The position numbers and the translations under genes are program-made. From the IMG/VR virus record IMGVR_UViG_3300027976_000028, positions 2,055 through 66,054 of that record: a stretch of DNA of 64,000 bases, one strand, 5' to 3'. This document shows positions 1 through 64,000 of the stretch, in pieces; the first letter of the stretch is position 1, and every line of letters begins with the position of its first letter. This DNA is from a virus. The notes beneath the pieces were generated by a model. That model had not been told where the DNA came from. It did no database searches and saw nothing but the letters and a program-made list of their open reading frames with translations.

Positions 1-129
1 AATATTGATGAATGTCGTCCTTATGGGCCAAATCATGAAAATATTTGTTTTTCGTGTGCAACAACTAGAGTAGATAGAGAAGTGGTAGAGAAGAGAATGG
101 CAGATTATATTTTTGGAGAATCAAAATGA
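1..129 (+). CDS. Partial hypothetical protein (5' end outside window)
   Basis: Open frame from base 1 (NIDECRPYGPNHENICFSC...MADYIFGESK*) whose TGA overlaps the ATG at 126. Confidence 0.5.
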   Translation, partial: NIDECRPYGPNHENICFSCATTRVDREVVEKRMADYIFGESK

Positions 130-635
130 TTACAATTGAACAATGGATGAAACTTACTAACTTTCGCATTACCGAATGCGGAGATTATGGATGGCAGTGT
201 TATGGTTCGTCTGCTTACTCACTTGACTCTTGGAATGGGGACAATGACGAAGGGTATGGCTTCCATATTATTTTCGACACGCAGACGCAAGAAGTATATG
301 AAGTGCAAGCACATGATTACATGAACCAACGCGCATACCGCTTGGTCAATCCTGCGTACATGCAAAAGAACCGCAACGAAGCAATGAGCCGCGGTGTCAA
401 TGCTGATGAAGCATGGGACGATATCGAGTATGTCACCCTGGACACAGTTGATGACTTCCTGGCTAAAGGAGCATCTATCATCGCCGGAGAAGATTACGAC
501 ACGCGAGTTGAAATTCAAATTGATCTCGAAGATGACCTAATGTTGCAGTTGATGACAATGGCTCATGAGAAAGACATCACGCTGAATACGCTTGTAGCAG
601 AACTTCTGCAAGGATTCATCGATAGCAAGTCGTAA
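126..635 (+). CDS. Hypothetical phage protein, possible C-terminal ribbon-helix-helix-like segment
   Basis: 169-aa ORF with GGAG SD; C-terminus LMLQLMTMAHEKDITLNTLVAELL. Confidence 0.75.
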   Translation: MITIEQWMKLTNFRITECGDYGWQCYGSSAYSLDSWNGDNDEGYGFHIIFDTQTQEVYEVQAHDYMNQRAYRLVNPAYMQKNRNEAMSRGVNADEAWDDIEYVTLDTVDDFLAKGASIIAGEDYDTRVEIQIDLEDDLMLQLMTMAHEKDITLNTLVAELLQGFIDSKS

Positions 636-917
636 GTGATCAATTACATACGCTATGAAATCGGCGACATACACCCTGCTGGAGAAAAAGGGCAGTGGTA
701 TATGCATGCCTTCATTCAAGGCAAGACTATTGTAGAAGTTGTAGAGCAACGCAGAAATGCTCACAATTCGCATGGTAATATGATCTACAAAGTAGATTAT
801 GCCAAGAGCAAATTAGTTAAACAAAACTACGGAATGTCAAGAAATTCGGTAAATATGCCATTGGTCGTCGAGAAGATTGGCTACTACTTTGATCAAGGGA
901 TGACAGATGAAACTTAA
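636..917 (+). CDS. Hypothetical protein
   Basis: 93-aa ORF abutting the previous stop and overlapping the next start. Confidence 0.55.
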   Translation: MINYIRYEIGDIHPAGEKGQWYMHAFIQGKTIVEVVEQRRNAHNSHGNMIYKVDYAKSKLVKQNYGMSRNSVNMPLVVEKIGYYFDQGMTDET

Positions 918-1302
918 CCTATCAGTGGCGTTAGTGTTGATCATGTCCTTATCTGGGACTGTATTGGCGCAGTTGCCGTCACCTGGAGAACTCGGGGCAA
1001 TAAATGATCCACGCTATTGTGGCGAACCAGCACGAACTGCTGCTGGGAGGATAATCCGCAGTAGGGCTGTACTAAATGACTTTGCAAAGGTATTTCCATG
1101 CCCTACTACACTAGCACCAATTGCAAGCTGCCCCGGATGGCAAATCGACCATGTTATCCCATTGGCATCAGGCGGGTGTGATTCACAGGTAAATCTCCAC
1201 TGGTTGCCCGTGCAAATTAAAACATGTGCTCTCCCGGCTTGTAAGGATCGTTGGGAACGAAAATACCATGCTATGCCCCGCCAAGCAGTGGTTATACAAT
1301 AA
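907..1302 (+). CDS. HNH endonuclease-family protein with N-terminal signal peptide
   Basis: WQIDHVIPLASGGCDSQVNLHWL HNH motif; hydrophobic leader MKLNLSVALVLIMSLSGTVLAQ. Confidence 0.75.
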   Translation: MKLNLSVALVLIMSLSGTVLAQLPSPGELGAINDPRYCGEPARTAAGRIIRSRAVLNDFAKVFPCPTTLAPIASCPGWQIDHVIPLASGGCDSQVNLHWLPVQIKTCALPACKDRWERKYHAMPRQAVVIQ

Positions 1303-1319
1303 TTAAAATAGGAAATAAT

Positions 1320-1520
1320 ATGGCAGACGTAGTTGATGACGCACAAGAAGCGATGGAAGCTCTTGCAGATTTTCAAAAAGCAACAGCAAAAGAATTTGTT
1401 CCAATTCGTACGGGTTTTTGCATAGAGTGTGAGGAGCCGACAGAGTTTACATTCTGTAGCGTACCGTGTCAACAAGACAACGAACGGCGAGAACGCATCA
1501 AGGCAATCGCAGGAAAATAG
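1320..1520 (+). CDS. TraR/DksA-like C4 zinc-finger protein
   Basis: MADVVDDAQE start after an AGGA SD; CIECEEP...FCSVPCQQDNERRER. Confidence 0.7.
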   Translation: MADVVDDAQEAMEALADFQKATAKEFVPIRTGFCIECEEPTEFTFCSVPCQQDNERRERIKAIAGK

Positions 1521-1541
1521 TATCGCAGTGTTGATGGTTTG

Positions 1542-1549
1542 TATAAATA
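1542..1549 (+). promoter_or_regulatory. T4-like late promoter TATAAATA
   Basis: Exact T4 gp55 consensus, 4 nt before ATG 1554. The TAAATA core also occurs at 2284, 7033, 10158, 11587, 22567, 36622, 37416, 44036, 55312 (+) and 10027, 11570, 20343, 22038, 24862, 27088, 31256, 36531, 37369, 43925, 58555, 59007 (-). Confidence 0.8.
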
Positions 1550-1553
1550 CTTC

Positions 1554-2255
1554 ATGCGCTTACGAGAATTTATACAACCATTAGAAGAACTTGCAACTGT
1601 AACTCACCGTAATGAGATGGACCGTCTCTTCAAACAAAACGGTTACAAAAAGATTGGTTCCGGTGCAGATGCAATGGTTTATAAGAAAGATAGCAGCCAT
1701 GTTATCAAAATCTTATTCCCAGAAGATTATTCACCAGCAGCAAAGGCAATTAGATCATTCACAACGTTTTATGAATTTGTTAAGGCTAATCCAACATCAC
1801 CGTTCCTACCCAAAATTTCTGAAGTAAACGAAATTGAAGTAATGGGTGAGGTTTTCACGCAGATCGCAATGGAAAAGCTAATGCCCTTAAAATCTGGATC
1901 TTTCCTTTTAGTCATTGTTTATCAAATAATCAGTGATATCGAAGAAGGTGGCGCGCCGGGGCCTAAAGGGGAAGGATTTAAGAACTTGCTATTATATCTT
2001 CAGAAACATCCAGCGAATTGGGATAACGACATCCCGTTCGACGATAGACATTATAACATGTCGCCGATTGCACAATCAATTCTAGCCAATCCCGCTAAAC
2101 TGAAATTCTACAGTGATTTTTATGATATTGCAGAAAAATTACACGCCACAGGTTTAGCACATCCCGATGGTCCTTTAGGATGGGATTTACACACCGAAAA
2201 TGTAATGCTTCGTGGTCAAACACCCGTAATCATTGACCCTTGGTTTATGAGTTAA
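1554..2255 (+). CDS. Protein kinase-like (Ser/Thr kinase fold) protein
   Basis: IGSGADAMVY glycine loop, VIK lysine, DLHTENVM catalytic loop, IIDP; start reassigned to ATG 1554 (MRLREFIQPLEE). Confidence 0.8.
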   Translation: MRLREFIQPLEELATVTHRNEMDRLFKQNGYKKIGSGADAMVYKKDSSHVIKILFPEDYSPAAKAIRSFTTFYEFVKANPTSPFLPKISEVNEIEVMGEVFTQIAMEKLMPLKSGSFLLVIVYQIISDIEEGGAPGPKGEGFKNLLLYLQKHPANWDNDIPFDDRHYNMSPIAQSILANPAKLKFYSDFYDIAEKLHATGLAHPDGPLGWDLHTENVMLRGQTPVIIDPWFMS

Positions 2256-2293
2256 TCACGCAGTAGGCAGCCTGCCCTTTTGCTAAATATCGT

Positions 2294-5200
2294 ATGAAAT
2301 CCCTGAACGAGTATTTAAACGAAGTTATTGCCCAACAAGAGTATGTATATCATGTGTCACATCTACCTAATCTTAAACTTGGGTTACGCAGTATAATTAA
2401 AAGTGGGTTACAGCCCTCTAAAGTTGGATATTCTGGACCCGGCGTTTATTTTGCATACAAGCCAGACGGCGGCTTCTACCATGTAGATGCAAGCGAAGCA
2501 ACTATGTTTCGTGCTAAATGGAAAAATCTTGTTGCACATTATGGTGTATACCCGCAAGCCCCGAATGGCATACAACGCGACGACGATGAAATCATTGTAC
2601 CAACGAGTGTACCCGTAGAAATGTTAGAAGTAGAATATAATCCCGGCGAATGGTGGGATGTAAAAAGTGCATTAGCAGCAGAAAATGGCCCAATGAACGA
2701 GGTTACCATTGACAACAAAGATGGTGCAGGCGCAGTCCCATACAATGCTGATATAGACTACTTTGGACTTCGCGTACAGATGAAGCCAAGTACATTCCTA
2801 CGCTTGGCCGAACCACTTGGCAAGCCACACGACCCGGAATTAGAAAAATATATGGCAGCGGGCGGTGCAACAGGCTCCCCATTTTTAGAAATAGCAATTC
2901 CTGAAGAATGGGATGTTGGCAATTTTAGTAAAGTTGCGCAGGTTAAACGTCACGAAGGTCGTAATCGTGCCACAATAACACAAAAGTTAGAAGGTGACAG
3001 TCCAATAGAAGTTCACCTTATACCACTTGGAGGATATCGTAATCGAGATTTAACTCCAGAGTTTATTAAAGCGTTAAGCGATGGTTTATTCGCAGAGAGG
3101 ACTACTCGTGTTGTAAATGGCCCATTGTTTACTGCAATGGTCGTAACTGAAGATGATGAAACTCTGCCTATGGCCGATAATCCAGAACATGTCCGCATGG
3201 CTGAGTTAAAGAGACTTATGGGTGCGTTTCCAAACTCAGCAGACTACATGTATAGTATCCCGGCGTATAAGCGGGCTCGCCTGCTATTCAACAAGGGCTT
3301 ACTCAAAGCGTCAAGACCTGAAATTGAGTTACTCCTCAAATTAACAACGTCGACTGGTGATCTTAAACCACTTAGTGAAGAAGAGGAATTAACTGAATTA
3401 TTTGAACCAAGCAATAAAGAATGGAAGTGGAAGCATCACTATAACACATCTGCTATAGCGTTATTTAAAATAGGCAAAATCCCATATATGTTTATGGCCG
3501 AAACATATACGCACCCCGATAGTCCAGAATCTGCGGGCATGTGGGATGTTGTTTTCAAAATCGACAAGCACTATAGCGGCTATACTGATCTCGAGGCCAC
3601 TTCATACGGAATCACTGGCTCTGGCAACTCTGCAGAAGTAATGGGAACGGTAGTAAACATCCTAAAGGATTTTATCAGCATATACAAAGAAACACTTCGC
3701 GGTATTACATTCGTTGCCAACGAAGATTCACGACAATCCCTATATGCTAAAATGGCACATAGATTATTACCAAATTGGGAATTCTATAAAGATGGCAAGG
3801 AATTCATATTATCAAAGCCAGAGGATAATGTAAATGAATCAGTGGTTAATGAAAGCCTAAGCCGCATTGCCTATCACTATACAAGTTTATCTAGTGCATT
3901 AAATATATTGACTACTGGGCAGTTTCAGCTTGCATCAACACTTGGTAGTGTTGAGGAGAAATATGCGCCTCAAGGGCATCATTACTTCATGAGCACTACA
4001 CGCTCTAGCAGAGGCGGCTATCACGACAGCAATGTAACAAAAAACTCGACAAGTGGTATATTATTTGCATTGGACGGCAACTGGTTTAATCAACACTACA
4101 AAGCAGGACCCATAGATTATTGGCAAAATCGTAATCAAAATCAAAGATTTAACGTCACGCACCACGAATCCGAAGACCGTATATTTTCGCGGACACCTAC
4201 TATTCCAATTGGCGGGATTACAGCGGTTCACGTATTCATGAAGGTAATGGATAATAAAGAACGGGACAATTACGGTGCAATGGCACCAGCTAATGCGCGT
4301 CAACTATTATTACGAGCAAAGACACTTGGCATTAAGGCATACCTATATGAAGATGTTACTGCATGGCACAATTTAGATATTAGAAAAACTGTACCTATTA
4401 CAAATAGAGAAACACTTCGCGGTCCCGATCTTAAGAAAGAACGTACATCATCAAAGCCCCGTGGATATTTAATGCCATGGATGGAATTGTTGCAAGCAAA
4501 AGAAGTGTCACAATTGTCTAAGGCTGCAGATCGCATTCGTTATAGTCTACAATATACATATGATGCTCAGAGTGCTATAGAGGGTTTAGCAAATAATTTA
4601 AGCAATGCCCGCAAGCCCGATTCAGGGGGCGATCGCGAAAATGCTGCGAAGCTAATAAGATTTATGCAACAGAATAAGTTGAACACTATTTCTGAACTTG
4701 TTAAGGCAATTGGGGACAAGTGGAAAGCTATTGCTGCCAAGAAACCCGCTAACGAAGTAATAGAATCAGATACCCCAATTAAACTTACAAGCAATGCAAA
4801 AGCTAAAGGTTGGATTGATAAAGTATACGCAAGGTATCCGCAGATGTTCCAACGCAATCATGTCATGCCTCTTGGCGGTGCGGGCAATGATCAACAGTTT
4901 GCTATGTTTGAACTAACACCAAGCTTCGCAAAACGTGATGCAGTGGAGGTAACATGGATACAAGCTTATCCAATGGGGCAAGGCGTAGGTGCAAGAGCAA
5001 TGAAAGAACTGCAAGCACTTGCAACTGCAGATGGCATTAGTTTAACATTATTCCCTTGGGACAAAGGACAAGTATCGCAGGCTAAATTGACAAAGTTCTA
5101 CAAAGGGCAAGGATTCAAGCCTACTGCCAAGGGTTCAAGGACCATGGCATGGAGTCCGATTACGGAATTGTTTGAACCGAGCACTAAAGACTGGAAATGG

Positions 5201-7027
5201 GAATTCCGTGGCAAATACACCGCCTCGGCGGTGTTTACTGTAGAAGGTATCCCGTATAAGTTTCATGCATCTACAGAGCCAGACCCAGATATTTACGGAA
5301 TATGGGATATTGAATTTACAATAGAAACTCCAAGACCGCCCGGTCGTTCAGTTAGATACAATCTATCGGGTACAGGTAACTCGGCTGCTGTAATGGGAAC
5401 CATAGTCGACATAATGAGGGCATTCCTAATTAAGTACAAGGATAACATCGGCGCATTGCAATTCTCTGCCGATGAAGTATCAAGGAAATCATTATATAAG
5501 CGAATGATTCAACGGTTATTGCCAAATTGGAAACTAAAGAGCTATCCTGGCGATATGTTCTCTATTACGCCGCCTGCGCTCCGCAAAAAAGTAATTAAGC
5601 CAACAGTTGAAACTGCAAGGAAAACTCTCAACGACTATCTTAACATTGTTATCGAAGACTTCAATTCAAATCCATACAGCAAAACTACACTACCGCTGGG
5701 TCCATATCGCGGACTAAGTAATCCACTGGACAATGATCATTCAGAATCATACGAAGCCTCGGAGTTATGGGATATAGTCGAAGATCAAATTGAAAAAGGT
5801 ATTAAACCAACCGTAATCGATTTTCCTATAAATCAACTTGAAGCTACACAGGATTGGTTAAGTAGTGAAGCAGGCGACGAAGCACTATTTGACGAATATA
5901 CAGATCATCCGGTTGTATTAGCATACGCAGCCGACAATTATATACTTGATGGGCATAATCGTATTGCCGCTGCAATTAAAAATAAACAAGTTAAAATACC
6001 AGTGTTTTTGTTTGATGCTGATGTGAAAGTAACAGAAGGTGAATCTAATATGAAAATTAGAGAATTGCTAATGAACGGAGGCTGGGCAAGTGACTTAACT
6101 TTTTCCACAGTCATCACACCAGCAGTAGTGCAAGAAATGGTAAAACATCTTGCGGAGTTTGAACAGAAATTCAATGAATGGGAAAAGCAGGGTAATATGG
6201 GATTAGAGATTAACATTGGCAAACCAGTGGGCTCGGGTACATATTATGAACGAGATCTTATACAAGATCCAACACGAGAATATGGCGATGTTGATGTTAT
6301 GTGCTATATTACAAGTCTCCCAGATGAAAGTGCTGCCCAACGCATCGCTGTTTATCGCACTGCTATTCAATCTTTCTGCCAACTCAATGCAAAATACAAA
6401 ACAGATAATGGCACTAATGTTATATTTGATTCAGCGGCAGGCCCCGTACAAGTTGATTTAGTTTACACCTTCCACGAACACGCAAATTGGGGACGAGCAT
6501 TAGCACCAGAATATAGGGTTAAAGGGGCTATTAATACAAGTTTAACAAGCGCAATGGCCGACGCCCTGAATCTTAGTTTTAGCTCTCAAGGTGTACAGGC
6601 AAAATTACGCAATGGACAGCCAGTAAGCTTCCGCCAAAGTAAAGATACGATACTACATATGGTATCAATTGATCCCGAGAACTGGGCAAAGGACATATAT
6701 AGTTTCTATTATGAATTGGCAAAAGGTGAAAAGCCAACATCGTTTCCCGGGGGACTTGAACAGCATAGCGGGATTAAAGACGAGCAACGGTTAAGTGACA
6801 TTGTATATGCTATCAAGAGTCTTGTAGCGGCCTTTGAGCAATCAATGATATTACCTCCAGATTTAATGAATAAGATTGCCGATATATTTGTGAGCAAAAT
6901 GGATGCACAAATTGGGTCGTCAAAGTACTTAACAGCTCAAACACCTGAAGCCGTCGCTAAAGCTGATAAGACTAAGGCTATGTTTATGCGCTACAAAGAA
7001 GAGATACCAAAGTTGCTTCTGAGCTAA
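2294..7027 (+). CDS. 1577-aa multi-module (polyvalent) protein: ART-like x2, ParB-like x2, repeated unknown domain x2, GNAT, nucleotidyltransferase
   Basis: YHVSH..GPGVYF..DEII; HEGRNRA; LFEPSxKxWKW repeats at 3398 and 5168; AYHYTS..YFMSTTRS; GQGVGARAM..LTKFYKGQGF; ILDGHNRIAA; VGSG..YGDVDV. Confidence 0.8.
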   Translation: MKSLNEYLNEVIAQQEYVYHVSHLPNLKLGLRSIIKSGLQPSKVGYSGPGVYFAYKPDGGFYHVDASEATMFRAKWKNLVAHYGVYPQAPNGIQRDDDEIIVPTSVPVEMLEVEYNPGEWWDVKSALAAENGPMNEVTIDNKDGAGAVPYNADIDYFGLRVQMKPSTFLRLAEPLGKPHDPELEKYMAAGGATGSPFLEIAIPEEWDVGNFSKVAQVKRHEGRNRATITQKLEGDSPIEVHLIPLGGYRNRDLTPEFIKALSDGLFAERTTRVVNGPLFTAMVVTEDDETLPMADNPEHVRMAELKRLMGAFPNSADYMYSIPAYKRARLLFNKGLLKASRPEIELLLKLTTSTGDLKPLSEEEELTELFEPSNKEWKWKHHYNTSAIALFKIGKIPYMFMAETYTHPDSPESAGMWDVVFKIDKHYSGYTDLEATSYGITGSGNSAEVMGTVVNILKDFISIYKETLRGITFVANEDSRQSLYAKMAHRLLPNWEFYKDGKEFILSKPEDNVNESVVNESLSRIAYHYTSLSSALNILTTGQFQLASTLGSVEEKYAPQGHHYFMSTTRSSRGGYHDSNVTKNSTSGILFALDGNWFNQHYKAGPIDYWQNRNQNQRFNVTHHESEDRIFSRTPTIPIGGITAVHVFMKVMDNKERDNYGAMAPANARQLLLRAKTLGIKAYLYEDVTAWHNLDIRKTVPITNRETLRGPDLKKERTSSKPRGYLMPWMELLQAKEVSQLSKAADRIRYSLQYTYDAQSAIEGLANNLSNARKPDSGGDRENAAKLIRFMQQNKLNTISELVKAIGDKWKAIAAKKPANEVIESDTPIKLTSNAKAKGWIDKVYARYPQMFQRNHVMPLGGAGNDQQFAMFELTPSFAKRDAVEVTWIQAYPMGQGVGARAMKELQALATADGISLTLFPWDKGQVSQAKLTKFYKGQGFKPTAKGSRTMAWSPITELFEPSTKDWKWEFRGKYTASAVFTVEGIPYKFHASTEPDPDIYGIWDIEFTIETPRPPGRSVRYNLSGTGNSAAVMGTIVDIMRAFLIKYKDNIGALQFSADEVSRKSLYKRMIQRLLPNWKLKSYPGDMFSITPPALRKKVIKPTVETARKTLNDYLNIVIEDFNSNPYSKTTLPLGPYRGLSNPLDNDHSESYEASELWDIVEDQIEKGIKPTVIDFPINQLEATQDWLSSEAGDEALFDEYTDHPVVLAYAADNYILDGHNRIAAAIKNKQVKIPVFLFDADVKVTEGESNMKIRELLMNGGWASDLTFSTVITPAVVQEMVKHLAEFEQKFNEWEKQGNMGLEINIGKPVGSGTYYERDLIQDPTREYGDVDVMCYITSLPDESAAQRIAVYRTAIQSFCQLNAKYKTDNGTNVIFDSAAGPVQVDLVYTFHEHANWGRALAPEYRVKGAINTSLTSAMADALNLSFSSQGVQAKLRNGQPVSFRQSKDTILHMVSIDPENWAKDIYSFYYELAKGEKPTSFPGGLEQHSGIKDEQRLSDIVYAIKSLVAAFEQSMILPPDLMNKIADIFVSKMDAQIGSSKYLTAQTPEAVAKADKTKAMFMRYKEEIPKLLLS

Positions 7028-7079
7028 TGAGCTAAATAGAGTACAATGATTTCATCATTAAATATAAAGGAAAATTAAA

Positions 7080-7358
7080 ATGGATCTATTTCTCATAATC
7101 ATCTTCATCGTAGTAGTGCTTGCGGTAGTCGTCTTTTACTTGCGTGAAGGAAAAGACGTACAAAACGAAGTCTCCAATATACCACCTAAATTTGACGATG
7201 CACCGTACAAAGTCGACCCGCCAGTTGTAGTTGAACCACCTGCTGTTACAGTGCCAGTAGTTGCCGCAGCTCTTGCAAACGATGTCACTAAATCAGCACC
7301 TAAGGTTACTGCAAAGCCAAAAGCTAAAGCTAAGAAGCCACGTAAACCAAAAGCCTAA
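7080..7358 (+). CDS. Small membrane-anchored protein with Pro/Ala/Lys-rich tail
   Basis: N-terminal hydrophobic helix; KPKAKAKKPRKPKA tail; AAGGA SD. Confidence 0.75.
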   Translation: MDLFLIIIFIVVVLAVVVFYLREGKDVQNEVSNIPPKFDDAPYKVDPPVVVEPPAVTVPVVAAALANDVTKSAPKVTAKPKAKAKKPRKPKA

Positions 7359-7360
7359 GT

Positions 7361-8077
7361 ATGTTGTTACGAGAAGTCATTGCGGTTCGCAAAGTTATCA
7401 ATGAAGGTGGAAATGTCTTTAAGGACAAGGATGGCACACCGCTGACTGATCGTATTCAACGTGCAGATGTAGAGCCTACAGTAAGATGGTTAGAGAGTAT
7501 CACGGGATACAACTTGTTTTCTCACTTGCTTGGTACAACGGGCAAGAAAGAGAGTTCCGGCGACATTGATATTGGAATGGAAGAGGTTGCAACAAAAGAA
7601 GACTTAGTAAATAAACTAACAGTTTGGTGCTCTCAAAATGACGTAGAGGCAGCAACATACATTAAAAAGTCCGGCATTAACGTACATTTTAGAACGCCAA
7701 TTGGCGGATCATCAGATCGTGGGTTTGTACAAACCGACTTCATGTTTGTTCCTAATTTAGATTTTGCCAAGTTTGCAATGGCAGCGGATCCGCATAGTAA
7801 GTATAGAGATATGTACAAGCATATCACGATGAGTTCTCTTGCAAAGCCGTTGAATATGTTATGGAACCCAACGACAGGTTTGTCTGATCGTACTACTAAG
7901 AAAGTAATATCTACAGACCCAGACAAAATTGCACAAACGCTATTAGGACCAAACGTTGATCGCACTGCGATTACAAGCGTAGAATCTATATTAAGAGCTC
8001 TTGAAAATGATCCTCAGAAGGACGAAAAATTAGCAGATGCAAGAGCAACTCTTGCAAAAACTGGGATAACAATTTAA
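7361..8077 (+). CDS. Nucleotidyltransferase (Pol-beta superfamily)-like protein
   Basis: LLGTTGKKESSGDIDIG (hG[ST]...DxD) plus VQTDFMF third acidic residue. Confidence 0.7.
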   Translation: MLLREVIAVRKVINEGGNVFKDKDGTPLTDRIQRADVEPTVRWLESITGYNLFSHLLGTTGKKESSGDIDIGMEEVATKEDLVNKLTVWCSQNDVEAATYIKKSGINVHFRTPIGGSSDRGFVQTDFMFVPNLDFAKFAMAADPHSKYRDMYKHITMSSLAKPLNMLWNPTTGLSDRTTKKVISTDPDKIAQTLLGPNVDRTAITSVESILRALENDPQKDEKLADARATLAKTGITI

Positions 8078-9538
8078 ATGCTATTACGACAAATTATACT
8101 TGAGAAAGAAGGATTCGATGCAAACGAGCTATTAGCATTTAAAGATGTCATTGCGTCGAAGATTAAGCAATTGCCGCAAGATGATGCCACTGCTAAAACT
8201 CTTAAAGAAATTGAGGAATTATTGACGCACGTTAATGCAGGCGGACGAATGGGTATGATAAATGGAGCATTGCACTCAATAAATGATCCAGCTGTATTAT
8301 CTTCACAAAAACGGTTATCACAGTACCTTGCAAGTATGGAAGTAAGTCCTGACGAACGCAAGGAGTTATTTCACCTATGGAAAACAGATAAGATTCTTAA
8401 CATTGATGTATTGTTGTCTAAAAAGAATGTTACCTTCTCGGAACTATTCAACGGTTACGATACTAACAAAGCTATTAAAGAGTTAGTAGATGACGTAATG
8501 GAAGTTGCTGATTTGGGGCAAGGCAAGGGCGAGTTTGGTCTTAATGTATTATCAAAGAGTGTTAGTAAACCAGGGTCGCATACAAACTTAGATCAAGATG
8601 GAGATGACAAAGCTAAGGGTGACTTAATTATTAAATACAACGGAAAATGGCGTAAGATTGAAGTTAAAACAACACAGGGCGGTGGCGCACGATTTGCCGA
8701 CCAAGAAGTGCGTCCAGCCGAAGGATATGAAGCTGCATCATCTGAATTAAATGCATCAGTAGAGAAGTTAAAGAGTTCATTGGTGTACAAAGAAGTATTC
8801 CCCAATGGAATGGCCAAGGGTTACGGTATGAACCTTGGGCAGGCTATTAATTGGTATCGCCATACTCAATTGCCAAAAGTAAAAGCAGATTTCCTTAATA
8901 AGGTTGATAACGTAGTAACATTGATTTTTGGCGGTAAGAAAGCTGATCATGCTAAAGTATCGGCTATTATAAAAGCCATTAAATCAGGTGATGATAATAC
9001 TGCGAAGCAACAATGGGCACAGGCGTGTTTTAATTACTACATTGGACAAAAGGATGACGAAGGTGTCCTGGCTATTAACTTGAATAGTAAGAGCATTATG
9101 TTCTATAGTACATCAGATGACCTTACTAAACAAGGTTTACGTTTCTCTGCTGATACAATTTACCTAACTGCTAAAGATGCACAGCGCGGAGCATATCCAC
9201 AAATTAGTGTTATCCCAACCACCTTTGGTGCTAATGCCAAAGCAGCAGGAGAAAAGAAAGCTGCCGACGCCGAGAAGAGTAGACTACGTGGATTAACACG
9301 GGCAGCGACTGCAAATCCAGTTGATGCACCAGCGCGCCACCCAACAGTAACTCGTGCCCAATTTAACAAAGACATGCTAGCATTCGCTACTAACTTTGCA
9401 CACCGTAAGAAGATATATGATCCGGGTCGTATTAAAGAACTTAGTGTATTTGCAGCTGATTTAATTGCCAGTGGCGCATCAATGACGAGCATTAGGAAGC
9501 AATTAAGCGGCCATGCTGCCGAGATGTTACCATCATAA
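8078..9538 (+). CDS. Putative PD-(D/E)XK nuclease-fold protein
   Basis: GKGEFGL..KGDLII..KIEVK motif. Confidence 0.55.
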   Translation: MLLRQIILEKEGFDANELLAFKDVIASKIKQLPQDDATAKTLKEIEELLTHVNAGGRMGMINGALHSINDPAVLSSQKRLSQYLASMEVSPDERKELFHLWKTDKILNIDVLLSKKNVTFSELFNGYDTNKAIKELVDDVMEVADLGQGKGEFGLNVLSKSVSKPGSHTNLDQDGDDKAKGDLIIKYNGKWRKIEVKTTQGGGARFADQEVRPAEGYEAASSELNASVEKLKSSLVYKEVFPNGMAKGYGMNLGQAINWYRHTQLPKVKADFLNKVDNVVTLIFGGKKADHAKVSAIIKAIKSGDDNTAKQQWAQACFNYYIGQKDDEGVLAINLNSKSIMFYSTSDDLTKQGLRFSADTIYLTAKDAQRGAYPQISVIPTTFGANAKAAGEKKAADAEKSRLRGLTRAATANPVDAPARHPTVTRAQFNKDMLAFATNFAHRKKIYDPGRIKELSVFAADLIASGASMTSIRKQLSGHAAEMLPS

Positions 9539-9553
9539 TTTAACGTCAATAAC

Positions 9554-9581
9554 AAAAAAGGACCATTATGGTCCTTTTTTT
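9554..9581. terminator. Bidirectional intrinsic terminator
   Basis: AAAAAAGGACCA-TTA-TGGTCCTTTTTTT between convergent genes. Confidence 0.85.
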
Positions 9582-9598
9582 ATGAAGTATATCAATAA

Positions 9599-9949
9599 TT
9601 ACGTTCCAAGTGTAACCGAATAATCTTCTACAGCAGCAGCAAACGTCCACAATACCAACGTGCCATCTGCAAATTGATGAGTGCCACCGCCGGTCTGATG
9701 AACTCGTAACTTCCTATCATGTACACGAGTTACATTGTATGTATTGCCATCACTGTCGAGTGCTTCAATAGTCATTAAATTATCGGATCCGCCAACCGCT
9801 GCAAGTCGAAACGGGGCTCTGCCCTCTCCAACTAAGTTGTACCGGTGAGTTCCTGTTTGTTTATTAATATCGGCAGTTGCTGGTGCTTCTTCAAATGTGA
9901 AGTTTGCAGTAATATTTAATAATGTTGATTGTTTAAGTGGTCGTCCCAT
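9599..9949 (-). CDS. Hypothetical, probably virion-associated, protein
   Basis: 116-aa ORF (MGRPLK...), AAGGAG SD, late promoter upstream. Confidence 0.75.
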   Translation of the reverse strand: MGRPLKQSTLLNITANFTFEEAPATADINKQTGTHRYNLVGEGRAPFRLAAVGGSDNLMTIEALDSDGNTYNVTRVHDRKLRVHQTGGGTHQFADGTLVLWTFAAAVEDYSVTLGT

Positions 9950-9966
9950 TTGTTTCTCCTTGACGT

Positions 9967-10021
9967 TCTAGGTCTACGCTGTTGGTACAGCATAAGTCTT
10001 GCTAATGCAAGCTCTACTAGA
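9967..10021 (-). promoter_or_regulatory. Candidate structured 5' UTR (three-way junction)
   Basis: P1 TCTAG/CTAGA, P2 CTTGC-ATTA-GCAAG, P3 ATGCTGT-ACCA-ACAGCGT between the promoter at 10027 and the SD at 9956-9961. Confidence 0.45.
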
Positions 10022-10025
10022 CAAG

Positions 10026-10100
10026 CTATTTAGTAATAGGTGGGTGTTTGCCGCCACATTTCGGGCATTCTTCTGATTCGATCATTAAGTTTAAGTACAT
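10026..10100 (-). CDS. 24-aa CxxC micro-protein (MYLNLMIESEECPKCGGKHPPITK)
   Basis: AAGGAG SD 6 nt upstream; below the ORF-track threshold. Confidence 0.45.
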   Translation of the reverse strand: MYLNLMIESEECPKCGGKHPPITK

Positions 10101-10167
10101 ATAATCTCCTTTATGTAACCCATACTTAGCAGATCAACAAGTAGATCATCATTTGTATAAATAACAT

Positions 10168-11220
10168 ATGAAACTTTCTGAACTCCATACCATTATAGAA
10201 GATGAGGGCGGTGGTGCGTCTGCTGGTGCTACATCAAGTGGGGATATTGCCACTGTATCATTCCCGTTAATGACAAGGGGTAAGAACAAAAAAGCAAGAT
10301 TTGCAGCCGGTCGTAAAGCAGTTGGACTAAGTGGAAGTGTTACAAGTTACATTGGCAAGGGCGTGTATGAAGGTAGTGGCGCAGGGATAGGAAAGAAGCA
10401 TATTAGCCCAAGTGGAGTTAAAACTAACATGCCACCATCAGACGAGGATTATGAGATCAACTACGGTAAGAAAGGGGTTGCTGCGAAAGGCATCGGAGAA
10501 GCCCACACACTTGACAACAACAGTGTTATCTACAAATTGGATCCAACTGATCCAATGAACAAAACAGAGGTTATGGTGTTAGGCGGTGCAGGTCGTTATA
10601 CATTGTCCTCTCTGCGTAATAAAGCACGAAAAGAAGCGCAAGCATTAACAACCGATTTACAAGCTGAACATGGTGGTTCATTCCGCAGTGCAGCATATAA
10701 TATTAAACAATTAACAAATACACTGAATACCATCGTTGCTGCTTATAATGAATTAAAAAGAATTAGGCAGAAAGGCGGTCGAGGCTCCCGTGGCATTACA
10801 GACGAGGATGCAAATTTCGTCCGCGAACACCTTGAGACACTTGAACAATATGTTATTATTGTATCAGAAGCAAGGGGACTTACTGCTAATTTCAAAACAG
10901 CATTGAAAGAAGGCAAGTTAAACAAGATGCATACAGATGCAATATCGGGCATGTACCACCTTGGCATAGATCCGGGTTATGAGATGTACAGATGGTCAAT
11001 TCACACCGCTGGAAACAAAGGAGGACCAGACGCTGGACTTGGTCCAAAAGCAGGACCATTCGCCTTCGCATACACCGACGAAGAGGATGTTATGATCCGC
11101 AATGCAGTGAAAGCAATGGGTGGCAAAATTAAAACATTGTCCGCACGCGGTAGTATCGAGTCTGACGATGTCAATAAAGTCAGTGCAATTCCGGTGTTGA
11201 ATTGGAAGAAGATTCATTAA
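10168..11220 (+). CDS. Putative internal head protein with Glu-delimited modules
   Basis: MKLSELHTIIE leader; internal VYE/IGE/VSE/LKE sites; TATAAATA 4 nt upstream. Confidence 0.7.
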   Translation: MKLSELHTIIEDEGGGASAGATSSGDIATVSFPLMTRGKNKKARFAAGRKAVGLSGSVTSYIGKGVYEGSGAGIGKKHISPSGVKTNMPPSDEDYEINYGKKGVAAKGIGEAHTLDNNSVIYKLDPTDPMNKTEVMVLGGAGRYTLSSLRNKARKEAQALTTDLQAEHGGSFRSAAYNIKQLTNTLNTIVAAYNELKRIRQKGGRGSRGITDEDANFVREHLETLEQYVIIVSEARGLTANFKTALKEGKLNKMHTDAISGMYHLGIDPGYEMYRWSIHTAGNKGGPDAGLGPKAGPFAFAYTDEEDVMIRNAVKAMGGKIKTLSARGSIESDDVNKVSAIPVLNWKKIH

Positions 11221-11580
11221 CAAGTAGTTGAGTTAAACGGACATTATTTCTTTTCGTACGAGTTGCAGCTTTTTCTTCAGAAGACCTACTTGTCTGAGCA
11301 ATGCTCATATTATGACGAATTATTGCCTTTTCTTCGGGCGATTTATTTTTCTTAGTTTCACTTATTTTTTGCCGGGTTGCTGCTGTTCGAGGAATACCAA
11401 TATCTAATTTGGGTTCAATTTTTGAGCTGTGTTTTCCGTAGTAATGTCGCTTTTCTACGATGTTTGTGATGCGATATACGCAATGATAAATAGGTTCGTT
11501 GGTCATATAATCCTTAATGGGGGTTGACTAATGACAGCGGTATTACAAGTACGCGGCTGTCACCTATTCTATTTAGTCTA
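11180..11580 (-). mobile_element. Internally deleted GIY-YIG/NUMOD3 homing endonuclease cassette (copy 1; ORF 11180..11506)
   Basis: Cassette CTAAATAGAATAGGTGACAGCCGC..GCTGTCATTAGTCAACC..AAGGATTATATGACCAAC; ORF VYRITNIVEKRHYYGKHSS joined directly to a NUMOD3-like PRTAATRQKISETKK. Confidence 0.75.
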
Positions 11581-11617
11581 AATCGATAAATATAACTATG
11601 AAAATGAAGGCCATAAA

Positions 11618-14600
11618 ATGATCACACTTAAAATTCTGCATGAAGGCAAATTTCAGAAACAAATCTCCAGCCGCGTGCATGAAGGAATTGTCATTGAGCA
11701 ACTAACAAGGTATAAAGGACTTGTTGACGAGATTCAATATTCCGGAGAGTTAACTGAAGGTGCAAGAGAAGTAATGCAGCGAGTTGCCAAAAAAGTAGTA
11801 CCAGCAGCTCTCGCAGCAGGAATGGCGATGGGCACACACGGAGCAATGGCGCAAAATAATCCGCATTACCCCGGCCTAAACAAAAGCATTGGCCAGCATG
11901 TATCTGATATCTTTAGCCCCAACTACAATGAAATACAACGGCAACGCCAGTATGAAAGGCAAACACAGCAACGCGAATGGGATGCTAAACAGAATGAAAT
12001 TCGCCAAGCCCGCGTGCGTGATGCAAGAAATTCTGGTCGTGATGCCACTGGACAGCCGCGTGGCAATGTAAAAGTATATGACCAAGCACGCCGTTCAGCT
12101 GACGGCAAGTACTTTCTGTTGTATGACATGGATGATCGCATCACACGGATTCCCGTCAACGGTACGGAGTATATGGAGGCTGATTCTCAACGCCTCCCTC
12201 ACTATATTGCACCAAACGGCTCGGTATATTATGTACGGAGTCCAGCAGCAAATGCGCAACCAACAGAGCAAATGGTAGCAGATGGACTTGGGGCAACACC
12301 AATGATACCAGCAAGTGGTACTGGTGCAGAAAAGCGAGCAGGCGGAGCAGCAGTGGCCGGAGTAGGTAGTACAGGTAGTGTTGGTGTTGCTCCTAAAACA
12401 ACACCTGCGGCCGCTATTGCCGCGGCCGGTATAAATCCACTTGATGCCGATGACGAAGTTATTTCAAATCCAGATGGCACAACAAATTTAAGTATTAAGA
12501 ACGGCGAACTTGTCATTGATAAGCCCGGTGTTAACGAAGCAAAGGGGTTAGCCAAGAAAGTTAAAGTTGTTAAAGGCGAACACGCTAGTAAGACAGGCTA
12601 TATTCGCCAAATTAAACATGGTGCATTTAAAGGTGCTCCGAAAACATACTATATAGATCTTGAGGATGGCACGCAAGCAAATAACATACCCGCTTCGTCA
12701 TTACGTTTAGTCAAAGATGCGCCAGTAACCGAAGGCGGCACATCAAATGATCTACAAGCAATATTAGATCAATACTCTGAGTCGTATGCAGACTTTAAAG
12801 AAGGTGGTGACTTAACGGATAATGACGCATTCTTCCAGGCACTATTTGATTATTTTAGCAACTCTGGCGATATGCCTTATGGTGTTGCCAAAGCACGCGA
12901 TGGAGATCCTGTCCAATGGATCACAGATAGATTAGATGATTTATCGGGTATGGGCGATAAAGTAGCAGAAAGCGACCCAAGTGGACTTATGCACGCCGCA
13001 AAAACAATGAATAACGAATGGCGCATTACAGCAATGATGGATGATGGCAAGGTAAAGAAATTCCGAGTTAGAACACAGAGTGCAAGAACAGCACAGGAGA
13101 AATTTAAGAAAATCCATGCCACCGCACAAATTCAAAATGTTGAACGCATCGCCGAATCACAAATTGAAGGGACGGCACCAGTCAACGAGTTTTACGATTC
13201 AAGTATTGATAGAAATGATGATAGCTATGGTCCCGATGATTTGCATCTTTATATCAATGTCGCTAAAAAACTTGATATGAAGAAATACAAAACAGAAACT
13301 GCACATACTCTAATTTCCAAAAAAATGGCAGGATTAGTTGCGACAGTTGATGATGACAAGGTTACCTACGCTTATCAAACTGCACAAAAAGAGCAAGGGT
13401 TGCCTCATCTATTAGGCGAAGCCGATTTAGCATTTGATGCTGACGATACACTGTATACACTCACTGATACCTATCGCGATATCATGTCATCTGATGCGTA
13501 CGATACTGACAACAAGCAACAAATTGGATTGTTGTATGATATGTTAAGGGATCCATTAATGGCAGGGGATGAAGATGAATATTATAAAGTTCACGCTTAC
13601 TTACACGCAAAGTACCCAGACGCAATGGACGAACTATTAAGAGCAGCAGACCACCTAGCTCAAGGACCGCTATCAGAAAACCCACTATCACCAACCACTA
13701 GATTCCGTAGTATTCATGGCAATTACTGCGGTACCGGTAATCGTGGTGGTATGCCAACTGACAAGTTAGACCGTGCATGTTTCCATCACGACGTAGGTTA
13801 CAAAAAATCAAGAGAGTTGCCAGATAAAGACGCGGCGCTTGCTGCAAGAGTTATCGCAGATACTCGTTTCATGGATAGGGTGAATAAGATTCAGCATGAT
13901 AAAAGCTACTCGGCTTCAGTTAGATTTAAAGCCAGGATATTTGGCAACTATTTTAAGATAAAGAACAGAAATGCAGTTCCAGTAGGTGTTATTGAAGGCA
14001 CACATGATTACGCTAAACAGTTCACGAGTATGATGGACAAAATCAAATCAAAGAAAATGGTCACTGACCGTAGCACCGGCGTTGAGTATGATCCCGAAGA
14101 GGAATTTCTCAAGCTGTTACAGCAACATAAAGCACAATTTCAAGGAATGGCTGCAATTGAAAAAGCACAGAAGAGAGGTGTAGCAGAATCATTAAATAAA
14201 GATAGATACGACCAAGAGCCCATTGATCAACTTGACGATCAAATAAGTGACATTCTGCTTCGTGCTTATGAGAAACACGATAATCGAGATGATGTCATTG
14301 CAGCAGCATGGCCGGCTGCAAAGCAAGCAGCACAAGAGTTGAGTATTGATCCGACGGGCAAAAGCTTTCATACCGTTTGGAAATTGGCAATTGGTAGCGA
14401 TGCTGAGTACGCAGATGAAAATCCAGCAATGGCAGACACTACAAAGCGGCTACAAGATCCAAATGATGGTAAAACTGCCAAACTAAGAGCAAGCGGCGAT
14501 AAGAAACGCGACGGTCACCAATCTCAATCATATGGATATGTCCAAGACATTCCAGATATTGATGCAGATGATGTCTTGGCGATAAGTAGTGCTATGAAAC

Positions 14601-14662
14601 CCGTATTCGAGGCGCAGACGCGTGTTGGTAAAATCATCAAATCAGTTTTTGGAACAAAATAA
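11618..14662 (+). CDS. 1014-aa modular protein with a phospholipase A2 module and a KOW/SH3-like module
   Basis: HGNYCGTGNRGGMPTDKLDRACFHHDVGY at 13715-13801; about 13 [LIV]xE sites. Confidence 0.75.
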   Translation: MITLKILHEGKFQKQISSRVHEGIVIEQLTRYKGLVDEIQYSGELTEGAREVMQRVAKKVVPAALAAGMAMGTHGAMAQNNPHYPGLNKSIGQHVSDIFSPNYNEIQRQRQYERQTQQREWDAKQNEIRQARVRDARNSGRDATGQPRGNVKVYDQARRSADGKYFLLYDMDDRITRIPVNGTEYMEADSQRLPHYIAPNGSVYYVRSPAANAQPTEQMVADGLGATPMIPASGTGAEKRAGGAAVAGVGSTGSVGVAPKTTPAAAIAAAGINPLDADDEVISNPDGTTNLSIKNGELVIDKPGVNEAKGLAKKVKVVKGEHASKTGYIRQIKHGAFKGAPKTYYIDLEDGTQANNIPASSLRLVKDAPVTEGGTSNDLQAILDQYSESYADFKEGGDLTDNDAFFQALFDYFSNSGDMPYGVAKARDGDPVQWITDRLDDLSGMGDKVAESDPSGLMHAAKTMNNEWRITAMMDDGKVKKFRVRTQSARTAQEKFKKIHATAQIQNVERIAESQIEGTAPVNEFYDSSIDRNDDSYGPDDLHLYINVAKKLDMKKYKTETAHTLISKKMAGLVATVDDDKVTYAYQTAQKEQGLPHLLGEADLAFDADDTLYTLTDTYRDIMSSDAYDTDNKQQIGLLYDMLRDPLMAGDEDEYYKVHAYLHAKYPDAMDELLRAADHLAQGPLSENPLSPTTRFRSIHGNYCGTGNRGGMPTDKLDRACFHHDVGYKKSRELPDKDAALAARVIADTRFMDRVNKIQHDKSYSASVRFKARIFGNYFKIKNRNAVPVGVIEGTHDYAKQFTSMMDKIKSKKMVTDRSTGVEYDPEEEFLKLLQQHKAQFQGMAAIEKAQKRGVAESLNKDRYDQEPIDQLDDQISDILLRAYEKHDNRDDVIAAAWPAAKQAAQELSIDPTGKSFHTVWKLAIGSDAEYADENPAMADTTKRLQDPNDGKTAKLRASGDKKRDGHQSQSYGYVQDIPDIDADDVLAISSAMKPVFEAQTRVGKIIKSVFGTK

Positions 14663-14663
14663 A

Positions 14664-16808
14664 ATGAAATTCTTTACAGAAATTAAAACAGTTAGTGAAG
14701 CATCGGTTGCTGCAGGCCCACGCACCAACGTTGAAGAAATGTTCAACCAGGACACATATGCTGGTAATCCTGGTGAGTTTGATAAAAGTGACCCACATGC
14801 CAAGCCCAAATTGGCACCAAAGAAGAAAAATCCCAACGATGGCAAATTTGTTCAACATGGCGCAAAAGTTCCCCGTGGATATACAATGACTGCTCATGGG
14901 CGGGTTGTTAAAGAAGTGGCCAAAGACGGCCAGGTTGATGAAGGCGGACAATTCAGTTACGGTGCAAAGGACCCAAAGAAGGGCAGCCAAAGAGAATTAA
15001 GCGCAAAGGCAAACAAAGATGCCAAGAGTAAGTCAACACCAATCGAGCCCAAGGATCAAATGGTTGGCATCGCCAAGGTTACGAAAGTTAAAGAAGGACT
15101 CGCTGATGATTTCATGGCATCTATTGACAAGAAGAAATTCCCCCAGGCACGCATAGTTGGTAATGTTGATGCACAGAAAAAAGAGCGTGACGAGATGATT
15201 GCAAAACGCACCGCTGATAATGCAAACAAACCAACACCCGTTAAAGGTCCCGGCGATTTAGCAGCTGGCTTTGGGCAGAATAAAGGCTACGGTCAGGGTC
15301 GGTACATGGGTGATTCTAAAATCAATGCTGCAAGTGCAGTTACCGAAGCAGGTGGCGAGAAGAACTATGGTGTTCGCTACAAAGTATTCGCGAGTAAAGA
15401 AGGTAGACTTACTACAAAAGAATATTGGACAACATCGTCTGAGAAATTAGAAAGAGCTGCAACGAAGATTGAGGAATTGGGTAACTTCCACTCTATCGAC
15501 GGGTATAGCTATCCTCCTGAACCACAGGGCATGGCAGAAGGTGATCAAAGCAAAAGTGCATCTGCCAGCCGTGCAAAAGAAGCACACGAGCAAAACCTTG
15601 ATGCAGCACATAGGGAATTGATGCAGCGTGATGCAGATGGTGAGGATATGAGTGGATATCATGTCAATCCCCGTACATACAAAATTCAGAAGCAGCTACC
15701 GGGCAAAAAGTGGACGCAAGAAGAACAGCGGGCGCATATGATTGATAGAATGCGTAATGAAGGATTAGAGGAAGCCAGCGTCATGACATCGGGTCACAAA
15801 GGATATGACGCCATGCTATCAATTATGAAAGCAGCCGCCGCCGGTCGTGCAGCCACATTTACCATTGGCGAAGAAGAACTTACATTAGATTACAACGAAG
15901 CTACATTCTTAGCAGGAAAATACAAGGCATTCCTAAAAGCAGGTAGACAAGAAGAGTTCCTGAAGTATATGGAAAGTCCACGGCTGTTTGATCGTTTAAT
16001 GTCACAGTTGCGCACGATGATTGATAAGCAAAAGAACTTCAAAGGTTCTGTACAAGGCGATCGTCAAGTGCCCGGCGAGAAAAGCAGTCCTTTTGAAAGT
16101 GTTACCGAAGGGCATGTGGGTCCAACGCATAAAGATTGGGCATCTGCTGTTCAACGGGTTAAACAAAACAAGTTTAAAACAAGTGATCTTGTAAATTCGG
16201 TACAAAGTGTACCATATAAGCATCTTGCACAATTAGCACGAGATTCTGGACTCACCCCATCTGACGAGATGTTGAAACATGAGAACAAAAGTAAAGTAAA
16301 AAATGTCGCCGAAGGGCACTGTTCTCCTGGTGACAAAGTGAAGATTGATAATCCAAGTTCAATCCATCATGGAAAGACAGCCACCGTTGTTTCTCACAAT
16401 AAAGAAACTGATAAGACCATTGTTAAGCACTCTGGCGGCAAAACAATGAGTGTTGACCATATGTATCTTGAGAAAATTAAGGCCACTAAGAAGATCAATG
16501 AACTTAGCCCAAAGACACTTGGCTCGTATGCTAAGAAGGCATCAAGTTCAAGCGACGAAAGAAGCAATTCCAGCTTATCGTCACGCGCCGCCTACAAATT
16601 AGCAAACGATGAAAGAAATGATGACGGAGACGAAGACGATCATAAGTCATTCATGCGCTCAAAGGGAATTGCAAAAGCTGTTGATAGATTGACCAAGGAA
16701 AGTCCCTCATTGAAAGAAGGGCAATACTTCTGCCTAAGAGACAATGTTGCCAAGGTAATCCCAACCGGTTATAAGTTACTTGAGAGTGGCTTCATTGCAA
16801 GGAAATGA
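14664..16808 (+). CDS. 714-aa modular, charged putative internal head polyprotein
   Basis: MKFFTEIKTVSE leader; about 12 [LIVM]xE sites incl. INE-LSPKTLGSYAKKA; start reassigned to ATG after the upstream TAA. Confidence 0.7.
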   Translation: MKFFTEIKTVSEASVAAGPRTNVEEMFNQDTYAGNPGEFDKSDPHAKPKLAPKKKNPNDGKFVQHGAKVPRGYTMTAHGRVVKEVAKDGQVDEGGQFSYGAKDPKKGSQRELSAKANKDAKSKSTPIEPKDQMVGIAKVTKVKEGLADDFMASIDKKKFPQARIVGNVDAQKKERDEMIAKRTADNANKPTPVKGPGDLAAGFGQNKGYGQGRYMGDSKINAASAVTEAGGEKNYGVRYKVFASKEGRLTTKEYWTTSSEKLERAATKIEELGNFHSIDGYSYPPEPQGMAEGDQSKSASASRAKEAHEQNLDAAHRELMQRDADGEDMSGYHVNPRTYKIQKQLPGKKWTQEEQRAHMIDRMRNEGLEEASVMTSGHKGYDAMLSIMKAAAAGRAATFTIGEEELTLDYNEATFLAGKYKAFLKAGRQEEFLKYMESPRLFDRLMSQLRTMIDKQKNFKGSVQGDRQVPGEKSSPFESVTEGHVGPTHKDWASAVQRVKQNKFKTSDLVNSVQSVPYKHLAQLARDSGLTPSDEMLKHENKSKVKNVAEGHCSPGDKVKIDNPSSIHHGKTATVVSHNKETDKTIVKHSGGKTMSVDHMYLEKIKATKKINELSPKTLGSYAKKASSSSDERSNSSLSSRAAYKLANDERNDDGDEDDHKSFMRSKGIAKAVDRLTKESPSLKEGQYFCLRDNVAKVIPTGYKLLESGFIARK

Positions 16809-17434
16809 TTATGGAACTTACAGTACTTACAGTAGATCAATTACAAGAATGTTTGCCTAACGCACGCCGAGAGCGTCTTGAATTTTTCGTTGATGGTATT
16901 AACGAAACATTCGAACAATTTGAGATTGATACACCGCAGCGCATGGCAATGTTTCTTGCTCAAACTGCCCACGAATCTGCTAACTTCTCTGCTGTTGAGG
17001 AAAATTTAAACTACTCAGCCAAGGGCTTATTGGGCACATGGCCAAAGCGTTTTCGTGGCGTAGAGAATCAATATGCCCGCAAGCCACAACAAATTGCCAA
17101 CAGAGCATATTGTGATCGCATGGGCAATGGTTCAGAATCAAGTGGTGATGGATGGAAATACCGTGGCCGCGGCCTGATTCAACTTACTGGCCAAGACAAT
17201 TACCGTACCTGTGGAGATGCATTGAATCTCAATTTACTCGATGATCCTGATATGGCTTCAAAAAATCCAGCAGCAGTGCTTAGTGCAGGATGGTTCTGGA
17301 CCACTCGTCGTTTAAATGAGATAAGTGATTCAGGCGATGTAGCAAAGGCCACAAAGGTTATCAATGGCGGTTCTAATGGTCTACTTGATCGGCAATCTAA
17401 GTATCAACATATTATAAATGTGCTTAGTGCATAA
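16805..17434 (+). CDS. Glycoside hydrolase family 19 endolysin
   Basis: FLAQTAHESANF..EENLNYS..DGWKYRGRGLIQLTG..NY..SAGWFW..TKVINGG. Confidence 0.92.
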   Translation: MIMELTVLTVDQLQECLPNARRERLEFFVDGINETFEQFEIDTPQRMAMFLAQTAHESANFSAVEENLNYSAKGLLGTWPKRFRGVENQYARKPQQIANRAYCDRMGNGSESSGDGWKYRGRGLIQLTGQDNYRTCGDALNLNLLDDPDMASKNPAAVLSAGWFWTTRRLNEISDSGDVAKATKVINGGSNGLLDRQSKYQHIINVLSA

Positions 17435-17446
17435 CATCCTTGGTCA

Positions 17447-17653
17447 TTATATCCCCCACCGCAACACAAACAATACTAAATCTTCCTTGTCTTTGAAATA
17501 GATAGTTTCAAACCCATTTGTGTACCAAACCATGTCCTCATTCCAAAGAGAGCACTGTACACCATTTCCAAATGTAGTACTACACCATTCAATTATATCC
17601 TCCCACGGCGCTAGACCATTGTACTGCCAGGCGGTATAATCCAAACTAGTCAC
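17447..17653 (-). CDS. Small protein, FxxxxDxxxFxLRW paralog family
   Basis: C-terminus YFKDKEDLVLFVLRWGI. Confidence 0.65.
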   Translation of the reverse strand: MTSLDYTAWQYNGLAPWEDIIEWCSTTFGNGVQCSLWNEDMVWYTNGFETIYFKDKEDLVLFVLRWGI

Positions 17654-17871
17654 CTACCCCACCGTAAGTTAAACCATGCAAGGTCTTCAGCAGACGAGAA
17701 AAAGAAATCATACTTATTAAGATTAATCCGGTGATAAGCAAGATGTACATTTACCTTGATATCAGCATAATGATTATAGTTTGTAATGTAAGTTGGGCAA
17801 TTTAATTTAGCCCAAATAAGTGCATCATCTACTATTGCCTCATCTACAATTGCGATAAAACTCATGCCCAT
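17650..17871 (-). CDS. Small protein, FxxxxDxxxFxLRW paralog family
   Basis: C-terminus FFSSAEDLAWFNLRWGR. Confidence 0.65.
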   Translation of the reverse strand: MGMSFIAIVDEAIVDDALIWAKLNCPTYITNYNHYADIKVNVHLAYHRINLNKYDFFFSSAEDLAWFNLRWGR

Positions 17872-18305
17872 CTCAACTTAAAATACATATAGTCTTCTTG
17901 GTCCTTAAAGGCAACGAATACAATATCGACACCGCTGATCTCATTAATCTCCCACTCACTGTCGGCATCGTATCTAAACACACGAAAGAAATCGTGGCGT
18001 ACTTTATCGCAACAGTTATCCTCACACCAATCGACTATATCGTCAAAACCATATCTATATCCGCCGGGGCCATAATCATATTTTAAAGTATATGCGTAAT
18101 GCTTACTGCTTTCGAACCCGTGAACATATTGGTAGCCGTGATAATAGTCCTTCACGCGAGTAGCACGATAGGAAATATCAGGATCGTTTTTGCGATTATA
18201 TTGCTTCCATGTTGCACATCCGTTTTTCTTAAGAAGGCGATCATCGGACCATGCTTTATATTTCGCCTGTACCTTTGGGAATAGTAGTGGTAGTAAACTA
18301 TCCAT
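17862..18305 (-). CDS. Protein of the FxxxxDxxxFxLRW paralog family with N-terminal extension
   Basis: C-terminus AFKDQEDYMYFKLRWA. Confidence 0.7.
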   Translation of the reverse strand: MDSLLPLLFPKVQAKYKAWSDDRLLKKNGCATWKQYNRKNDPDISYRATRVKDYYHGYQYVHGFESSKHYAYTLKYDYGPGGYRYGFDDIVDWCEDNCCDKVRHDFFRVFRYDADSEWEINEISGVDIVFVAFKDQEDYMYFKLRWA

Positions 18306-18570
18306 GTACTGTCACCCCAAACCGTAACCCGCACATTATAGCATCTTCCTTTGTAGTAAATGTTATTTGGGAAATAATATCATACTTGCTGCTTGTATCA
18401 CTTACATCTGAACTTTCCATAATCCAGCTGTTATTCATCCCGTGATATGTGTTAAACCAGTTCCACTCTTCTTTAGTGGTGCGTTCGAGTTTTTCGACAT
18501 TTTCTTGTAGCCATGTTAAAATATCGTTGTCGTCATTGTCGCCAATGTATAAATTGTAAACTTCAGCCAC
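18298..18570 (-). CDS. Small protein, FxxxxDxxxFxLRW paralog family
   Basis: C-terminus TFTTKEDAIMCGLRFG. Confidence 0.6.
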   Translation of the reverse strand: MAEVYNLYIGDNDDNDILTWLQENVEKLERTTKEEWNWFNTYHGMNNSWIMESSDVSDTSSKYDIISQITFTTKEDAIMCGLRFGVTVHG

Positions 18571-18820
18571 CGAATGTCAACTTAAAGTAAGCTGCCTCAT
18601 CTTTATCTCTTATCAATACAGTAAACATTGGATCGCCAGAATTGAAGCATGAGGTGAAGTAAGCCGTTGGGCAGTTAGTACCCATCCATATAACAAATTC
18701 TGCATTGTCATCTGTATACACCCAACAAAACCAACCTACGCGAGTTTTGTCAAATGTTGTTACTTCTGATAACCCATTATCGTATTGCCAATAGCGGATA
18801 TTAACGTTCATTGTGACCAC
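18563..18820 (-). CDS. Small protein, FxxxxDxxxFxLRW paralog family
   Basis: C-terminus LIRDKDEAAYFKLTFGG. Confidence 0.6.
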   Translation of the reverse strand: MVTMNVNIRYWQYDNGLSEVTTFDKTRVGWFCWVYTDDNAEFVIWMGTNCPTAYFTSCFNSGDPMFTVLIRDKDEAAYFKLTFGG

Positions 18821-19098
18821 ATGTTAATTAGCGCAATTGAATCTATGATAACGAGCAATGAGAAGTTAGCAACCATACCGGTACTTCCGCGTGTCTTTGC
18901 TGCCCACCCAAATATTATACATTGAAGAATAAAAACTGGATAAAGAATTAGAAACGGCGGATGCGGAACTGTTAATGCCATCGTAATAGCGCAGCCAATG
19001 CTCATGAACCATGCAAGAATTTCGAGGGTAGTCCGTGTAGGATTCTCCTGCCAATCCTCTTTTACATAGTCACGAATCGCAACTAATAATTTTTTCAC
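18808..19098 (-). CDS. Small multi-pass membrane protein
   Basis: About three hydrophobic helices in 96 aa. Confidence 0.7.
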   Translation of the reverse strand: MKKLLVAIRDYVKEDWQENPTRTTLEILAWFMSIGCAITMALTVPHPPFLILYPVFILQCIIFGWAAKTRGSTGMVANFSLLVIIDSIALINMWSQ

Positions 19099-19101
19099 AA
19101 A

Positions 19102-19356
19102 TTAATCAGATTTGTTTTTTGTTACAATTAGAATCTCTTCAACATCGTTAAGGTCTGATTGGTCCTTGTCGAAGTCGCCCTTAAAAGCCTTTGTAATAGC
19201 CTTATTAAGGACCGCTGGTTTGATTTCCATTTCCTCTGCAATAGCTGCGACCGTTTCTCTGAGGCCCACGGACAGGTCATCTATTTCTCGCTTGACTTGA
19301 ATTCCTTCCTGGATCACTTTTGTTAGCTTGGCAATTTGTTCTGGTGTAAAGCTCAT
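19102..19356 (-). CDS. T4 DsbA/GapR-like dsDNA-binding protein
   Basis: EIDDLSVGLRETVAAIAEEMEIKPAVLNKAI helical pattern; AAGGGA SD; sigma70 promoter upstream. Confidence 0.6.
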   Translation of the reverse strand: MSFTPEQIAKLTKVIQEGIQVKREIDDLSVGLRETVAAIAEEMEIKPAVLNKAITKAFKGDFDKDQSDLNDVEEILIVTKNKSD

Positions 19357-19376
19357 ATATTCCCTTGTAAATATAC

Positions 19377-19405
19377 ATTTTACACTAATCAAGAGCAGAA
19401 GTCAA
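19377..19405 (-). promoter_or_regulatory. Sigma70-type promoter
   Basis: TTGACT-N17-TAAAAT. Confidence 0.65.
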
Positions 19406-19470
19406 CATAAGTTGTAGCCAATGGCTAAATGGGCTCGTCGATATAATGAGTCTTAACTTCTAGTCAAATT

Positions 19471-20337
19471 TTACATTACATAAATATTGCCCACGCATGA
19501 GTTTAGGACATCATCAAACATACTACCCATATCCATTGACAATGCATGGCTTGCATTGGCCCGGTCAGTATCGTTTCTAAATTCTGGATTCAAGTTCATG
19601 AACCGTGTTGGGTTGCCCCATGCCTTACGCCCGTATGTTAGGTTCATTGGAATTGGATTTAATGTGATATGGCCATCTTTGAGGTATTGTGCAAACATTT
19701 CATACATGAACTCGTATGGTCGTTTAATTAAATTACTGCGGCTACTCTTCTGTGTGCCAATTGCATTAAACAATGCATTATATTCCGCAGTTTGATCATA
19801 GTTCATTCTATCAGATCCAGTTCCGTATACGCCACTTTGCTTCTTTCCATAGCAATCAGCAAGTGTGTTATTAACCGTCGAGAAAAAGTGCTTCTCTGCT
19901 TCTTTCCAGTCGCCCCATTTGCGACCACTACCTGCCCTGGGACCATCATTAATAGCATTAATAGCATGTCCAAATCTATGCATCATTACCCAGGGAGTCA
20001 TCATTACTTTGGCTTCGCCACTATTCCCAACAAACACTACTGTAATTGCATCATTGCTATCTTTTAGAATCTGGGTAGCAATATCTGTTCCAAATATCTG
20101 GTCAAGTATGTTAGTATCAACTTTACCTATTTCAGGGTACTTGCCTGTGCCCGTTAGATTAGAGAAAAACAATCTAAAATCATATGGGGTATTTTCCAGG
20201 AACTTTGCAGTCTTTAATTGGTTAGTTGGATGAGGCACAAGTTTCTTATCAACACCGCGGAATGGTCCAGGTTTAGAGAAATCTCCAAGCGGCTGAAAGT
20301 CTGCCAATGGTGCTTCGGTTATGTCTTTAATTTTCAT
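19471..20337 (-). CDS. Putative internal head protein with a zincin-like HxxxH motif
   Basis: MKIKDITE leader; PWVMMHRFGHAI; TAAATA 5 nt upstream of ATG. Confidence 0.65.
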   Translation of the reverse strand: MKIKDITEAPLADFQPLGDFSKPGPFRGVDKKLVPHPTNQLKTAKFLENTPYDFRLFFSNLTGTGKYPEIGKVDTNILDQIFGTDIATQILKDSNDAITVVFVGNSGEAKVMMTPWVMMHRFGHAINAINDGPRAGSGRKWGDWKEAEKHFFSTVNNTLADCYGKKQSGVYGTGSDRMNYDQTAEYNALFNAIGTQKSSRSNLIKRPYEFMYEMFAQYLKDGHITLNPIPMNLTYGRKAWGNPTRFMNLNPEFRNDTDRANASHALSMDMGSMFDDVLNSCVGNIYVM

Positions 20338-20345
20338 ATCGATAT

Positions 20346-20501
20346 TTATGCTTGGCTATACGGATTGCACTTATAATCGCTATCGCCTGGAACGTTTTCG
20401 GGATATACTAGATAGTGATTGGGATTAGGCGTTGGTTCTTTACCAGGTACATAATTAGCGTCAAGTACTGCTACCCAAGCTGGGTTTACTGGTGTTGTCA
20501 T
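20346..20501 (-). CDS. 51-aa Pro-rich hypothetical protein
   Basis: MTTPVNPAWVAVLDANYVPGKEP...; start overlaps the upstream stop (ATGA). Confidence 0.5.
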   Translation of the reverse strand: MTTPVNPAWVAVLDANYVPGKEPTPNPNHYLVYPENVPGDSDYKCNPYSQA

Positions 20502-21400
20502 AGTTTCTTTTTGGCATTGCATGATAGCAGCAATGACGCTTTGACCTGTTCATAGATTGAATCTGCATATTGTTTATGCTGCATCGGGCCCGAATGCATC
20601 CCATCGCGTGCCTGCTTGAATTTGGTACCAGATGGATCACCTCTGCTAAAATTCAACTCAGGTGGAATCGGGAAGAATGCCCTAAATCTTGGATTGACAA
20701 ATCTCGGCAATTCTTTAATAAATAGCTCTGACCATGAATCGAGAATTATCGACGAATTATGCACCTTTGCAAAGAGTTCAAAGATATACAGGTTTTTGTT
20801 TGTTTGATAACTAAGCCAATTATTATCCATTACAAAATTAGTGAGATAATTTTCAAGTCGTGTTTTTTCATCTTGTGATGTACCTGAATGTATATACACA
20901 GTCGTTGGCTTTTTCATATGTGTTAAGAACAGTTCGGTACGTTCAGATCCAGGTAATAGACCAATAATTAAGTCAACATCCTTAATAAGGTGTTGGGTTT
21001 GACTTAGCAGACGAACAAGCCGGTCGGTTCCGTCACCAGCAGCTGATAAATTAATAAGTTGCAGGTCTATTCCGTCGTCGCGTAGTCTTTTTGCTAATAC
21101 CTCACACCAGATTGCTTCCTGCGGTAGCCCGATGCCAAACGTAAACGAACAGCCCATTGCAACAATCGTCGGTTTTGTAAAATCTATATTGTCAAACTCT
21201 TTGCACCGTAATTCAATTGAATTAACTGTATACGAAAATGATGACTCAACGTAATCAGTAATAGCAGTGCCTTCGACGTTCTTTTTAAAATTTTCCTCAG
21301 TATCTGCGGGCCACCATCTCCATTCATTATGCCCAAGTTGAGTAGCTGGTATGCACGATTGTGAATAATCTATGCCATCAAATGTATATGGTATAGTCAT
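20498..21400 (-). CDS. SGNH/GDSL-hydrolase-like protein
   Basis: AMGCSFTFG block I, NLSAAGDG block II, DGMHSG block V. Confidence 0.65.
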   Translation of the reverse strand: MTIPYTFDGIDYSQSCIPATQLGHNEWRWWPADTEENFKKNVEGTAITDYVESSFSYTVNSIELRCKEFDNIDFTKPTIVAMGCSFTFGIGLPQEAIWCEVLAKRLRDDGIDLQLINLSAAGDGTDRLVRLLSQTQHLIKDVDLIIGLLPGSERTELFLTHMKKPTTVYIHSGTSQDEKTRLENYLTNFVMDNNWLSYQTNKNLYIFELFAKVHNSSIILDSWSELFIKELPRFVNPRFRAFFPIPPELNFSRGDPSGTKFKQARDGMHSGPMQHKQYADSIYEQVKASLLLSCNAKKKL

Positions 21401-21636
21401 TTATAACCTGTAATTTCTGGCTTTTCGAACCAGAGTTTGAACCACGCATCTGTTCCGGGTTTAATATTCTGTTCACGTTGGATTTTACCTAGATTCTTTG
21501 ATTCTATTTTTGGTAACGGAGTTTCACGCCCCATTCTTACTGCGTCTAATACTGATGGATCAATATATGCATCTGGTATAGTGGGATCGATTTGATTAAA
21601 ATCAGAAGCGACAAACTTATACTGTTTCATTATCAT
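21397..21636 (-). CDS. Hypothetical protein
   Basis: 79-aa ORF coupled to neighbours; NIKPGTDAWFKLWF. Confidence 0.65.
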   Translation of the reverse strand: MIMKQYKFVASDFNQIDPTIPDAYIDPSVLDAVRMGRETPLPKIESKNLGKIQREQNIKPGTDAWFKLWFEKPEITGYK

Positions 21637-21842
21637 TCTGATTCAGTAACTGGCACTCCAGCGAGTTCGCATATACGGTTTGTATCAAGTTCGTCTCCTT
21701 CTTCTACGGTTTCAACCGTATAAGCCGTACCTCTTGCGGTAGAGGAATTGGCAAAGCCCGCCAACACCATAATACGGCTTAAATCCGGTACTTCGGATAC
21801 ATTAATACTACCATGTCCTTCATTTATTATTTTATTTGTCAT
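21633..21842 (-). CDS. Hypothetical protein with a short INE leader
   Basis: MTNKIINE-GHG; coupled ORF. Confidence 0.55.
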   Translation of the reverse strand: MTNKIINEGHGSINVSEVPDLSRIMVLAGFANSSTARGTAYTVETVEEGDELDTNRICELAGVPVTESE

Positions 21843-22021
21843 TTTGTTACCTTCTTTTGGCCATCTTTTAATGGTGATGTAGGGTAAAACTTAGCAAGCA
21901 TGTCTTTCATCGTATGTGTATTCACATCCACGCTAAGGGCGGTGGACCATCGTGGATCCTTTGCCTCGCTAGCATTGCGTGGAATATACCCACCGGATTC
22001 GCTCAATTCTTTAATCTTCAT
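21839..22021 (-). CDS. Small putative head protein
   Basis: MKIKELSE-SGGYIP leader; AGAGG SD in the hairpin arm. Confidence 0.65.
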   Translation of the reverse strand: MKIKELSESGGYIPRNASEAKDPRWSTALSVDVNTHTMKDMLAKFYPTSPLKDGQKKVTK

Positions 22022-22026
22022 AAAAA

Positions 22027-22055
22027 TGCCTCTACTGTATTTAGCAGTAGAGGCA
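22027..22055 (-). promoter_or_regulatory. Hairpin with the late promoter in the loop and the SD in the 3' arm (possibly also a terminator)
   Basis: TGCCTCTACTG-CTAAATA-CAGTAGAGGCA-TTTTT-ATG. Confidence 0.8.
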
Positions 22056-22076
22056 GTTGTTTAGCGGAGGTTATTT

Positions 22077-22244
22077 TTATGACATCCAGAAGTTACTGCC
22101 GCTGTTGCGACGATCCAGCCTGCGTACCCGCTCTTCTAAGTCTGAAGCAGTTTGTGCAGCATTAAGGTAACGCCTATCTTCCCATAACAATGTATCTGCT
22201 GGAGAACACATACAAGAGAAGAATTTTTTAAGTTCTTCCCACAT
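22077..22244 (-). CDS. 55-aa protein resembling the DUF3563 family
   Basis: RRYLNAAQTASDLEERVRRLDRR motif; not in the ORF track. Confidence 0.55.
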   Translation of the reverse strand: MWEELKKFFSCMCSPADTLLWEDRRYLNAAQTASDLEERVRRLDRRNSGSNFWMS

Positions 22245-22246
22245 AC

Positions 22247-22471
22247 TTACTCGCCCTTGGACGTTTTCTTGGGCTTTGTGAATGCTTCAAACGATGGCAT
22301 AACAGGGAAGCTTTTGTAAGCCTCGGTAATTTGCTCAGCAAATGTAGCGGCCAATTTTGTGTTTGCCTCAACTACAGATTTAGTGAAGGTGGATGTTGCT
22401 GCGACAAATTGTGTTGCTGCATCCTGAGCCAATTTTTGGCTTGTCTCTACTGATTTTTGAAAATCGAACAT
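22247..22471 (-). CDS. Phasin-like amphipathic helical protein
   Basis: 74 aa, Ala/Thr-rich, MFDFQKSVETSQKLAQDAATQF; AAAGGA SD; start reassigned. Confidence 0.5.
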   Translation of the reverse strand: MFDFQKSVETSQKLAQDAATQFVAATSTFTKSVVEANTKLAATFAEQITEAYKSFPVMPSFEAFTKPKKTSKGE

Positions 22472-22577
22472 AATAATTTTTCCTTTGTTAATGTACTTAC
22501 TAGTGGTTTCTACTAGTATATTTACCTTGCATCGCAGCAGAGTTTGCCCATAAGCCTGAAATAAGCTAAATATATGT

Positions 22578-23168
22578 ATGAGTACTATTAATATACAATA
22601 TTGCGCATTGCCGGAATGCGGCAAGCAGTTTAATAATTGGCGGACTAAATGTTGCTGCCGCAGTCATTCTGGAAGATACTCTTCTAAAGCTAAACACGGG
22701 ACGTTACATTTACCAAGCAAGACGCTTGATGAGATTAAACTTGCAAAGAAGGAAAAGTTGCAAATTAAGAAGAATTTTGTCGGCCCGTGCCAGCCAAACA
22801 TTACCAGAGTTTACACTAAGTACGACACTAAGTCGGTGAAACCTAAGCCACCCAAGCCACCGAAAATAAAGAAACCTAAGCCACCAGGAAAATCAATTGA
22901 ACAACAGAAGGCAGAATGGGTAGCCTATACGGTAAACCGACGCAAAAAGCGTGATTGCTCGATGCCATTATGGGCCAACAAAGAAAAGATATTAGCATTC
23001 TATGTAGAAGCGAGACGATTGACAACACTTACTGGTATTAAGCATGAAGTAGATCATGTAATACCGTCGAACCACCTGCTTGTATGTGGATTGCATAATG
23101 AATTTAATCTGCAGGTCCTGACAAAGACTGAAAATTGCATAAAGAATAATAAATTTGTTATTGACTAG
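22578..23168 (+). CDS. Free-standing HNH endonuclease with N-terminal Cys/His cluster
   Basis: PLWANKEKI..HEVDHVIP..VCGLHNEFNLQVL..ENCIKNN; own TAAATA promoter; opposite strand to neighbours. Confidence 0.85.
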   Translation: MSTINIQYCALPECGKQFNNWRTKCCCRSHSGRYSSKAKHGTLHLPSKTLDEIKLAKKEKLQIKKNFVGPCQPNITRVYTKYDTKSVKPKPPKPPKIKKPKPPGKSIEQQKAEWVAYTVNRRKKRDCSMPLWANKEKILAFYVEARRLTTLTGIKHEVDHVIPSNHLLVCGLHNEFNLQVLTKTENCIKNNKFVID

Positions 23169-23230
23169 GGTATTATGGACAAATTGATTCAATTAGGTGA
23201 AATTAGAGTTATTCTCAACTGGAACCACTG

Positions 23231-23425
23231 TCAATAATTGCCCTTGATGCTCAGCTGTAAATTCCGGGCTGCTCTAAATACATCTTCTACATCTGTAAAC
23301 TCTGATGGATTTTCTTGCATTGCAATGGCCTCATCAGAGGACCGCGCCATGACTATCTTCGTTGCACCACCACTGCTCATAACGGTCCACCTAACCAATG
23401 GTGCCGGGCTTCTTGGTTGCGTCAC
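23231..23425 (-). CDS. Small ORF, possibly the frameshifted C-terminus of the amidoligase
   Basis: Overlaps the last 35 nt of 23391..24857 in another frame; no clear SD. Confidence 0.35.
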   Translation of the reverse strand: MTQPRSPAPLVRWTVMSSGGATKIVMARSSDEAIAMQENPSEFTDVEDVFRAARNLQLSIKGNY

Positions 23426-24857
23426 GTTGCAATTTTACGTTCTTTAGCAGACTTTTTAGTCCATTAACGGAAAGCTCGCCAGCAGTAAATCGTGCAAAAT
23501 ATGCAATCGGATCATTGATATCTTTTGGTCCCAATAATTGATATAGCTTCTTTAGATATTCTTGACGATATTTTGTCGGATCAAGTGCTGCATCAAGTGC
23601 AACAACATACCTTAATAATGTAGGTTCAATTTTATCATAATATTTATTTAACCAGTCTCCGCCTGGCGCACGAAATTCGATATATCCATCATGGGTATTA
23701 ATTGTTGTATACTTTTGTGTATTGCCGCTATGGATAGCCTTTGTTGCAAATTCACTTAAATGCTCTTTCATCCGTCCTAATACTGCCGCTACATCTGCTG
23801 GACTATCGCGCATTTTTTGTTTAATTATCCCCATTGCTGATTTTGCATATGTATTGCCCTCTCGTCCAAACGATGCGATTATGTGCTCGTTGCCCATTAG
23901 TAATGCCAGTTTAATGTAATCTAATTTTTGGATACTATACTCGGGCAGGCTAACATTTATGTGTAATCCAGTGCTAGCATTTGTATAACATTTCATACTG
24001 GAACTGGTTGCCCATGCTTTTATCTTAACTAAATCGAGTAATAGCTGCTTAAATGGCAATGGTGGGCTAACAAACTCTAATCCACTTTCATCGCGATTAT
24101 CGGGTTGCAAGCTGCCGTCGGGCTCAATAATATAGGTATTAGCCTCGCGCTTTGCCCTATGTGCATCACCACCGTCATGATTAACTGGCCGCCCTATCAT
24201 AGTGCTAAATTCGTCAGCAAGATACGCAATGTCTAAGTCGCCTTCATCGTCACGAGTATGTTCGGTGTAGTAGGGCCACGACACACCGAAACTATTTTCA
24301 ATGGGTCTCATTGAGTTGTAGTTATCGCGTATCCACTCTCTTTCGGTGGTATCGTTGTGATTGTCATCGTGCCACGTGTTATTCCAATCCTCATACGCAC
24401 TGCGATAATGGCGATTTGAAACTCCGATTGCTGTATCTACGCTTGCTTGGATTTCATCGTCTGACGCTGCTGGATCAGCATCCCTGAAGTATGCCGTTAC
24501 TACTTCTTCTTTTTCTAAAGCCCAGTCATCGTTTTGTTTATCACCGAGCCAATCTAAGTACTCATTTTCAAGTTTATCTTTAACATCACGCAATGCATTT
24601 CTACCACTCTGCCCACCTTCATCAAAGAATCTAATAACATCGTCTATACTATTTGGTCTTTCGTCGTAACTATAATCAGGTTCACTATCATAATAATCGT
24701 CTAACCTGCCGTTAATGCTAATGCCCGGTACAATCATTTCAAATTCCATGCCAGCTGTGGCATTAATTTTGGAGGCTAACATACGCAAGCTACTTGGTGA
24801 CATGTTAAATTCGTTAAGTTGGATTGCTGTAAACGGGTAAATATCTTTAATTCTCAT
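23391..24857 (-). CDS. Putative amidoligase (COOH-NH2 ligase type 2) with a capsid-targeting-like leader
   Basis: AGMEFEM..IEPDGSL..GLEFVSPPL..TNASTGLHINVS..IEFRAPGG. Confidence 0.8.
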   Translation of the reverse strand: MRIKDIYPFTAIQLNEFNMSPSSLRMLASKINATAGMEFEMIVPGISINGRLDDYYDSEPDYSYDERPNSIDDVIRFFDEGGQSGRNALRDVKDKLENEYLDWLGDKQNDDWALEKEEVVTAYFRDADPAASDDEIQASVDTAIGVSNRHYRSAYEDWNNTWHDDNHNDTTEREWIRDNYNSMRPIENSFGVSWPYYTEHTRDDEGDLDIAYLADEFSTMIGRPVNHDGGDAHRAKREANTYIIEPDGSLQPDNRDESGLEFVSPPLPFKQLLLDLVKIKAWATSSSMKCYTNASTGLHINVSLPEYSIQKLDYIKLALLMGNEHIIASFGREGNTYAKSAMGIIKQKMRDSPADVAAVLGRMKEHLSEFATKAIHSGNTQKYTTINTHDGYIEFRAPGGDWLNKYYDKIEPTLLRYVVALDAALDPTKYRQEYLKKLYQLLGPKDINDPIAYFARFTAGELSVNGLKSLLKNVKLQRDATKKPGTIG

Positions 24858-24888
24858 TAACTATTTAGCAATTGTGATGCACTCAAGA

Positions 24889-25133
24889 GAGTCTGGCCGA
24901 AGCCAGACTCAATGACATAATGCGTGGACAAATTAGAAATAGTCAAATAGGGAATAAAAAATAGAAACTAGCAAATATGCGATTTAGTTAGGACATACTA
25001 GCAAACATCAAAATTTATAATATGATGCCCTAACAAGTCAGTTAGTTTAGAGTTTTCAGGTCTAAGCCATAAGGGTTATAGTTTTCGAGACTATATTTTA
25101 TTTCTAGCTACTCCACGGACTAAGGGGTCAATC
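24889..25133 (-). ncRNA. Candidate structured non-coding RNA / long 3' UTR
   Basis: 245 nt with no convincing ORF; long-range CGTGGA/TCCACG and TAGAAATA/TATTTCTA pairings; two GAAAAC-loop hairpins; terminal GAGTCTGGC-TTCG-GCCAGACTC hairpin. Confidence 0.5.
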
Positions 25134-25721
25134 TTAGTCTAGTCCAAGTTCAGCAAGCACAAGTGCAATCTGTCCAGGAACCTCAAACTCAGTACGAACG
25201 TTGATGGAAACCATCTCGTCCTTAATCTTCCGACGACGTCTGCGAATTGTTTCCAATTCAGCCTTTGCATCAGCAATAATGTTAGCAGGAACAACATTTA
25301 CCTCAACGGTATATGTAGAGTGCCCATACAAGCTTGCGCGAGCATTCTCCGCAGTTGATGCAGTTTTACGTGCTGTGATTTCAGCAGTAAGCACAAGAAT
25401 GTCATGCCGCGGTGTAAGTTCGGATAGAGCCTTAACACGGGTTTCAGCAGAAGCCAAGAATGCTTCCTCTGCAAGATAATCGGTAATACCAACCTGCGCA
25501 TTTTGTTTTGCAACGGCTGCACGAAGGTAGCGATTAGCATCCAACAGACGACCAGCCTTGTTATTTGATTCCAGAATCTTTGCTAATTGTGCGTCAAGGG
25601 TTGCCTCAAGACCAGCATCAAAGAGGCTAACATTAACTTCGGTTTTTTCGGAACCGATTCGTTTAATTTCATCAACAATAATTTGTTGGACTACAGATGC
25701 CTTGCGTAGATTTATTTTCAT
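25134..25721 (-). CDS. Helical/coiled-coil hypothetical protein (remotely DIP1984/DUF6847-like)
   Basis: 195 aa, MKINLRKASVVQ..KIKDEMVSINVRT; AAGGA SD; own sigma70 promoter. Confidence 0.7.
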   Translation of the reverse strand: MKINLRKASVVQQIIVDEIKRIGSEKTEVNVSLFDAGLEATLDAQLAKILESNNKAGRLLDANRYLRAAVAKQNAQVGITDYLAEEAFLASAETRVKALSELTPRHDILVLTAEITARKTASTAENARASLYGHSTYTVEVNVVPANIIADAKAELETIRRRRRKIKDEMVSINVRTEFEVPGQIALVLAELGLD

Positions 25722-25756
25722 TTTGTTTCCTTAGTAATGTATTGCACTATACGACT

Positions 25757-25785
25757 ATTATAGCAACATTACTATGGATTGTCAA
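25757..25785 (-). promoter_or_regulatory. Sigma70 consensus promoter
   Basis: TTGACA-N17-TATAAT. Confidence 0.85.
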
Positions 25786-26102
25786 CGGATTTCGGTAGAA
25801 TTGATATACCATTGTTGACCGTCCCTATTGCTTACTTCCAGGCCCCATTGAAGCTTCTGCGGGATAACTTGGTCCATCTCAAACTCAATTATATCACGTG
25901 CCGGGGTATCGACAATGTCCTGACATAGGTCAAACATATAGCACATTAAGCCCTGTTCATTTTTGTATTCGATAACATTATCGCTCATAACAAGGTCTGC
26001 AATTCCCTCGTGGATGATATCAGTCATCTCTTCAAATTCTTTATTAGTTAGTTCTCGGGCAACACATACTCTAACATAGTGTTTTGGTTCAACTGTTTCC
26101 AT
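25782..26102 (-). CDS. Hypothetical acidic protein
   Basis: 106-aa ORF; TAAATA and AAGG SD upstream. Confidence 0.65.
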   Translation of the reverse strand: METVEPKHYVRVCVARELTNKEFEEMTDIIHEGIADLVMSDNVIEYKNEQGLMCYMFDLCQDIVDTPARDIIEFEMDQVIPQKLQWGLEVSNRDGQQWYINSTEIR

Positions 26103-26161
26103 AAATGCCTTATCAATATACTATTTAACGTTGGCGTGCTGACGAAATTAGATCATTGCAA

Positions 26162-27049
26162 TTATGCTACGATCCAAACTGTTGCATTACGGAATACCGG
26201 AATAACTACTGCGCCACCAGCTACTACAGCCTCACCAAATGATGGTGTTAATGCATCGGTTACATACGCCCGATCTCCAATAGTACCGGCCGGCAGAGTT
26301 GCAACTGTGTATCCAGTAAGGCGCATCGTGTCAACATAACTCTTTGTTGTCAGATCAGTAGCAGCTACTGGCCCAGCAGGATTAATACCTGCATATATTG
26401 TTTCACTGTCACTTTTAACATATAATATTGTATCAGTGGTATTACTTAGCACACCATCTGTTACGACGCCAACGGCTATTTTAAATGCATTATCATCGTT
26501 AAATGCCCCAATGCTAAGGAATTTGCGATTAAGTGGATCACTTGAACTTGAAATGCTAAGTCGTGCTTCAGACACGCCGACTACATTCGATGCCGCCATA
26601 ATACGAACACCAGTCAAGTGATTAGTAGGAGGGCCTTCCACGCCGTCGGTAACAACTGTCGCTGGATCCGCTCTAAAATGCAAGCTATTGTTGAACACGT
26701 TTAGTTGTGACCATTTTACGTAAGTATTTGACGCAACGGTTATACCACCTGACACTGCCAACGATGATAATGTACCAACACTTGTTAAGCTAGATGAGGT
26801 AACATTGGCGGCAAGTGTATTGCTACCCAATGTAGCTGCCGCAGCAGACGATTGTGTCGTTGAGTCTGGAAATGTTATATTGCTTCCACTTGCCATTGCT
26901 AGTGCAGTTAATACACCAACACTTGTTAAGCTAGATGAGGTAACATTGGCGGCAAGTGTATTGCTACCCAATGTAGCTGCCGCAGCAGACGATTGTGTCG
27001 TTGTGTCTGGAAATGTTATCTTGCTTCCATCAATAACTAAGTTTGCCAT
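26162..27049 (-). CDS. Virion fibre-like structural protein with an internal duplication
   Basis: Thr/Ser/Ala-rich; repeat ITFPDxTTQSSAAAATLGSNTLAANVTSSSLTSVG; DLTTKSYVD; TLPAGTIGDRAYVTDA. Confidence 0.7.
   Translation of the reverse strand: MANLVIDGSKITFPDTTTQSSAAAATLGSNTLAANVTSSSLTSVGVLTALAMASGSNITFPDSTTQSSAAAATLGSNTLAANVTSSSLTSVGTLSSLAVSGGITVASNTYVKWSQLNVFNNSLHFRADPATVVTDGVEGPPTNHLTGVRIMAASNVVGVSEARLSISSSSDPLNRKFLSIGAFNDDNAFKIAVGVVTDGVLSNTTDTILYVKSDSETIYAGINPAGPVAATDLTTKSYVDTMRLTGYTVATLPAGTIGDRAYVTDALTPSFGEAVVAGGAVVIPVFRNATVWIVA
26774..27019. repeat. 105-bp direct repeat, period 141 bp
   Basis: Units 26774-26878 and 26915-27019 differ at one base. Confidence 0.9.
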
Positions 27050-27115
27050 TTATTTCTCCTTATTCGTACAAATATGTATCATTTGAGTATTTAGCCCTTA
27101 TAACAAAATATAGTC

Positions 27116-27466
27116 TCATAGTATTACTATGCGTTGGCCAGGCCCAACGGTCAAACTACTAGTAGCGCCAGAATCAACGAATGTTATTGGTCCAACTGCA
27201 TGTAGATTCTTTCCAGCAGGCGTGGTGTAATGTGTATTAATAACAGTGTTGTTTTCAATAAACACACCATCAACGCCGTCTATATCAGCCCCATTGATTG
27301 CATCGGTAAGCTGTGTGTTAGTAACAAGATCCCCAACAGTTGCAACACTATTTGCTAATTGTAGTCCAGAAAGCTTTTTAGTAACACCGTTAATAACAGC
27401 AACCAATTCGTCGTCTGCGTCAAATGTTATCCCTGGTGGTAATTCTGAAATTTTAATAATTGCCAT
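27116..27466 (-). CDS. Virion structural protein (fibre-associated)
   Basis: MAIIKISELP..DADDELVAVINGVTKK; VFIENNTVINTHYT..NLHAVGPIT. Confidence 0.65.
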   Translation of the reverse strand: MAIIKISELPPGITFDADDELVAVINGVTKKLSGLQLANSVATVGDLVTNTQLTDAINGADIDGVDGVFIENNTVINTHYTTPAGKNLHAVGPITFVDSGATSSLTVGPGQRIVIL

Positions 27467-27474
27467 AATTGCTC

Positions 27475-27873
27475 CTAACTAATATGTTGTAATGTAATAT
27501 AAATGTTATATGTTGCACTTATAGCAGTTCCTATATTACATTCAATATTCAATGTATTAACGTTTAACGATAGAATTATATCGCCGTCGAACGTTTCTTC
27601 AAATATGTCCTCGATACGTGTAATATTGCCACCAACTGTAATGGTGCCACGAATGTGTTTTGCTGCAACCCGACCATCTTGATCTTTAGCAAACATTTTT
27701 AAATTGTAAAATTCGGTTCCTTCGACATCAAATCCGTAGCCATTGCGGTCAAGGGCAAACGCATTTACTCCGTTACATACTGCACCAAGTACAATATTTC
27801 TTGCAGCCATTGCACCAACCCCAATGTTAAATTCGCTTGATGTAGTGCCACTTATATTGTTAAAGGTTTTCAT
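27475..27873 (-). CDS. Putative virion structural protein
   Basis: 132-aa beta-rich ORF in the structural operon. Confidence 0.6.
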   Translation of the reverse strand: MKTFNNISGTTSSEFNIGVGAMAARNIVLGAVCNGVNAFALDRNGYGFDVEGTEFYNLKMFAKDQDGRVAAKHIRGTITVGGNITRIEDIFEETFDGDIILSLNVNTLNIECNIGTAISATYNIYITLQHIS

Positions 27874-29858
27874 ATGTATGTAACCTCGACTCTAAACGTA
27901 CCAGTACCTGTATAAGTTGGCATGTTGATATTTACTGTACGTCGATCAAATGTAACTAATGATGTTTCTATATTATATATTCCAATTGCACTCCCGCCAT
28001 GTTTACTAAACTGCCAAACAATTTCATCACCAACAATAACGGTAAAATCTGGAGCAGCTACTAATTCTGTTAAGACAATAACACTAACATTAAGTATTCG
28101 TCGATTCTCGCTTATAATACCAATTGACGCATTCTCATGTGGCAATGTGATATCATCAATAATTGTTCTTGCATCAACAGAAACACTTCGCTGCCCTCCA
28201 ATTTTAACCCAACCTGACTCGGAACTTGGATATGTAAACAATGCCCATTCGCCATTGCCATCATCGATGACATACGATTGATCGCCTACTAATGCGTTTA
28301 ATGAGTCACGCGCCATAATATTTGCAACAACAACGGTGGCACTCGACCGCAATCCTTGTTCAATTTGCAACCCAAGGGCAAAGTGCCCAGTCTGCCCGCT
28401 CATTACGCCAGCTGTGGTAATAAATTGCCCCTGTACATCACTTATTGTTAACGGGCCGCCGTCGTCTCTTGTTAATCTTAAAGAGAATGTCGTTGTATTT
28501 GCTGCGGTAAACTCATTCAACGACGAGATTGAAGTTAAACCACTAAAATTGTTGCCATTCTTATCAGGCTCGGTATTAACAATTGTAATACTGCCACCAA
28601 CCGTGTTAGTTAATGTTAGCATTGTACCGCTGGCTGACGCTATTAGGTCAATGAGGCCGGCAGAATTGATATCAGTAACCATATCATTTATATCGGAAAT
28701 GTCAACTTCGCCGTATGCAGCACTGCCGCTTGTAGTTGTTGTAAAATTAACAACAACACTATTTATGGTTGCACTAAATGGTGCATACCCGCCAACCAGT
28801 CCATATGCCGATCCATTTATTGCAACGTCTGAGGTTGACAATGTTGCTGCGCCAACCTTGCTTGCAGTAATACTGTGATATGCAGTATTAGCATTTATAA
28901 TATCAACTGCGTCATCTATTGTGTACGTACCATTTCCACTTTGTAAAGTCATCTGCAAACGATTAAATTCAATAACGTCACCGTCTGTACCAGTTGGATC
29001 AATACCAAGCCCCGTTGTAATGCTTGGATTAGCCAATTCAATTACCATGTATATGGGTCGTCGACTTGCGTCACTCGTGGTTAGCGCACCAGATCCATCA
29101 ATGCTTGGATATACATAATCTCCGATAACACCGGGCAAGTTTGGTACAAAGTCAATAATACCATTTGCTGGCCGTAAAATAAACCCGTGCGGGCCCGGCC
29201 CGGGATGCACCACTGTGCCAATAAACTTTCCAACGTTGTTTGCATTACTTAACGCAAAGAGACCATTATCAATGCAAATTGCATTGCCTTGTACAAAGCC
29301 ATTGTCTTCCTGCTCAAGCAGGTAGTTAATAAGTGGATTTAAATATTGGAATCGACTTTGTACGTTATCAGCAAAGTTTGCCGACGCAACACCTGGTAAT
29401 GGGTCGAGCATTGGATACCCAAGTTCGTTAATTTGAAAGAATATAACAGCACCCGGAGTTCCAAACATACCCCATCCAGCCGGATCGTTAAAAGTGTTAT
29501 AGCGCAATCTATCTTCACATACCGCAACAATCATATTATTTGTTTTTGTCAAAATGCTCATAATCTGTAGCACCTTACCATCCTGCGCACCACTGACAAA
29601 ATCCCCTACCTCAATGTCATGAGCATTAAACAGATATGGGATACGAGTTAAGTTTGACCCATGTGCTCGTTCATCAACTGAGAACGTTACTTCCCATTTA
29701 TACGGCTGCGGATTATAGCCACCACTCCAGTACGGGTCTGTTATGTCGTTAGGGTACGGCCAACTTCCTAGACTTACAAACGACATGGCAGTGCCCGATA
29801 AAACCTTACTTGGTTTATTGAGTCCTACAAAGTTAGTTTTCCATGCATGAATTGCCAT
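27870..29858 (-). CDS. Putative virion structural protein (baseplate/fibre)
   Basis: 662 aa, Thr/Gly/Ser-rich beta pattern; coupled to neighbours. Confidence 0.7.
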   Translation of the reverse strand: MAIHAWKTNFVGLNKPSKVLSGTAMSFVSLGSWPYPNDITDPYWSGGYNPQPYKWEVTFSVDERAHGSNLTRIPYLFNAHDIEVGDFVSGAQDGKVLQIMSILTKTNNMIVAVCEDRLRYNTFNDPAGWGMFGTPGAVIFFQINELGYPMLDPLPGVASANFADNVQSRFQYLNPLINYLLEQEDNGFVQGNAICIDNGLFALSNANNVGKFIGTVVHPGPGPHGFILRPANGIIDFVPNLPGVIGDYVYPSIDGSGALTTSDASRRPIYMVIELANPSITTGLGIDPTGTDGDVIEFNRLQMTLQSGNGTYTIDDAVDIINANTAYHSITASKVGAATLSTSDVAINGSAYGLVGGYAPFSATINSVVVNFTTTTSGSAAYGEVDISDINDMVTDINSAGLIDLIASASGTMLTLTNTVGGSITIVNTEPDKNGNNFSGLTSISSLNEFTAANTTTFSLRLTRDDGGPLTISDVQGQFITTAGVMSGQTGHFALGLQIEQGLRSSATVVVANIMARDSLNALVGDQSYVIDDGNGEWALFTYPSSESGWVKIGGQRSVSVDARTIIDDITLPHENASIGIISENRRILNVSVIVLTELVAAPDFTVIVGDEIVWQFSKHGGSAIGIYNIETSLVTFDRRTVNINMPTYTGTGTFRVEVTYI

Positions 29859-30703
29859 TACACGCTACTTAATAAAAATTGGACTATACAATGTGTCGGT
29901 TGACCAAGAGCAGCCAACGCACCGGTAACTGTTTTTGTTAGTCCAAGCGTCATTGGATTTACTGAAGGACTAAACCCAGTAAATGCCGTCGGCGAACCAC
30001 TTGTTCCACCTGCTGCTACAGACCTTGTAGGAAAATCACTAGCCAATGCTCGTGTCAAATATACATTAGTTGTTGCCTGGTAACCATACACCTGTATACC
30101 CATTGGCGCAGTTGCGCTGCCATTGAATATAAATGTAACAGTTGCTATACTTGCGCTTGCATCTGTAATAAGGGCACTAATTCCGCCGCCTAAAACGTTC
30201 ACCCCACTCAAATTACCACTTGCATCATAGTTAATTCGCGCTGTTGCTTTATATGCCCCTTCTGTGCCAGGTATACCCTGCGCCCCTGTTGCACCGTTGG
30301 CTCCGGGCAACCCTGTTGCACCGTTGGCCCCATTGCTGCCTGGAAAGCCTGTAGCACCAGTAATTCCTTGTAAGCCTTGTTGACCCGGAAAGCCTCGTTG
30401 TCCATCCACTCCGTTTATACCAGGCAGTCCTCGAAAAGCCGCTGCTCCATCAATTCCCGGGTATCCGCGGAGGCCAGCTGCACCAGCTGCACCAGTTGCG
30501 CCAGCTGCACCAGCTGCACCAGTTGCGCCAGCTGCACCATCCACTCCGTCAATGCCAGGAGCACCATTGGTCCCATTGGTACCATTTATACCATGTACTA
30601 CACGGTCGTCGAGTATTTCGAGAATCTCATCAGCAGTTAACCCAAGACCGCTTCCGCCACTACCACCGCTAAATTGTCCACCTGAGCTTGCACGAATACC
30701 CAT
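29858..30703 (-). CDS. Collagen-like virion fibre protein
   Basis: 38 consecutive triplets (37 Gly-X-Y plus one Ala interruption) at 30251-30592, then a globular C-terminal domain. Confidence 0.88.
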
Positions 30704-30713
30704 TTTATTCTCC

Positions 30714-31070
30714 TTAAATACTCAGAACAACACGTTCAAAGTTGCCACTTGTTAGTGCCACTCTTGCGCGGAGGTATACAAAGTTTCCAATAATATTGAA
30801 AGTTTTAACACCAGTTGTTGCTTCCTCATAATCTTCAAAGTCAAGCACTGCTGCAAGTGTTACTGGAAACCAATCGTTGGCTCCAGGATTGTCGCTAAGT
30901 GAAGCATCTACATATATTCTGCCGATAAAATTTACAAGATAAAAGCCAACCGTATGCATACCATCAGAGTATCCATAATAGCCACTTGCGCGGCATGCTT
31001 CTCCTGTTTGAATCCCAAATTGATCTACAATAGCAGCAGGGTCTAGCATATTTTGTCCGCTTAAACTCAT
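30714..31070 (-). CDS. Putative virion structural protein
   Basis: ASGYYGYSDGMHTVGF..F.G.I...ASL...P..NDWF; NIIGNFVYLRA. Confidence 0.65.
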   Translation of the reverse strand: MSLSGQNMLDPAAIVDQFGIQTGEACRASGYYGYSDGMHTVGFYLVNFIGRIYVDASLSDNPGANDWFPVTLAAVLDFEDYEEATTGVKTFNIIGNFVYLRARVALTSGNFERVVLSI

Positions 31071-31072
31071 TT

Positions 31073-31237
31073 TTATTCCTTGATTACTTCTACGATAACA
31101 TCGGCGCCAACTAATTCCTGCACCACAGCTTCTAAACTTGCTGTTAGGTCTTCGTTAGCTAAATGATCAACGGTTGTGCCTTCTTTGTGCAGTTTGCTAA
31201 GTTTGATCACTATGATTTCTTCGTATATTTTTGCCAT
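31073..31237 (-). CDS. 54-aa hypothetical protein (MAKIYEEIIVIKLSKL...)
   Basis: GGAGG SD; not in the ORF track. Confidence 0.65.
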   Translation of the reverse strand: MAKIYEEIIVIKLSKLHKEGTTVDHLANEDLTASLEAVVQELVGADVIVEVIKE

Positions 31238-31243
31238 AAAAAA

Positions 31244-31274
31244 TGCCTCCAACTGTATTTAGCAGTTGGAGGCA
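31244..31274 (-). promoter_or_regulatory. Hairpin with the late promoter in the loop and the SD in the 3' arm (possibly also a terminator)
   Basis: TGCCTCCAACTG-CTAAATA-CAGTTGGAGGCA-TTTTTT-ATG. Confidence 0.8.
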
Positions 31275-31291
31275 CATATTGTCTTAAGAAT

Positions 31292-31930
31292 TTACGATGG
31301 TTTTCGTATTCGTTCAAATCGTTCAATGAAACCACCTAATTGTAGCCGTAACATAGCGGCTTCTGTATCATCTTTTAGATACAGGTACATGGGTTGCCCC
31401 CATGCATAAGTTGCATACATTCTGCCATCTTTGACAATCTGACCGATCATACCAGCAGCAGCCCACCCATCTACGTCAAGGGTAGCAACAGCAGTTTTAA
31501 GCAGTGTTGGATCGGCATTTCTAAGCTTTTGGCTATACGGAATAAGCGCCCGTATTGGAAACTTGCCGTACCACGGAGTTGCCCGTATGACATCATGCAC
31601 GTGATCTAATAGTAGCTCCTTACTTGCATCATTGGCCGGTGCCCACAATTCAATAGCAAGGTGCCCATACGAACAAAGTACAGTATCAACTTCATCTTCA
31701 GTATGCAGAAATATACTTAGGTTCATTTCTCGACGAAATCCAAAGTCAGTAAACTTTGTTTGGCACCAACCCTTAATTCTATTGGATTCATCAAGCCGCA
31801 TTATCCTATTACTGCGATTGTGTTTCCACGCACCTGGAATAATTCGATCAGTCTCAATTGGCAATAGCTGTAAAATGACCTTGTAAGGCCACTTTTTCCA
31901 GTACAGTTTTTGAGTCGAATGTGTTTTCAT
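31292..31930 (-). CDS. Hypothetical protein
   Basis: 212-aa ORF coupled to clpA. Confidence 0.7.
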   Translation of the reverse strand: MKTHSTQKLYWKKWPYKVILQLLPIETDRIIPGAWKHNRSNRIMRLDESNRIKGWCQTKFTDFGFRREMNLSIFLHTEDEVDTVLCSYGHLAIELWAPANDASKELLLDHVHDVIRATPWYGKFPIRALIPYSQKLRNADPTLLKTAVATLDVDGWAAAGMIGQIVKDGRMYATYAWGQPMYLYLKDDTEAAMLRLQLGGFIERFERIRKPS

Positions 31931-34149
31931 TATGAGATTTCAAGTTCACCATTGACAGTGTTAATACAGTGAGTATCGAGCCCATCTTTGATAATACGCT
32001 TGGCTATTGGTAACCGAATTTGCTCGTTAATTAACCGCTTCATTGGACGAGCACCCATTGTTTCACTGTAACCGTGTTCAGCAAGGTAGTCTAACACTGC
32101 ATCACAATATACAATGCTTTGATTTTGTTCAACAAGTTGTTCTCGGATTTGAAGCATAAATTTATCAGCAACTCTACGGGCAATCTCACGTGGCAATCGA
32201 TTAAACTTAACAATAGCATCAAGCCTATTTCTAAATTCCGGCGTAAAGAAACGCTTAACAGCATCATCTGAAGCAGAATCATTCAATCCGCCACCAAAGC
32301 CAATGACATTCTTCTCACTATCAGCAGCGCCAAGATTACTTGTTAGAATAACAAACGCATTACGGGCACTTGCTTGCTTATTATCGCTACCAGTAATAAT
32401 GCCATGATCCATTAAGCCCAGCAAGACTTGAATTATGTCTGGGTGAGCTTTTTCAATTTCATCAAACAGTAATACGCAATTCGGAACACGGGTTAGTTCA
32501 TTAATCAACTTTCCACTACCAGCCTTACCTTCACCATAACCAACATAGCCAGGCGGTGAGCCAATCAATGACGCAATCTTGTGGGATTCTTTGTATTCGC
32601 TCATATCAAAGCGGATAACTTCCATTCCCAATCCAAGTCCCAATTGTAGTGCCAATTCAGACTTACCAGTTCCAGTTGGTCCCACAAACAGGAAGTTTGC
32701 CATTGGGCGATTTACTTCTTTTAATCCAGACTTGGCAATATACACCATGTTCATTAAACGTTCAATTGCTTCATCTTGGCCAAATACGTTTGTACGCATA
32801 CGGCTTTCGAGGTCAGCAACTGCTACGTTCTTTTGTTCGCCAAGTTGTTCTAAAGGAATACGTGTAATCTCGCTTAGTTCCTTACGGATATCATCAGCTG
32901 TTAGTTCAGTACCTTCGGCTGCATTAGTAACACGCAACCTTGACATAGCGGCGTCGATAATATCAATTGCTTTGTCGGGTAACTTCTTGTCTAACATATA
33001 CTTCATTGACAAGTCAATGGCGAGATCAATTGCAGTATCGCCAATTGTTAGTTTGTGATATGCACTATAAATTGGGGCGACTCGTCGCATTAGAGTTTGA
33101 GTGTCAGTAACTGACATTTCTTCAATGTCAATCTTTGTAAACCGACGCAGTAAAGCACGATCCTTGTCGAAGTGTTCGCGGAATTCTTCGTATGTGGTAC
33201 TGCCGATGCATCTCAATCTACCCTTTTCCAAACTTGGTTTTAGTAAGTTAGCAACGTCCATGCTACTCCCCCCGCCAGCCCCTGCGCCCATAATCATATG
33301 GATTTCATCAATGAACAGAATAGCATCTTCGCGCTCTTCTAATGCCTCAAGGACTTGTTGCATACGTTCTTCAAAGTCGCCGCGGTATTTTGTACCAGCA
33401 AGCAATTTCCCGATGTCTAAACTGTAGATAGTTTTACCCTTTAGTACCGTTGGTACTTCATCACGAACAATAGCAACTGCAAGGCCTTCTACAATTTGAG
33501 TTTTGCCAACACCTGGTTCGCCAACCATAATGGCATTGTTCTTCTTCTTGCGAGTAAGTGTCTGAGCCAGACGGAACACTTCTTTCTCACGACCAATCAA
33601 TGGATCTATTAATTTTGCCTCGGCACTTTTATTGAGGTTAGTAGTGTATTTGTTTAGGATCCTTTCACCGTCGCGCCTCTTAACATTACTGCTTTCCTTA
33701 CTATGGCCATCCTTTAATTTTCCAACGTAGTTAATCAATATTTCTTTAGTGATACCATTTTTCGCCAGAAAGAAATTAGCATGACTGTTCTTTTCAGTAG
33801 CAATACTTATTAGTAAGTCAAGTGGTTCCATATGACCCCTGCCGGTAAAGATGGCTTGGGTATACGCTCGGTTGAAGCATCGTTCAAGTGTAGCAGTTTT
33901 GCGTGGCTTAGTAATGCCCTCTACTCGAATATCATCTTGCTCTAGTAACCAAGCATCAATTTCATCCCGTAACTCAGTAACATCTACATCCAATTCTTTG
34001 AGAGTGTCCCTTACTTCATCATCGTCAAGCATGACGCGCAGGATGTGTTCCAGCGTAACATATTCGTGTTCGCGGCTCAGCGCGTCTTGAAATGCCCGTG
34101 CAATCACCTCGTTAATTCGTCCGTTATTGTTCTCATTTTCTTGACTCAT
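31930..34149 (-). CDS. clpA: ATP-dependent Clp protease ATP-binding subunit ClpA
   Basis: HEYVTLEH N-domain; GEPGVGKT and GPTGTGKS Walker A motifs; IGF loop; GARPMKR. Confidence 0.95.
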   Translation of the reverse strand: MSQENENNNGRINEVIARAFQDALSREHEYVTLEHILRVMLDDDEVRDTLKELDVDVTELRDEIDAWLLEQDDIRVEGITKPRKTATLERCFNRAYTQAIFTGRGHMEPLDLLISIATEKNSHANFFLAKNGITKEILINYVGKLKDGHSKESSNVKRRDGERILNKYTTNLNKSAEAKLIDPLIGREKEVFRLAQTLTRKKKNNAIMVGEPGVGKTQIVEGLAVAIVRDEVPTVLKGKTIYSLDIGKLLAGTKYRGDFEERMQQVLEALEEREDAILFIDEIHMIMGAGAGGGSSMDVANLLKPSLEKGRLRCIGSTTYEEFREHFDKDRALLRRFTKIDIEEMSVTDTQTLMRRVAPIYSAYHKLTIGDTAIDLAIDLSMKYMLDKKLPDKAIDIIDAAMSRLRVTNAAEGTELTADDIRKELSEITRIPLEQLGEQKNVAVADLESRMRTNVFGQDEAIERLMNMVYIAKSGLKEVNRPMANFLFVGPTGTGKSELALQLGLGLGMEVIRFDMSEYKESHKIASLIGSPPGYVGYGEGKAGSGKLINELTRVPNCVLLFDEIEKAHPDIIQVLLGLMDHGIITGSDNKQASARNAFVILTSNLGAADSEKNVIGFGGGLNDSASDDAVKRFFTPEFRNRLDAIVKFNRLPREIARRVADKFMLQIREQLVEQNQSIVYCDAVLDYLAEHGYSETMGARPMKRLINEQIRLPIAKRIIKDGLDTHCINTVNGELEIS

Positions 34150-34187
34150 TTATTACCTCTTCGTTAAGTTGGATAGCATAGCGTAGT

Positions 34188-35027
34188 TTACACTATTTTA
34201 TTTATTATGTCAAGCACGGTCCTGCTCATATCGTCTTGCTCAAGTTTTGGGATCAGTACATCTAAAATTAAGAACGCATTACCATTTTTCTCTGTACCTC
34301 GTATGCGGAATCCACGGTCACGAAGCCGTAATTGTGAACAATGTTGTGTCCCTGGTGGCACGTTGACTTCAAGGTCCTTCCCATCAATAGTTTTAATGGT
34401 TATTGTTGCGCCAAACATTGCCTGCCATACTGTAATTTTAACAGTAGCAACTAAATTGCGCCCATCGTTAAGAGTCCATACTGTGTGATCAAGTATAACA
34501 ATGCGTACATATAAATCGCCAGCGGATTTGCCATTTATAACTGCGCTACCTAATCCAGCATATCTAACCTTAATATCCGTTGTTGACCCTGGAGGAAACT
34601 TAATAGACATCTGTTTTTTATTGCCTTCTGGATCAGTAAAATCAATGTCCTTCTCAAATCCAGAATGAGCTTCTTCTAATGTACAAGGTACGCTAATGTG
34701 AAAATCAGGATTTGTAATTGATGCAGCAGCGTGGTGGTTTCTAAACTCGTCAAAGTTGAAATTGAAAGCTCCGCCGTTCCCACGAGTTTTAAACAGATCA
34801 TGCAAATTTGCGAAGCCATCACCGTTACGTGTATAGTCGCGGAACTCATTGTTGTCTGATTGGGCCTTACCAGACAAAATAGCTTCGTATGCTTCATTAA
34901 CTTTTTTAAATTCTGCTTCGTTACCCCCTTTGTCTGGGTGGTGTTTTTGGGCGGCCCGGCGATACGCCTTTTTAACCTCGTCAGCAGTTGCACCAGCAGT
35001 AAGGCCTAATATTTCGTAATAGTTCAT
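34188..35027 (-). CDS. dnaJ: DnaJ/CbpA-type J-domain co-chaperone (no zinc finger)
   Basis: YYEILG..HHPDKGG J-domain; GDLYVRI; C-terminal substrate-binding domain. Confidence 0.9.
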   Translation of the reverse strand: MNYYEILGLTAGATADEVKKAYRRAAQKHHPDKGGNEAEFKKVNEAYEAILSGKAQSDNNEFRDYTRNGDGFANLHDLFKTRGNGGAFNFNFDEFRNHHAAASITNPDFHISVPCTLEEAHSGFEKDIDFTDPEGNKKQMSIKFPPGSTTDIKVRYAGLGSAVINGKSAGDLYVRIVILDHTVWTLNDGRNLVATVKITVWQAMFGATITIKTIDGKDLEVNVPPGTQHCSQLRLRDRGFRIRGTEKNGNAFLILDVLIPKLEQDDMSRTVLDIINKIV

Positions 35028-35034
35028 AACTTAT

Positions 35035-35063
35035 ATTATACTACCATATGCGGCAGCAGTCAA
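35035..35063 (-). promoter_or_regulatory. Sigma70-type promoter
   Basis: TTGACT-N17-TATAAT. Confidence 0.75.
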
Positions 35064-35066
35064 CCG

Positions 35067-35333
35067 CTACTTCACTGATTCGAAAATCTTCTTCTGTTCA
35101 GCGTACCACTCATTCCATGCTTCTACTTTAATACCGCATTCGTAATATGTAGTAAAGTTTTCCGTTGTTATTCGTGCAATATCGCTTAGTTTGGCATCAT
35201 CGTTTAATTTCTTCAATGGCGGGCAAGGCACAGTGACTTCCTTCCCCGGTGGTCCCGGAAATAACACTGTTACTGGAACAGATGTTGCACATGCTGAAAT
35301 GAATACAGTACATAAAATGATTATATATTTCAT
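35067..35333 (-). CDS. o-spanin-like lipoprotein (Rz1-like)
   Basis: Lipobox ISAC, Pro-rich PGPPG..CPPL; overlaps the i-spanin stop. Confidence 0.7.
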   Translation of the reverse strand: MKYIIILCTVFISACATSVPVTVLFPGPPGKEVTVPCPPLKKLNDDAKLSDIARITTENFTTYYECGIKVEAWNEWYAEQKKIFESVK

Positions 35334-35806
35334 TTTTGTTTCTTTGCATCCTTTAGTGGTGCAGATGCTGCATCATTATATACTTTAATAAATTCATCTG
35401 GAATTACACACTGATTATCATATTTGATAATCTCACGATCAACATACTTAATTATATCTTTGCCGCGTTGTTTAACTATTCTTGTTTTAGTTATCACTTT
35501 AGTTTCAATTTGTACAATTACTTCTTTGCTTTTTCCTTCTGCAATAACAACTCGAGCCTCAACCTCCTTAACCCGTTCTCGCCATACCTGTTCAGTTTTC
35601 ATACCACCAAACAAATATACTCCTAACGTTAGTACAAGAACAGAGACAATTTGTAATAACTTTGAATATGCCCGTAACGGTGGAACATATTTCAATACTG
35701 GGTCAAGAATAAAGAAACTAACAACAACTCCGACGATACCCATAAGAAGTATGGCATTAACGATGAATACCATAAAGGAGTTTGGAAGTATTGTAAGAAG
35801 CCACAT
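35330..35806 (-). CDS. i-spanin-like membrane protein (Rz-like)
   Basis: Two N-terminal TM helices, coiled coil, C-terminal CVIPDEFIKVYNDAA. Confidence 0.7.
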   Translation of the reverse strand: MWLLTILPNSFMVFIVNAILLMGIVGVVVSFFILDPVLKYVPPLRAYSKLLQIVSVLVLTLGVYLFGGMKTEQVWRERVKEVEARVVIAEGKSKEVIVQIETKVITKTRIVKQRGKDIIKYVDREIIKYDNQCVIPDEFIKVYNDAASAPLKDAKKQK

Positions 35807-35809
35807 AAA

Positions 35810-36025
35810 TTATTTGTGCCTGTACGTAATACGGCCCTTTGTTAAATCGTACGGGCTCATAACAACATCAACTGTGTCACCCAATATAATAGCAATTCGA
35901 TTCATTCGTAATCTCCCAGCCAAGTGTCCCAATATTTCAACACCATTCTCGAGTTTTAATTTAAATATAGTGTTTGGGAGTAGTTCTAATACTTCTCCCT
36001 TAAGTGTAAATCCTTCTTCTTTCAT
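35810..36025 (-). CDS. infA: Translation initiation factor IF-1
   Basis: [56 protein letters not shown]. Confidence 0.95.
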
Positions 36026-36031
36026 TTGTCC

Positions 36032-36526
36032 TTAGTACTTTGCAAGATTTTTCATTCGTATATACCACTCGCGGCTCTCGGGGGGGAGTGCATAAATTTT
36101 CGGATCTTGTATAACAACCGCAGTTAGTTCTCCAATATTTAAATCAGCACGTTCACCGTCCATGCCAATAAATTTCCATTCTTGTTTGTCGGTTGTTTTG
36201 CTTATATCATTAACGATATCAATGATTTTCTGACATAGCCCTGCAGCCCTTTGCAATTCAATGTACACGTGGAACTTACCATCAGGATCACTTGCATCAC
36301 TTACCTCTACATCGTCTATGGAGTTAATTGACCACTCTAAGTATGCACCTAGATCAGTTGCAGCATCCTGCGAAGCAGCCTTAAATGCCACTACGACAGT
36401 ATCTGCGTCAGTGTCCATTTTAGACTTATAACGGTCGATCTCAATTAATTCGTCGATCATATCACGCAGATCACCAGACCGAAGATTTTCTCTTAGAATG
36501 TACTTTTTTACTTTAGGGTGGTTCAT
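36032..36526 (-). CDS. Hypothetical protein (leaderless late gene)
   Basis: Start reassigned to ATG 36526, 4 nt after CTAAATA; LRSGDL..EIDRYKSKM. Confidence 0.7.
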   Translation of the reverse strand: MNHPKVKKYILRENLRSGDLRDMIDELIEIDRYKSKMDTDADTVVVAFKAASQDAATDLGAYLEWSINSIDDVEVSDASDPDGKFHVYIELQRAAGLCQKIIDIVNDISKTTDKQEWKFIGMDGERADLNIGELTAVVIQDPKIYALPPESREWYIRMKNLAKY

Positions 36527-36616
36527 GTGATATTTAGCAAACTCAGTAGTATTATATAATAAACCAGATTTAATGTCAATGTTTCGTCCCATATTATGGT
36601 AAAATCGAGCTCGTGT

Positions 36617-36848
36617 TTGACTAAATAGAATAGGTGACAGCCGCGGTATTGAGCCACCCGCTGTCATTAGTCAACCCAGATTAAAGGATTATATGACCAA
36701 CGAAACTATTTATGCAGCCACTTTCTATGTTTATGCTTACATACGAAAACATGACTCTATTACTGCCAAAGCAGGTAAAGGCAGAACTCACACAGATGAG
36801 ACCAAACAAAAGATGCGAGATGCCTATGCAAGTCGCAAAAAATCTTAG
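36617..36848 (+). mobile_element. Miniature GIY-YIG/NUMOD3 cassette (copy 2; residual 51-aa ORF 36693..36848)
   Basis: Same 5' cassette; ORF MTNETIYAATFYVYAYIRKHDSITAKAG fused to KGRTHTDETKQKM. Confidence 0.8.
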
Positions 36849-37360
36849 GCCTGTACTTTATCGTCTTGCAGTGGGTCTAAAGTGTTGAGTTCCTCATCAT
36901 ACGCAGTTTCTACTGAATCTGCATCAATGTCCTCTGCATCCTTCAAATCCTCAGTGATATTTAATAATTGTTTTGGCATTCTGATATTTACAAGCCATAC
37001 GGACTTGTATTCAATTCGAGGAATATGATCGCCTTCCTTGGTAATGATAATATCGTTAGGTCCTTTAACTTTTACAAAAGTCTCGAACTTATCCTTGCCC
37101 ATCTTCACCTTACACCCGCTCTTAATCAGACGCATAGCAGCGTCAGGATCAGGCATCATTTTGTTTGGATACATTAACGTTAGTTCGACCCAATGACGCT
37201 CAATAAATGGGCCGTCAACAATTTCACCATATAACCAATTGTCATATGCATACACATCCATACGATCAAAAATACGGTCAATCTCGCATAGCGTGTCAAT
37301 AACGTTAGAAGAATTGTGAATTGAATCGAGATTCTTATAGATAGAGTTTTGTTTTGGCAT
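36845..37360 (-). CDS. Hypothetical protein
   Basis: Start reassigned to MPKQNS downstream of CTAAATA; YAYDNWLYGEIVDGP..MMPDPDAAMRL. Confidence 0.7.
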   Translation of the reverse strand: MPKQNSIYKNLDSIHNSSNVIDTLCEIDRIFDRMDVYAYDNWLYGEIVDGPFIERHWVELTLMYPNKMMPDPDAAMRLIKSGCKVKMGKDKFETFVKVKGPNDIIITKEGDHIPRIEYKSVWLVNIRMPKQLLNITEDLKDAEDIDADSVETAYDEELNTLDPLQDDKVQA

Positions 37361-37514
37361 CGTACTCTTATTTAGCAGTTTGTTGCCATAACCACGCCCG
37401 GTTAACAGATATAGGTAAATAATTTTGGTGCAGCAATGCACTAAAACCCGCAAACGGGTGACACTAAATTTAAGATAATCATAACCACCCGTCAATGTAA
37501 AAACCGGAGTCTGA

Positions 37515-38291
37515 ATGAAGAATAAGCCTAAAAGTAGACTAGATGCGACGCGTAGAAGTGCTCGCAGCACACGTTTTGCAAATCAAGGTAATGAAGTAAT
37601 AGACCTTAATACCTTTCGTGAACCAGAAAGACCTTCAAAATTTACCAAACGAGTTGATATCTATCCTCGTAATGATGCCCAGGAGCAATATTTAGATCAA
37701 TTAATGGACGAGAATAACCGAATTGTTATTGCATCGGGCAGCGCCGGAACTGGCAAAAGCTATATGGCAACATTAGCAGCAATTAAATTCCTAAGGGAAG
37801 GATCCACCTCAAAAATTATAATTACCCGCCCAATGGTTGAGGTAGAGAACGAGCAAGTGGGGTTTTTACCTGGCGACCTTAACGAAAAACTTGCTCCATG
37901 GGTACGACCGTTGATGGACATATTCGAAGAACACTATACAAAATATGCCATTGCAAAAATGCTTGCAGACGGCGTTATTGAAGTGTCTCCTCTAAGTTTC
38001 ATGCGTGGAAGATCATTCCGGAATGCAATTATAATTGCAGATGAAATGCAAAATGCAACCCCTAATCAGATGTTAATGTTACTTACACGTATATCAACAA
38101 ACTCTAGGATTCTGCTCACTGGCGACACGCGCCAAACTGATAGATACGGTGATCAAAACGGGCTGGTTAATCTGCTTACTAGGTTGCAGAACTCAGAACG
38201 CGATGGTATTGTATATACTCTGTTTGATAAACGCCATGTTGAGCGAGATCCAATTGTATCCGAGGTCCTTGACCTGTACGAAGAATGCTAA
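37515..38291 (+). CDS. phoH: PhoH-family ATPase
   Basis: GSAGTGKS, IIITRP, GFLPGDLNEKLAPW, FMRGRSF, DEMQN, GDTRQTD. Confidence 0.95.
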   Translation: MKNKPKSRLDATRRSARSTRFANQGNEVIDLNTFREPERPSKFTKRVDIYPRNDAQEQYLDQLMDENNRIVIASGSAGTGKSYMATLAAIKFLREGSTSKIIITRPMVEVENEQVGFLPGDLNEKLAPWVRPLMDIFEEHYTKYAIAKMLADGVIEVSPLSFMRGRSFRNAIIIADEMQNATPNQMLMLLTRISTNSRILLTGDTRQTDRYGDQNGLVNLLTRLQNSERDGIVYTLFDKRHVERDPIVSEVLDLYEEC

Positions 38292-38869
38292 TTCTCTAAA
38301 GTAACAATCTTATAGATGTCGTTCCACGTTTGCACACGTGGAACGATTCCATTATATGAGGTGTTATGCGGGTTATTCATAAGCAATGGGCGTAACCCGT
38401 ATTTGTAGGCAAGTTCTGAGTTACTTGGTTTATCCTCAATCCAAAAATATCCACTATCCTTATAGTGCATTAACTGTTCACCCTTGTCATGATGTATGCC
38501 CAATACGTACAGTTCGTTTATTGCATCGGCACCAAATACATTATCCAAATTTCGTCTACGTAAGCCACATGTCCATGGATGGGAACCAGCGGTAGTTATT
38601 GCGATAATCTTATAACCTGCATCTTTGAATTTACGTATACCTTCTACACTGTCTCTCCACGGAGACAACGATTCAAAGTCAGAAGATGCATTAAATTTGG
38701 AAATTAATTCAAGGCTAGCTGCATGGGTGAGTCCCAATTGTTTGCCAAGGCTGTATTCATTCATATACCTGTCATCAAATGTATGACCAAGACGAATTGC
38801 AAAGGTTTTAAACTTAGCTTCCCAATCCAAAATTACGCCGTCGCAATCTGTCAAAAGTACTTTATCCAC
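38288..38869 (-). CDS. HAD-superfamily 5'(3')-nucleotidase-like protein
   Basis: LTDCDGVILDW motif I; WIEDKPSN motif. Confidence 0.8.
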   Translation of the reverse strand: MDKVLLTDCDGVILDWEAKFKTFAIRLGHTFDDRYMNEYSLGKQLGLTHAASLELISKFNASSDFESLSPWRDSVEGIRKFKDAGYKIIAITTAGSHPWTCGLRRRNLDNVFGADAINELYVLGIHHDKGEQLMHYKDSGYFWIEDKPSNSELAYKYGLRPLLMNNPHNTSYNGIVPRVQTWNDIYKIVTLEN

Positions 38870-39791
38870 GGGCTAATATTTCCAATTCACAAAGAGTTGC
38901 ACTCAAATTGATCTCGGCATCTGCACATAGGGAATGGTTCACTAGCCCTTTGCGGATTAACAACAATGCTTGATCTTGTATGTCACTATCAAGGCCCCAA
39001 AGGTCAAGGTTGCGATACATAAAGCGGAACATATCTTCATATTCCTCTAATGTGATTTGTTTAATAATCAAATCGCGAGCTTCGCGATAACGTCCTTTAT
39101 GAAACAAGTCAACCATAGCGAGTTTGTAGTCACTTTCAGCGTCATCAGCTTTTACAGCTTCCAACTTGCCCGACGCACTGCGCATCTGTATCGTATTAAT
39201 TGCCTTCCGTAAATCTGGATAGCACGCCTTCACATACATGTCAAGAGTTGCTAGATCAAAATCAATATTTTCAGTAATAAGGATAGTGGCCAAGCGGGCA
39301 GTGAATTCAGTTTGGTCGACATTCTTAAATGCCATTGTTTGCAGCCGAGAATGCAATGCTGGAATGATTTTGTTTGGATAGTTGCAAGTTAGTATAAAGC
39401 GTACACCATCACTGTACTGTTCAAGCATCCCTCGTAGAATTGCTTGTGCAGGTGGCGATATAAAATCTGACTCGTCAAGTAGTACAACTTTGAACTTTCC
39501 CATTGGCATCGTGCTGCAGAAATTGGTTATCTTATTGCGTAAAATATCAACCCCGTTATCACGTGAGGCGTTTAGGTGCATAAAGTCCCCTGGATCAATA
39601 GCAAGTTCGTTGACTAATATTTTGGCCAGTGTAGTTTTTCCAGTGCCTGCCGAACCCGACAGCAGGAGGTGTGGGATATATTGATCCTTAATCCAAGTCT
39701 TAATCGTATTTTCTTGTTCTTTGTTTATCCAAACATAATCGCTTACTGTTGCAGGCCGATACAACTCTACCCATAATGGTTTAATTGACAT
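38862..39791 (-). CDS. Sliding-clamp loader ATPase subunit (T4 gp44/RFC-small-like)
   Basis: LWVELYRP, GSAGTGKT, LNASRDNG, LDESD, LHSRL. Confidence 0.92.
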   Translation of the reverse strand: MSIKPLWVELYRPATVSDYVWINKEQENTIKTWIKDQYIPHLLLSGSAGTGKTTLAKILVNELAIDPGDFMHLNASRDNGVDILRNKITNFCSTMPMGKFKVVLLDESDFISPPAQAILRGMLEQYSDGVRFILTCNYPNKIIPALHSRLQTMAFKNVDQTEFTARLATILITENIDFDLATLDMYVKACYPDLRKAINTIQMRSASGKLEAVKADDAESDYKLAMVDLFHKGRYREARDLIIKQITLEEYEDMFRFMYRNLDLWGLDSDIQDQALLLIRKGLVNHSLCADAEINLSATLCELEILARG

Positions 39792-39859
39792 TTACTTCCT
39801 CTTCTGATGTTAGTATGCAGTATAACATTATTCCAGGACAATTGTCAATAGCTTGTTGT

Positions 39860-40027
39860 TCAAACCACCTCTTCGATTACTCCAAGGACCTCAGCGATAA
39901 TGAACAGTACACCAGCAGTAACAAGACTACCGCCAATTAATGCTACGCCTGCAATAATTCTGATTGCACTCTTGGCAAGGCTTACATAAAAGTGGCCTTT
40001 GCTTGTATCTTTAGTTTGAATATTCAT
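39860..40027 (-). CDS. Small membrane protein
   Basis: Hydrophobic 55-aa ORF from MNIQTKD. Confidence 0.55.
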   Translation of the reverse strand: MNIQTKDTSKGHFYVSLAKSAIRIIAGVALIGGSLVTAGVLFIIAEVLGVIEEVV

Positions 40028-40029
40028 TG

Positions 40030-40611
40030 CTATGTTCTCCATTTGAATTCTGTAAAATGTGTGTTGCGATACTTAGTTAACCATTCAAGGGCTCGATTAC
40101 TATCTGCAGCCCACCCCGGTAAATATGAGTCAAATTCTTCTTGGGTGTGGCGTTCCCACTCTATGCTTTTTGTTGGTACTACGTTAGCAGCAAGGTGTTC
40201 AATTGCTTCATCAAGTGTTCGTTTACTATTATCACCAAAAGCCAGGTTGATATTATATGCAGCGTGCTTATCAAGCCCCTTGATAGTATCAATGCCCAAC
40301 ATTCCTTCTACATGACATTTCTCACAAGAACATGGAATACATGTGCAATCTCCGGCGTGCCTATTCATCAACTCAGAAATATAGCATTCGAATAGCTCGT
40401 TGACGCGGTTGTCAACAAAGTTTACTTCGTTGGGCTTTACAATTCTACGAACCCGTTTAACGTCAAAATACTTTTCGCCAAGGTAAAAATGCGCCTCGAA
40501 AATAATATCTTCGTATTCTTTAAGCTTAATTTTGTACCACAGTTCCTTCTTCTCTTGCCCATCAAGTTCAACAGTAGTCCGAAGAGGATTTTGTGCGTAT
40601 GTGATTCTCAT
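40030..40611 (-). CDS. Hypothetical protein with a Cys/His cluster
   Basis: HAGDCTCIPCSCEKCH. Confidence 0.7.
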   Translation of the reverse strand: MRITYAQNPLRTTVELDGQEKKELWYKIKLKEYEDIIFEAHFYLGEKYFDVKRVRRIVKPNEVNFVDNRVNELFECYISELMNRHAGDCTCIPCSCEKCHVEGMLGIDTIKGLDKHAAYNINLAFGDNSKRTLDEAIEHLAANVVPTKSIEWERHTQEEFDSYLPGWAADSNRALEWLTKYRNTHFTEFKWRT

Positions 40612-40802
40612 TGTTAGCTTATATTGTATTCAAAGTATACCAAGGACCAATTGTTTGTATCAGTTGCCTCTGGTGTACATGGACGTACCTTCAATATCCT
40701 GTGGCATTAAGCGAGTTAAGTTGTCTAACTAAATCTGCAATATCTGTCCAAGATATTGTTACTGAACTATAACTTACCCGCCTGAATACCATCGTTATTC
40801 TC

Positions 40803-41186
40803 TTATTGTAATATTGGTCGCAAAAATTCCGATGGGTCAATACTATCCGGTGCAGTACTTGTATTCCTGCCAATAAAGTCATCAAACGGTGCTTCATCTT
40901 GCACTGCAAGGATTTCATCATTGTCAAGCAGCACCAATTTAAGATCCTTGCCATTGTGTTCAATGGTGGTTTGGTTCGACCATCGACCATGTGCAACCAG
41001 TACATACTGGCCAGGAGTAACCCAATCAATTTTCTCGCCGACCATTTGAATTTTAGCCCAGCGTGGACGGATGCCGCGTTCTTTGCCGTTCTCTCCAGCG
41101 ATAATAATGCCAGCTTTTGTCACGCGCTCATCCATGCCAAGCAGAGTAGCAAGGATCTTCTTTGGTAAAGGTTTAATAGTTTGCAT
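40803..41186 (-). CDS. GroES-like co-chaperonin
   Basis: IKPLPKKIL..VTKAGIII..VGEKID.VTPGQYVL..NDEILAV. Confidence 0.75.
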   Translation of the reverse strand: MQTIKPLPKKILATLLGMDERVTKAGIIIAGENGKERGIRPRWAKIQMVGEKIDWVTPGQYVLVAHGRWSNQTTIEHNGKDLKLVLLDNDEILAVQDEAPFDDFIGRNTSTAPDSIDPSEFLRPILQ

Positions 41187-41554
41187 TATGTGTTTAGTGT
41201 AGGTAGTTCGATAATTTGGATGCTGCCGTCGCTATATTCAACTTCGGTGCTCAAGCCATCTGCAGATGGTCTGCTACTAACTATAGTTGGACCGGTAGGT
41301 GTCGACGCTGCTGGTCCAACTATAGTTTCGTCGGCTTTCAGACTAACTTGTTGCACACCTTTATTCTGCAATGCAGAATTAGCTCGACTAATAGTTTGGT
41401 TTGGAATGGTTACCTTTCCATAAGCATCAACGACATCGCCGCGGCCGTTCATTGAAGAATTGCCAACTGCCTTTGTGTCGCCATTTTTATCTGCAAACGC
41501 GCCCATATTAAACTCGCGCCCAGCATAAGTTTTGTACTTTGAATTTGCACTCAT
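41186..41554 (-). CDS. Hypothetical protein
   Basis: YKTYAGREFNM..AVGNSSMNGRGD; coupled ORF. Confidence 0.7.
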   Translation of the reverse strand: MSANSKYKTYAGREFNMGAFADKNGDTKAVGNSSMNGRGDVVDAYGKVTIPNQTISRANSALQNKGVQQVSLKADETIVGPAASTPTGPTIVSSRPSADGLSTEVEYSDGSIQIIELPTLNT

Positions 41555-42027
41555 CTTATAAATTCCCTTATATCTAAATTATATTTAACAGCATCAACTG
41601 AGTGTAGTCCTATCAAAAACAACAGATATGAAGATACACTTGATCCCCGTCCTACCCCCCACACTATGTTATTTTCTCGCATTACTCTAACCAAATAAAT
41701 CATAAAACGCAACATTGGTTCCATCTTACGTTCGCGATACAATACTAATTCTTCAACTACACGCATCGTTTCATCTAATGTAGTTACCTTCTCTGTAAAG
41801 TATATATCTAAATCTAACGCCAGTATATCAGACGGAACATTCCATTGTTGTAATGCTTCGTCTACTGTATTATGCAATGGCTTTGCTACAAATATTGGGT
41901 CTTGTCCAATCTCATAACACCCTAATATATAATCGTCTAACAACGAGTCATTGATAGTTAGTATGCCGCCCTTATTCTGGTATAATAACTCAACAAGATC
42001 TGACTCAGATAACATTGTCACGGGCAT
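41551..42027 (-). CDS. DNA polymerase III alpha (DnaE)-like fragment
   Basis: WGVGRGSSVSSYLLFLIGLHSVDAVKYNLDIREFIR*; ends before the PDxD motif. Confidence 0.75.
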   Translation of the reverse strand: MPVTMLSESDLVELLYQNKGGILTINDSLLDDYILGCYEIGQDPIFVAKPLHNTVDEALQQWNVPSDILALDLDIYFTEKVTTLDETMRVVEELVLYRERKMEPMLRFMIYLVRVMRENNIVWGVGRGSSVSSYLLFLIGLHSVDAVKYNLDIREFIR

Positions 42028-42248
42028 ATACTATCTTTAAATGGGTCATTATCACCTTTTTCTGCTGTAAATCTCTGCTTATATCCAATTTCAAACATTG
42101 CGCTTCTAATCGATTCTAAATGAGATAGCATTTGATTCATAGCTTCTTGATTGCTTCCGGCATTATATGCAGCCGTATATTTCTTACTGATAAACGATTG
42201 CCGTTCCATCAATTGATCAAAAGTCATAGTTAGATAATTTGCATCCAT
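42018..42248 (-). CDS. Hypothetical protein
   Basis: 76-aa helical ORF in the operon. Confidence 0.6.
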   Translation of the reverse strand: MDANYLTMTFDQLMERQSFISKKYTAAYNAGSNQEAMNQMLSHLESIRSAMFEIGYKQRFTAEKGDNDPFKDSICP

Positions 42249-42256
42249 AATTTAAG

Positions 42257-42583
42257 TTATACCGAAAAGCTTGATCCACACCCGCAACTAGATGTTGCTG
42301 AAGGATTGTTAATTGCAAAACTAGAGCCGTTTAAGTCATCCTTATAGGAAATTTCTGAATCACGCAGGTATTGCATACTCATTGAATCTACTACTACTTT
42401 AACACCTTCTTTGTCAAATGTAAAGTCGTCTTCGTTCGTTTCTTCATCAAACGAAAAGCCATATGACATACCAGAACACCCACCACCTTGCACAAATATT
42501 CTTAGGGACATGCTACTCAATGTATCATCTTCTGCAAAAATGCTTTTAATCTTTGTAACTGCTGATTCTGTAATGTTAATCAT
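42257..42583 (-). CDS. erpA: A-type Fe-S carrier ErpA/IscA
   Basis: [35 protein letters not shown]. Confidence 0.92.
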
Positions 42584-42586
42584 ATA

Positions 42587-42793
42587 TTAACTCCTTGTTA
42601 TAATGTTAATTATCTCTTCCTTCTTATCGCGAGTATTTATGGTAATATCATGAACATGGGCGTATGCAATAACTTGCTTTTTTGTTAGCAGTGATAACTT
42701 GGCAGGATTGTGGCGTAAAGAAACAATCAAAGGTTCACTAATTGTTGCAATTGTATTATCAATTTCTATGCCAAGAAACGTTTTAATTGACAC
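42587..42793 (-). CDS. Small protein with a Rho-N/HeH-like helical pattern
   Basis: LTKKQVIAYAHVHDI..KKEEIINII. Confidence 0.45.
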   Translation of the reverse strand: MSIKTFLGIEIDNTIATISEPLIVSLRHNPAKLSLLTKKQVIAYAHVHDITINTRDKKEEIINIITRS

Positions 42794-43058
42794 TCTGTTC
42801 TCCTATGACTATACTTGCAAACATTGCGTCATTTTCATTCTCAAACAAAAAACAGGCATCGCCGTTTGCAGAAAATGCCCACCCGGTCCAGCCAAATGAC
42901 AACTCTTCCACTTTGTTAAGAATGTCATGTGGGATTCCTGCTTCACAAAACGGATTAAGTGGCTTACAAGCATAAACCGTTGACCATACTGTTTTCGGTT
43001 TTAAATCAGTTGAAAAACTATATGATTTCTTAAAGTCTCTTATGTCAAGTTGTTTCAT
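42783..43058 (-). CDS. Hypothetical protein (distant FxxxxD paralog)
   Basis: WTGWAF..FLFENENDAMF. Confidence 0.55.
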   Translation of the reverse strand: MKQLDIRDFKKSYSFSTDLKPKTVWSTVYACKPLNPFCEAGIPHDILNKVEELSFGWTGWAFSANGDACFLFENENDAMFASIVIGEQSVN

Positions 43059-43066
43059 TTCTTCGC

Positions 43067-43282
43067 TTATATGTAATAATAATCATTGTTTACTTCAGTA
43101 AATCGCTCTATAAAACTTTCAAGATAACAACGGTATTCTCTACATTCAACAGCAGCTGACCTATCTTTAGATTCTTCTCGATAATGAATCCACACACGTC
43201 CTTGCAGCTCACTCACGTGTATCACACGGAACTATCTGTGGCTTGGGCTGACCCATACACTGTCACTGTTCACTATCGTCAT
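43067..43282 (-). pseudogene. Small gene interrupted by an in-frame TAG
   Basis: MTIVNSDSVWVSPSHR*FRVIHVSELQGRVWIHY..REYRCYLESFIERF; TAG at 43232-43234. Confidence 0.5.
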
Positions 43283-43359
43283 GCCTAATCCTTTATTTGA
43301 AAACTTCCATGGCATCAGTTTCTATATTTTCTGTCATACGCAACATATACCTGTAGTTA

Positions 43360-43851
43360 TCAGTAATCCGCAAAAAGATCCTCGTTATCGTCTCTATGTC
43401 CTTGCCTACCAGCCATGTTGTTATCGGTTTCACGAACTTCAACTCTTGTGCACCAAACCCTTGCTGCTTCAGACGACCCGCAGTTTGGAAGGAATATGCC
43501 GTTAATATACTTATAAAGGAAATCTGCGATGCCCTCGCATCCAGTTTTCTCTACTTCTGTAATCTTTGCTAGGCCAAGTGTCTGTAAATTTTTAATTTCT
43601 GCATACAGCGGGTCATTTGTGGCCAATAATAAACAATGATCAAATTTATCTTCTAAGAATTCTTTAAGAGGTTTCAGCCCACCAAAATCAGTTACCCAGT
43701 TACGGGCATCTAGTGTGTCTGATTCAAATTCAAAATGGAATGACATGGCGTAACCGTGAATTTTGTTACAATGTGAGTCTGCACGCCATTGTCGATATGC
43801 GACTGGTCCCAGTTGTTTGTATGTTTTAGTACTAAAATATTTGTTTGCCAT
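43360..43851 (-). CDS. queD: 6-pyruvoyl-tetrahydropterin synthase / QueD-like protein
   Basis: HCNKIHGY..DFGGLK..FDH..E..A..VEVRETDNN; GGAG SD. Confidence 0.88.
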   Translation of the reverse strand: MANKYFSTKTYKQLGPVAYRQWRADSHCNKIHGYAMSFHFEFESDTLDARNWVTDFGGLKPLKEFLEDKFDHCLLLATNDPLYAEIKNLQTLGLAKITEVEKTGCEGIADFLYKYINGIFLPNCGSSEAARVWCTRVEVRETDNNMAGRQGHRDDNEDLFADY

Positions 43852-43876
43852 TGTTATCTCCTGTTTGATTAGCAAT

Positions 43877-43919
43877 GACATGCAGAGTTTCTAAAGCGGG
43901 ATGAATGCCTAAGTCCGCT
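43877..43919 (-). promoter_or_regulatory. Candidate pseudoknot in the queD 5' UTR
   Basis: P1 AGCGG/CCGCT; loop GGCAT complementary to downstream ATGTC; TATAAATA directly upstream. Confidence 0.4.
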
Positions 43920-43986
43920 GTTGTTATTTATACAGATGTTAACGACCTGATAACTCGTTAATGCCAAGTTTATTATACAATAATTT

Positions 43987-44015
43987 ATTATACAATAACA
44001 TTAAGGAAATGTCAA
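43987..44015 (-). promoter_or_regulatory. Sigma70 consensus promoter
   Basis: TTGACA-N17-TATAAT upstream of queD. Confidence 0.8.
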
Positions 44016-44032
44016 TACCTACGTGTCGATTC

Positions 44033-44848
44033 GGCTAAATAGAAGTGGTGACAGCCGCGGTACGGAAATACCCGCTGTCATTAGTCAACCAGATTAAGGA
44101 TTATATGACCAACAAAACTATTTATACAGCGATTTTCTATGTTTACGCTTATTTACGAAGTAAAGATTCAAAAACTGCAAAAGCTGGTACACCTTACTAT
44201 ATCGGTAAAGGAAAGGACCAAAGGGCATGGAATAAACATAGAAATGCACCTGTCCCAAACGATAAATCACATATCGTACTTCTTGAAACCAATTTAACTG
44301 AAATTGGAGCATTTGCAATCGAACGCAGAATGATTTGTTGGTATGGCAGAAAGGATCTTGGTGGTATTCTGCTCAATCGGACAGATGGCGGAGAAGGAGT
44401 AAGTGGGTATATTCGTTCAGTTGGATCAATTGCCAAGTCCACTGCTGCTAATATAGGTAGGGTTCATTCTACCAAATCAAAGGCAAAGATTTCAAAGGCA
44501 AATCTTGGGCAGAGACGCACAGAAGAACAAAAGGAAAAATATCGGCTGGTGCGCGGCGAGTTATATACACAAGGCATGTTCGGAAAAACACATTCGGAAG
44601 AATCCAAAGATAAAATGAGTGTTGCACAAACTGGACATATTTGTTCCAGTGAAACAAGGGTTAAAATTGGCGACAAAAACCGTGGGCGTACTCGATCTGA
44701 TGAATATAAGGCTACTAAGAGTACAGATATGTTAGGGGAAAATAATCACATGTTCGGAAAAACACATTCAGTAGAAACTAAGGCCAAAATTAGTGCTACA
44801 AAAAAACGTCAACATGCTGAATTAGCCTCTCAGCGTCAAAATCCTTAA
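44033..44848 (+). mobile_element. Intact GIY-YIG/NUMOD3 homing endonuclease cassette (copy 3; ORF 44105..44848)
   Basis: [35 protein letters not shown] plus four NUMOD3-like repeats (e.g. [13 protein letters not shown]); same 5' cassette. Confidence 0.88.
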
Positions 44849-45400
44849 TTTACTAAATGCCTGCTGCACGCCAACTAATTGATTATAGCAGTCTTGCAGC
44901 GCATGGTGAGCGCCACCTTTCTGCTTCTCAATATCAACCAGTGCCATTAATGTACGGGCGTCACGGGCCTGCCAATAAGACCACGCTACACCACGCTTCA
45001 ATTCACGTGAGAAGTGTTCCAGAATACCCAAGTCAAATCCTGTTCCATTTGCCCACATAGAATCAACTCCACCGCACCATTTGTGAAAGTCCTTAAGCAC
45101 ATCCCTAATGTCGTGCCTATCTTTTTCGTTGAACGCTTCTGCGCGAACTTCTTCGGCTTGCTTGCTCCACCATTCAAGTGTGGCATCATCAATAATATGA
45201 TCAAGCCCTTCAAAACTTTCAAAGCTTACGCGGCGGTAGAATGTGTCCATCTTTTCCATGGGGTTATTAGTATCATCAGCCCACGGATTAAATCGTATAG
45301 CCCCAATCGTCAGCATTAAACTGTTTGGTTTTGTGCCAAGTGTCTCCAAATCAACCATGATTTGATTACCTGGATTAGCAAAGTTAAATACTTTGTTCAT
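44822..45400 (-). CDS. DEDDh 3'-5' exonuclease (RNase T/exo VIII-like)
   Basis: [27 protein letters not shown]. Confidence 0.88.
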
Positions 45401-45403
45401 AAG

Positions 45404-45766
45404 TTATCCCAACATTGTGCCCGAGCCAACCACTTCGCCGGCTTCGTTAATTTGAACATCGCGCCGCCCAATTGTAATCGACAATGTTTTCTCACCATCT
45501 TCGTTATCCAAGCTTGCTGTGACTAATCCTTCTTCGAGGAATGGTGTCCCAAAGTTTTGGTCGATGATCTCTTTGAGGCGTTCTAACGTAAGCATAAGTT
45601 TCTCCTGTGTTTCTGTTTTCTTTGTGAGGATGATTGTTCCATCTTCCTGCACATTCCATAGCAGTGTGTCACCAATTTCCCATCCAAAACTATCAGTAAA
45701 ACCTTCAGGGAATGGTAGGATAAGATCACCTGTTTCCAAATCTTCTATTAGCGTGACTGTAGTCAT
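45404..45766 (-). CDS. AbrB/MazE-like DNA-binding domain protein with C-terminal extension
   Basis: GDLILPFP..FGWEIGDTLLW..DGTIILTK. Confidence 0.65.
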   Translation of the reverse strand: MTTVTLIEDLETGDLILPFPEGFTDSFGWEIGDTLLWNVQEDGTIILTKKTETQEKLMLTLERLKEIIDQNFGTPFLEEGLVTASLDNEDGEKTLSITIGRRDVQINEAGEVVGSGTMLG

Positions 45767-45984
45767 TCTATTTCCTTACCGTTAAATCCTGTGGTTGACA
45801 ATATGTCAGTCGCCTGGACCGCAATTTGACGCATGTCATATGCACTTGGATAATGTCGCAGTACCCACCTAACCCGTTCGCGGACATCCTTTGGTACACG
45901 CGGGGTAACGCTTGGAGATGATAGGTCTTGTATTAACTTCATGCCCTCTAATAGAGCCCTGTAGCGTTCATCTGGGAGGGTCAT
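45763..45984 (-). CDS. Small protein resembling the BPSL0761 family
   Basis: MTLPDERYRAL..PRVPKDVRERVRWVLRHYP. Confidence 0.6.
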   Translation of the reverse strand: MTLPDERYRALLEGMKLIQDLSSPSVTPRVPKDVRERVRWVLRHYPSAYDMRQIAVQATDILSTTGFNGKEIE

Positions 45985-45992
45985 AATTTTTC

Positions 45993-46835
45993 TTAGGTCC
46001 AAAGGCCATGTCTAACTTTTATAAGTCGTATAAGCATTTCTTCATCTTCTTTTTCATAATCTGCTTCTATCTTAGTCAACAGCTTATGTGCTTTGTCAGT
46101 AGCTTTCTTAAGCACCGGATCCTTTGGTGGGTTGAAACTAAGCTTGCCGCCATTAGCAATACGCTGTGCCTCACACGATGCACCCCAGCCACTGGCTTCA
46201 TAAGGATCGGGACGCTTGCGATAAACCTCGGTCCACCAGGTGTACAAATCTAAGATTTCCTGTGCCTTAACAGCCTGTGGAGTTGGCTTACCAAAGTCTT
46301 TGTGACTTAAATCCATGCCATAGCTATCATCAACTTTAAGATTGCGTTGCCAATCTAGGTTATCGATACCTGCTTGTTTGCAGCGCCATACACGCCAACG
46401 AAACCAACCGGTTGCATAGAACGGAGCATTATATTTTTTACGTCCTTCTTCAGACCATGCAATGTTCCACCATGCCAGTTCTACTTCCACAAAGTCCACA
46501 AGCTCGTTGAAGAGGCAGGGAAGAAACCTGTTGCCAACATCGCTCCAATCGCCGGGTTTAATATCAACGCGAGAAGCAGTAAGGCAGTGAGTACGAGTGA
46601 CCCAACGATTGTTGATGTAGTACTTGACGGCATATATGCTCCTGACGGGCCATGTAACAAAATCTTGAATGTGACCCAGTGCTTCTTCGGCCATCCAGAA
46701 GCGAAAGCTGTGTTTCATTTGAGCCAGAGTATTCCAGTTGTCCCATTCTTCAGAGGTGCCTGCCTTCAGTTTAGCAGTGCCGCGGACCCAATCGCCGAAC
46801 TTTGAGCAGGACCAATATCTGCTGTGACTTGCCAT
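45993..46835 (-). CDS. Trp-rich hypothetical phage protein
   Basis: 280-aa ORF with AAGGAG SD and sigma70 promoter. Confidence 0.8.
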   Translation of the reverse strand: MASHSRYWSCSKFGDWVRGTAKLKAGTSEEWDNWNTLAQMKHSFRFWMAEEALGHIQDFVTWPVRSIYAVKYYINNRWVTRTHCLTASRVDIKPGDWSDVGNRFLPCLFNELVDFVEVELAWWNIAWSEEGRKKYNAPFYATGWFRWRVWRCKQAGIDNLDWQRNLKVDDSYGMDLSHKDFGKPTPQAVKAQEILDLYTWWTEVYRKRPDPYEASGWGASCEAQRIANGGKLSFNPPKDPVLKKATDKAHKLLTKIEADYEKEDEEMLIRLIKVRHGLWT

Positions 46836-46858
46836 CGTAATATACTCCTTATAATAAT

Positions 46859-46887
46859 ATTATACACTATAGTTGTCTCTATGTCAA
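46859..46887 (-). promoter_or_regulatory. Sigma70 consensus promoter
   Basis: TTGACA-N17-TATAAT. Confidence 0.8.
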
Positions 46888-47420
46888 TCGATTTCTAATT
46901 TATTTATAGTAACGCCTGCTTGTCTAAGAAAGGCAAGACCCGCGTCACTACGATAGTTGTCACGGTAAAATACTTGCGTAATACCACTTTGGTAGATCAT
47001 TTTTGCGCATTCAATACACGGAGCATGGGTTACAAACAACACCGCCCCTTCGCTTGATTCAGTACTTCGTGCAACATTTGCCAAGGCGTTGGCCACCGCG
47101 TGGAGGACCTCGGGTTTGGTTTTCAAACAATACCGGCGAAGTATCTCACAGCTCTCGTTTTCCCCTGCAACTACCACGGTTTCAGTAAGTGGCCACCGCG
47201 CATAAATCTCCTCGGCACCAAGCCATCCACCTGCACCCGGATCCATATACGCTTTATCTTCGCAGTTATTATCCCAACCGCTTGGCATGCCATTGTAGCC
47301 GATTGAGATGATACGGTCCTCTTTGACCAGGATAGCACCTACTTGCAATCGTTTGGCAGACGATAGCTTTGCATATATTTCTGCAACTTCCATGTGAGCT
47401 TTAATTATTTTTGGTTTCAT
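46884..47420 (-). CDS. dCMP deaminase-family protein (HAE motif reads HAV)
   Basis: RLQVGAILVK..GYNGMPSG..HAVANA..THAPCIECAK. Confidence 0.88.
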   Translation of the reverse strand: MKPKIIKAHMEVAEIYAKLSSAKRLQVGAILVKEDRIISIGYNGMPSGWDNNCEDKAYMDPGAGGWLGAEEIYARWPLTETVVVAGENESCEILRRYCLKTKPEVLHAVANALANVARSTESSEGAVLFVTHAPCIECAKMIYQSGITQVFYRDNYRSDAGLAFLRQAGVTINKLEID

Positions 47421-47456
47421 AATGAATAAGTATAGCATTAATATAAGGAGTTGTCA

Positions 47457-48014
47457 ATGAAAAAGTTTCTCATACATGGCGCCAATGCGTCCAATATGTC
47501 ATGGAATTGGGTAGGTCACCATCTTGAGAATCACGAACGTATATCGTGGGGTATGACAATTGAGCCAGAAGATAACCTTAAAGCCATGGATAAACTTATT
47601 ACCGAACCATGTGTCGTTGTCGGCCACAGCATGGGAGGCCTCTATGCATGGCATCTTGCTAAAAGAAACCCAGGTTTAGTAACTGCTGCTATTTCTATCG
47701 GGACACCATGGGGTGGCTCTAAGTCAGTTAGTTTCTGGAGATTGTTCAATATGACATCTCCGTGGCTTACTATGTTAAGCAGGACAGAGAAATGGACTAC
47801 GCAACCTCGTCGAATTGCGCCACCGTGCCCATGGACAAATGTTGTTACTACACACGGATTTGACATATGGGGTGTTGATGCCAATGACGGTGTAGTAACA
47901 GTTGAAAGCCAACGCGACCTAAAGAATCCAACGCTTGAAATAGTTTTGCACTATGGACATACTGAGGTGCTGCAAAGCCCTGAGTTGGTAAACATAATTA
48001 AGTCGTCAAAATAA
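47457..48014 (+). CDS. Alpha/beta hydrolase (lipase/esterase-like)
   Basis: LIHGAN, VGHSMGG nucleophile elbow, NDGVV, GHTEVL; AAGGAG SD. Confidence 0.88.
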   Translation: MKKFLIHGANASNMSWNWVGHHLENHERISWGMTIEPEDNLKAMDKLITEPCVVVGHSMGGLYAWHLAKRNPGLVTAAISIGTPWGGSKSVSFWRLFNMTSPWLTMLSRTEKWTTQPRRIAPPCPWTNVVTTHGFDIWGVDANDGVVTVESQRDLKNPTLEIVLHYGHTEVLQSPELVNIIKSSK

Positions 48015-48810
48015 TTTCTCACCGTGCTTTCGTATTAGCTTTTTCATATTTTTTGAATTCTTATCACACGATGAATTCATTAACTCAACATCAATATCTT
48101 CAGCAGTATTAAATCCCCAGACCTCTGCATTGCGTTGAGTATTAAATCTTGCCCGTATTAGCAAGTTATTGACAAGCGAGTTTCCATGCCATTTTGCTGA
48201 TTCTGCTCCGCTAAGAACCTGTAGCATCCCTTCCTCTGCGATGTCTGACCATGGGATTATTGTATCAAATCCATTGTCATCAAACAGTACAATCCATTGT
48301 GTTGACATCAATAATCTCCTGAAGATTCGCCTTTAAGGATACTTATTGCACGTTCGAGATTTGCAAGAGTTGCTGGCACCAGTCGCAGTATAGTGTTGTT
48401 AGTATGTTCATTAAAAATTGATATTTCGCAACTATCTTCTGTTTTGATTAGTAGTAGTTGAAGCCCATTGATATCAAGGAGTGGAAATGCAATATATGCT
48501 TTCATATTACACCTTTGTTTCCGTCCTTAATAAAAATACCTTTTAGTGTTGGATGGCGTAGTCTAAATGCAGTCCCAAGTTCTTCAAGCGTTTTGCCCAT
48601 ACATACAAACTCGCTAGTAACTGCGTCATATACAAAGAGCATGCCGTCATGTTTTTCAATTGTCAATGATATAAATGATCGTTTAATAAAGTCTTTCATT
48701 TTTGAAAGTCTACGTGTTAGATATCTATGTATCATTGTAATGATAACTTTGAACGCAATCCAGAAAATAACCAATGCAAGTAGGAGGTCACCTGTAGACA
48801 TATCAAACAT
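48006..48810 (-). CDS. Three coupled hypothetical ORFs (48006..48311, 48308..48505, 48502..48810)
   Basis: Overlapping stop/start codons. Confidence 0.6.
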
Positions 48811-48811
48811 A

Positions 48812-49090
48812 TTAATCCTTAGTACGAATAGAAATTACGTTTTCAACACGGAAGCTTCTCCAGCCTTCAGCATTGGTACACCACACACTCATCACTTCAG
48901 GCTTAAACAACTTTGTAGAGTGATGCTCATTTAATGCAACTGGGGGCAAGTATGCAGTATCAAGGGTGCAGGGCATTTCGCGGAGTTCTCCATTGACCTT
49001 GACAAATTCGATGATGCAAATTTTATTACCTAATTCATCATTTAGCTTTGCTCGCCGTGCTGTAAGATCTTCATCTGTAAATGTAAACAT
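48812..49090 (-). CDS. SH3-fold/WYL-like small phage protein
   Basis: FVKVNGELREMPCTL..WRSFRVENV. Confidence 0.65.
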   Translation of the reverse strand: MFTFTDEDLTARRAKLNDELGNKICIIEFVKVNGELREMPCTLDTAYLPPVALNEHHSTKLFKPEVMSVWCTNAEGWRSFRVENVISIRTKD

Positions 49091-49091
49091 G

Positions 49092-51951
49092 TTATTCCTT
49101 TAATAATGTTAGAAGTGATTGATATTCTATATATGAATCATTTAGAGTTTGATATTTCTCACGCAATGCCGCTTCGTTACCTGACTTTAATGCAGCATCT
49201 ATTAGAGTTTCGGGCAGCTGACGATTCTTAATAAATTCGCTATTTTTGATAATAAAGTCGCACATCTGCCTCTTTTTAAATCCATCGCTGCTTAAAAAGG
49301 CTTCTGGTGTCCCAAAATAAGAACGCAAATGGGTAGAGTTGATATAATATATAATGCGGTTTGTATTATTACCGTCCCTTGTGTCCTCGATAATTTTTGT
49401 ATGTGTAGTCATGTTAATATTTTGATATTACTTTTGGGCCGTAGCTCTCAAAGTCCAATCCAGCATTGCGGCCTTCATAAACACGGCCGTTCCACGCCAT
49501 CAGAAGTTTAACTGACTTGTTTAGCACCACAGTAAGATTACGCTTGTCATGAAAGTCCATCACTACGCCCTCGATAAACTTCTTACTTGCCACCGCAACT
49601 ACGGTACATGTTTCGCTATAATTTGTTGTCATTTACTTCTTCCAATATAAACTCCCGGGAACTACCATTCCAATGTACGTCACAAGGCATCCCTGGCCCA
49701 TATTGACCACTAACCAATACCTTTATAAGCTCGGGATTTATGCTTACTGCACTGGCAATAAGGTTTGACATTACGAATTCATGCTTACATACGGGCTAAA
49801 TTCATCGCCTGCCCACGTGCTCATCACCAATTGCAATGGGGCAAAATCATATTTCTTTGCAATCCACAAATGCATAACGTCCAATAATGGGGCAGTATCA
49901 TAATGAGTCCCAAGCTGCCATGACTTGGTGGAGTCACGAACATGTACAAGATGTTCAATGTTGAGTTGGCGTGCCGTTTTCATTTTAGTTCCTTTATTTT
50001 ATTAATGACGTTTATTGCATCTAAGTATGCAGTATCTTCTACAATTGCCTCAAAGTTTTCTTCTTGCAAGTCGGTAACTTCCTGTAGATTTTTCATTGCT
50101 CGTTTAATGTGCGCCGGTAATGTATTGGTTAGCTTACTAATGTCTTCATCGGCAGTCATACAAGCTCCTTAAGTCCCATGTATTGCTCATCAACTTCATC
50201 AAGTTTATCATCCCATCCTTCGAACGCTTCATCGCTTTCGACCACGGGAAAGTAAGCAGGATCTTCAAACGTCTGCCAATTAATCTTCTTCATACTTTTC
50301 CTTGTTGTCTATTTTAATCAATGCTGCAAATGTCAAACCAATGATCACGCCAAATAGCAGTCCTACAAAGAATGAATATAATCCAATATATGTCAATGTC
50401 ATACTATTTCCCGTAATGTTATTTCTATACGAACCTTTTCGGCTCGGGCAGTGCTTATACTTCCTATAGCACGAAAAATGTTTGCTTCTTGCTGCAAGGT
50501 ACATTCGTTGTCCTTGAGCAGCTTGATTCCGTTCTCAAGAATTGAAATTATACTGTTGAGATCTGCGTTCATTTTTTATCCTTCTGGTCGTAATTGAGAA
50601 TTCTGGCAGCAGCATATCCAACTGCGGCGCCGCGTACAATTGAACCAAGCAGGCTACCAAATGTATCACGCTCTGCTTCTGGTGCATGATAGTCATTATT
50701 CAACTGGCGCTGTTCTTCAACTACCTGACGATGAATAGCGTACTTTTCTTCAAGAACCATTAATTCGTCGCGGACAGGTCCTTGCACAAAACCAAGTTTC
50801 TGGCGCGCCTGCAAGCGAAACATTTCTTCTAGTTCCAAGTTGGTCATTTTAATCTCAATTACTTACATCAACAATAGCCCGCCACCAATAATCATAAATC
50901 CAATTGGGAGCCGATCCCACATAGACACCAATAGCGATTGCAAGGGTAATAAGTGCAGCAAAGTCTATTGTGTATTCCTACCAGAATTTAGTAACAAAGT
51001 GGACTGCGACGTAGGCGATAGTTCCCCAAAAAGCAAGAACTAACACGAAGACAGCGATAGCAATTTTGATGATTGTAGATAGTTGCATGATTTTTCCTTA
51101 TTGATGCTTAGTTATGCAGAATACGCAAACGATACTTTTATTTTATGATTTTTACAACGCACTTCAGTTGGACATTTGAGTTTTTTTGATAGCCCAAACA
51201 CATAGTCCCTTGCCCATGCTAACGGCAATTGCATCGTACTATAGTCACCATACAAAGCTGGAGTCCAGCGTGAACGCCCATTGAATCCAGGGGACATAGT
51301 TGGCTCACCAACGCCAACCCAAATTTCATATAACGGTATCATTATATATTCCTTTGCTTTGTTTATATTATGCGGCACTCAGCATGTTAGCCGGTACTTT
51401 CCAGTTACCAGTTGGAGTCAGAACAGTAATGAACTTGATTGCGATTTTAGATACGCTGCCTGACATAGTAAGGCCACTGCGGGTCGAAGTGAATTTCACT
51501 TTAGAACCAATGCTAAAGGTCCGCTTGTTTAGTTTGGCCAGCAAACCCCTGCGAAACTGGATAATCTCAGCGAGCTTGTTAAGCTCATCATTGGTGAAAT
51601 TAGCTTGCATGATGCCGTTGCTTACTTCTTGGAGCGTATTCATTTTCAGTTCCTTCTGTTAAAAGTTAATTATACTATAGAAATAATAACCTGTCAATCG
51701 ACTGGTTCTTGGCAATAAAATGGTGTTGTAGGGGCGGCGTAGAAGTTGGAGCTAAACCCCAGATCGATATATACAGCTTTGCGAACGAAGTCGCTGTCAG
51801 CCTCTCCAAAGTCATTGGGGAACCGTTGCGCAAGGGATACAAGTTCCCTGTGAACCTCGGGCCAATTCATGTGAAGGATGCGAGCTTGGCGGACAATTGC
51901 ATGAACTGCATCGTTGCCAAATTCTGAGGACATTGAATAATTTGGTGTCAT
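49092..51951 (-). CDS. Array of small co-oriented hypothetical early genes (e.g. 49092..49412, 49414..49632, 49771..49983, 49980..50159, 50280..50504, 50569..50847, 51112..51378, 51368..51643, 51694..51951)
   Basis: Short ORFs with SD motifs and coupled stops/starts; no recognisable function. Confidence 0.55.
51669..51697 (-). promoter_or_regulatory. Sigma70 consensus promoter
   Basis: TTGACA-N17-TATAAT. Confidence 0.85.
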
Positions 51952-51980
51952 TTCGATCTCCGTTTGCTGTTTAAGTATTA

Positions 51981-52009
51981 ATTATAACGCAGATTGGAAC
52001 AACTGTCAA
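51981..52009 (-). promoter_or_regulatory. Sigma70 consensus promoter
   Basis: TTGACA-N17-TATAAT followed by TAATACTTAAACAGCAAA. Confidence 0.85.
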
Positions 52010-52011
52010 TG

Positions 52012-52422
52012 TTAAGTGTTGTATTTTTGCAACACTTCCAAACACTGTTCCTTTGAGCGTTTGGTTACAACAACCTTGCCGCCAAAAAATCCAATCCAAA
52101 GATTACGATGCAATACGAATTTCACTTCGCCATCTGCCCCTTTGTGCTTTTCACGAATTGCAACTTTCAACTCCATTGCTTTAGGAGGCTTAACTGCTTT
52201 CTTAGCAACCGGCTTGATACCCAATGGAGTAACGCCTGGCAATGCAGCAACTTGTGGAGTCACTTTGATTTTGGGCTTTATTGATTCAAGTGCAACAAAG
52301 CCGTGAGCCTTGTCATACTTTGCAATTTCTGCGGGATTCTTGCCCCAAGTAGCAAGCAGACGCTTAACTTCAGTTCCAGGCAGTTGGTGCCAATTAATAG
52401 TGGAGTCGGTCCAGTTTTTCAT
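52012..52422 (-). CDS. Basic hypothetical early protein
   Basis: 136 aa, Lys-rich; AGGA SD; own promoter. Confidence 0.7.
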   Translation of the reverse strand: MKNWTDSTINWHQLPGTEVKRLLATWGKNPAEIAKYDKAHGFVALESIKPKIKVTPQVAALPGVTPLGIKPVAKKAVKPPKAMELKVAIREKHKGADGEVKFVLHRNLWIGFFGGKVVVTKRSKEQCLEVLQKYNT

Positions 52423-52451
52423 ACTAAATCCTATTTGCTGTTTAAGTATTA

Positions 52452-52480
52452 ATTATACTGCAAATAGGACCATATGTCAA
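52452..52480 (-). promoter_or_regulatory. Sigma70 consensus promoter
   Basis: TTGACA-N17-TATAAT followed by TAATACTTAAACAGCAAA. Confidence 0.85.
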
Positions 52481-52528
52481 CTGTTTTTGTTGTATTTTTA
52501 CAACACTAATAATTGGCGGTTTTTACCA

Positions 52529-52768
52529 TTACAAGGGCACAGCGGTCGTAGCACTTTTATCTGTAAATTCCCGCTTCATGTAATAAGGCAATAGCTTTCG
52601 CTGTATGGAATACATAAGATCAACACTATCGTCATCAATAACCCATCGGTACGGGCAGTTTTTCCAACTGTGTGTCTTTAAGAACTTATAGTAAAGCTTG
52701 CGGTGCTCTGCATTCAGCGGGTCAAATATAGTGTACGGCCGCAACCCTTTAACAAATGTTTTTAGCAT
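52529..52768 (-). CDS. Hypothetical protein
   Basis: Start reassigned downstream of promoter TTGACA-N17-TACAAT (52797-52825). Confidence 0.6.
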   Translation of the reverse strand: MLKTFVKGLRPYTIFDPLNAEHRKLYYKFLKTHSWKNCPYRWVIDDDSVDLMYSIQRKLLPYYMKREFTDKSATTAVPL

Positions 52769-52828
52769 TGTATCTTTCAATAGTGAACATAGATATATTG
52801 TAGCATATGATACGCCAGGTGTCAAGTG

Positions 52829-53014
52829 TCAACTGGCCGGTTTAACAAGATGAAATGTGTACCCAACAAATCGCCCTCGTTTTATTATTTGATTTGGATA
52901 CTTTGTTGCAAGATGGTATATATTTCGTTGCTTAAATCCAGTAGCAATTTCATATTCGCCTACGGTAATGTAAGTGGTAATTTTTCCATTAGGGGATGTT
53001 ACTATTAGTTTCAT
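52829..53014 (-). CDS. Small NUMOD1/HTH-like protein
   Basis: 61-aa ORF directly downstream of the HNH gene. Confidence 0.35.
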   Translation of the reverse strand: MKLIVTSPNGKITTYITVGEYEIATGFKQRNIYHLATKYPNQIIKRGRFVGYTFHLVKPAS

Positions 53015-53026
53015 GCTGCGTGTGGG

Positions 53027-53584
53027 TTATGTAACCAATCTACTATGTTTCGGAACGCGAATCATCAAAAAGTCCATTTGATCAGACAAAATATTTCTAT
53101 TCTGCAGGATCATATTTTCAGCATGTGAAGGAGCATAAGGGAGGTACAGAAGTTCCATCTTTGCTTCTTTTAGCGTTAAATCCGATTTGCGTGAGTTGCA
53201 AGAGCGGCATGCTGTAACACAATTTTCAAATGAGTTCTCACCACCCTTACTTGTTGGCACAATATGGTCCCGGCTAAGTTGAGTGTGATTTGCATGGTGA
53301 TCGCCACAGTACGCACAGATATTACGGTCCCGTCCAAACAATGTCCTATTTGTAAGGATAACAGTAGAATGCTTGTACGGATTGAACCCGTGACCTTTAA
53401 TTGCAATAATGCTTGGCGATTCAAGGTAGCTCATCGTGCCATCCATTTGGATTCCACCGCGGTAGCGAGCGACAATACCTCCAAGACTCCATGCCACTGC
53501 TTTGCGGGCGTGATAGGAAATTGCATCATCGTGCGAAATCCATTGTCTTGGCGTACCAGTAATGTCTAGTGCTAAAATTGTCAT
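53027..53584 (-). CDS. HNH endonuclease
   Basis: RDRNICAYCG..SRDHIVPTSKGGENSFENCVTACRSCNSRK. Confidence 0.92.
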   Translation of the reverse strand: MTILALDITGTPRQWISHDDAISYHARKAVAWSLGGIVARYRGGIQMDGTMSYLESPSIIAIKGHGFNPYKHSTVILTNRTLFGRDRNICAYCGDHHANHTQLSRDHIVPTSKGGENSFENCVTACRSCNSRKSDLTLKEAKMELLYLPYAPSHAENMILQNRNILSDQMDFLMIRVPKHSRLVT

Positions 53585-53607
53585 TTAATTCTTCCCATTT
53601 ATATTCT

Positions 53608-53865
53608 CTATGTACTTAGCTTCTTTAACATTAGTATCTCTGCTGCTTCTTGGATTCTTTCTTTTTCTGCGTCAACAAATAGCGGGAGGACAGCATTTAC
53701 AAGTGCGATGACATATTCTTTTCCTTTGTCTCGGAGGTCACTGTATTCAGATGAAGACGCTACGTAGCAATAAGTGCTATCCTTAAGCATTTCTTTAATA
53801 CCACCAATTAATATCTTTGCAGCCATATCTTCTTTTGACATACCATTCCTTATCGAATAAACCAT
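53608..53865 (-). CDS. Hypothetical protein
   Basis: 85-aa ORF; exact start uncertain. Confidence 0.5.
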   Translation of the reverse strand: MVYSIRNGMSKEDMAAKILIGGIKEMLKDSTYCYVASSSEYSDLRDKGKEYVIALVNAVLPLFVDAEKERIQEAAEILMLKKLST

Positions 53866-54437
53866 TCTGCTATTGCCTGGCCGCCACCAGTAGTTCCTTC
53901 TAAATCTCTTAACTTAATCCACGATCTACCTACTACAGTGTCATCCCTAACAATCGCTCTCCCAAGTAAAATTACAATGCCCCATTCATTGCGAGCCCAC
54001 CGTGGTTTATACGGTGGTGCATTATCATCGAACTCGTTGGTTAGTATCTTTCTTGTCAATTGATTTCCATCGCGATCTACTTCATAATATACTGCATCTT
54101 TAGGAACTATAAGGCCCGGTGGTATTTGATCAGTAGAATACCAGTGTCTAAATCCAGACACAATCCATTCGACCATAGTATGCGGTTCCCAGTATAACTG
54201 TCCAATATGGCCGCGTTTATACTTGCCGTGCCATTCATCTGCTGCCATATTTCCTATTAATGTAACAAGCGTGTGGTCAGTTGCAACAACCCCTATAATA
54301 TTGTCCTGTTCAACAAATTGCGCCCAGTTTGTTATAGGGATAATCTTATCACCACGAAGGATTACACTTAATCCAAATCGATCTTCCTTGTTGGGATTTC
54401 CATCCTCCCATTCGTACATCTCTGCATATCCTGACAT
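53850..54437 (-). CDS. Stand-alone peptidase G2 (intramolecular chaperone auto-cleavage)-like domain
   Basis: YAEMYEWEDGNP..IIGVV..WHGKY..YKPRWARNEWGIVILLG...VRDD. Confidence 0.7.
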   Translation of the reverse strand: MSGYAEMYEWEDGNPNKEDRFGLSVILRGDKIIPITNWAQFVEQDNIIGVVATDHTLVTLIGNMAADEWHGKYKRGHIGQLYWEPHTMVEWIVSGFRHWYSTDQIPPGLIVPKDAVYYEVDRDGNQLTRKILTNEFDDNAPPYKPRWARNEWGIVILLGRAIVRDDTVVGRSWIKLRDLEGTTGGGQAIAEWFIR

Positions 54438-54464
54438 AGTTATTCCTTAATTATATATTGATAC

Positions 54465-54493
54465 ATTATACTACATAAAGACGCAATTGTCAA
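54465..54493 (-). promoter_or_regulatory. Sigma70 consensus promoter
   Basis: TTGACA-N17-TATAAT. Confidence 0.8.
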
Positions 54494-54495
54494 TA

Positions 54496-55230
54496 TTACA
54501 TTACAATTTTCACTCTTGTTAGACGGGTTTCGGCTGGACCTTGCATATTGATTCCGTCATACTCAACATTGTGTAGACCGTGCAGAGTATGTCCATGGGC
54601 CTTGACTACGCCAACAATTGGATACTCTTCGGGCATGTCTGGCCACATATCAACAAGTTGCGAGCTGGTCCAAAAATACAGATTAGCACCATCTGTTGCT
54701 CGGACTACTGAGCCAGTAAACACCTTGCCTGCAAACTTTGCAATTGTTTTAACATTAATGCGAATGTGCTGCCCTACTACTCCTTGATGCATACTTGTAG
54801 TATATAAGCCTTGTGTCAATTCCTGTCGGACCTCCTTGATAAGTTCGCGATGGTAACGAGAGCCCATACATGCCATATACACCATTCCCTGGTCATCAAC
54901 TTCGGCGGCTGTTATAAAGTTCAAAATCTTTTGGTCAAACTCCTTAATAGTGCCAGCAAGTGCATCGAATGCAATGTATTGAAAGTGGTCAGCCATTGCT
55001 GCACCTACTTCGTAATCCTTGTTAGTAAGCGTTCGTAACCCCATTGTAATTGCATCAGTAATAATTGCTCGGTTTGCACGGTTCATAGGCTGTCCAGTGT
55101 CTTGACTCATTTCCGGAAACTTAATATACACCCCTTCATTTATGCGGTCAGCATGCGCTACCAATGCCCAGGCGGCAGCAATAGGTAGTTTGTTTTCCTT
55201 CAGGTACGCTTTTCTTTCGTCTGGGGTCAT
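54496..55230 (-). CDS. Hypothetical protein, possible C-terminal OB-like fold
   Basis: 244-aa ORF; promoter TTGACA-N17-TACAAT at 55257-55285. Confidence 0.7.
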   Translation of the reverse strand: MTPDERKAYLKENKLPIAAAWALVAHADRINEGVYIKFPEMSQDTGQPMNRANRAIITDAITMGLRTLTNKDYEVGAAMADHFQYIAFDALAGTIKEFDQKILNFITAAEVDDQGMVYMACMGSRYHRELIKEVRQELTQGLYTTSMHQGVVGQHIRINVKTIAKFAGKVFTGSVVRATDGANLYFWTSSQLVDMWPDMPEEYPIVGVVKAHGHTLHGLHNVEYDGINMQGPAETRLTRVKIVM

Positions 55231-55322
55231 ATCATTTTCTATTCATGTGATAGTTTATTGTAGCATCATACGAGCCACTTGTCAAGCTTCGGCTGTTGTA
55301 TCTTTACAACATAAATAACTGT

Positions 55323-55997
55323 ATGAATATCCTGCCGCAAATATTACCAGAACTGGGCCTACAGCAACGAATGGACCTCATTGCTTGCTTCTTAAATAAT
55401 AAAGAGTTTCAATCGTATCCTGGACGAAGTTTCGGATTAGATACTGGTCCTGCTATGGAAATCGTCAAGCCCATAATTGACAGTGTTCTTGGAGAAGGAA
55501 CATGGAAACAGAATGGCGGCAACTTTTTCGAGACGAGTGTTGGTTATCGCATTCATGCTGATACTGGCAAAGATGGCCCAGACAATGTGTTGCAGACCTT
55601 TGTATTTCCTCTGAGCCTTACGCCAAACACCATTGGAATTACAAAGCCAGAAAATGTGCGATTACTAATTCTAAATCAAACATGGGACGGCGATGCAGCA
55701 TTTTTCGTGCGTGGCACACCAAATGTGCAAAGTGAATACAATATAGTAGTTGGCAACTATAGGGATGTAGGGAATAAAGACGATGGCGAGACTATCGACG
55801 GCCTGCTAATTGATCACTGTCCTCATTTGAATCCAAGTAACTTTGTGGGACTAAGCGTTGATAAAAATTTTCAATGGATACCAGGCATCCCTATTACCTT
55901 CCCTCGCAATAGGTTGCATGTAAGTTCAGCATTTACGCGGCAAGGGTATGAGAAGAAACTAGGCCTTAGTATTTTTACTTCTGGCCAGGGTCAGTAA
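55323..55997 (+). CDS. 2OG-Fe(II) oxygenase-like protein
   Basis: YRIHADTG HxD and RNRLHVS distal His; leaderless start 5 nt after TAAATA. Confidence 0.65.
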   Translation: MNILPQILPELGLQQRMDLIACFLNNKEFQSYPGRSFGLDTGPAMEIVKPIIDSVLGEGTWKQNGGNFFETSVGYRIHADTGKDGPDNVLQTFVFPLSLTPNTIGITKPENVRLLILNQTWDGDAAFFVRGTPNVQSEYNIVVGNYRDVGNKDDGETIDGLLIDHCPHLNPSNFVGLSVDKNFQWIPGIPITFPRNRLHVSSAFTRQGYEKKLGLSIFTSGQGQ

Positions 55998-56604
55998 AGA
56001 CAAGCGCCCCAAGCGCCCAGGCACGTTCTTTACAGTTATAACACTCGCTGCAACGTCCAACAGTTAGTGCAGTACACGAATGTGTTAATTCAATTAACGG
56101 CCAAACATTAAATGTCTTGTATAAGCTAAGTGTGTGCCGTTTGTCAACTAATGCAAATGGGCATGTTGTTCCTGGAAAATAAACAACAGATGGACGCTGC
56201 GGGTATTCGCCGGGCATAGGTACAGGTGGATGTGCTTGACTACCATAAAATACATGTTGCATATTATGCAAAGTTATTGCGTCTTGGTGCCCGCTGCGGC
56301 TTTGCTGACTGTGATGTAATGTTGGATCGCCCACTTTAATCGGCCGCGGTAAATTTATATCAAGTTTTGTATTAATCCAATCAACTATTGGGCTAACGTA
56401 ATCCCACGCGCCATCGGCTCTTGCAACTGTGAAGGGAGTGATAGTCTGAGTACTGTTAGACATCTTATGCTCAAGAGCAATGAGGTATAACAGTATTGCA
56501 GAGTCTGCGCCGCCACTTAACATTACTCCAATTCGTTCGACATTCTCTGGCAAAGTTATATCGATTTGTTTTATGTAATCGTCCTTGCCAACGGTAATTC
56601 TCAT
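55975..56604 (-). CDS. QueC-like PP-loop ATPase
   Basis: VMLSGGADSAILL PP-loop; THSC..RCSECYNCKER zinc motif. Confidence 0.75.
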   Translation of the reverse strand: MRITVGKDDYIKQIDITLPENVERIGVMLSGGADSAILLYLIALEHKMSNSTQTITPFTVARADGAWDYVSPIVDWINTKLDINLPRPIKVGDPTLHHSQQSRSGHQDAITLHNMQHVFYGSQAHPPVPMPGEYPQRPSVVYFPGTTCPFALVDKRHTLSLYKTFNVWPLIELTHSCTALTVGRCSECYNCKERAWALGALVFTDPGQK

Positions 56605-56605
56605 A

Positions 56606-57367
56606 TTAGTGCCTATGTTGTAAATGCTTCAATACTTTATCTACATTTGCCACAGTAAACGGTACATTTAAAATCAAATGCCAAGAGTCGTTTACCCACG
56701 ACATAGTGCGGTGTGTCATACGGGTGTTGACGTAATATACTCGTCCAAGTTCGATGTTTAATTTTTGATCTGCGCCCAACAGCCAATCGTACTCCATGGG
56801 TCCGCAGTTCTTAAGAAATGCCACCAACCTAAAGCAAGGCCTTGGCATACCAGGATGGTCGCGGTGCGGGACAAAATAGCCACCGATGCTACTGTTAATA
56901 ATGAATGATCTTCCTAACGGAGTAAACTCGTCAAGGAATCCTTTAAGGCTTATTAATCCACCTGGTGGCGGAATATCGCAATCAAGATATAATTGTGTCG
57001 GATTGCAAAATTCTTTCTCATCAGGGATACGACCAAGTTTGTTTGCTGCCTCGGGGATGCTTGGGGCAATAGTATGATCCCATCCTTCGATGGTAGTAAG
57101 TGTCATAGACTTACGATTATTTGGACGGTCTGAGCGCGGTAAATAATCAACCCAATCGTTTGAATACTTTTGATTAATGACCCCTTCTAACCCTAGTACG
57201 TCTATTTTCCAGTCAAGTGGTTCAAAATTGCCAATTTGACTCAATGCCATTTCACATTCCAACACTCCAGGCATAGTATGGCATCGTTCAATGTTTATAC
57301 CAACTCTGCTGCCGCTTACACCGGCACCTTGCACTGCATTTGGATTTGATTTATTAAATAGTGTCAT
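56606..57367 (-). CDS. 2OG-Fe(II) oxygenase (Asp/Asn beta-hydroxylase-like)
   Basis: YFVPHRDH; VNTRMTHRTMS; HLILNV. Confidence 0.7.
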   Translation of the reverse strand: MTLFNKSNPNAVQGAGVSGSRVGINIERCHTMPGVLECEMALSQIGNFEPLDWKIDVLGLEGVINQKYSNDWVDYLPRSDRPNNRKSMTLTTIEGWDHTIAPSIPEAANKLGRIPDEKEFCNPTQLYLDCDIPPPGGLISLKGFLDEFTPLGRSFIINSSIGGYFVPHRDHPGMPRPCFRLVAFLKNCGPMEYDWLLGADQKLNIELGRVYYVNTRMTHRTMSWVNDSWHLILNVPFTVANVDKVLKHLQHRH

Positions 57368-57473
57368 ATTAGATTTTCTAATTCTTCTTTGATTACTTTC
57401 AATGATCAGATTGCGCCATTTTGATGTATGGTTGCTATTGTGCTAAAATATTTCTCTAATCTACTAACATTAT

Positions 57474-58022
57474 TTATACCGTAATTATAAACAATTTAAA
57501 TCGTTCTTGTAATTCCGGGTATGTTAACCGTTCTGCAGTAGTAGCATCATTAAGAGCAATACTCAAACAATACCTATCTTTGTCGGCATTCTCAACAGTA
57601 TGTAAACAACCTACATTTACAATATTAAAATGGTGTAGCTCTTGTCTTTCAGCTTCTATTGCATCCTTATCGGGTATTCTAAGATATTTAGTATTAGCCA
57701 TGCTAATTCCCGATGTAATGTTGTTAACGTTATTTGGTCTGTACCATATCATATTACTTCCTTGGCCGCCGGCAATGTAGTTAAGTTTTGCCTTGTCATT
57801 GAGTTCGTGACCGTCGACGTGAATTTGATGTTTAGCAAAAGGTTTTAGATAAAACATTTCAAGCCATTGGATTTGAATATTAAACTCCTTTAAAAGGGTA
57901 GCATGTGCAGCATCATCAATGATGCTATTGGGAACGCGGGCCTGGACAATTGACGTTTTGTACTGCTCAAAGTCAATATCTATGTTGATATCCAAATTAA
58001 GTTTGCTGTAGTAGTTGTTCAT
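57474..58022 (-). CDS. 2OG-Fe(II) oxygenase-like protein
   Basis: HQIHVDG; NVGCLHTVEN; RYCLSI. Confidence 0.65.
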   Translation of the reverse strand: MNNYYSKLNLDINIDIDFEQYKTSIVQARVPNSIIDDAAHATLLKEFNIQIQWLEMFYLKPFAKHQIHVDGHELNDKAKLNYIAGGQGSNMIWYRPNNVNNITSGISMANTKYLRIPDKDAIEAERQELHHFNIVNVGCLHTVENADKDRYCLSIALNDATTAERLTYPELQERFKLFIITV

Positions 58023-58549
58023 TTACTACTTTCAAATAGCACACACGCATGTTCGAATGAATATTGCTGCTGAACACTCCAGCTAAGAATAACTCTATTA
58101 GATATGCCGCGGTTAATAACTTCATGCGGAATTAAATTGTTAATAAGTGTTGGATGTAGTAACACAAATCTAAAAATTTCAGTCACTGGAGATCGCACTA
58201 AATTGTACACACGGGCTGCATCGTATTCTAACTCTACATTGTCTTCTAACTTGTAAAATATAGTATCTGACTCTTCTGTTCCACTTATAGGAATGTTAAA
58301 GGCACAATTTCTAGCTGCATCTATATGCAATGGAATACCTTTGCCACTATGAATAGTATATATATTGTATAACTCGCTAAGGAATGGAAACTGATCTCTA
58401 ATAGAGGTCATGTAATGGTCATCTTTTACTCTACGTTGATGTGGGGCCAACCCCACTTGCGATTTAAATTGTTCGTCGAAAACTAATGTTCTAATATACT
58501 CTATGTCTAATTCTACATCAGGTGCATAGATAAGATTGGTACTGTTCAT
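58019..58549 (-). CDS. 2OG-Fe(II) oxygenase-like protein
   Basis: IPLHIDAAR..NIPI; NNLIPHEVIN; RVILSW; leaderless start. Confidence 0.65.
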   Translation of the reverse strand: MNSTNLIYAPDVELDIEYIRTLVFDEQFKSQVGLAPHQRRVKDDHYMTSIRDQFPFLSELYNIYTIHSGKGIPLHIDAARNCAFNIPISGTEESDTIFYKLEDNVELEYDAARVYNLVRSPVTEIFRFVLLHPTLINNLIPHEVINRGISNRVILSWSVQQQYSFEHACVLFESSK

Positions 58550-58565
58550 ACAATTATTTATACGT

Positions 58566-58979
58566 TTATTGAATGACTGCTAGTCTAATTCCTTTGGATT
58601 TAAGGCGTTCTTCCCATGCAAAGAATGTTGCTCCGTGCGTCATAACACCCTGATAATCCCATTCGTATTGATGTACCATTTCGTGAGCAACGACTCTGAT
58701 TAGCTTCTTTATGTTTGGAAATTGTTTTTCTATGCGGATTACTACAGTATAATGCTTGCCCCATCGTGAACCACGTTGCCATCCTTCGCATTCGCCCCAA
58801 ATGCCACGTTTAGTGTAACTGCGGACGACAATTTTTGGCATGGTCAACATCCCATTAAAAACTGCATTGTTAACAGCATTGTATATTGATATTACCATAT
58901 CAGCCGTGACAACTGTTGGTGACTTGTTGCCTTGTTTATCGGCATACTTAACAAGCGTATTTAACTGGAGCTTTGCCAT
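58566..58979 (-). CDS. SprT-like zinc metalloprotease
   Basis: VVAHEMVHQY HExxH and downstream HGATF. Confidence 0.85.
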   Translation of the reverse strand: MAKLQLNTLVKYADKQGNKSPTVVTADMVISIYNAVNNAVFNGMLTMPKIVVRSYTKRGIWGECEGWQRGSRWGKHYTVVIRIEKQFPNIKKLIRVVAHEMVHQYEWDYQGVMTHGATFFAWEERLKSKGIRLAVIQ

Positions 58980-59050
58980 AAATCCCCCTGGTTATTGCGA
59001 ACGCTCTATTTAGTTATTAAACAAATTTCTTGAACTGCTTGCTTAATACC

Positions 59051-59674
59051 CTATACAGGCATAAGCATCAATACTTGATTAATTTCGTCCCAATTATTGA
59101 AGCGTCGAATAGTCAGATCATCTACGTCCCTATTCCACGGGTGGTCAATTAGAAATGTTGCATGTCCAGCACTTGCACTTGCCCTTGCAGTTGCTTCGGT
59201 GGCTGTCACACACACTGCATTTTCGTGTTCTTTGAGCAATGGATATAGTTTTGTTGTTTTATCAACCACTACTAAATCTCGGAATACGTTTGGGAAAACA
59301 AGTTCAAGATTAGCACGTTTTAGTATCGCACGATGCAAAGCACCATGAGCGCGGCTATAACCAATAATGTACCACCCTTGTTTATGCAGGCTTGGTAACA
59401 CTGCTTGGGAGTTTAGTATTGGATACGTGGCACCCCATTGCCACGATTCTGAGAGAAATTCGTGGTTCCATAAGGCTGCAAGTTCTTCTGGTACGCCAAG
59501 CCATGCTCCAAGGTGCTCTCGTAGCAACAACGGGGTGTTTGTAGCATTGCTAAGCCTGTTAAGACTATGCAGCCATTTTACTAATGCACCAACGGTATCA
59601 ACGCAAGTGTCATCTAAATCAATAATTAGCTTACGAGGTATGTCATTGATTGCATTAGCCTGCAAGTTCAACAC
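59051..59674 (-). CDS. HAD-superfamily 5'(3')-deoxyribonucleotidase-like protein
   Basis: IIDLDDTCVD motif I; HPWNR..RFNNWDEI. Confidence 0.7.
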   Translation of the reverse strand: MLNLQANAINDIPRKLIIDLDDTCVDTVGALVKWLHSLNRLSNATNTPLLLREHLGAWLGVPEELAALWNHEFLSESWQWGATYPILNSQAVLPSLHKQGWYIIGYSRAHGALHRAILKRANLELVFPNVFRDLVVVDKTTKLYPLLKEHENAVCVTATEATARASASAGHATFLIDHPWNRDVDDLTIRRFNNWDEINQVLMLMPV

Positions 59675-59975
59675 TTACGCCCAATGGGTGACCATTCGTT
59701 CGAGCAATCTGCGTTGATTCCATTGCCTTTTGTTCAGCAACTTCGTAACTATAGACTCCGGCAGTGCCTTTGCCTTGTTGATGAACCTGTAACATAATTT
59801 GGACCGCTGCTTCTTGGTCGCGATGGAATATAACTTTTAACAGTTCGATTACAAATTCCATTGGTGTTGCATTATCATTTAGGACCACTACGCGAAATCG
59901 CTCTGGTTCTTTAACACCAATTACGTTGTTGGTTTTCTTAATTGTTTCGGTATCAGTAGTCATTATATCTTCCAT
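59655..59975 (-). CDS. clpS: Clp adaptor ClpS
   Basis: VVVLNDNATPMEFVIELL..MLQVHQQGKG.AG.YSYEVAE.K..HPL. Confidence 0.95.
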   Translation of the reverse strand: MEDIMTTDTETIKKTNNVIGVKEPERFRVVVLNDNATPMEFVIELLKVIFHRDQEAAVQIMLQVHQQGKGTAGVYSYEVAEQKAMESTQIARTNGHPLGVSVELAG

Positions 59976-60050
59976 GTTGTTACATACTATTTAGTTTGGG
60001 AATCACTATAATATAGTGACACTTAATTGTACAACAAAAACGTTGCAATG

Positions 60051-60302
60051 TCAATACATTCTTTTTAATGCTCCAAGACCGTTTGACGCTACTTGTTTGA
60101 GCCACCTGCAACGTGCTTTGCTTTTTGCAACTTTTCGAGCCATAGTTGGCTTAATAAACGCCTCGCGTTCCTTGAGTTCCTCAAGTAACCCATTATCTTC
60201 AATTTTATTCTTAAACTTGCGCAATGCTTTCTCTAAATTGCCATCTTGGACTATTACTATTGTACCCTTCTTTCGGGTATTTTTATTTGGATTGTCTCTC
60301 AT
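60051..60302 (-). CDS. rpsU: 30S ribosomal protein S21
   Basis: VIVQDGNLEKALRKFKNKI..ELKEREAFIKPT..RK..K..A. Confidence 0.88.
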   Translation of the reverse strand: MRDNPNKNTRKKGTIVIVQDGNLEKALRKFKNKIEDNGLLEELKEREAFIKPTMARKVAKSKARCRWLKQVASNGLGALKRMY

Positions 60303-60307
60303 GTATT

Positions 60308-61534
60308 TTATGCTGCCGTTATATTTGTAAACACCTTGACAGGCGAGTGGTCTTCCACTGTTGTCGCAGTAATTATACACTTACTTAACCCTTCTGCTGC
60401 TAATTCTGGTAGATTAAACTGAATATCCAACAAAATTGTTTCAATAATGTTCCTCAACCCACGAGCGCCTGTTTTCTTAGCAATACTTTTCTCTGCAATA
60501 GCAATACGTGCTTCATGAGTGAATTCTAACTCAACACCATCCATCTTAAATATCGCTGTAAACTCTTTCTCAATGCTATCTTCGGGCTCACACATAATAC
60601 GAACAAGGTCTTCGGCAAGTAATGTATCAAGGGCAGCAATAACTGGAATACGTCCCATAAACTCAGGAATCATTCCAAATTTAACAAAGTCCTCGGGCTC
60701 TACATTGGCAATCCAATGATCAGTTTTTATATCGGCAGTGCCAATCTCTGCACCAAATCCAATCTTTATACCACCGGTCATACGTTTCTTGACTTGCTCG
60801 TCAAGACCAATGAATGCGCCGCCCAATATGAATAAGATATTCTTTGTATTGACTACATTAGTGGCACCAGCTGGATGTTTTCTTCCACCAGTAACCGGGA
60901 CACGACATTCGGTACCTTCAATAAGTTTTAACAATGCCTGCTGTACGCCTTCGCCACTTACGTCTCGGCTAATGCTGGCACTTTCACTCTTACGACCCTT
61001 CTTATCAATTTCGTCAATGTAGATGATACCACTCTCTGCCTTCTTAATATCACCATCTGCACTTTGCAGTAAACGGTGGATGACACTTTCGACGTCATCA
61101 CCTACATACCCAGATTCAGTTAATGTAGTAGCGTCGGCCATTGCAAACGGGACGTTGATTCTCTCGGCAAGCTTTTTGGCAAGTAAAGTCTTACCGCTAC
61201 CAGATGGTCCCACTAACAATACATTACTTTTCTTAATAAGATCGTTGTCGCTACCTTGACTAAGTCGTTTATAGTGATTACGTACAGCTACACTTAATTG
61301 ACGCTTAGCCATATGCTGCCCAATAATGAATCGGTCAAGGTATGTCTTAATTTCCAACGGAGTAGTAGCATCGTCAAATGTAGAAGGTGCTGTTCCTTTA
61401 TTGGTGGACAATGCTTCTAAACATAAGTTGATGCAAGAATTGCATATATATGCGCTATCGCCGGCAATTAGCGCATCAACTTCGTCTCTGTGTTTATTAC
61501 AGAAACTACATACAAGATTTTGTACTTTATCCAA
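60308..61534 (-). CDS. clpX: ATP-dependent Clp protease ATP-binding subunit ClpX
   Basis: CSFC..ICNSC zinc finger, [32 protein letters not shown] loop, GARGLR. Confidence 0.96.
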
Positions 61535-61949
61535 AACTAGACTCCAAAAGATTGCTAAGTGATGCTATGTCAGAGAATGACGGGATTTGAATTGCATGTA
61601 GCAATGTAATGAACTCATCATTTCCGGGCTTTACATAGAAGACGACTGGGTGCTCTAATTTACACATCGCCAATGCCATGCGAATTTCATGCTCTGAGCA
61701 TGTTGACATATCAACAATAACAAGCTGACAATTATCAACAACATGCCAATACCAGATCCATGCCTTGGGATCTGGGTGTCCAGATTCGTTAGCATAAAAG
61801 GTAAGTTGATCGGATTGTACCCCTTCTTCGACCATCTCAATTACTTCATCTTGCCATGCTTTGTCATTGCTAACAAGGCAGATGCTTAGTCCGCTTGCGG
61901 GAATGTGTAATGTAGGTGGACTAACCACATATACGTTTGAATCTTTCAA
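61527..61949 (-). CDS. Hypothetical protein
   Basis: 140-aa coupled ORF with AAGGA SD. Confidence 0.65.
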
Positions 61950-61958
61950 AATAGTCCT

Positions 61959-63071
61959 TTAATTATCTTTCTTTGGCAACACTGCTGAAAACCAACTTTG
62001 GCCCCTATTCCTCTTTGTAAGTTCTTCTGTCACTGTTTTGACGGTACTTGTTGGCGCTATAACTTCTTCAGCATTACTTATTGGTCGGAACGCCTCGTCT
62101 GCAACCGCTTCCTTCTCCACCAATGAGAGTTCATTGACCGCGGCATCCCATTCTTTGTTGGTAATTTCCATTGACTCTGTTTGCGGTACTTGCTCATCGT
62201 AGACAGATATTGGCACCAAGGGCGCTATAGTTGCTGCCAGTTTAACATCCTCCACTGCCGGCTCTTCTTCTCGTTTTGGTCTTGCAATGATCTTGTTATG
62301 AGACCACCGCCATGTCATGCTACCTGCAATAACAAGCAACACTGCCACCGGATCAAATACTATAATCAATAAGATAATAACAACCGTAACTGCTTTCTCA
62401 AGAAGATTCTGATCAGGATTATCGCCATATATAAACTTAGCGATATATTTGATTGGTCCTACGTCGGCTTCAACTTTTCGTAGTTCAGCACGTATAGGAG
62501 CGACCTGCTCATTTACTGTAACAATAATCTTTTGATTGGCTTCAATATCTTTTGCAAGAGCAGTACGATCACGCTGCTGCGACCTACGGATATTATTTGA
62601 CCTTGCTGCTCCACGCTCGTCTTTGCTTCGCCCCATTACTTGGTCAACCGCCTCATCCATTTGTTTAAGTTGTTTGCGATTACTTTCAATATTATCTTTG
62701 GCAGTTTTTAGTTTCTCATCATACACTGCAATTCTACTAATCACGTCGCCACTTATTAAGTTTTGATCAGCATGGCCTTTACTTAGATAACCAAAGATAC
62801 CAAGACTAGTAACCACCATAAGAATAACAACTGCCCCACTTAGATAAATTTTGAGAAATGTTGGAATACGCGCCCAATAGTTATACAGCCAACTTGCAGT
62901 AACAAGTTTTGCCACCTCCAATATAGATCCCATGATTGCAACTGATATGGGCATTGCTGCAAAGATTGTCATTAGTCCAACTATGGAGTAATACGCCGCA
63001 GTTGAACTAAGTGCCAATGCTGTTGCCAGGATTAGCACTGCCATGTATTTTGTATTTGATATATGCATCAT
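61959..63071 (-). CDS. Membrane protein with coiled coil (DUF4407-like architecture)
   Basis: Three N-terminal TM helices, coiled coil, further TM, acidic tail. Confidence 0.75.
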   Translation of the reverse strand: MMHISNTKYMAVLILATALALSSTAAYYSIVGLMTIFAAMPISVAIMGSILEVAKLVTASWLYNYWARIPTFLKIYLSGAVVILMVVTSLGIFGYLSKGHADQNLISGDVISRIAVYDEKLKTAKDNIESNRKQLKQMDEAVDQVMGRSKDERGAARSNNIRRSQQRDRTALAKDIEANQKIIVTVNEQVAPIRAELRKVEADVGPIKYIAKFIYGDNPDQNLLEKAVTVVIILLIIVFDPVAVLLVIAGSMTWRWSHNKIIARPKREEEPAVEDVKLAATIAPLVPISVYDEQVPQTESMEITNKEWDAAVNELSLVEKEAVADEAFRPISNAEEVIAPTSTVKTVTEELTKRNRGQSWFSAVLPKKDN

Positions 63072-63409
63072 TCGTCCTCTTCTTCGTCAACTTGAAAACT
63101 AGTTGCGAGTCCTTGTTCTACTAGTGCTTCATTTAGATTTAATCCTGGTTCGCCGGCTTCGTTGGCGATGTACGCCCATCCTAATACGCGGCCAAGCTTT
63201 GCACGTTTCGTAATAATGGGTTCGATTATAAATCCATCTTTGCACAATTCAATCAGCACTGTCCGAACGTTTGCATCTTGCCCGCACGAAGACACGCCAA
63301 ACAATCTAATTTTCTGACGGGTATATACATTAAAACCTAGATCTAGTTCTACGTCAAGCGTGTCAGTGCCGCGTATTTCTAATAATCTAGCTTGATATAA
63401 TTTTTTCAT
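63068..63409 (-). CDS. Thermonuclease (SNase)-like protein
   Basis: GTDTLDVELDLGF..IRLFGV..GRVLGW..LNEALVEQGLA. Confidence 0.65.
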   Translation of the reverse strand: MKKLYQARLLEIRGTDTLDVELDLGFNVYTRQKIRLFGVSSCGQDANVRTVLIELCKDGFIIEPIITKRAKLGRVLGWAYIANEAGEPGLNLNEALVEQGLATSFQVDEEEDE

Positions 63410-64000
63410 TTTGCCTCTTTTGGTCTTACTCGATAAAACACATGGTTTCCAATTTTGAGCACGGAAGATTTAACTCTTCTCCAGCCCGGTTGAAATACAA
63501 TATACGTTGCATGAAAATACGTTGCCCCATTGGTTGGATCCTTAATGTAATGATCGCCATTTAATATTAGCAATGCTATGCCAACCGCCTGTTCCCACAT
63601 ATCTCCAAATGGCTTGCTAATATTAGTGCCAACCCATGAAAACTGTCCCTTAGCTTTTACAACTCCGCATATCGTACTTGCATATCCTTCATCAAGTCTA
63701 TTTACCGTTACCTTCGCCACTGCAACCTGTCCAAGCAAACTCTCTCCCCTGCTCTCAAAGTAAATATTCTCGGCTAAACACCGTACTTGCTTGTCAGCTA
63801 TTGCAGTTTTCATACCGCCACTATCTTCAATGCTAGTGCTCAATAGCCGACGAAGCCGTTGATCAGTGGTTTCATTTCCATATGCAGGTGCGTAGCCAAT
63901 AAGCTGCACCGTTTCAAATTCCTTTGATATTTCAGCCATTGCTGTTGATACTGCAAGGGCCACCATTACTATTACAATGACAATTTTAAATAGTACCCGT
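63406..64000 (-). CDS. SleB-like cell wall hydrolase (5' end outside window)
   Basis: CLAENIYFESRGES..AVAKVTVNR..QFSW..GATYFHA..IGNHVFY; frame open to the window edge. Confidence 0.92.
   Translation of the reverse strand, partial: RVLFKIVIVIVMVALAVSTAMAEISKEFETVQLIGYAPAYGNETTDQRLRRLLSTSIEDSGGMKTAIADKQVRCLAENIYFESRGESLLGQVAVAKVTVNRLDEGYASTICGVVKAKGQFSWVGTNISKPFGDMWEQAVGIALLILNGDHYIKDPTNGATYFHATYIVFQPGWRRVKSSVLKIGNHVFYRVRPKEAK

Follow-up and report, generated by a model that had tools for sequence, protein, structure and literature searches.

The question raised by this locus is whether a tailed phage encodes a phospholipase A2 (PLA2) that it packs in its head and delivers into its host. The window, which is the whole stretch of 64,000 nucleotides analysed, comes from an uncultured giant T4-related freshwater phage; its contig has 71 kb and is 21% complete, the genome being estimated at 340 kb, and by the clamp loader the closest cultured relative is the T4-related PA5oct, which has an S77 protease. 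How contractile-tailed phages bring their DNA and proteins across the inner membrane is still poorly understood, and the virion enzymes known to us target peptidoglycan or surface polysaccharide, not lipid. No literature report was found of a tailed phage packing a PLA2 in the head and injecting it. The PLA2-like segment and the reading frame that contains it have the following features:

11618..14662, plus strand: 1014-aa multi-module ORF (P0002), with a leader, a conserved carrier domain, a low-complexity linker and about eight short cargo modules including PLA2
13679..13996, plus strand: PLA2 module (aa 688-793, 106 aa), with matches to PF08398 and PF00068, in the PDB profile search and in AF2, VIA and BFVD
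13715..13738, plus strand: calcium-binding loop H-G-N-Y-C-G-T-G (aa 700-707), with its H, G, N, Y, G and G invariant throughout alignment A1
13787..13801, plus strand: predicted catalytic His724-Asp725 and Tyr728 (H-D-x-x-Y), invariant in A1 and aligned with sPLA2 H48-D49-x-x-Y52
13859..13861, plus strand: Asp748, probable partner Asp (equivalent to sPLA2 D99), invariant in A1 and in the predicted second long helix
13727..13780, plus strand: span from Cys704 to Cys721, the sole two cysteines of the 1014-aa protein

The initial annotation had reported a 106-aa PLA2-like segment between L-S-E and V-I-E, and its positions hold: nt 13679-13996 of the plus strand translate to that segment in frame within the ORF 11618-14662, L-S-E (nt 13670-13678) precedes it, V-I-E (nt 13988-13996) forms its end, and the codon given for the catalytic His (13787-13789) is CAC for H724, followed by GAC for D725. 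This His-Asp dyad is carried in DKLDRACFHHDVGY (aa 715-728, nt 13760-13801). The Pfam family PF08398 matched the segment with an E-value of 6e-7 and 30.0 bits and the entire 1014-aa ORF with 25.1 bits (cut-off 23.9), and PF00068 matched the segment with 29.3 bits, under its cut-off of 32.1; as these scores for the segment (29.3 and 30.0 bits) are about equal, parvoviruses are no nearer to the module than cellular sPLA2 is. Both families were also matched by nine of the nine aligned family members (E <= 0.01). The phmmer search of the PDB gave 146 sequences at E <= 1, with a best E-value of 8.5e-6, and the best 60 of the 146 were all sPLA2/PLA2 homologues; the family profile matched sPLA2 structures with an E-value of 1.9e-8, across the calcium loop and the HD motif. 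The PLA2 likeness is not due to chance, because the PF08398 score, the phmmer matches in the PDB and a family of close homologues from the exhaustive search all carry it. The module is a PLA2 of the secreted-PLA2 superfamily.

The homologues in alignment A1 are 38-64% identical to the window's module, with the calcium loop, H-D-x-x-Y and D748 all invariant. The loop aligns with its counterpart YCGxGG in snake and pancreatic sPLA2, and the invariant Y703-C-G705-T-G707 and D725 correspond to the Y-x-G-x-G loop plus Asp49, with the invariant H724 and Y728 aligned to sPLA2 H48 and Y52. In the AF2 model D748 sits 24 residues past His724, and it is the probable equivalent of sPLA2 D99. The cysteines vary as a pair among 41 homologues (both in 36, neither in five, a single one in none), and they occupy the positions of the sPLA2 C29-C45 disulfide. 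Judging by these residues, the module would be catalytically competent and calcium-dependent.

The AF2 model of the module has a three-helix core, with a pLDDT of 70 for the whole and of 81-94 for the helical core. Its top match in VIA was a rice sPLA2 (Z 8.1, 88 residues, rmsd 3.4), and the top three rows were all rice sPLA2 (Z 7.5-8.1, 88-90 residues), more than 1.3 Z over the next row. The check proposed earlier, HMM and Foldseek comparison with the PLA2 families, gave PF08398 over its cut-off and PLA2s in nearly all of the best 50 Foldseek rows for the PDB, with weak E-values of about 0.09-0.9 from a structural model of moderate quality. In the BFVD top list, the named rows were mostly parvovirus or densovirus VP1 or capsid proteins. 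The PLA2 identity first read from the letters is therefore one on which Pfam, the PDB profile matches, the fold matches and the invariant catalytic residues agree.

The T4 internal proteins (IPI, IPII, IPIII and Alt, which combine a capsid-targeting sequence with gp21 processing) and the parvovirus capsid PLA2 are the already-known kinds nearest to the phage cargo proposed here. Similarly to the window's module, for which carriage in the virion is predicted, the PLA2 of the parvovirus VP1 unique region is a minimal domain of the sPLA2 type that the capsid carries, and it has the YxGxG calcium loop, HDxxY and an Asp further on; as read here, in both cases the virus would bring its own PLA2 to a membrane barrier. 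The two differ in that the window belongs to a tailed dsDNA phage of bacteria and the parvovirus is an ssDNA animal virus; in that the phage domain is predicted to become free cargo after proteolysis, whereas the parvovirus domain is tethered to a capsid protein; and in that the phage module keeps the C29-C45-type cysteine pair typical of cellular sPLA2.

The only PLA2 homologues in 50,697 deposited phage genomes were the streptococcal SlaA (phage 315.4) and a protein of Staphylococcus phage phi575 (E 4e-6 to 6e-3), which are prophage-encoded secreted PLA2 toxins of the same superfamily. Unlike the cargo proposed here, these serve lysogenic conversion and are not carried in the virion. The similarity of phi575 is weak (31% identity across 83% of the query), and that of the streptococcal-phage PLA2 (41-43% identity) extends across the calcium-loop and HD stretch alone (35% of the query). 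Their genes lie at most about 1 kb from the end of temperate-phage records, and the SlaA-like copies in IMG/VR (L029, L033) have classical N-terminal signal peptides. The entire ORF had no match in the same 50,697 genomes (megablast, tblastn), the word-indexed protein search with aa 640-800 returned P0002 itself only, and the related-locus search of viral contigs with the whole P0002 protein found nothing.

About 40 stand-alone PLA2 homologues, of roughly 90-150 aa and from uncultured phages, keep every catalytic residue, and most have a short leader with an aliphatic-x-Glu end. Like T4 ipII and ipIII, stand-alone PLA2 genes start with leaders of 10 residues in which positions 4 and 7 are aromatic, position 8 is aliphatic and position 10 is Glu; these include MKTFRQFVSE and MITFKQYLAE, compared with MKTYQEFIAE of T4 ipII and ipIII, and six stand-alone homologues have the full IPII/IPIII capsid-targeting pattern at the key positions. 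In the T4 leader, residues 4 and 7 are reported to matter for targeting and residues 8 and 10 for processing, with L/I-x-E as the cleavage motif (PMC9026906). P0002 itself starts with MITLKILHE, having L-H-E at residues 7-9 without the aromatic residues of the T4 leader. An aliphatic-x-E end lies 8-20 aa ahead of the HGNY motif in 31 of the 41 family members, and exactly 12 residues ahead in 18 of the 41, which is also the position of LSE|N in the window; the junction has an aliphatic or hydrophobic residue at P3, a variable P2 and Glu at P1. Two fused homologues (P0021, P0044) also have M-E-E or V-A-E shortly past the PLA2 domain.

The T4-like contig G001 has, in this order, genes for the head maturation protease, the scaffold, the major head protein, a 296-aa protein, the PLA2 (the homologue in L088), a 165-aa protein and the tail tube. 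A perfect TATAAATA stands 4 nt ahead of the PLA2 start, and the 165-aa gene has the same leader as the PLA2 gene. The S77 protease was found on three of the ten tested PLA2-bearing viral contigs, including the sole complete one (499.6 kb), and was not found on the other seven, which are 11-54% complete fragments, nor on the 71-kb, 21% complete contig of the window; because these are fragments, the missing S77 on the window's contig and the seven others is not evidence of absence. Stand-alone PLA2 genes resemble those of T4 internal proteins in the L/I-x-E cleavage motif (PMC9026906), the homologue in L088 also in a late promoter box and a place among head genes, and some homologues in an S77 protease in the same genome. 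The gene context of two further homologues, P0157 (L002) and P0006 (L008), was uninformative or too short.

In P0002 the candidate cut sites are the following:

11618..11758, plus strand: N-terminal 47 aa with the sites LHE9, VHE22 and LTE47 (LSE in relatives), from alignment A2
13670..13678, plus strand: L-S-E junction directly ahead of the PLA2 module, a predicted prohead-protease site
13988..13996, plus strand: V-I-E junction that closes the PLA2 module on its C-terminal side

P0002 is a mosaic. According to exhaustive phmmer searches, aa 1-220 recur in about 22 proteins that are 210-1314 aa long, and each of the later modules recurs in different proteins; the same modules are also found as separate small genes with leaders, and the PLA2 is absent from the orthologous carrier protein P0004. 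Homology to the PLA2 homologues stops at aa 780-788, and the matches of the next module start at aa 790. In alignment A2, with 12 orthologues, E9, G10, E22 and E47 are invariant, and AF2 models aa 1-62 as a small folded unit (pLDDT about 84), where the N-terminal cut sites are candidates. Both junctions of the PLA2 module lie in model segments with a pLDDT below 50, which are presumably flexible. Among the P0002 block borders, 61% are at most 6 aa from [LIVM]-x-E, against 19% in the null (P 0.002), a statistic whose points are not independent because two very common modules dominate; in the homologues a site is near 78% of the points where blocks start and 68% of those where they end, with a background of 36%. 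P0002 has 16 [LIVM]-x-E sites against about 10 expected (P 0.03), the motif being short. The comparison strongly supports the proposal of the initial annotation that this is a processed head polyprotein, with T4-type leaders and a conserved upstream cut site as predicted processing signals, and further support comes from a head-gene neighbourhood behind a late box and from the borders at [LIVM]-x-E.

For the other P0002 modules, Pfam gave sub-threshold hints only (KOW, LPD24); the one for LPD24 is weak and lies in module 525-601 (E 5.5e-5, 23.9 bits, cut-off 27). A weakly hydrophobic segment that resembles a signal peptide is conserved in the carrier domain. The model of this domain (aa 1-300; pLDDT 63, pTM 0.28) had no convincing match in the PDB, the best being a designed protein with Z 6.1 and the others generic helices.

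The surroundings of the ORF in the window include:

11585..11592, plus strand: GATAAATA, which differs at one position from TATAAATA, the late-promoter box of T4, and lies 25 nt upstream of where the ORF starts
14664..16808, plus strand: next late ORF, 714 aa from ATG 14664, with the leader MKFFTEIKTVSE and a high density of [LIVM]-x-E
16805..17434, plus strand: gene for a GH19 endolysin, its start overlapping the stop of the ORF before it (PF00182 E 1.8e-13, phrog_181 E 8e-83)

Perfect TATAAATA boxes are also present 4 nt ahead of the neighbouring gene starts at 1554 and 10168. The window has seven TATAAATA against 6.65 in shuffles and, as these counts are no higher than in the shuffles, the boxes are weak alone and serve as local context only. 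The leader site is present in seven of seven genes of the block 1539-16808, against 19 of 57 elsewhere (Fisher P 0.001). The leader-bearing neighbours in this block include a weak Kinase-PolyVal match, an LPD24-like module and an amidoligase. Neither Pfam nor PHROG matched the ORF at 14664..16808, the neighbouring gene of 350 aa (10168-11220) was matched by nothing in deposited phages, and among those ORFs of the window that were scanned none was identified as a head shell gene. The DNA of the window occurs at freshwater or estuary sites, and the sequencing runs listed for it include no RNA source. The GH19 gene is 45-49% identical over its full length to lytic enzymes of Pseudomonas phages and pyocins, and its position relative to the carrier gene is also kept in a relative (L009). 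It was considered as a second virion enzyme and rejected, its homologues aligning from the first residues and giving it the look of an ordinary endolysin.

Because the window has a real PLA2 module and relatives have the enzyme in a small gene that carries a T4-style head-targeting leader, next to head genes, tailed phages probably pack and inject this enzyme. For the window, here it is proposed, with slightly better than even confidence, that the PLA2 module is head-packaged cargo, freed by a prohead protease and injected into the host; we infer its packaging, cleavage, ejection, enzymatic activity and membrane target as follows, delivery to the envelope having been an inference in the initial annotation as well. 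The PLA2 would be made late in infection as one module of the 1014-aa precursor, which would probably be placed in the prohead core of the giant T4-related phage. There, a T4 gp21-type (S77) protease would probably cut past aliphatic-x-Glu, at L-S-E|N before the module and V-I-E|G after it. The freed enzyme, basic and of 12 kDa (computed as 12.0 kDa and pI 10.1 for the excised module), would stay with the DNA in the head, like the T4 internal proteins. When the phage next infects a cell, the enzyme would be ejected together with the DNA and would hydrolyse phospholipids of the host envelope, its likeliest role being to ease or widen the passage through the inner membrane, or to permeabilise that membrane. 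Counting against this mechanism, classical sPLA2 requires near-millimolar calcium and often disulfides, and the bacterial cytoplasm offers neither. Also weighing against it are the failure to find a prohead protease gene on the window's contig and on seven of the ten other contigs, the P0002 start that lacks the T4 leader's aromatic residues and is modelled as folded, and the shortness of the [LIVM]-x-E motif. Similarly to the small basic product predicted here, T4 internal proteins have about 8-20 kDa (PMC9026906). Unlike the window's PLA2, which is one of about eight modules behind a carrier domain with internal junction sites, they are not built in this way, and a lipid hydrolase is not among the functions described for them (PMC3012670, PMC9026906).

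The same module could be packed and injected for a purpose other than entry, working on the inner membrane from its cytoplasmic face, or on a lipid signal, in host shutdown, superinfection exclusion or the blunting of a membrane-associated defence. This is unlikely, even if the neighbours in the same block resemble effector enzymes (weak Kinase-PolyVal, LPD24-like, amidoligase) and the PLA2 is variable cargo, absent from P0004, which is what one would expect if it were an accessory weapon and not a core part of entry; its calcium dependence and co-varying cysteines better fit the oxidising, calcium-rich periplasm or outside than the cytoplasm, and no result indicates a defence-related target. 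It is decidedly unlikely that the PLA2 is kept out of the virion and works as a late lysis accessory, attacking host membranes from inside together with the adjacent endolysin. A full-length GH19 endolysin is indeed encoded two genes further downstream, in the same string of late genes, this neighbourhood is conserved in a relative, and the signal-peptide-like segment of the carrier could route the precursor to the membrane. However, the T4 endolysin gene e adjoins ipIII and ipII, an endolysin gene near actual or putative internal-protein genes being a shared trait of the two phages, so that internal proteins would have such a neighbour just as readily; the stand-alone homologues listed have short leaders with, by eye, no obvious signal peptide or hydrophobic segment, one stand-alone PLA2 gene is located in the stretch from the major head protein gene to the tail tube gene, and the conserved aliphatic-x-E junctions would be left unexplained.

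Another reading, in which the 1014-aa protein is packed and injected uncut as a polyvalent protein and [LIVM]-x-E merely reflects linker composition, appears very unlikely. It agrees with the weak, under-cut-off LPD24 match of module 525-601 (E 5.5e-5) and with the proposal that large multi-domain polyvalent proteins enter with the DNA (PMC5512222, PMC7824862), but the P3/P2/P1 Glu pattern is fixed in position before the PLA2 in both stand-alone and fused forms, the motif is enriched at block borders over background, and the modules also exist as separate small leader-bearing genes. Lastly, a small and basic module (pI 10.1), like the DNA-contacting T4 internal proteins (PMC3012670), could be a catalytically dead PLA2 fold that serves as a structural or charge-balancing filler of the head core; this is extremely improbable, since all calcium-binding and catalytic residues are invariant at 38-64% identity, which is not expected of filler.

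If the preferred reading of head-packaged, injected cargo is true, phage infection would gain a membrane-hydrolysing step, the functions known for T4-type internal proteins would extend past anti-restriction and ADP-ribosylation, and a capsid-borne PLA2 would be common to parvoviruses and giant phages, which are very different viruses. The polyprotein format, with a conserved carrier, shuffled cargo and protease sites, would be a compact way to evolve and deliver mixed sets of effectors. The cargo proposal lends itself to direct testing, since foreign proteins can be packaged with the capsid-targeting system of T4 and the enzyme is small. A broader proposal, held tentatively and short of even confidence, is that T4-superfamily phages from T4-sized to 500-kb ones load an active PLA2 into the head by way of capsid targeting and the prohead protease and fire it into the envelope at infection, as a bacterial-virus counterpart of parvovirus entry with the VP1u PLA2; the cysteine pair would then be oxidised only outside the cell, so that the enzyme would be armed in the particle, and phages could be a possible reservoir for the spread of minimal viral PLA2 domains.

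Like P0002, polyvalent proteins and the ejection proteins of phiKZ/SPN3US-type giant phages are large and made of several modules, and for all of these it is proposed that they travel in the head and reach the host together with the DNA. The text of the polyvalent-protein paper (Iyer et al. 2017; PMC5512222) does not contain 'phospholipase', 'lipase' or 'PLA2', and PLA2 is not mentioned in a second paper from the Aravind group (PMC7824862). The window may share with the polyvalent proteins its weak LPD24-like module and the weak Kinase-PolyVal match in a neighbouring gene, and with the phiKZ/SPN3US-type proteins, which are extensively processed after Glu by a gp21-related protease (PMC9026906), the predicted processing. 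Unlike the latter, the window has the T4-type aliphatic-x-E motif, and its nearest cultured relative by the clamp loader is the T4-related PA5oct.

The phospholipase A2 (PLA2) segment is an in-frame part of one 1014-aa open reading frame, and translation reproduced the 106 residues described in the initial annotation, together with the calcium loop, the His-Asp dyad and the LSE and VIE bounds that it had named.

Features of the 1014-aa protein
11618-14662 (+), single ORF containing the PLA2 segment in frame
13670-13678 (+), L-S-E junction, preceding the PLA2 segment
13679-13996 (+), PLA2 module, aa 688-793
aa 700-707 (+), calcium-loop motif HGNYCGTG, from translation
aa 715-728 (+), block DKLDRACFHHDVGY, from translation
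13787-13789 (+), CAC codon of His724, followed by GAC for Asp725, from translation
13988-13996 (+), V-I-E junction, closing the PLA2 segment

The PLA2 signature claimed for this segment was upheld by Pfam, by a PDB profile match, by invariant catalytic residues and by fold matches. The segment scores above the cut-off for the parvovirus-type model Phospholip_A2_4 (PF08398, 30.0 bits, cut-off 23.9) and slightly below it for PF00068 (29.3 bits, cut-off 32.1), and by these HMM scores it is no closer to the parvoviral than to the cellular enzymes. A phmmer search of PDB sequences gave 146 sequences at E <= 1 (best E 8.5e-6), among which the best 60 comprise only secreted PLA2s and PLA2 homologues, with the best alignment spanning the calcium loop and the HD motif. 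A HMMER search run exhaustively over 1.84 billion representatives found close homologues (44-56% identity), mostly small stand-alone proteins. In nine aligned homologues, all of which match both PF08398 and PF00068, the invariant columns are H-G-N-Y, G, G, G-G-x-P-x-D-x-L-D and H-D-x-x-Y, a downstream Asp (D748 in the window), one further Asp, and the R, K-A and F columns of the last helix. The profile of this alignment matches sPLA2 structures (E 1.9e-8) and draws in approximately 40 phage-type clusters ahead of bacterial 'phospholipase A2 family' proteins.

The AlphaFold2 model of the module, built on a shallow alignment, has a three-helix core (pLDDT 81-94) and disordered ends. The top three VIA-align matches in the PDB are rice secreted PLA2 (Z 7.5-8.1, 88-90 residues), and unrelated helical proteins score more than one Z unit lower. 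In the Foldseek comparison that the initial annotation had proposed, nearly all of the top 50 PDB matches are PLA2s, with weak E-values; the top matches in a viral structure library include several unnamed viral proteins of 84-153 aa, and most of the named ones are VP1 or capsid proteins of parvoviruses or densoviruses. These results identify the module as a genuine PLA2, probably an active enzyme.

The only two cysteines of the 1014-aa protein, C704 and C721, occupy the positions of the sPLA2 C29-C45 disulfide. Both are present in 36 of 41 family members, neither in five and a single one in none, which speaks for contact between them, a disulfide being the simplest form. The homologues that have lost both cysteines (P0031, P0154, P0161, P0174 and P0176) keep all catalytic residues, and these five natural disulfide-free proteins might reveal whether stability or activation depends on the pair.

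The placement of the PLA2 in a head polyprotein, also claimed in the initial annotation, is supported, within the reach of sequence analysis, by mosaic blocks, border motifs, a conserved junction before the PLA2 and T4-type leaders. The first ~220 residues, a carrier domain within 11618-12520 (aa 1-300), are common to approximately 22 proteins of 210-1314 aa, having near-identical leaders and divergent C-terminal parts that carry different cargo, and each of the later blocks (~302-372, 373-451, 452-524, 525-601, 688-793 and 794-857) is found again in a different group of proteins. Of 340 alignment ends in the window protein, 61% fall at most 6 residues from [LIVM]-x-E, the figure for random site sets being 19% (P 0.002). 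In the homologues this motif is near the start of 78% of blocks and near the end of 68%, against a background of 36%. Two very common modules dominate both block-border counts. The motif, which is short, occurs at 16 sites in the ORF, with 10 expected (P 0.03).

An aliphatic-x-Glu junction ends 8-20 residues before HGNY in 31 of the 41 family members and exactly 12 residues before it in 18, including the window L-S-E and stand-alone genes. It opens with a hydrophobic residue, in most cases Leu, Ile or Val, and closes with Glu, and the residue between them varies freely (S, L, T, N, H, Q, M, V, F, E, W), the same conserved-free-conserved pattern as the published gp21 cleavage motif L/I-x-E (PMC9026906). 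The predicted junctions flanking the PLA2 fall within the disordered ends of the model, and the module, if excised, would have a computed mass of 12.0 kDa and a pI of 10.1, similar to the small, basic internal proteins of T4 (~8-20 kDa; PMC9026906). Because the first 62 residues of the polyprotein are predicted to fold, not every early [LIVM]-x-E site may be cut.

No known fold was found for the carrier domain (aa 1-300). It contains at aa 55-79 (11780-11854) an invariant Lys-rich, then Ala/Gly-rich segment of modest hydrophobicity (Kyte-Doolittle 1.25 over 19 aa) ending in A-x-A-Q, which looks like a signal peptide that cleavage of the precursor at L-T-E47 would place at the N-terminus. The 70-aa KOW/SH3-like module at 12521-12733 (aa 302-372) is by far the most widespread block, accounting for the largest share of the 150 best exhaustive-search matches, at many positions in proteins of 100-1703 aa; [LIVM]-x-E sites frequently border it, and it is sometimes a stand-alone gene with a leader (e.g., MKLLQILNE). 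The module at 13190-13420 (aa 525-601) has a sub-threshold match (E 5.5e-5, 23.9 bits vs 27) to LPD24, a domain defined in polyvalent proteins of phages and conjugative elements, and the nearby gene 1539-2255 has a weak Kinase-PolyVal match.

The stand-alone PLA2 genes start with leaders such as MKTFRQFVSE, MITFKQYLAE, MRSFKSFVNE and MVSFKQFLSE, while T4 ipII and ipIII start with MKTYQEFIAE (NC_000866). In the T4 leader, positions 4 and 7 control capsid targeting and 8 and 10 control processing (PMC9026906); six stand-alone homologues have aromatic, aromatic, aliphatic and Glu residues at precisely these positions, and most others have a leader that ends in aliphatic-x-Glu. One such gene lies among head genes in the T4-like IMG/VR contig G001 (~29% of a T4-sized genome; PLA2 locus L088).

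Gene order in contig G001
gene 1, head maturation protease (phrog_207, E 1.5e-58)
gene 2, head scaffolding protein (phrog_237, E 7.9e-69)
gene 3, major head protein (phrog_138, E 2.6e-145)
gene 4, 296-aa gene
gene 5, PLA2 gene
gene 6, 165-aa gene with sister leader MISFKEYLAE (L088 8300-8797)
gene 7, tail tube

A perfect TATAAATA box stands 4 nt upstream of this PLA2 start codon (L088 around 7925-7946). The gene directly after it shares the leader type (MISFKEYLAE, MITFKQYLAE in the PLA2) and has an unrelated body with no family match, and the pair looks like a T4-style variable internal-protein locus. An S77 protease is encoded on three of ten scanned PLA2-bearing viral contigs, including the sole complete one (499.6 kb), and was not found on the other seven, which are 11-54% fragments. 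Fused homologues also occur (P0021, 411 aa; P0044, 310 aa). The IMG/VR contigs L015 and L017 have a 216-aa open frame, in which a PLA2 with the T4-type leader MKTFKQFIFE is followed by a basic C-terminal extension of ~100 aa; the module has thus been fused to other cargo more than once.

The parent contig (71 kb, CheckV completeness 21%) implies a genome of ~340 kb. Among its predicted products are a gp44-type clamp loader, ClpA- and ClpX-like ATPases, DnaJ and a collagen-like tail fibre. The clamp loader is nearest to that of the jumbo Pseudomonas phage PA5oct (55% identity), with Phosso, Atu_ph07 and RsoM2USA next; matches also extend to thousands of T4-like phages. A prohead protease gene was not found on this 21%-complete contig; PA5oct has one of the T4 gp21 type (S77). 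The window DNA recurs in 2017 freshwater metagenomes and partially in 2022 estuary metagenomes.

Within the window, [LIVM]-x-E ends at residues 7-20 in all seven + strand genes of 1539-16808 and in 19 of the 57 ORFs elsewhere (Fisher P 0.001), and two leader-bearing genes have TATAAATA exactly 4 nt before ATG.

TATAAATA boxes in the window
1542-1556 region, before start 1554
10156-10170 region, before start 10168

With this spacing, shared with L088 on an unrelated T4-like contig, late mRNAs would be leaderless or nearly so. Upstream of the PLA2 ORF, at 25 nt, is GATAAATA. A 7-codon mini-ORF (MKMKAIK, stop; 11598-11621) begins 5 nt past this box, its TGA overlapping the polyprotein ATG (ATGA) and the polyprotein Shine-Dalgarno GAAGG lying inside it; translational coupling or leaderless initiation of the polyprotein is possible.

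In the most likely reading, by comparison with these systems, the precursor would be made late, built into the prohead core and cut at its junctions by a gp21-type protease. By inference, the basic 12-kDa PLA2 would then be kept with the DNA, be ejected upon the next infection and hydrolyse host phospholipids at or near the penetration point. Alternatively, the PLA2 could be an injected effector with a role other than entry. Classical sPLA2 chemistry (calcium, disulfide) suits the periplasm or exterior better than the cytoplasm, a hint to the site of action after ejection and not evidence against ejection. The 1014-aa protein could also be an uncut polyvalent protein, a reading against which the motifs at its block borders count; the polyvalent-protein literature accessible to this study does not mention a phospholipase. 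Inactive filler is a further alternative, which the invariant catalytic residues speak against.

A role as lysis accessory is invited by an ordinary full-length GH19 endolysin two genes downstream (16805-17434), whose position is kept in the relative L009 (15278-15895, after leader-bearing polyprotein genes; 172.8-kb contig, the same protein also on a 327.6-kb contig). However, this adjacency does not discriminate, because the T4 endolysin gene e directly adjoins ipIII and ipII (NC_000866 65416-66997); lysis and internal-protein genes may be anciently linked.

For the head-cargo reading, the closest functional analogues are the T4 internal proteins and Alt, which share the targeting and processing logic, and for the idea of an enzyme in a capsid, the parvovirus VP1u PLA2. 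Compared with the T4 proteins, the lipid-hydrolase cargo is new, and it is carried in a polyprotein. In 50,697 deposited phage genomes, PLA2 homologues are limited to SlaA-type prophage conversion toxins and one staphylococcal phage gene, all sitting no more than about 1 kb from the end of the record; the SlaA-like copies in IMG/VR carry classical signal peptides. A literature search mostly outside subscription journals turned up no description of a PLA2 in the virion or inside the head of a tailed phage, which is not proof of novelty.

Outside the + strand block, the gene 19471-20337 (-) has the leader-like start MKIKDITE, after which A-P-L recalls the PLA2 junctions, and the amidoligase gene 23391-24857 (-; PF12224) has the leader-like start MRIKDIYPFTAIQLNE; both products may be further head cargo.

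Follow-up and report, generated by a model that had tools for sequence, protein, structure and literature searches.

A family of small proteins encoded by large phages is genetically tied, whatever the gene order, to a conserved structured RNA, and this link extends across very distant phages. Judging from the sequences, gene and RNA are probably the two halves of an undescribed protein-RNA particle. The unit has been kept by unrelated jumbo phage lineages, namely by T4-like giants from freshwater, by the GAP32 group and by giant siphophages that infect Caulobacter and Brevundimonas, and neither the protein nor the RNA has a name, a family or an assigned function. The copy described here lies in a 64-kb stretch of DNA, the whole of which was analysed and is referred to as the window. 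The window is part of a 71-kb IMG/VR virus record, for which CheckV gives a completeness of 21%, pointing to a genome size of at least about 300 kb. Also encoded in the record are Clp-like ATPases and very large proteins with multiple modules.

All parts of the unit, that is the promoter, the protein gene, the structured RNA and a hairpin with a UUCG tetraloop, are carried on the minus strand. An earlier note on this DNA, made from the sequence alone, had described a consensus sigma70 promoter followed by a gene for a helical protein of 195 aa and by the longest non-coding stretch in the window, and these three elements were all recovered. The promoter (25785-25757) reads TTGACA-17-TATAAT with a TG extension and matches the consensus at 12/12 positions. 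The ORF for the 195-aa protein, the putative partner of the RNA, spans positions 25721-25134, and its AlphaFold2 model is almost wholly helical. It is followed by an intergenic gap of 276 nt (25133-24858), which contains no ORF of 30 aa or more, is the longest interval of the window without ORFs of at least 50 aa, and is immediately followed by an amidoligase-like gene (24857-23391) recognised by protein family search. Based on a covariance model and on covariation, the closed structured RNA within this gap occupies positions 24913-25130 and is 218 nt long; the length of ~245 nt proposed earlier has to be corrected, as the conserved RNA measures 218-230 nt. The promoter is conserved as well. 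In the clade to which the window belongs, it scores 10-12 out of 12 in 17/17 loci and ends 31-39 nt upstream of the ATG, and the Colossus and GAP32 clades have a similar promoter upstream of the gene. In T4-type phages, such promoters are read early in infection by the unmodified host polymerase. The conserved promoter fits transcription of the unit by the host sigma70 polymerase early in infection, in agreement with the description of the unit as an early one.

A protein-based scan of IMG/VR identified 28 loci with homologues sharing 53-68% identity. At all 28, a conserved element of ~225 nt starts a few bases past the stop codon, and the genes beyond the RNA vary from locus to locus. The structured 3' region that the earlier note expected downstream of homologous genes is thus conserved in 28/28 of the regions gathered. 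An alignment of 19 distinct copies with MAFFT and alifold yielded a consensus fold with compensatory changes in 25 of its 42 pairs, and this alignment was used to build the covariance model R1. The model finds exactly one full-length match in each of the 28 loci, located on the gene strand and scoring 145-244 bits (148.6 bits for the match at 25135-24906 in the window), and its antisense matches do not exceed 27 bits. In a model-based alignment of 20 distinct sequences, which by being model-fitted favours structure, 93.5% of the cells are paired as compared to a mean of 82.8% for shuffled alignments. None of 500 shuffles equalled the observed pairing, and 32 of the 49 pairs show compensatory changes. 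When the 3' partners were slid by 1-3 columns, pairing amounted to 36-47% and the number of compensatory pairs to 11-12. The fold obtained with MAFFT and alifold is independent of the model-fitted alignment and agrees with it. Many positions switch between A-U and G-U pairs, an alternation that would produce A-C mismatches on the other strand, which indicates that the sense transcript is the folded molecule. The stretch folded alone has an MFE z-score of -3.96 relative to shuffled sequences; beside this value, it is the comparative evidence that decides that the RNA goes beyond chance. We conclude that the RNA is real, structured on the sense strand and evolutionarily conserved.

The element starts with three stacked closing helices, P1-P3, which join the two ends of the RNA (24913-25130). 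They enclose two small hairpins, a long hairpin and a mostly unpaired 3' tract, which reaches the 3' arm of P3. All base pairings named in the earlier note are found in the sequence. At the ends of the RNA, TGAC pairs with GTCA (25130-25127 with 24916-24913), CGTGGA with TCCACG (25117-25112 with 24928-24923) and TAGAAATA with TATTTCTA (25106-25099 with 24941-24934). Hairpin 1 (25077-25095) is formed by TATAGT and ACTATA around the loop CTCGAAA. A hairpin of differing sequence is present at this site in every relative, and 7/7 pairs of the corresponding helix 4 of the model show compensatory changes. Hairpin 2 (25047-25065), in which TTAGA and TCTAA enclose the loop CCTGAAAAC, has a conserved loop of the CUUGAAA type; the loop sequence C-U-U/G-G/A-A-A-A is kept throughout the clade and found again in the uncultured locus L084. 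A boxB-like reading of a CUGAAAA loop was also considered and discarded, as stem and loop register do not fit. The long hairpin P6 (24988-25033) contains the stem TTAGGGCA/TGTCCTAA (25033-25026 with 24995-24988), has compensatory changes in 9/12 pairs (helix 7) and displays two UUG triplets, 7 nt apart, in its apical loop (25011 and 25004). The sequence TTTGCTAGT is present in two copies, near 25005 and near 24975. Just 3' of the RNA lies the C(UUCG)G hairpin (24889-24910), which consists of 9 bp and a UUCG tetraloop and had been thought to close the structure. The hairpin exists, but it is located outside the conserved RNA, is specific to the copy in this window and is absent from the homologues. 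It was not called in an intrinsic-terminator scan (24910-24889), in keeping with its lack of a U tract, and is probably a 3' end or a stabiliser.

The hallmark common to the RNAs of the different clades consists of a long stem that closes off a 3' tract with four to six UUG triplets, which are exactly 7 nt apart except in the GAP32 clade, where the period is 8 nt. Six UUG at 7 nt are present in CcrColossus, CcrPW and L084, five in L012, L026 and clade B, and four in clades E and F, and five UUG at 8 nt are found in GAP32, XbC2 and fHe-Yen9-04. In the Brevundimonas phage Kikimora, five CUGUG heptads stand in place of the UUG units. When whole loci were shuffled, the mean length of a UUG chain was ~2 and the maximum 3-5. 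Over five clades, each represented by a small sample, identity amounts to 0.91-1.00 in the UUG columns, 0.39-0.80 in the spacers and 0.71-0.90 in the rest of the RNA. By comparison with the arrays of its relatives, the tract at 24929-24979 in the window is a degenerate UUG array of seven 7-nt YUAUUUN units. The G is kept in 3/7 heptads (UUG at 24974, 24946 and 24931, spaced 28 and 15 nt), indicating that a perfect array is not strictly required. In clade B, alifold pairs part of the array, so that its single-strandedness is an assumption. This phased array, which we regard as the key feature, had been overlooked in the earlier note, written on a copy in which it is degenerate.

The TTGAC/TTGAT repeats of the array resemble -35 hexamers and iterons, and in oriE of T4, iterons occur together with an early transcription unit. 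One might on these grounds speculate that the element acts at the level of the DNA, as an iteron replication origin, a packaging site or a promoter cluster. However, the compensatory changes with their abundant G-U pairs are specific for the sense strand, as is the match to the covariance model, a phase of 7 nt does not fit the helical repeat of DNA, and the element is located inside same-strand tRNA operons (see below). A function as a DNA element is, in our view, very improbable.

The flavour of the repeated unit differs between protein clades, being UUUGAY, UUGCA, GGUUGC at 8 nt, UUGUG or CUGUG. As both the unit and its period shift together with the protein clade, the array is more likely read by the phage protein than by a conserved host factor. 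A host reader would be required if the RNA titrated an RNA-binding protein of the host, e.g. Hfq, as a sponge or decoy, and the neighbouring protein were the product of an unrelated or accessory early gene. AUUUG-type units resemble Sm sites, and U-rich units ending in G, which are exposed in one tract of a stable scaffold and expressed from a strong early promoter, would be in line with such a function. Yet candidate host factors are conserved, whereas the unit and even its period vary by clade, from 7 to 8 nt. In addition, the RNA was never encountered without the protein gene among the loci examined. The phased-UUG pattern alone is not specific: among the 80 matches listed for five phased UUG in IMG/VR, two encode the protein, and its gene is directly adjacent in both, which also argues against a sponge. 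We consider a sponge rather unlikely.

The link between gene and RNA was followed into more distant phages by tblastn searches with the window protein and distant representatives, which revealed homologues in cultured jumbo phages. These are gp272 of CcrColossus, gp279 of CcrPW, proteins of at least six Brevundimonas phages, GAP32_372, XbC2_382, g381 of fHe-Yen9-04 and proteins of Serratia phage BF and the Erwinia pEa_SNUABM phages. In each of the annotated records, the gene is followed by 284-354 nt without annotation, and folding of these sequences yields several hairpins inside a long closing stem. A further scan of IMG/VR added the uncultured clades L061-L084; two scans with single proteins found nothing. 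Three arrangements were observed. In the first, the RNA is located downstream of the gene; this applies to the window clade, to GAP32, XbC2 and fHe-Yen9-04, to CcrColossus, CcrPW and the Brevundimonas phages, and to the uncultured loci L075, L078, L079, L082, L084 and L205. In L067, L070 and L080, an inserted ORF of 139 aa separates the gene from the RNA downstream of it. In clade B (L062-L066, L071-L077), the RNA is located upstream as a 5' leader, which starts just past the TATAAT box and stops ~30 nt short of the start codon. The pair thus occurs at 28/28 close loci and in each of the distant clades examined, arranged in one of three gene orders, which bears out the idea of a dedicated two-part unit. 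Model R1 detects the RNA of L205 downstream of the gene (23 bits, E 1.7e-4) and did not detect those of the other distant clades. Apart from L205, the homology of the RNAs across clades rests on architecture and linkage and not on sequence.

In 17/20 loci (clades B, C, E, F and G), tRNA genes on the same strand surround the module, and no tRNAs are found near the copies of the window and Colossus clades. The embedding among same-strand tRNAs fits a stable RNA that is matured together with them, and the tRNA context may point to a link with translation or tRNA biology. The tight linkage of gene and RNA could alternatively result from regulation in cis. For instance, the protein or a host factor could bind the RNA and thereby autoregulate the translation or stability of the mRNA, or the RNA could cause processive antitermination through the downstream tRNA arrays, similar to nut and put sites, where the RNA modifies the transcribing polymerase to this effect. 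In accordance with a cis element, the RNA always shares its strand and transcription unit with the gene, the RNA of clade B is a 5' leader right behind the -10 box, and long untranslated tRNA arrays lie downstream in many clades. On the other hand, the site of the RNA varies between 5' leader, 3' trailer and a position behind another ORF, which is unexpected for control of a ribosome-binding site, and at 220-330 nt the conserved, multi-helix RNA is bigger than one expects of an operator for autoregulation. Antitermination through tRNA arrays is further difficult to reconcile with the tRNA-free copies of the window and Colossus clades and with the strong hairpin following the RNA in the window. 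Taking both sides into account, we regard a cis element as unlikely.

With a threshold of E<=1e-3, a profile search against 1.84 billion representatives returned 784 clusters (50% identity), whose proteins are, with few exceptions, 185-195 aa long. The window protein had no match in Pfam, PHROGs, NCBIfam or PADLOC, and with 62 relatives the same four databases returned only phrog_25230, a family with no function annotated, to which the distant members belong. A sequence-profile search of the PDB gave no meaningful match. The ESM Atlas clusters of the family are 91-100% viral, and a single scan of 185,579 prokaryote genomes produced one match, located on an 86-kb contig of a metagenome-assembled genome. 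The family is viral and essentially confined to large virulent phages. A first AlphaFold2 model, based on 18 close sequences, had a pLDDT of 69 and resembled generic bundles only. It was replaced by a model made with 62 diverse homologues, which reaches a pLDDT of 94.3 and is almost all helix: it consists of five long helices and a short N-terminal strand, which pairs with a C-terminal strand (three residues each). Conserved residues are L5, R6, K7 and A8 at the N terminus, R67, N74, G78 and N174, and the protein contains a basic helix, with the sequence RRRRKIKD in the window clade.

A protein gene beside a repeat-bearing RNA in a phage brings to mind type III toxin-antitoxin systems, and the earlier note had included an RNA antitoxin or decoy among its suggestions. 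In ToxIN, the 36-nt repeats of ToxI are encoded upstream of toxN and processed by ToxN, which has an endoribonuclease fold. The phage unit and ToxIN are alike in that a protein gene is co-transcribed with a repeat RNA, and the RNA of ToxIN binds several copies of the protein. They differ in that the phage repeats are 7 nt long, not tandem units of 34-36 nt, lie inside a closed RNA scaffold and are usually found downstream of the gene, and in that the phage protein is a helical bundle and not a nuclease of the ToxN/AbiE type. PADLOC found neither a ToxN-, CptN- or TenpN-type protein nor any other match, and no repeats of ~36 nt are present upstream. Nothing toxin-like was recognised, and the earlier suggestion is not borne out. 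With the family essentially restricted to large virulent phages and a single match among the prokaryote genomes scanned, we give hardly any credence to a type III-like pair or an antitoxin decoy.

Taken together, we infer a ribonucleoprotein from the linkage of gene and RNA and from the anatomy of the latter, and we propose the following model, whose chances we would put at about even. One early transcript, made by the host sigma70 polymerase, would give rise to two products, the helical protein of 195 aa and a discrete folded RNA of ~220 nt. The RNA would form a closed scaffold, in which three stacked closing helices unite the ends and hairpins occupy the 5' half, while the central loop in the 3' half would present single-stranded UUG triplets every 7 nt. 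Several copies of the protein would assemble on the RNA as a ring or short filament, with each protomer gripping one UUG unit. With the array looped by the closing helices, the particle would be stable, and this predicted ribonucleoprotein would act in trans during infection. The uniform length of 185-195 aa, the conserved N terminus and the basic helix of the protein support its role as the partner of the RNA. Similarly, HutP, TRAP and Vipr provide precedents for the reading of phased triplets by an oligomer.

HutP and TRAP of Bacillus are homo-oligomers that bind single-stranded RNA, HutP recognising UAG triplets separated by 4-nt spacers in the hut terminator, i.e. with a period of 7 nt, and TRAP recognising phased GAG/UAG triplets with spacers of 2-3 nt in the trp leader. 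Both have beta-rich ring folds and are amino-acid-responsive host regulators, which act on the leaders of metabolic operons. The UUG array shares with the HutP target the use of phased triplets and the same period of 7 nt. Neither HutP nor TRAP is related in fold to the helical phage protein, neither binds an RNA that forms a closed scaffold with covariation, and neither protein gene comes with an RNA gene dedicated to it. Searches of Pfam, NCBIfam and the PDB by sequence linked the phage protein to neither of them.

A closer parallel in terms of gene content is VIPR, a phage-encoded system composed of the small Vipr protein and the vrRNA (bioRxiv 10.64898/2026.04.26.720920, 10.64898/2026.04.26.720927, 10.64898/2026.10.15.759431). 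Vipr protomers polymerise along 5-nt tandem repeats, and the variable bases of the GGY/NN repeats constitute a gapped DNA guide (bioRxiv 10.64898/2026.04.26.720920, 10.64898/2026.04.26.720927). Like VIPR, the phage unit is a minimal locus of one small protein and an adjacent non-coding RNA, in which a fixed trinucleotide alternates in tandem with less conserved bases and is joined to a structured part. By analogy, the UUG-associated protein may also polymerise along the repeats. However, Vipr has a RAMP/RRM fold with an RRM core, G-loop and thumb, whereas the phage protein is all-helical. The vrRNAs comprise 9-16 YNNGG units of 5 nt in RNAs of ~100 nt, often in arrays, whereas the phage RNA is a single closed molecule of 220-330 nt with four to six NNNNUUG units of 7 or 8 nt, and no vap accessory gene is present in the phage unit. 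The AlphaFold2 model and fold searches against the PDB provided no indication of a RAMP fold, and an RNA with 5-nt units is absent. With a different fold, unit, period and RNA architecture, the unit belongs to none of the HutP, TRAP and VIPR systems; nonetheless, it may work like them.

The resemblance to VIPR raises the question of whether the array could be a noncontiguous guide that evolved independently. To this end, the non-RAMP, helical protein would polymerise on the UUG triplets and expose four variable bases per unit, and the joined variable bases (20-24 nt) would specify a target, either DNA or RNA, that belongs to the host or to a rival element. Besides the precedent of VIPR, this idea draws on the phage origin of the unit, on its conserved structured handle and on a fixed trinucleotide combined with tandem spacers that evolve faster, as seen in the lower identity of the spacers than of the remaining RNA in the small samples of the five clades. 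Low spacer identity is, however, equally expected of unconstrained linkers, and there are only five or six units. Furthermore, the vrRNA NN positions are hypervariable, whereas the phage spacers, although their conservation is below that of the scaffold, are under constraint in the window clade. Most of them there read AYNU or CUNU, and they are so similar to one another that they look like part of a repeated 7-mer and not like a code. A guide function seems to us quite improbable, and we continue to favour a particle in which the protein oligomer grips the UUG triplets.

Among known non-coding RNAs, GOLLD and ROOL (RF01998, RF03087) are also ornate RNAs of phages and prophages, often located beside tRNA genes. 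Their length is 500-800 nt, they come without a protein gene dedicated to them, and they assemble into cages made of RNA only (PMC12286853). At the gathering score, Rfam 15 had no match in the window, and 16 related loci gave tRNAs only; the unmatched families include GOLLD, ROOL, RAGATH-27 (RF03100), tmRNA, 6S and Y RNA. At E<=10, the region 24800-25200 produced only chance-level matches to unrelated families. ARAGORN detected no tRNA or tmRNA in the window, and none of 50,697 phage records matched the region in a nucleotide search. The stable RNAs rnaC and rnaD of T4 were rejected as relatives, as they have neither a heptad array nor a partner gene. Mimicry of an anticodon loop, suggested by the identity of UUUGAU with the loop of tRNA-Gln(UUG), was dismissed because it fits the window clade only.

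Full-text literature searches found no description of the gene-RNA pair; the entries of a catalogue of 10,006 short viral RNA candidates (csRNAs), each of 151 nt or less (PMC10690425), lay outside this comparison. Besides the VIPR preprints and this catalogue, a language-model survey comes closest among published work, and the sole cluster with a 7-nt period reported in it is a different element without a protein partner. A strongly covarying RNA together with a dedicated protein would be the signature of a ribonucleoprotein machine, and newly found machines of this kind (tmRNA-SmpB, CRISPR and, most recently, VIPR) have repeatedly opened up biology and provided tools. The phased, fixed triplets offer a concrete and testable model for the binding of the protein, and the cultured carriers GAP32, fHe-Yen9-04 and CcrColossus put the question within experimental reach.

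Fold searches with the high-confidence model returned the same top match, 3KDQ, with both VIA (Z 11.1, 143 aligned residues, rmsd 5.9 A, where Z values below ~13 are common for helical bundles) and Foldseek (probability 0.96, E 0.13). The other matches were generic helical bundles, and no recognised RNA-binding fold was among them. 3KDQ is a Corynebacterium diphtheriae protein of the DIP1984 family (Pfam DUF6847, PF20935), which has no assigned function. PF20935 (cut-off 27 bits) did not match the window protein, and among the 62 family members it matched only two, at E 0.12. In six-frame searches at E<=10, it had no match in this genome, GAP32, CcrColossus, fHe-Yen9-04 or G001. As the Pfam model is unmatched, the relation to 3KDQ stays at the level of fold resemblance, and the phage protein is ~45 residues longer than its best structural match. 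In the ESM Atlas cluster of structural neighbours, PF20935 is present in 19% of the members.

The gene that follows the structured RNA in the window (23391-24857, minus strand) encodes a 488-aa protein, which matches phrog_33777 and gives a marginal match to Amidoligase_2 (23.4 bits versus a cut-off of 22). Among the relatives, the adjacency of this gene to the module is not kept. Two genes downstream of the module in the window lies an HNH endonuclease-like ORF of 196 aa (22578-23168, plus strand), which is encoded on the strand opposite to its neighbouring genes. HNH genes are also found near the module in GAP32, XbC2, CcrColossus and Domovoi.

Other ORFs accompany the module in particular clades. 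In one clade (L067, L070 and L080), a conserved ORF of 139 aa, starting with MKIGLSYSRCVKDIV..., is inserted between the gene for the helical partner protein and the RNA, at about positions 1771-2190 of these loci. In the clade in which the RNA lies upstream of the partner gene (L062, L071, L074, L076 and L077), the space 3' of the partner gene is filled by a conserved ORF of approximately 100 aa on the opposite strand (about 1742-2044, reverse strand), and this ORF may be a mobile insertion.

In two further relatives, L020 and L021, a strong sigma70-type promoter (TTGACA-17-TACAAT/TATAAT) is present about 10-60 nt past the RNA, right behind its closing stem, where it starts the next gene. In the cultured jumbo phages GAP32, fHe-Yen9-04 and XbC2, the RNA is followed by an AT-rich hairpin and then by tRNA-Thr(UGU) (L033 3406-3488, L034 3376-3458, L035 3430-3502), and a tRNA-Trp is located approximately 2.2 kb upstream. 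A 5'(3')-deoxyribonucleotidase gene is encoded near the module in these three phages and likewise in the Brevundimonas phages.

Elsewhere in the window, a perfect hairpin with a stem of 11-13 bp and a loop of the CTAAATA type occurs in two nearly identical copies (22027-22055 and 31243-31275), and both copies scored as terminator-like on either strand in the terminator scan. The virus also encodes a ClpA/ClpB-like ATP-dependent protease ATPase (31930-34149, minus strand; phrog_4871, E 7e-232) and a ClpX-like protein of 408 aa (60308-61534, minus strand; phrog_4339).
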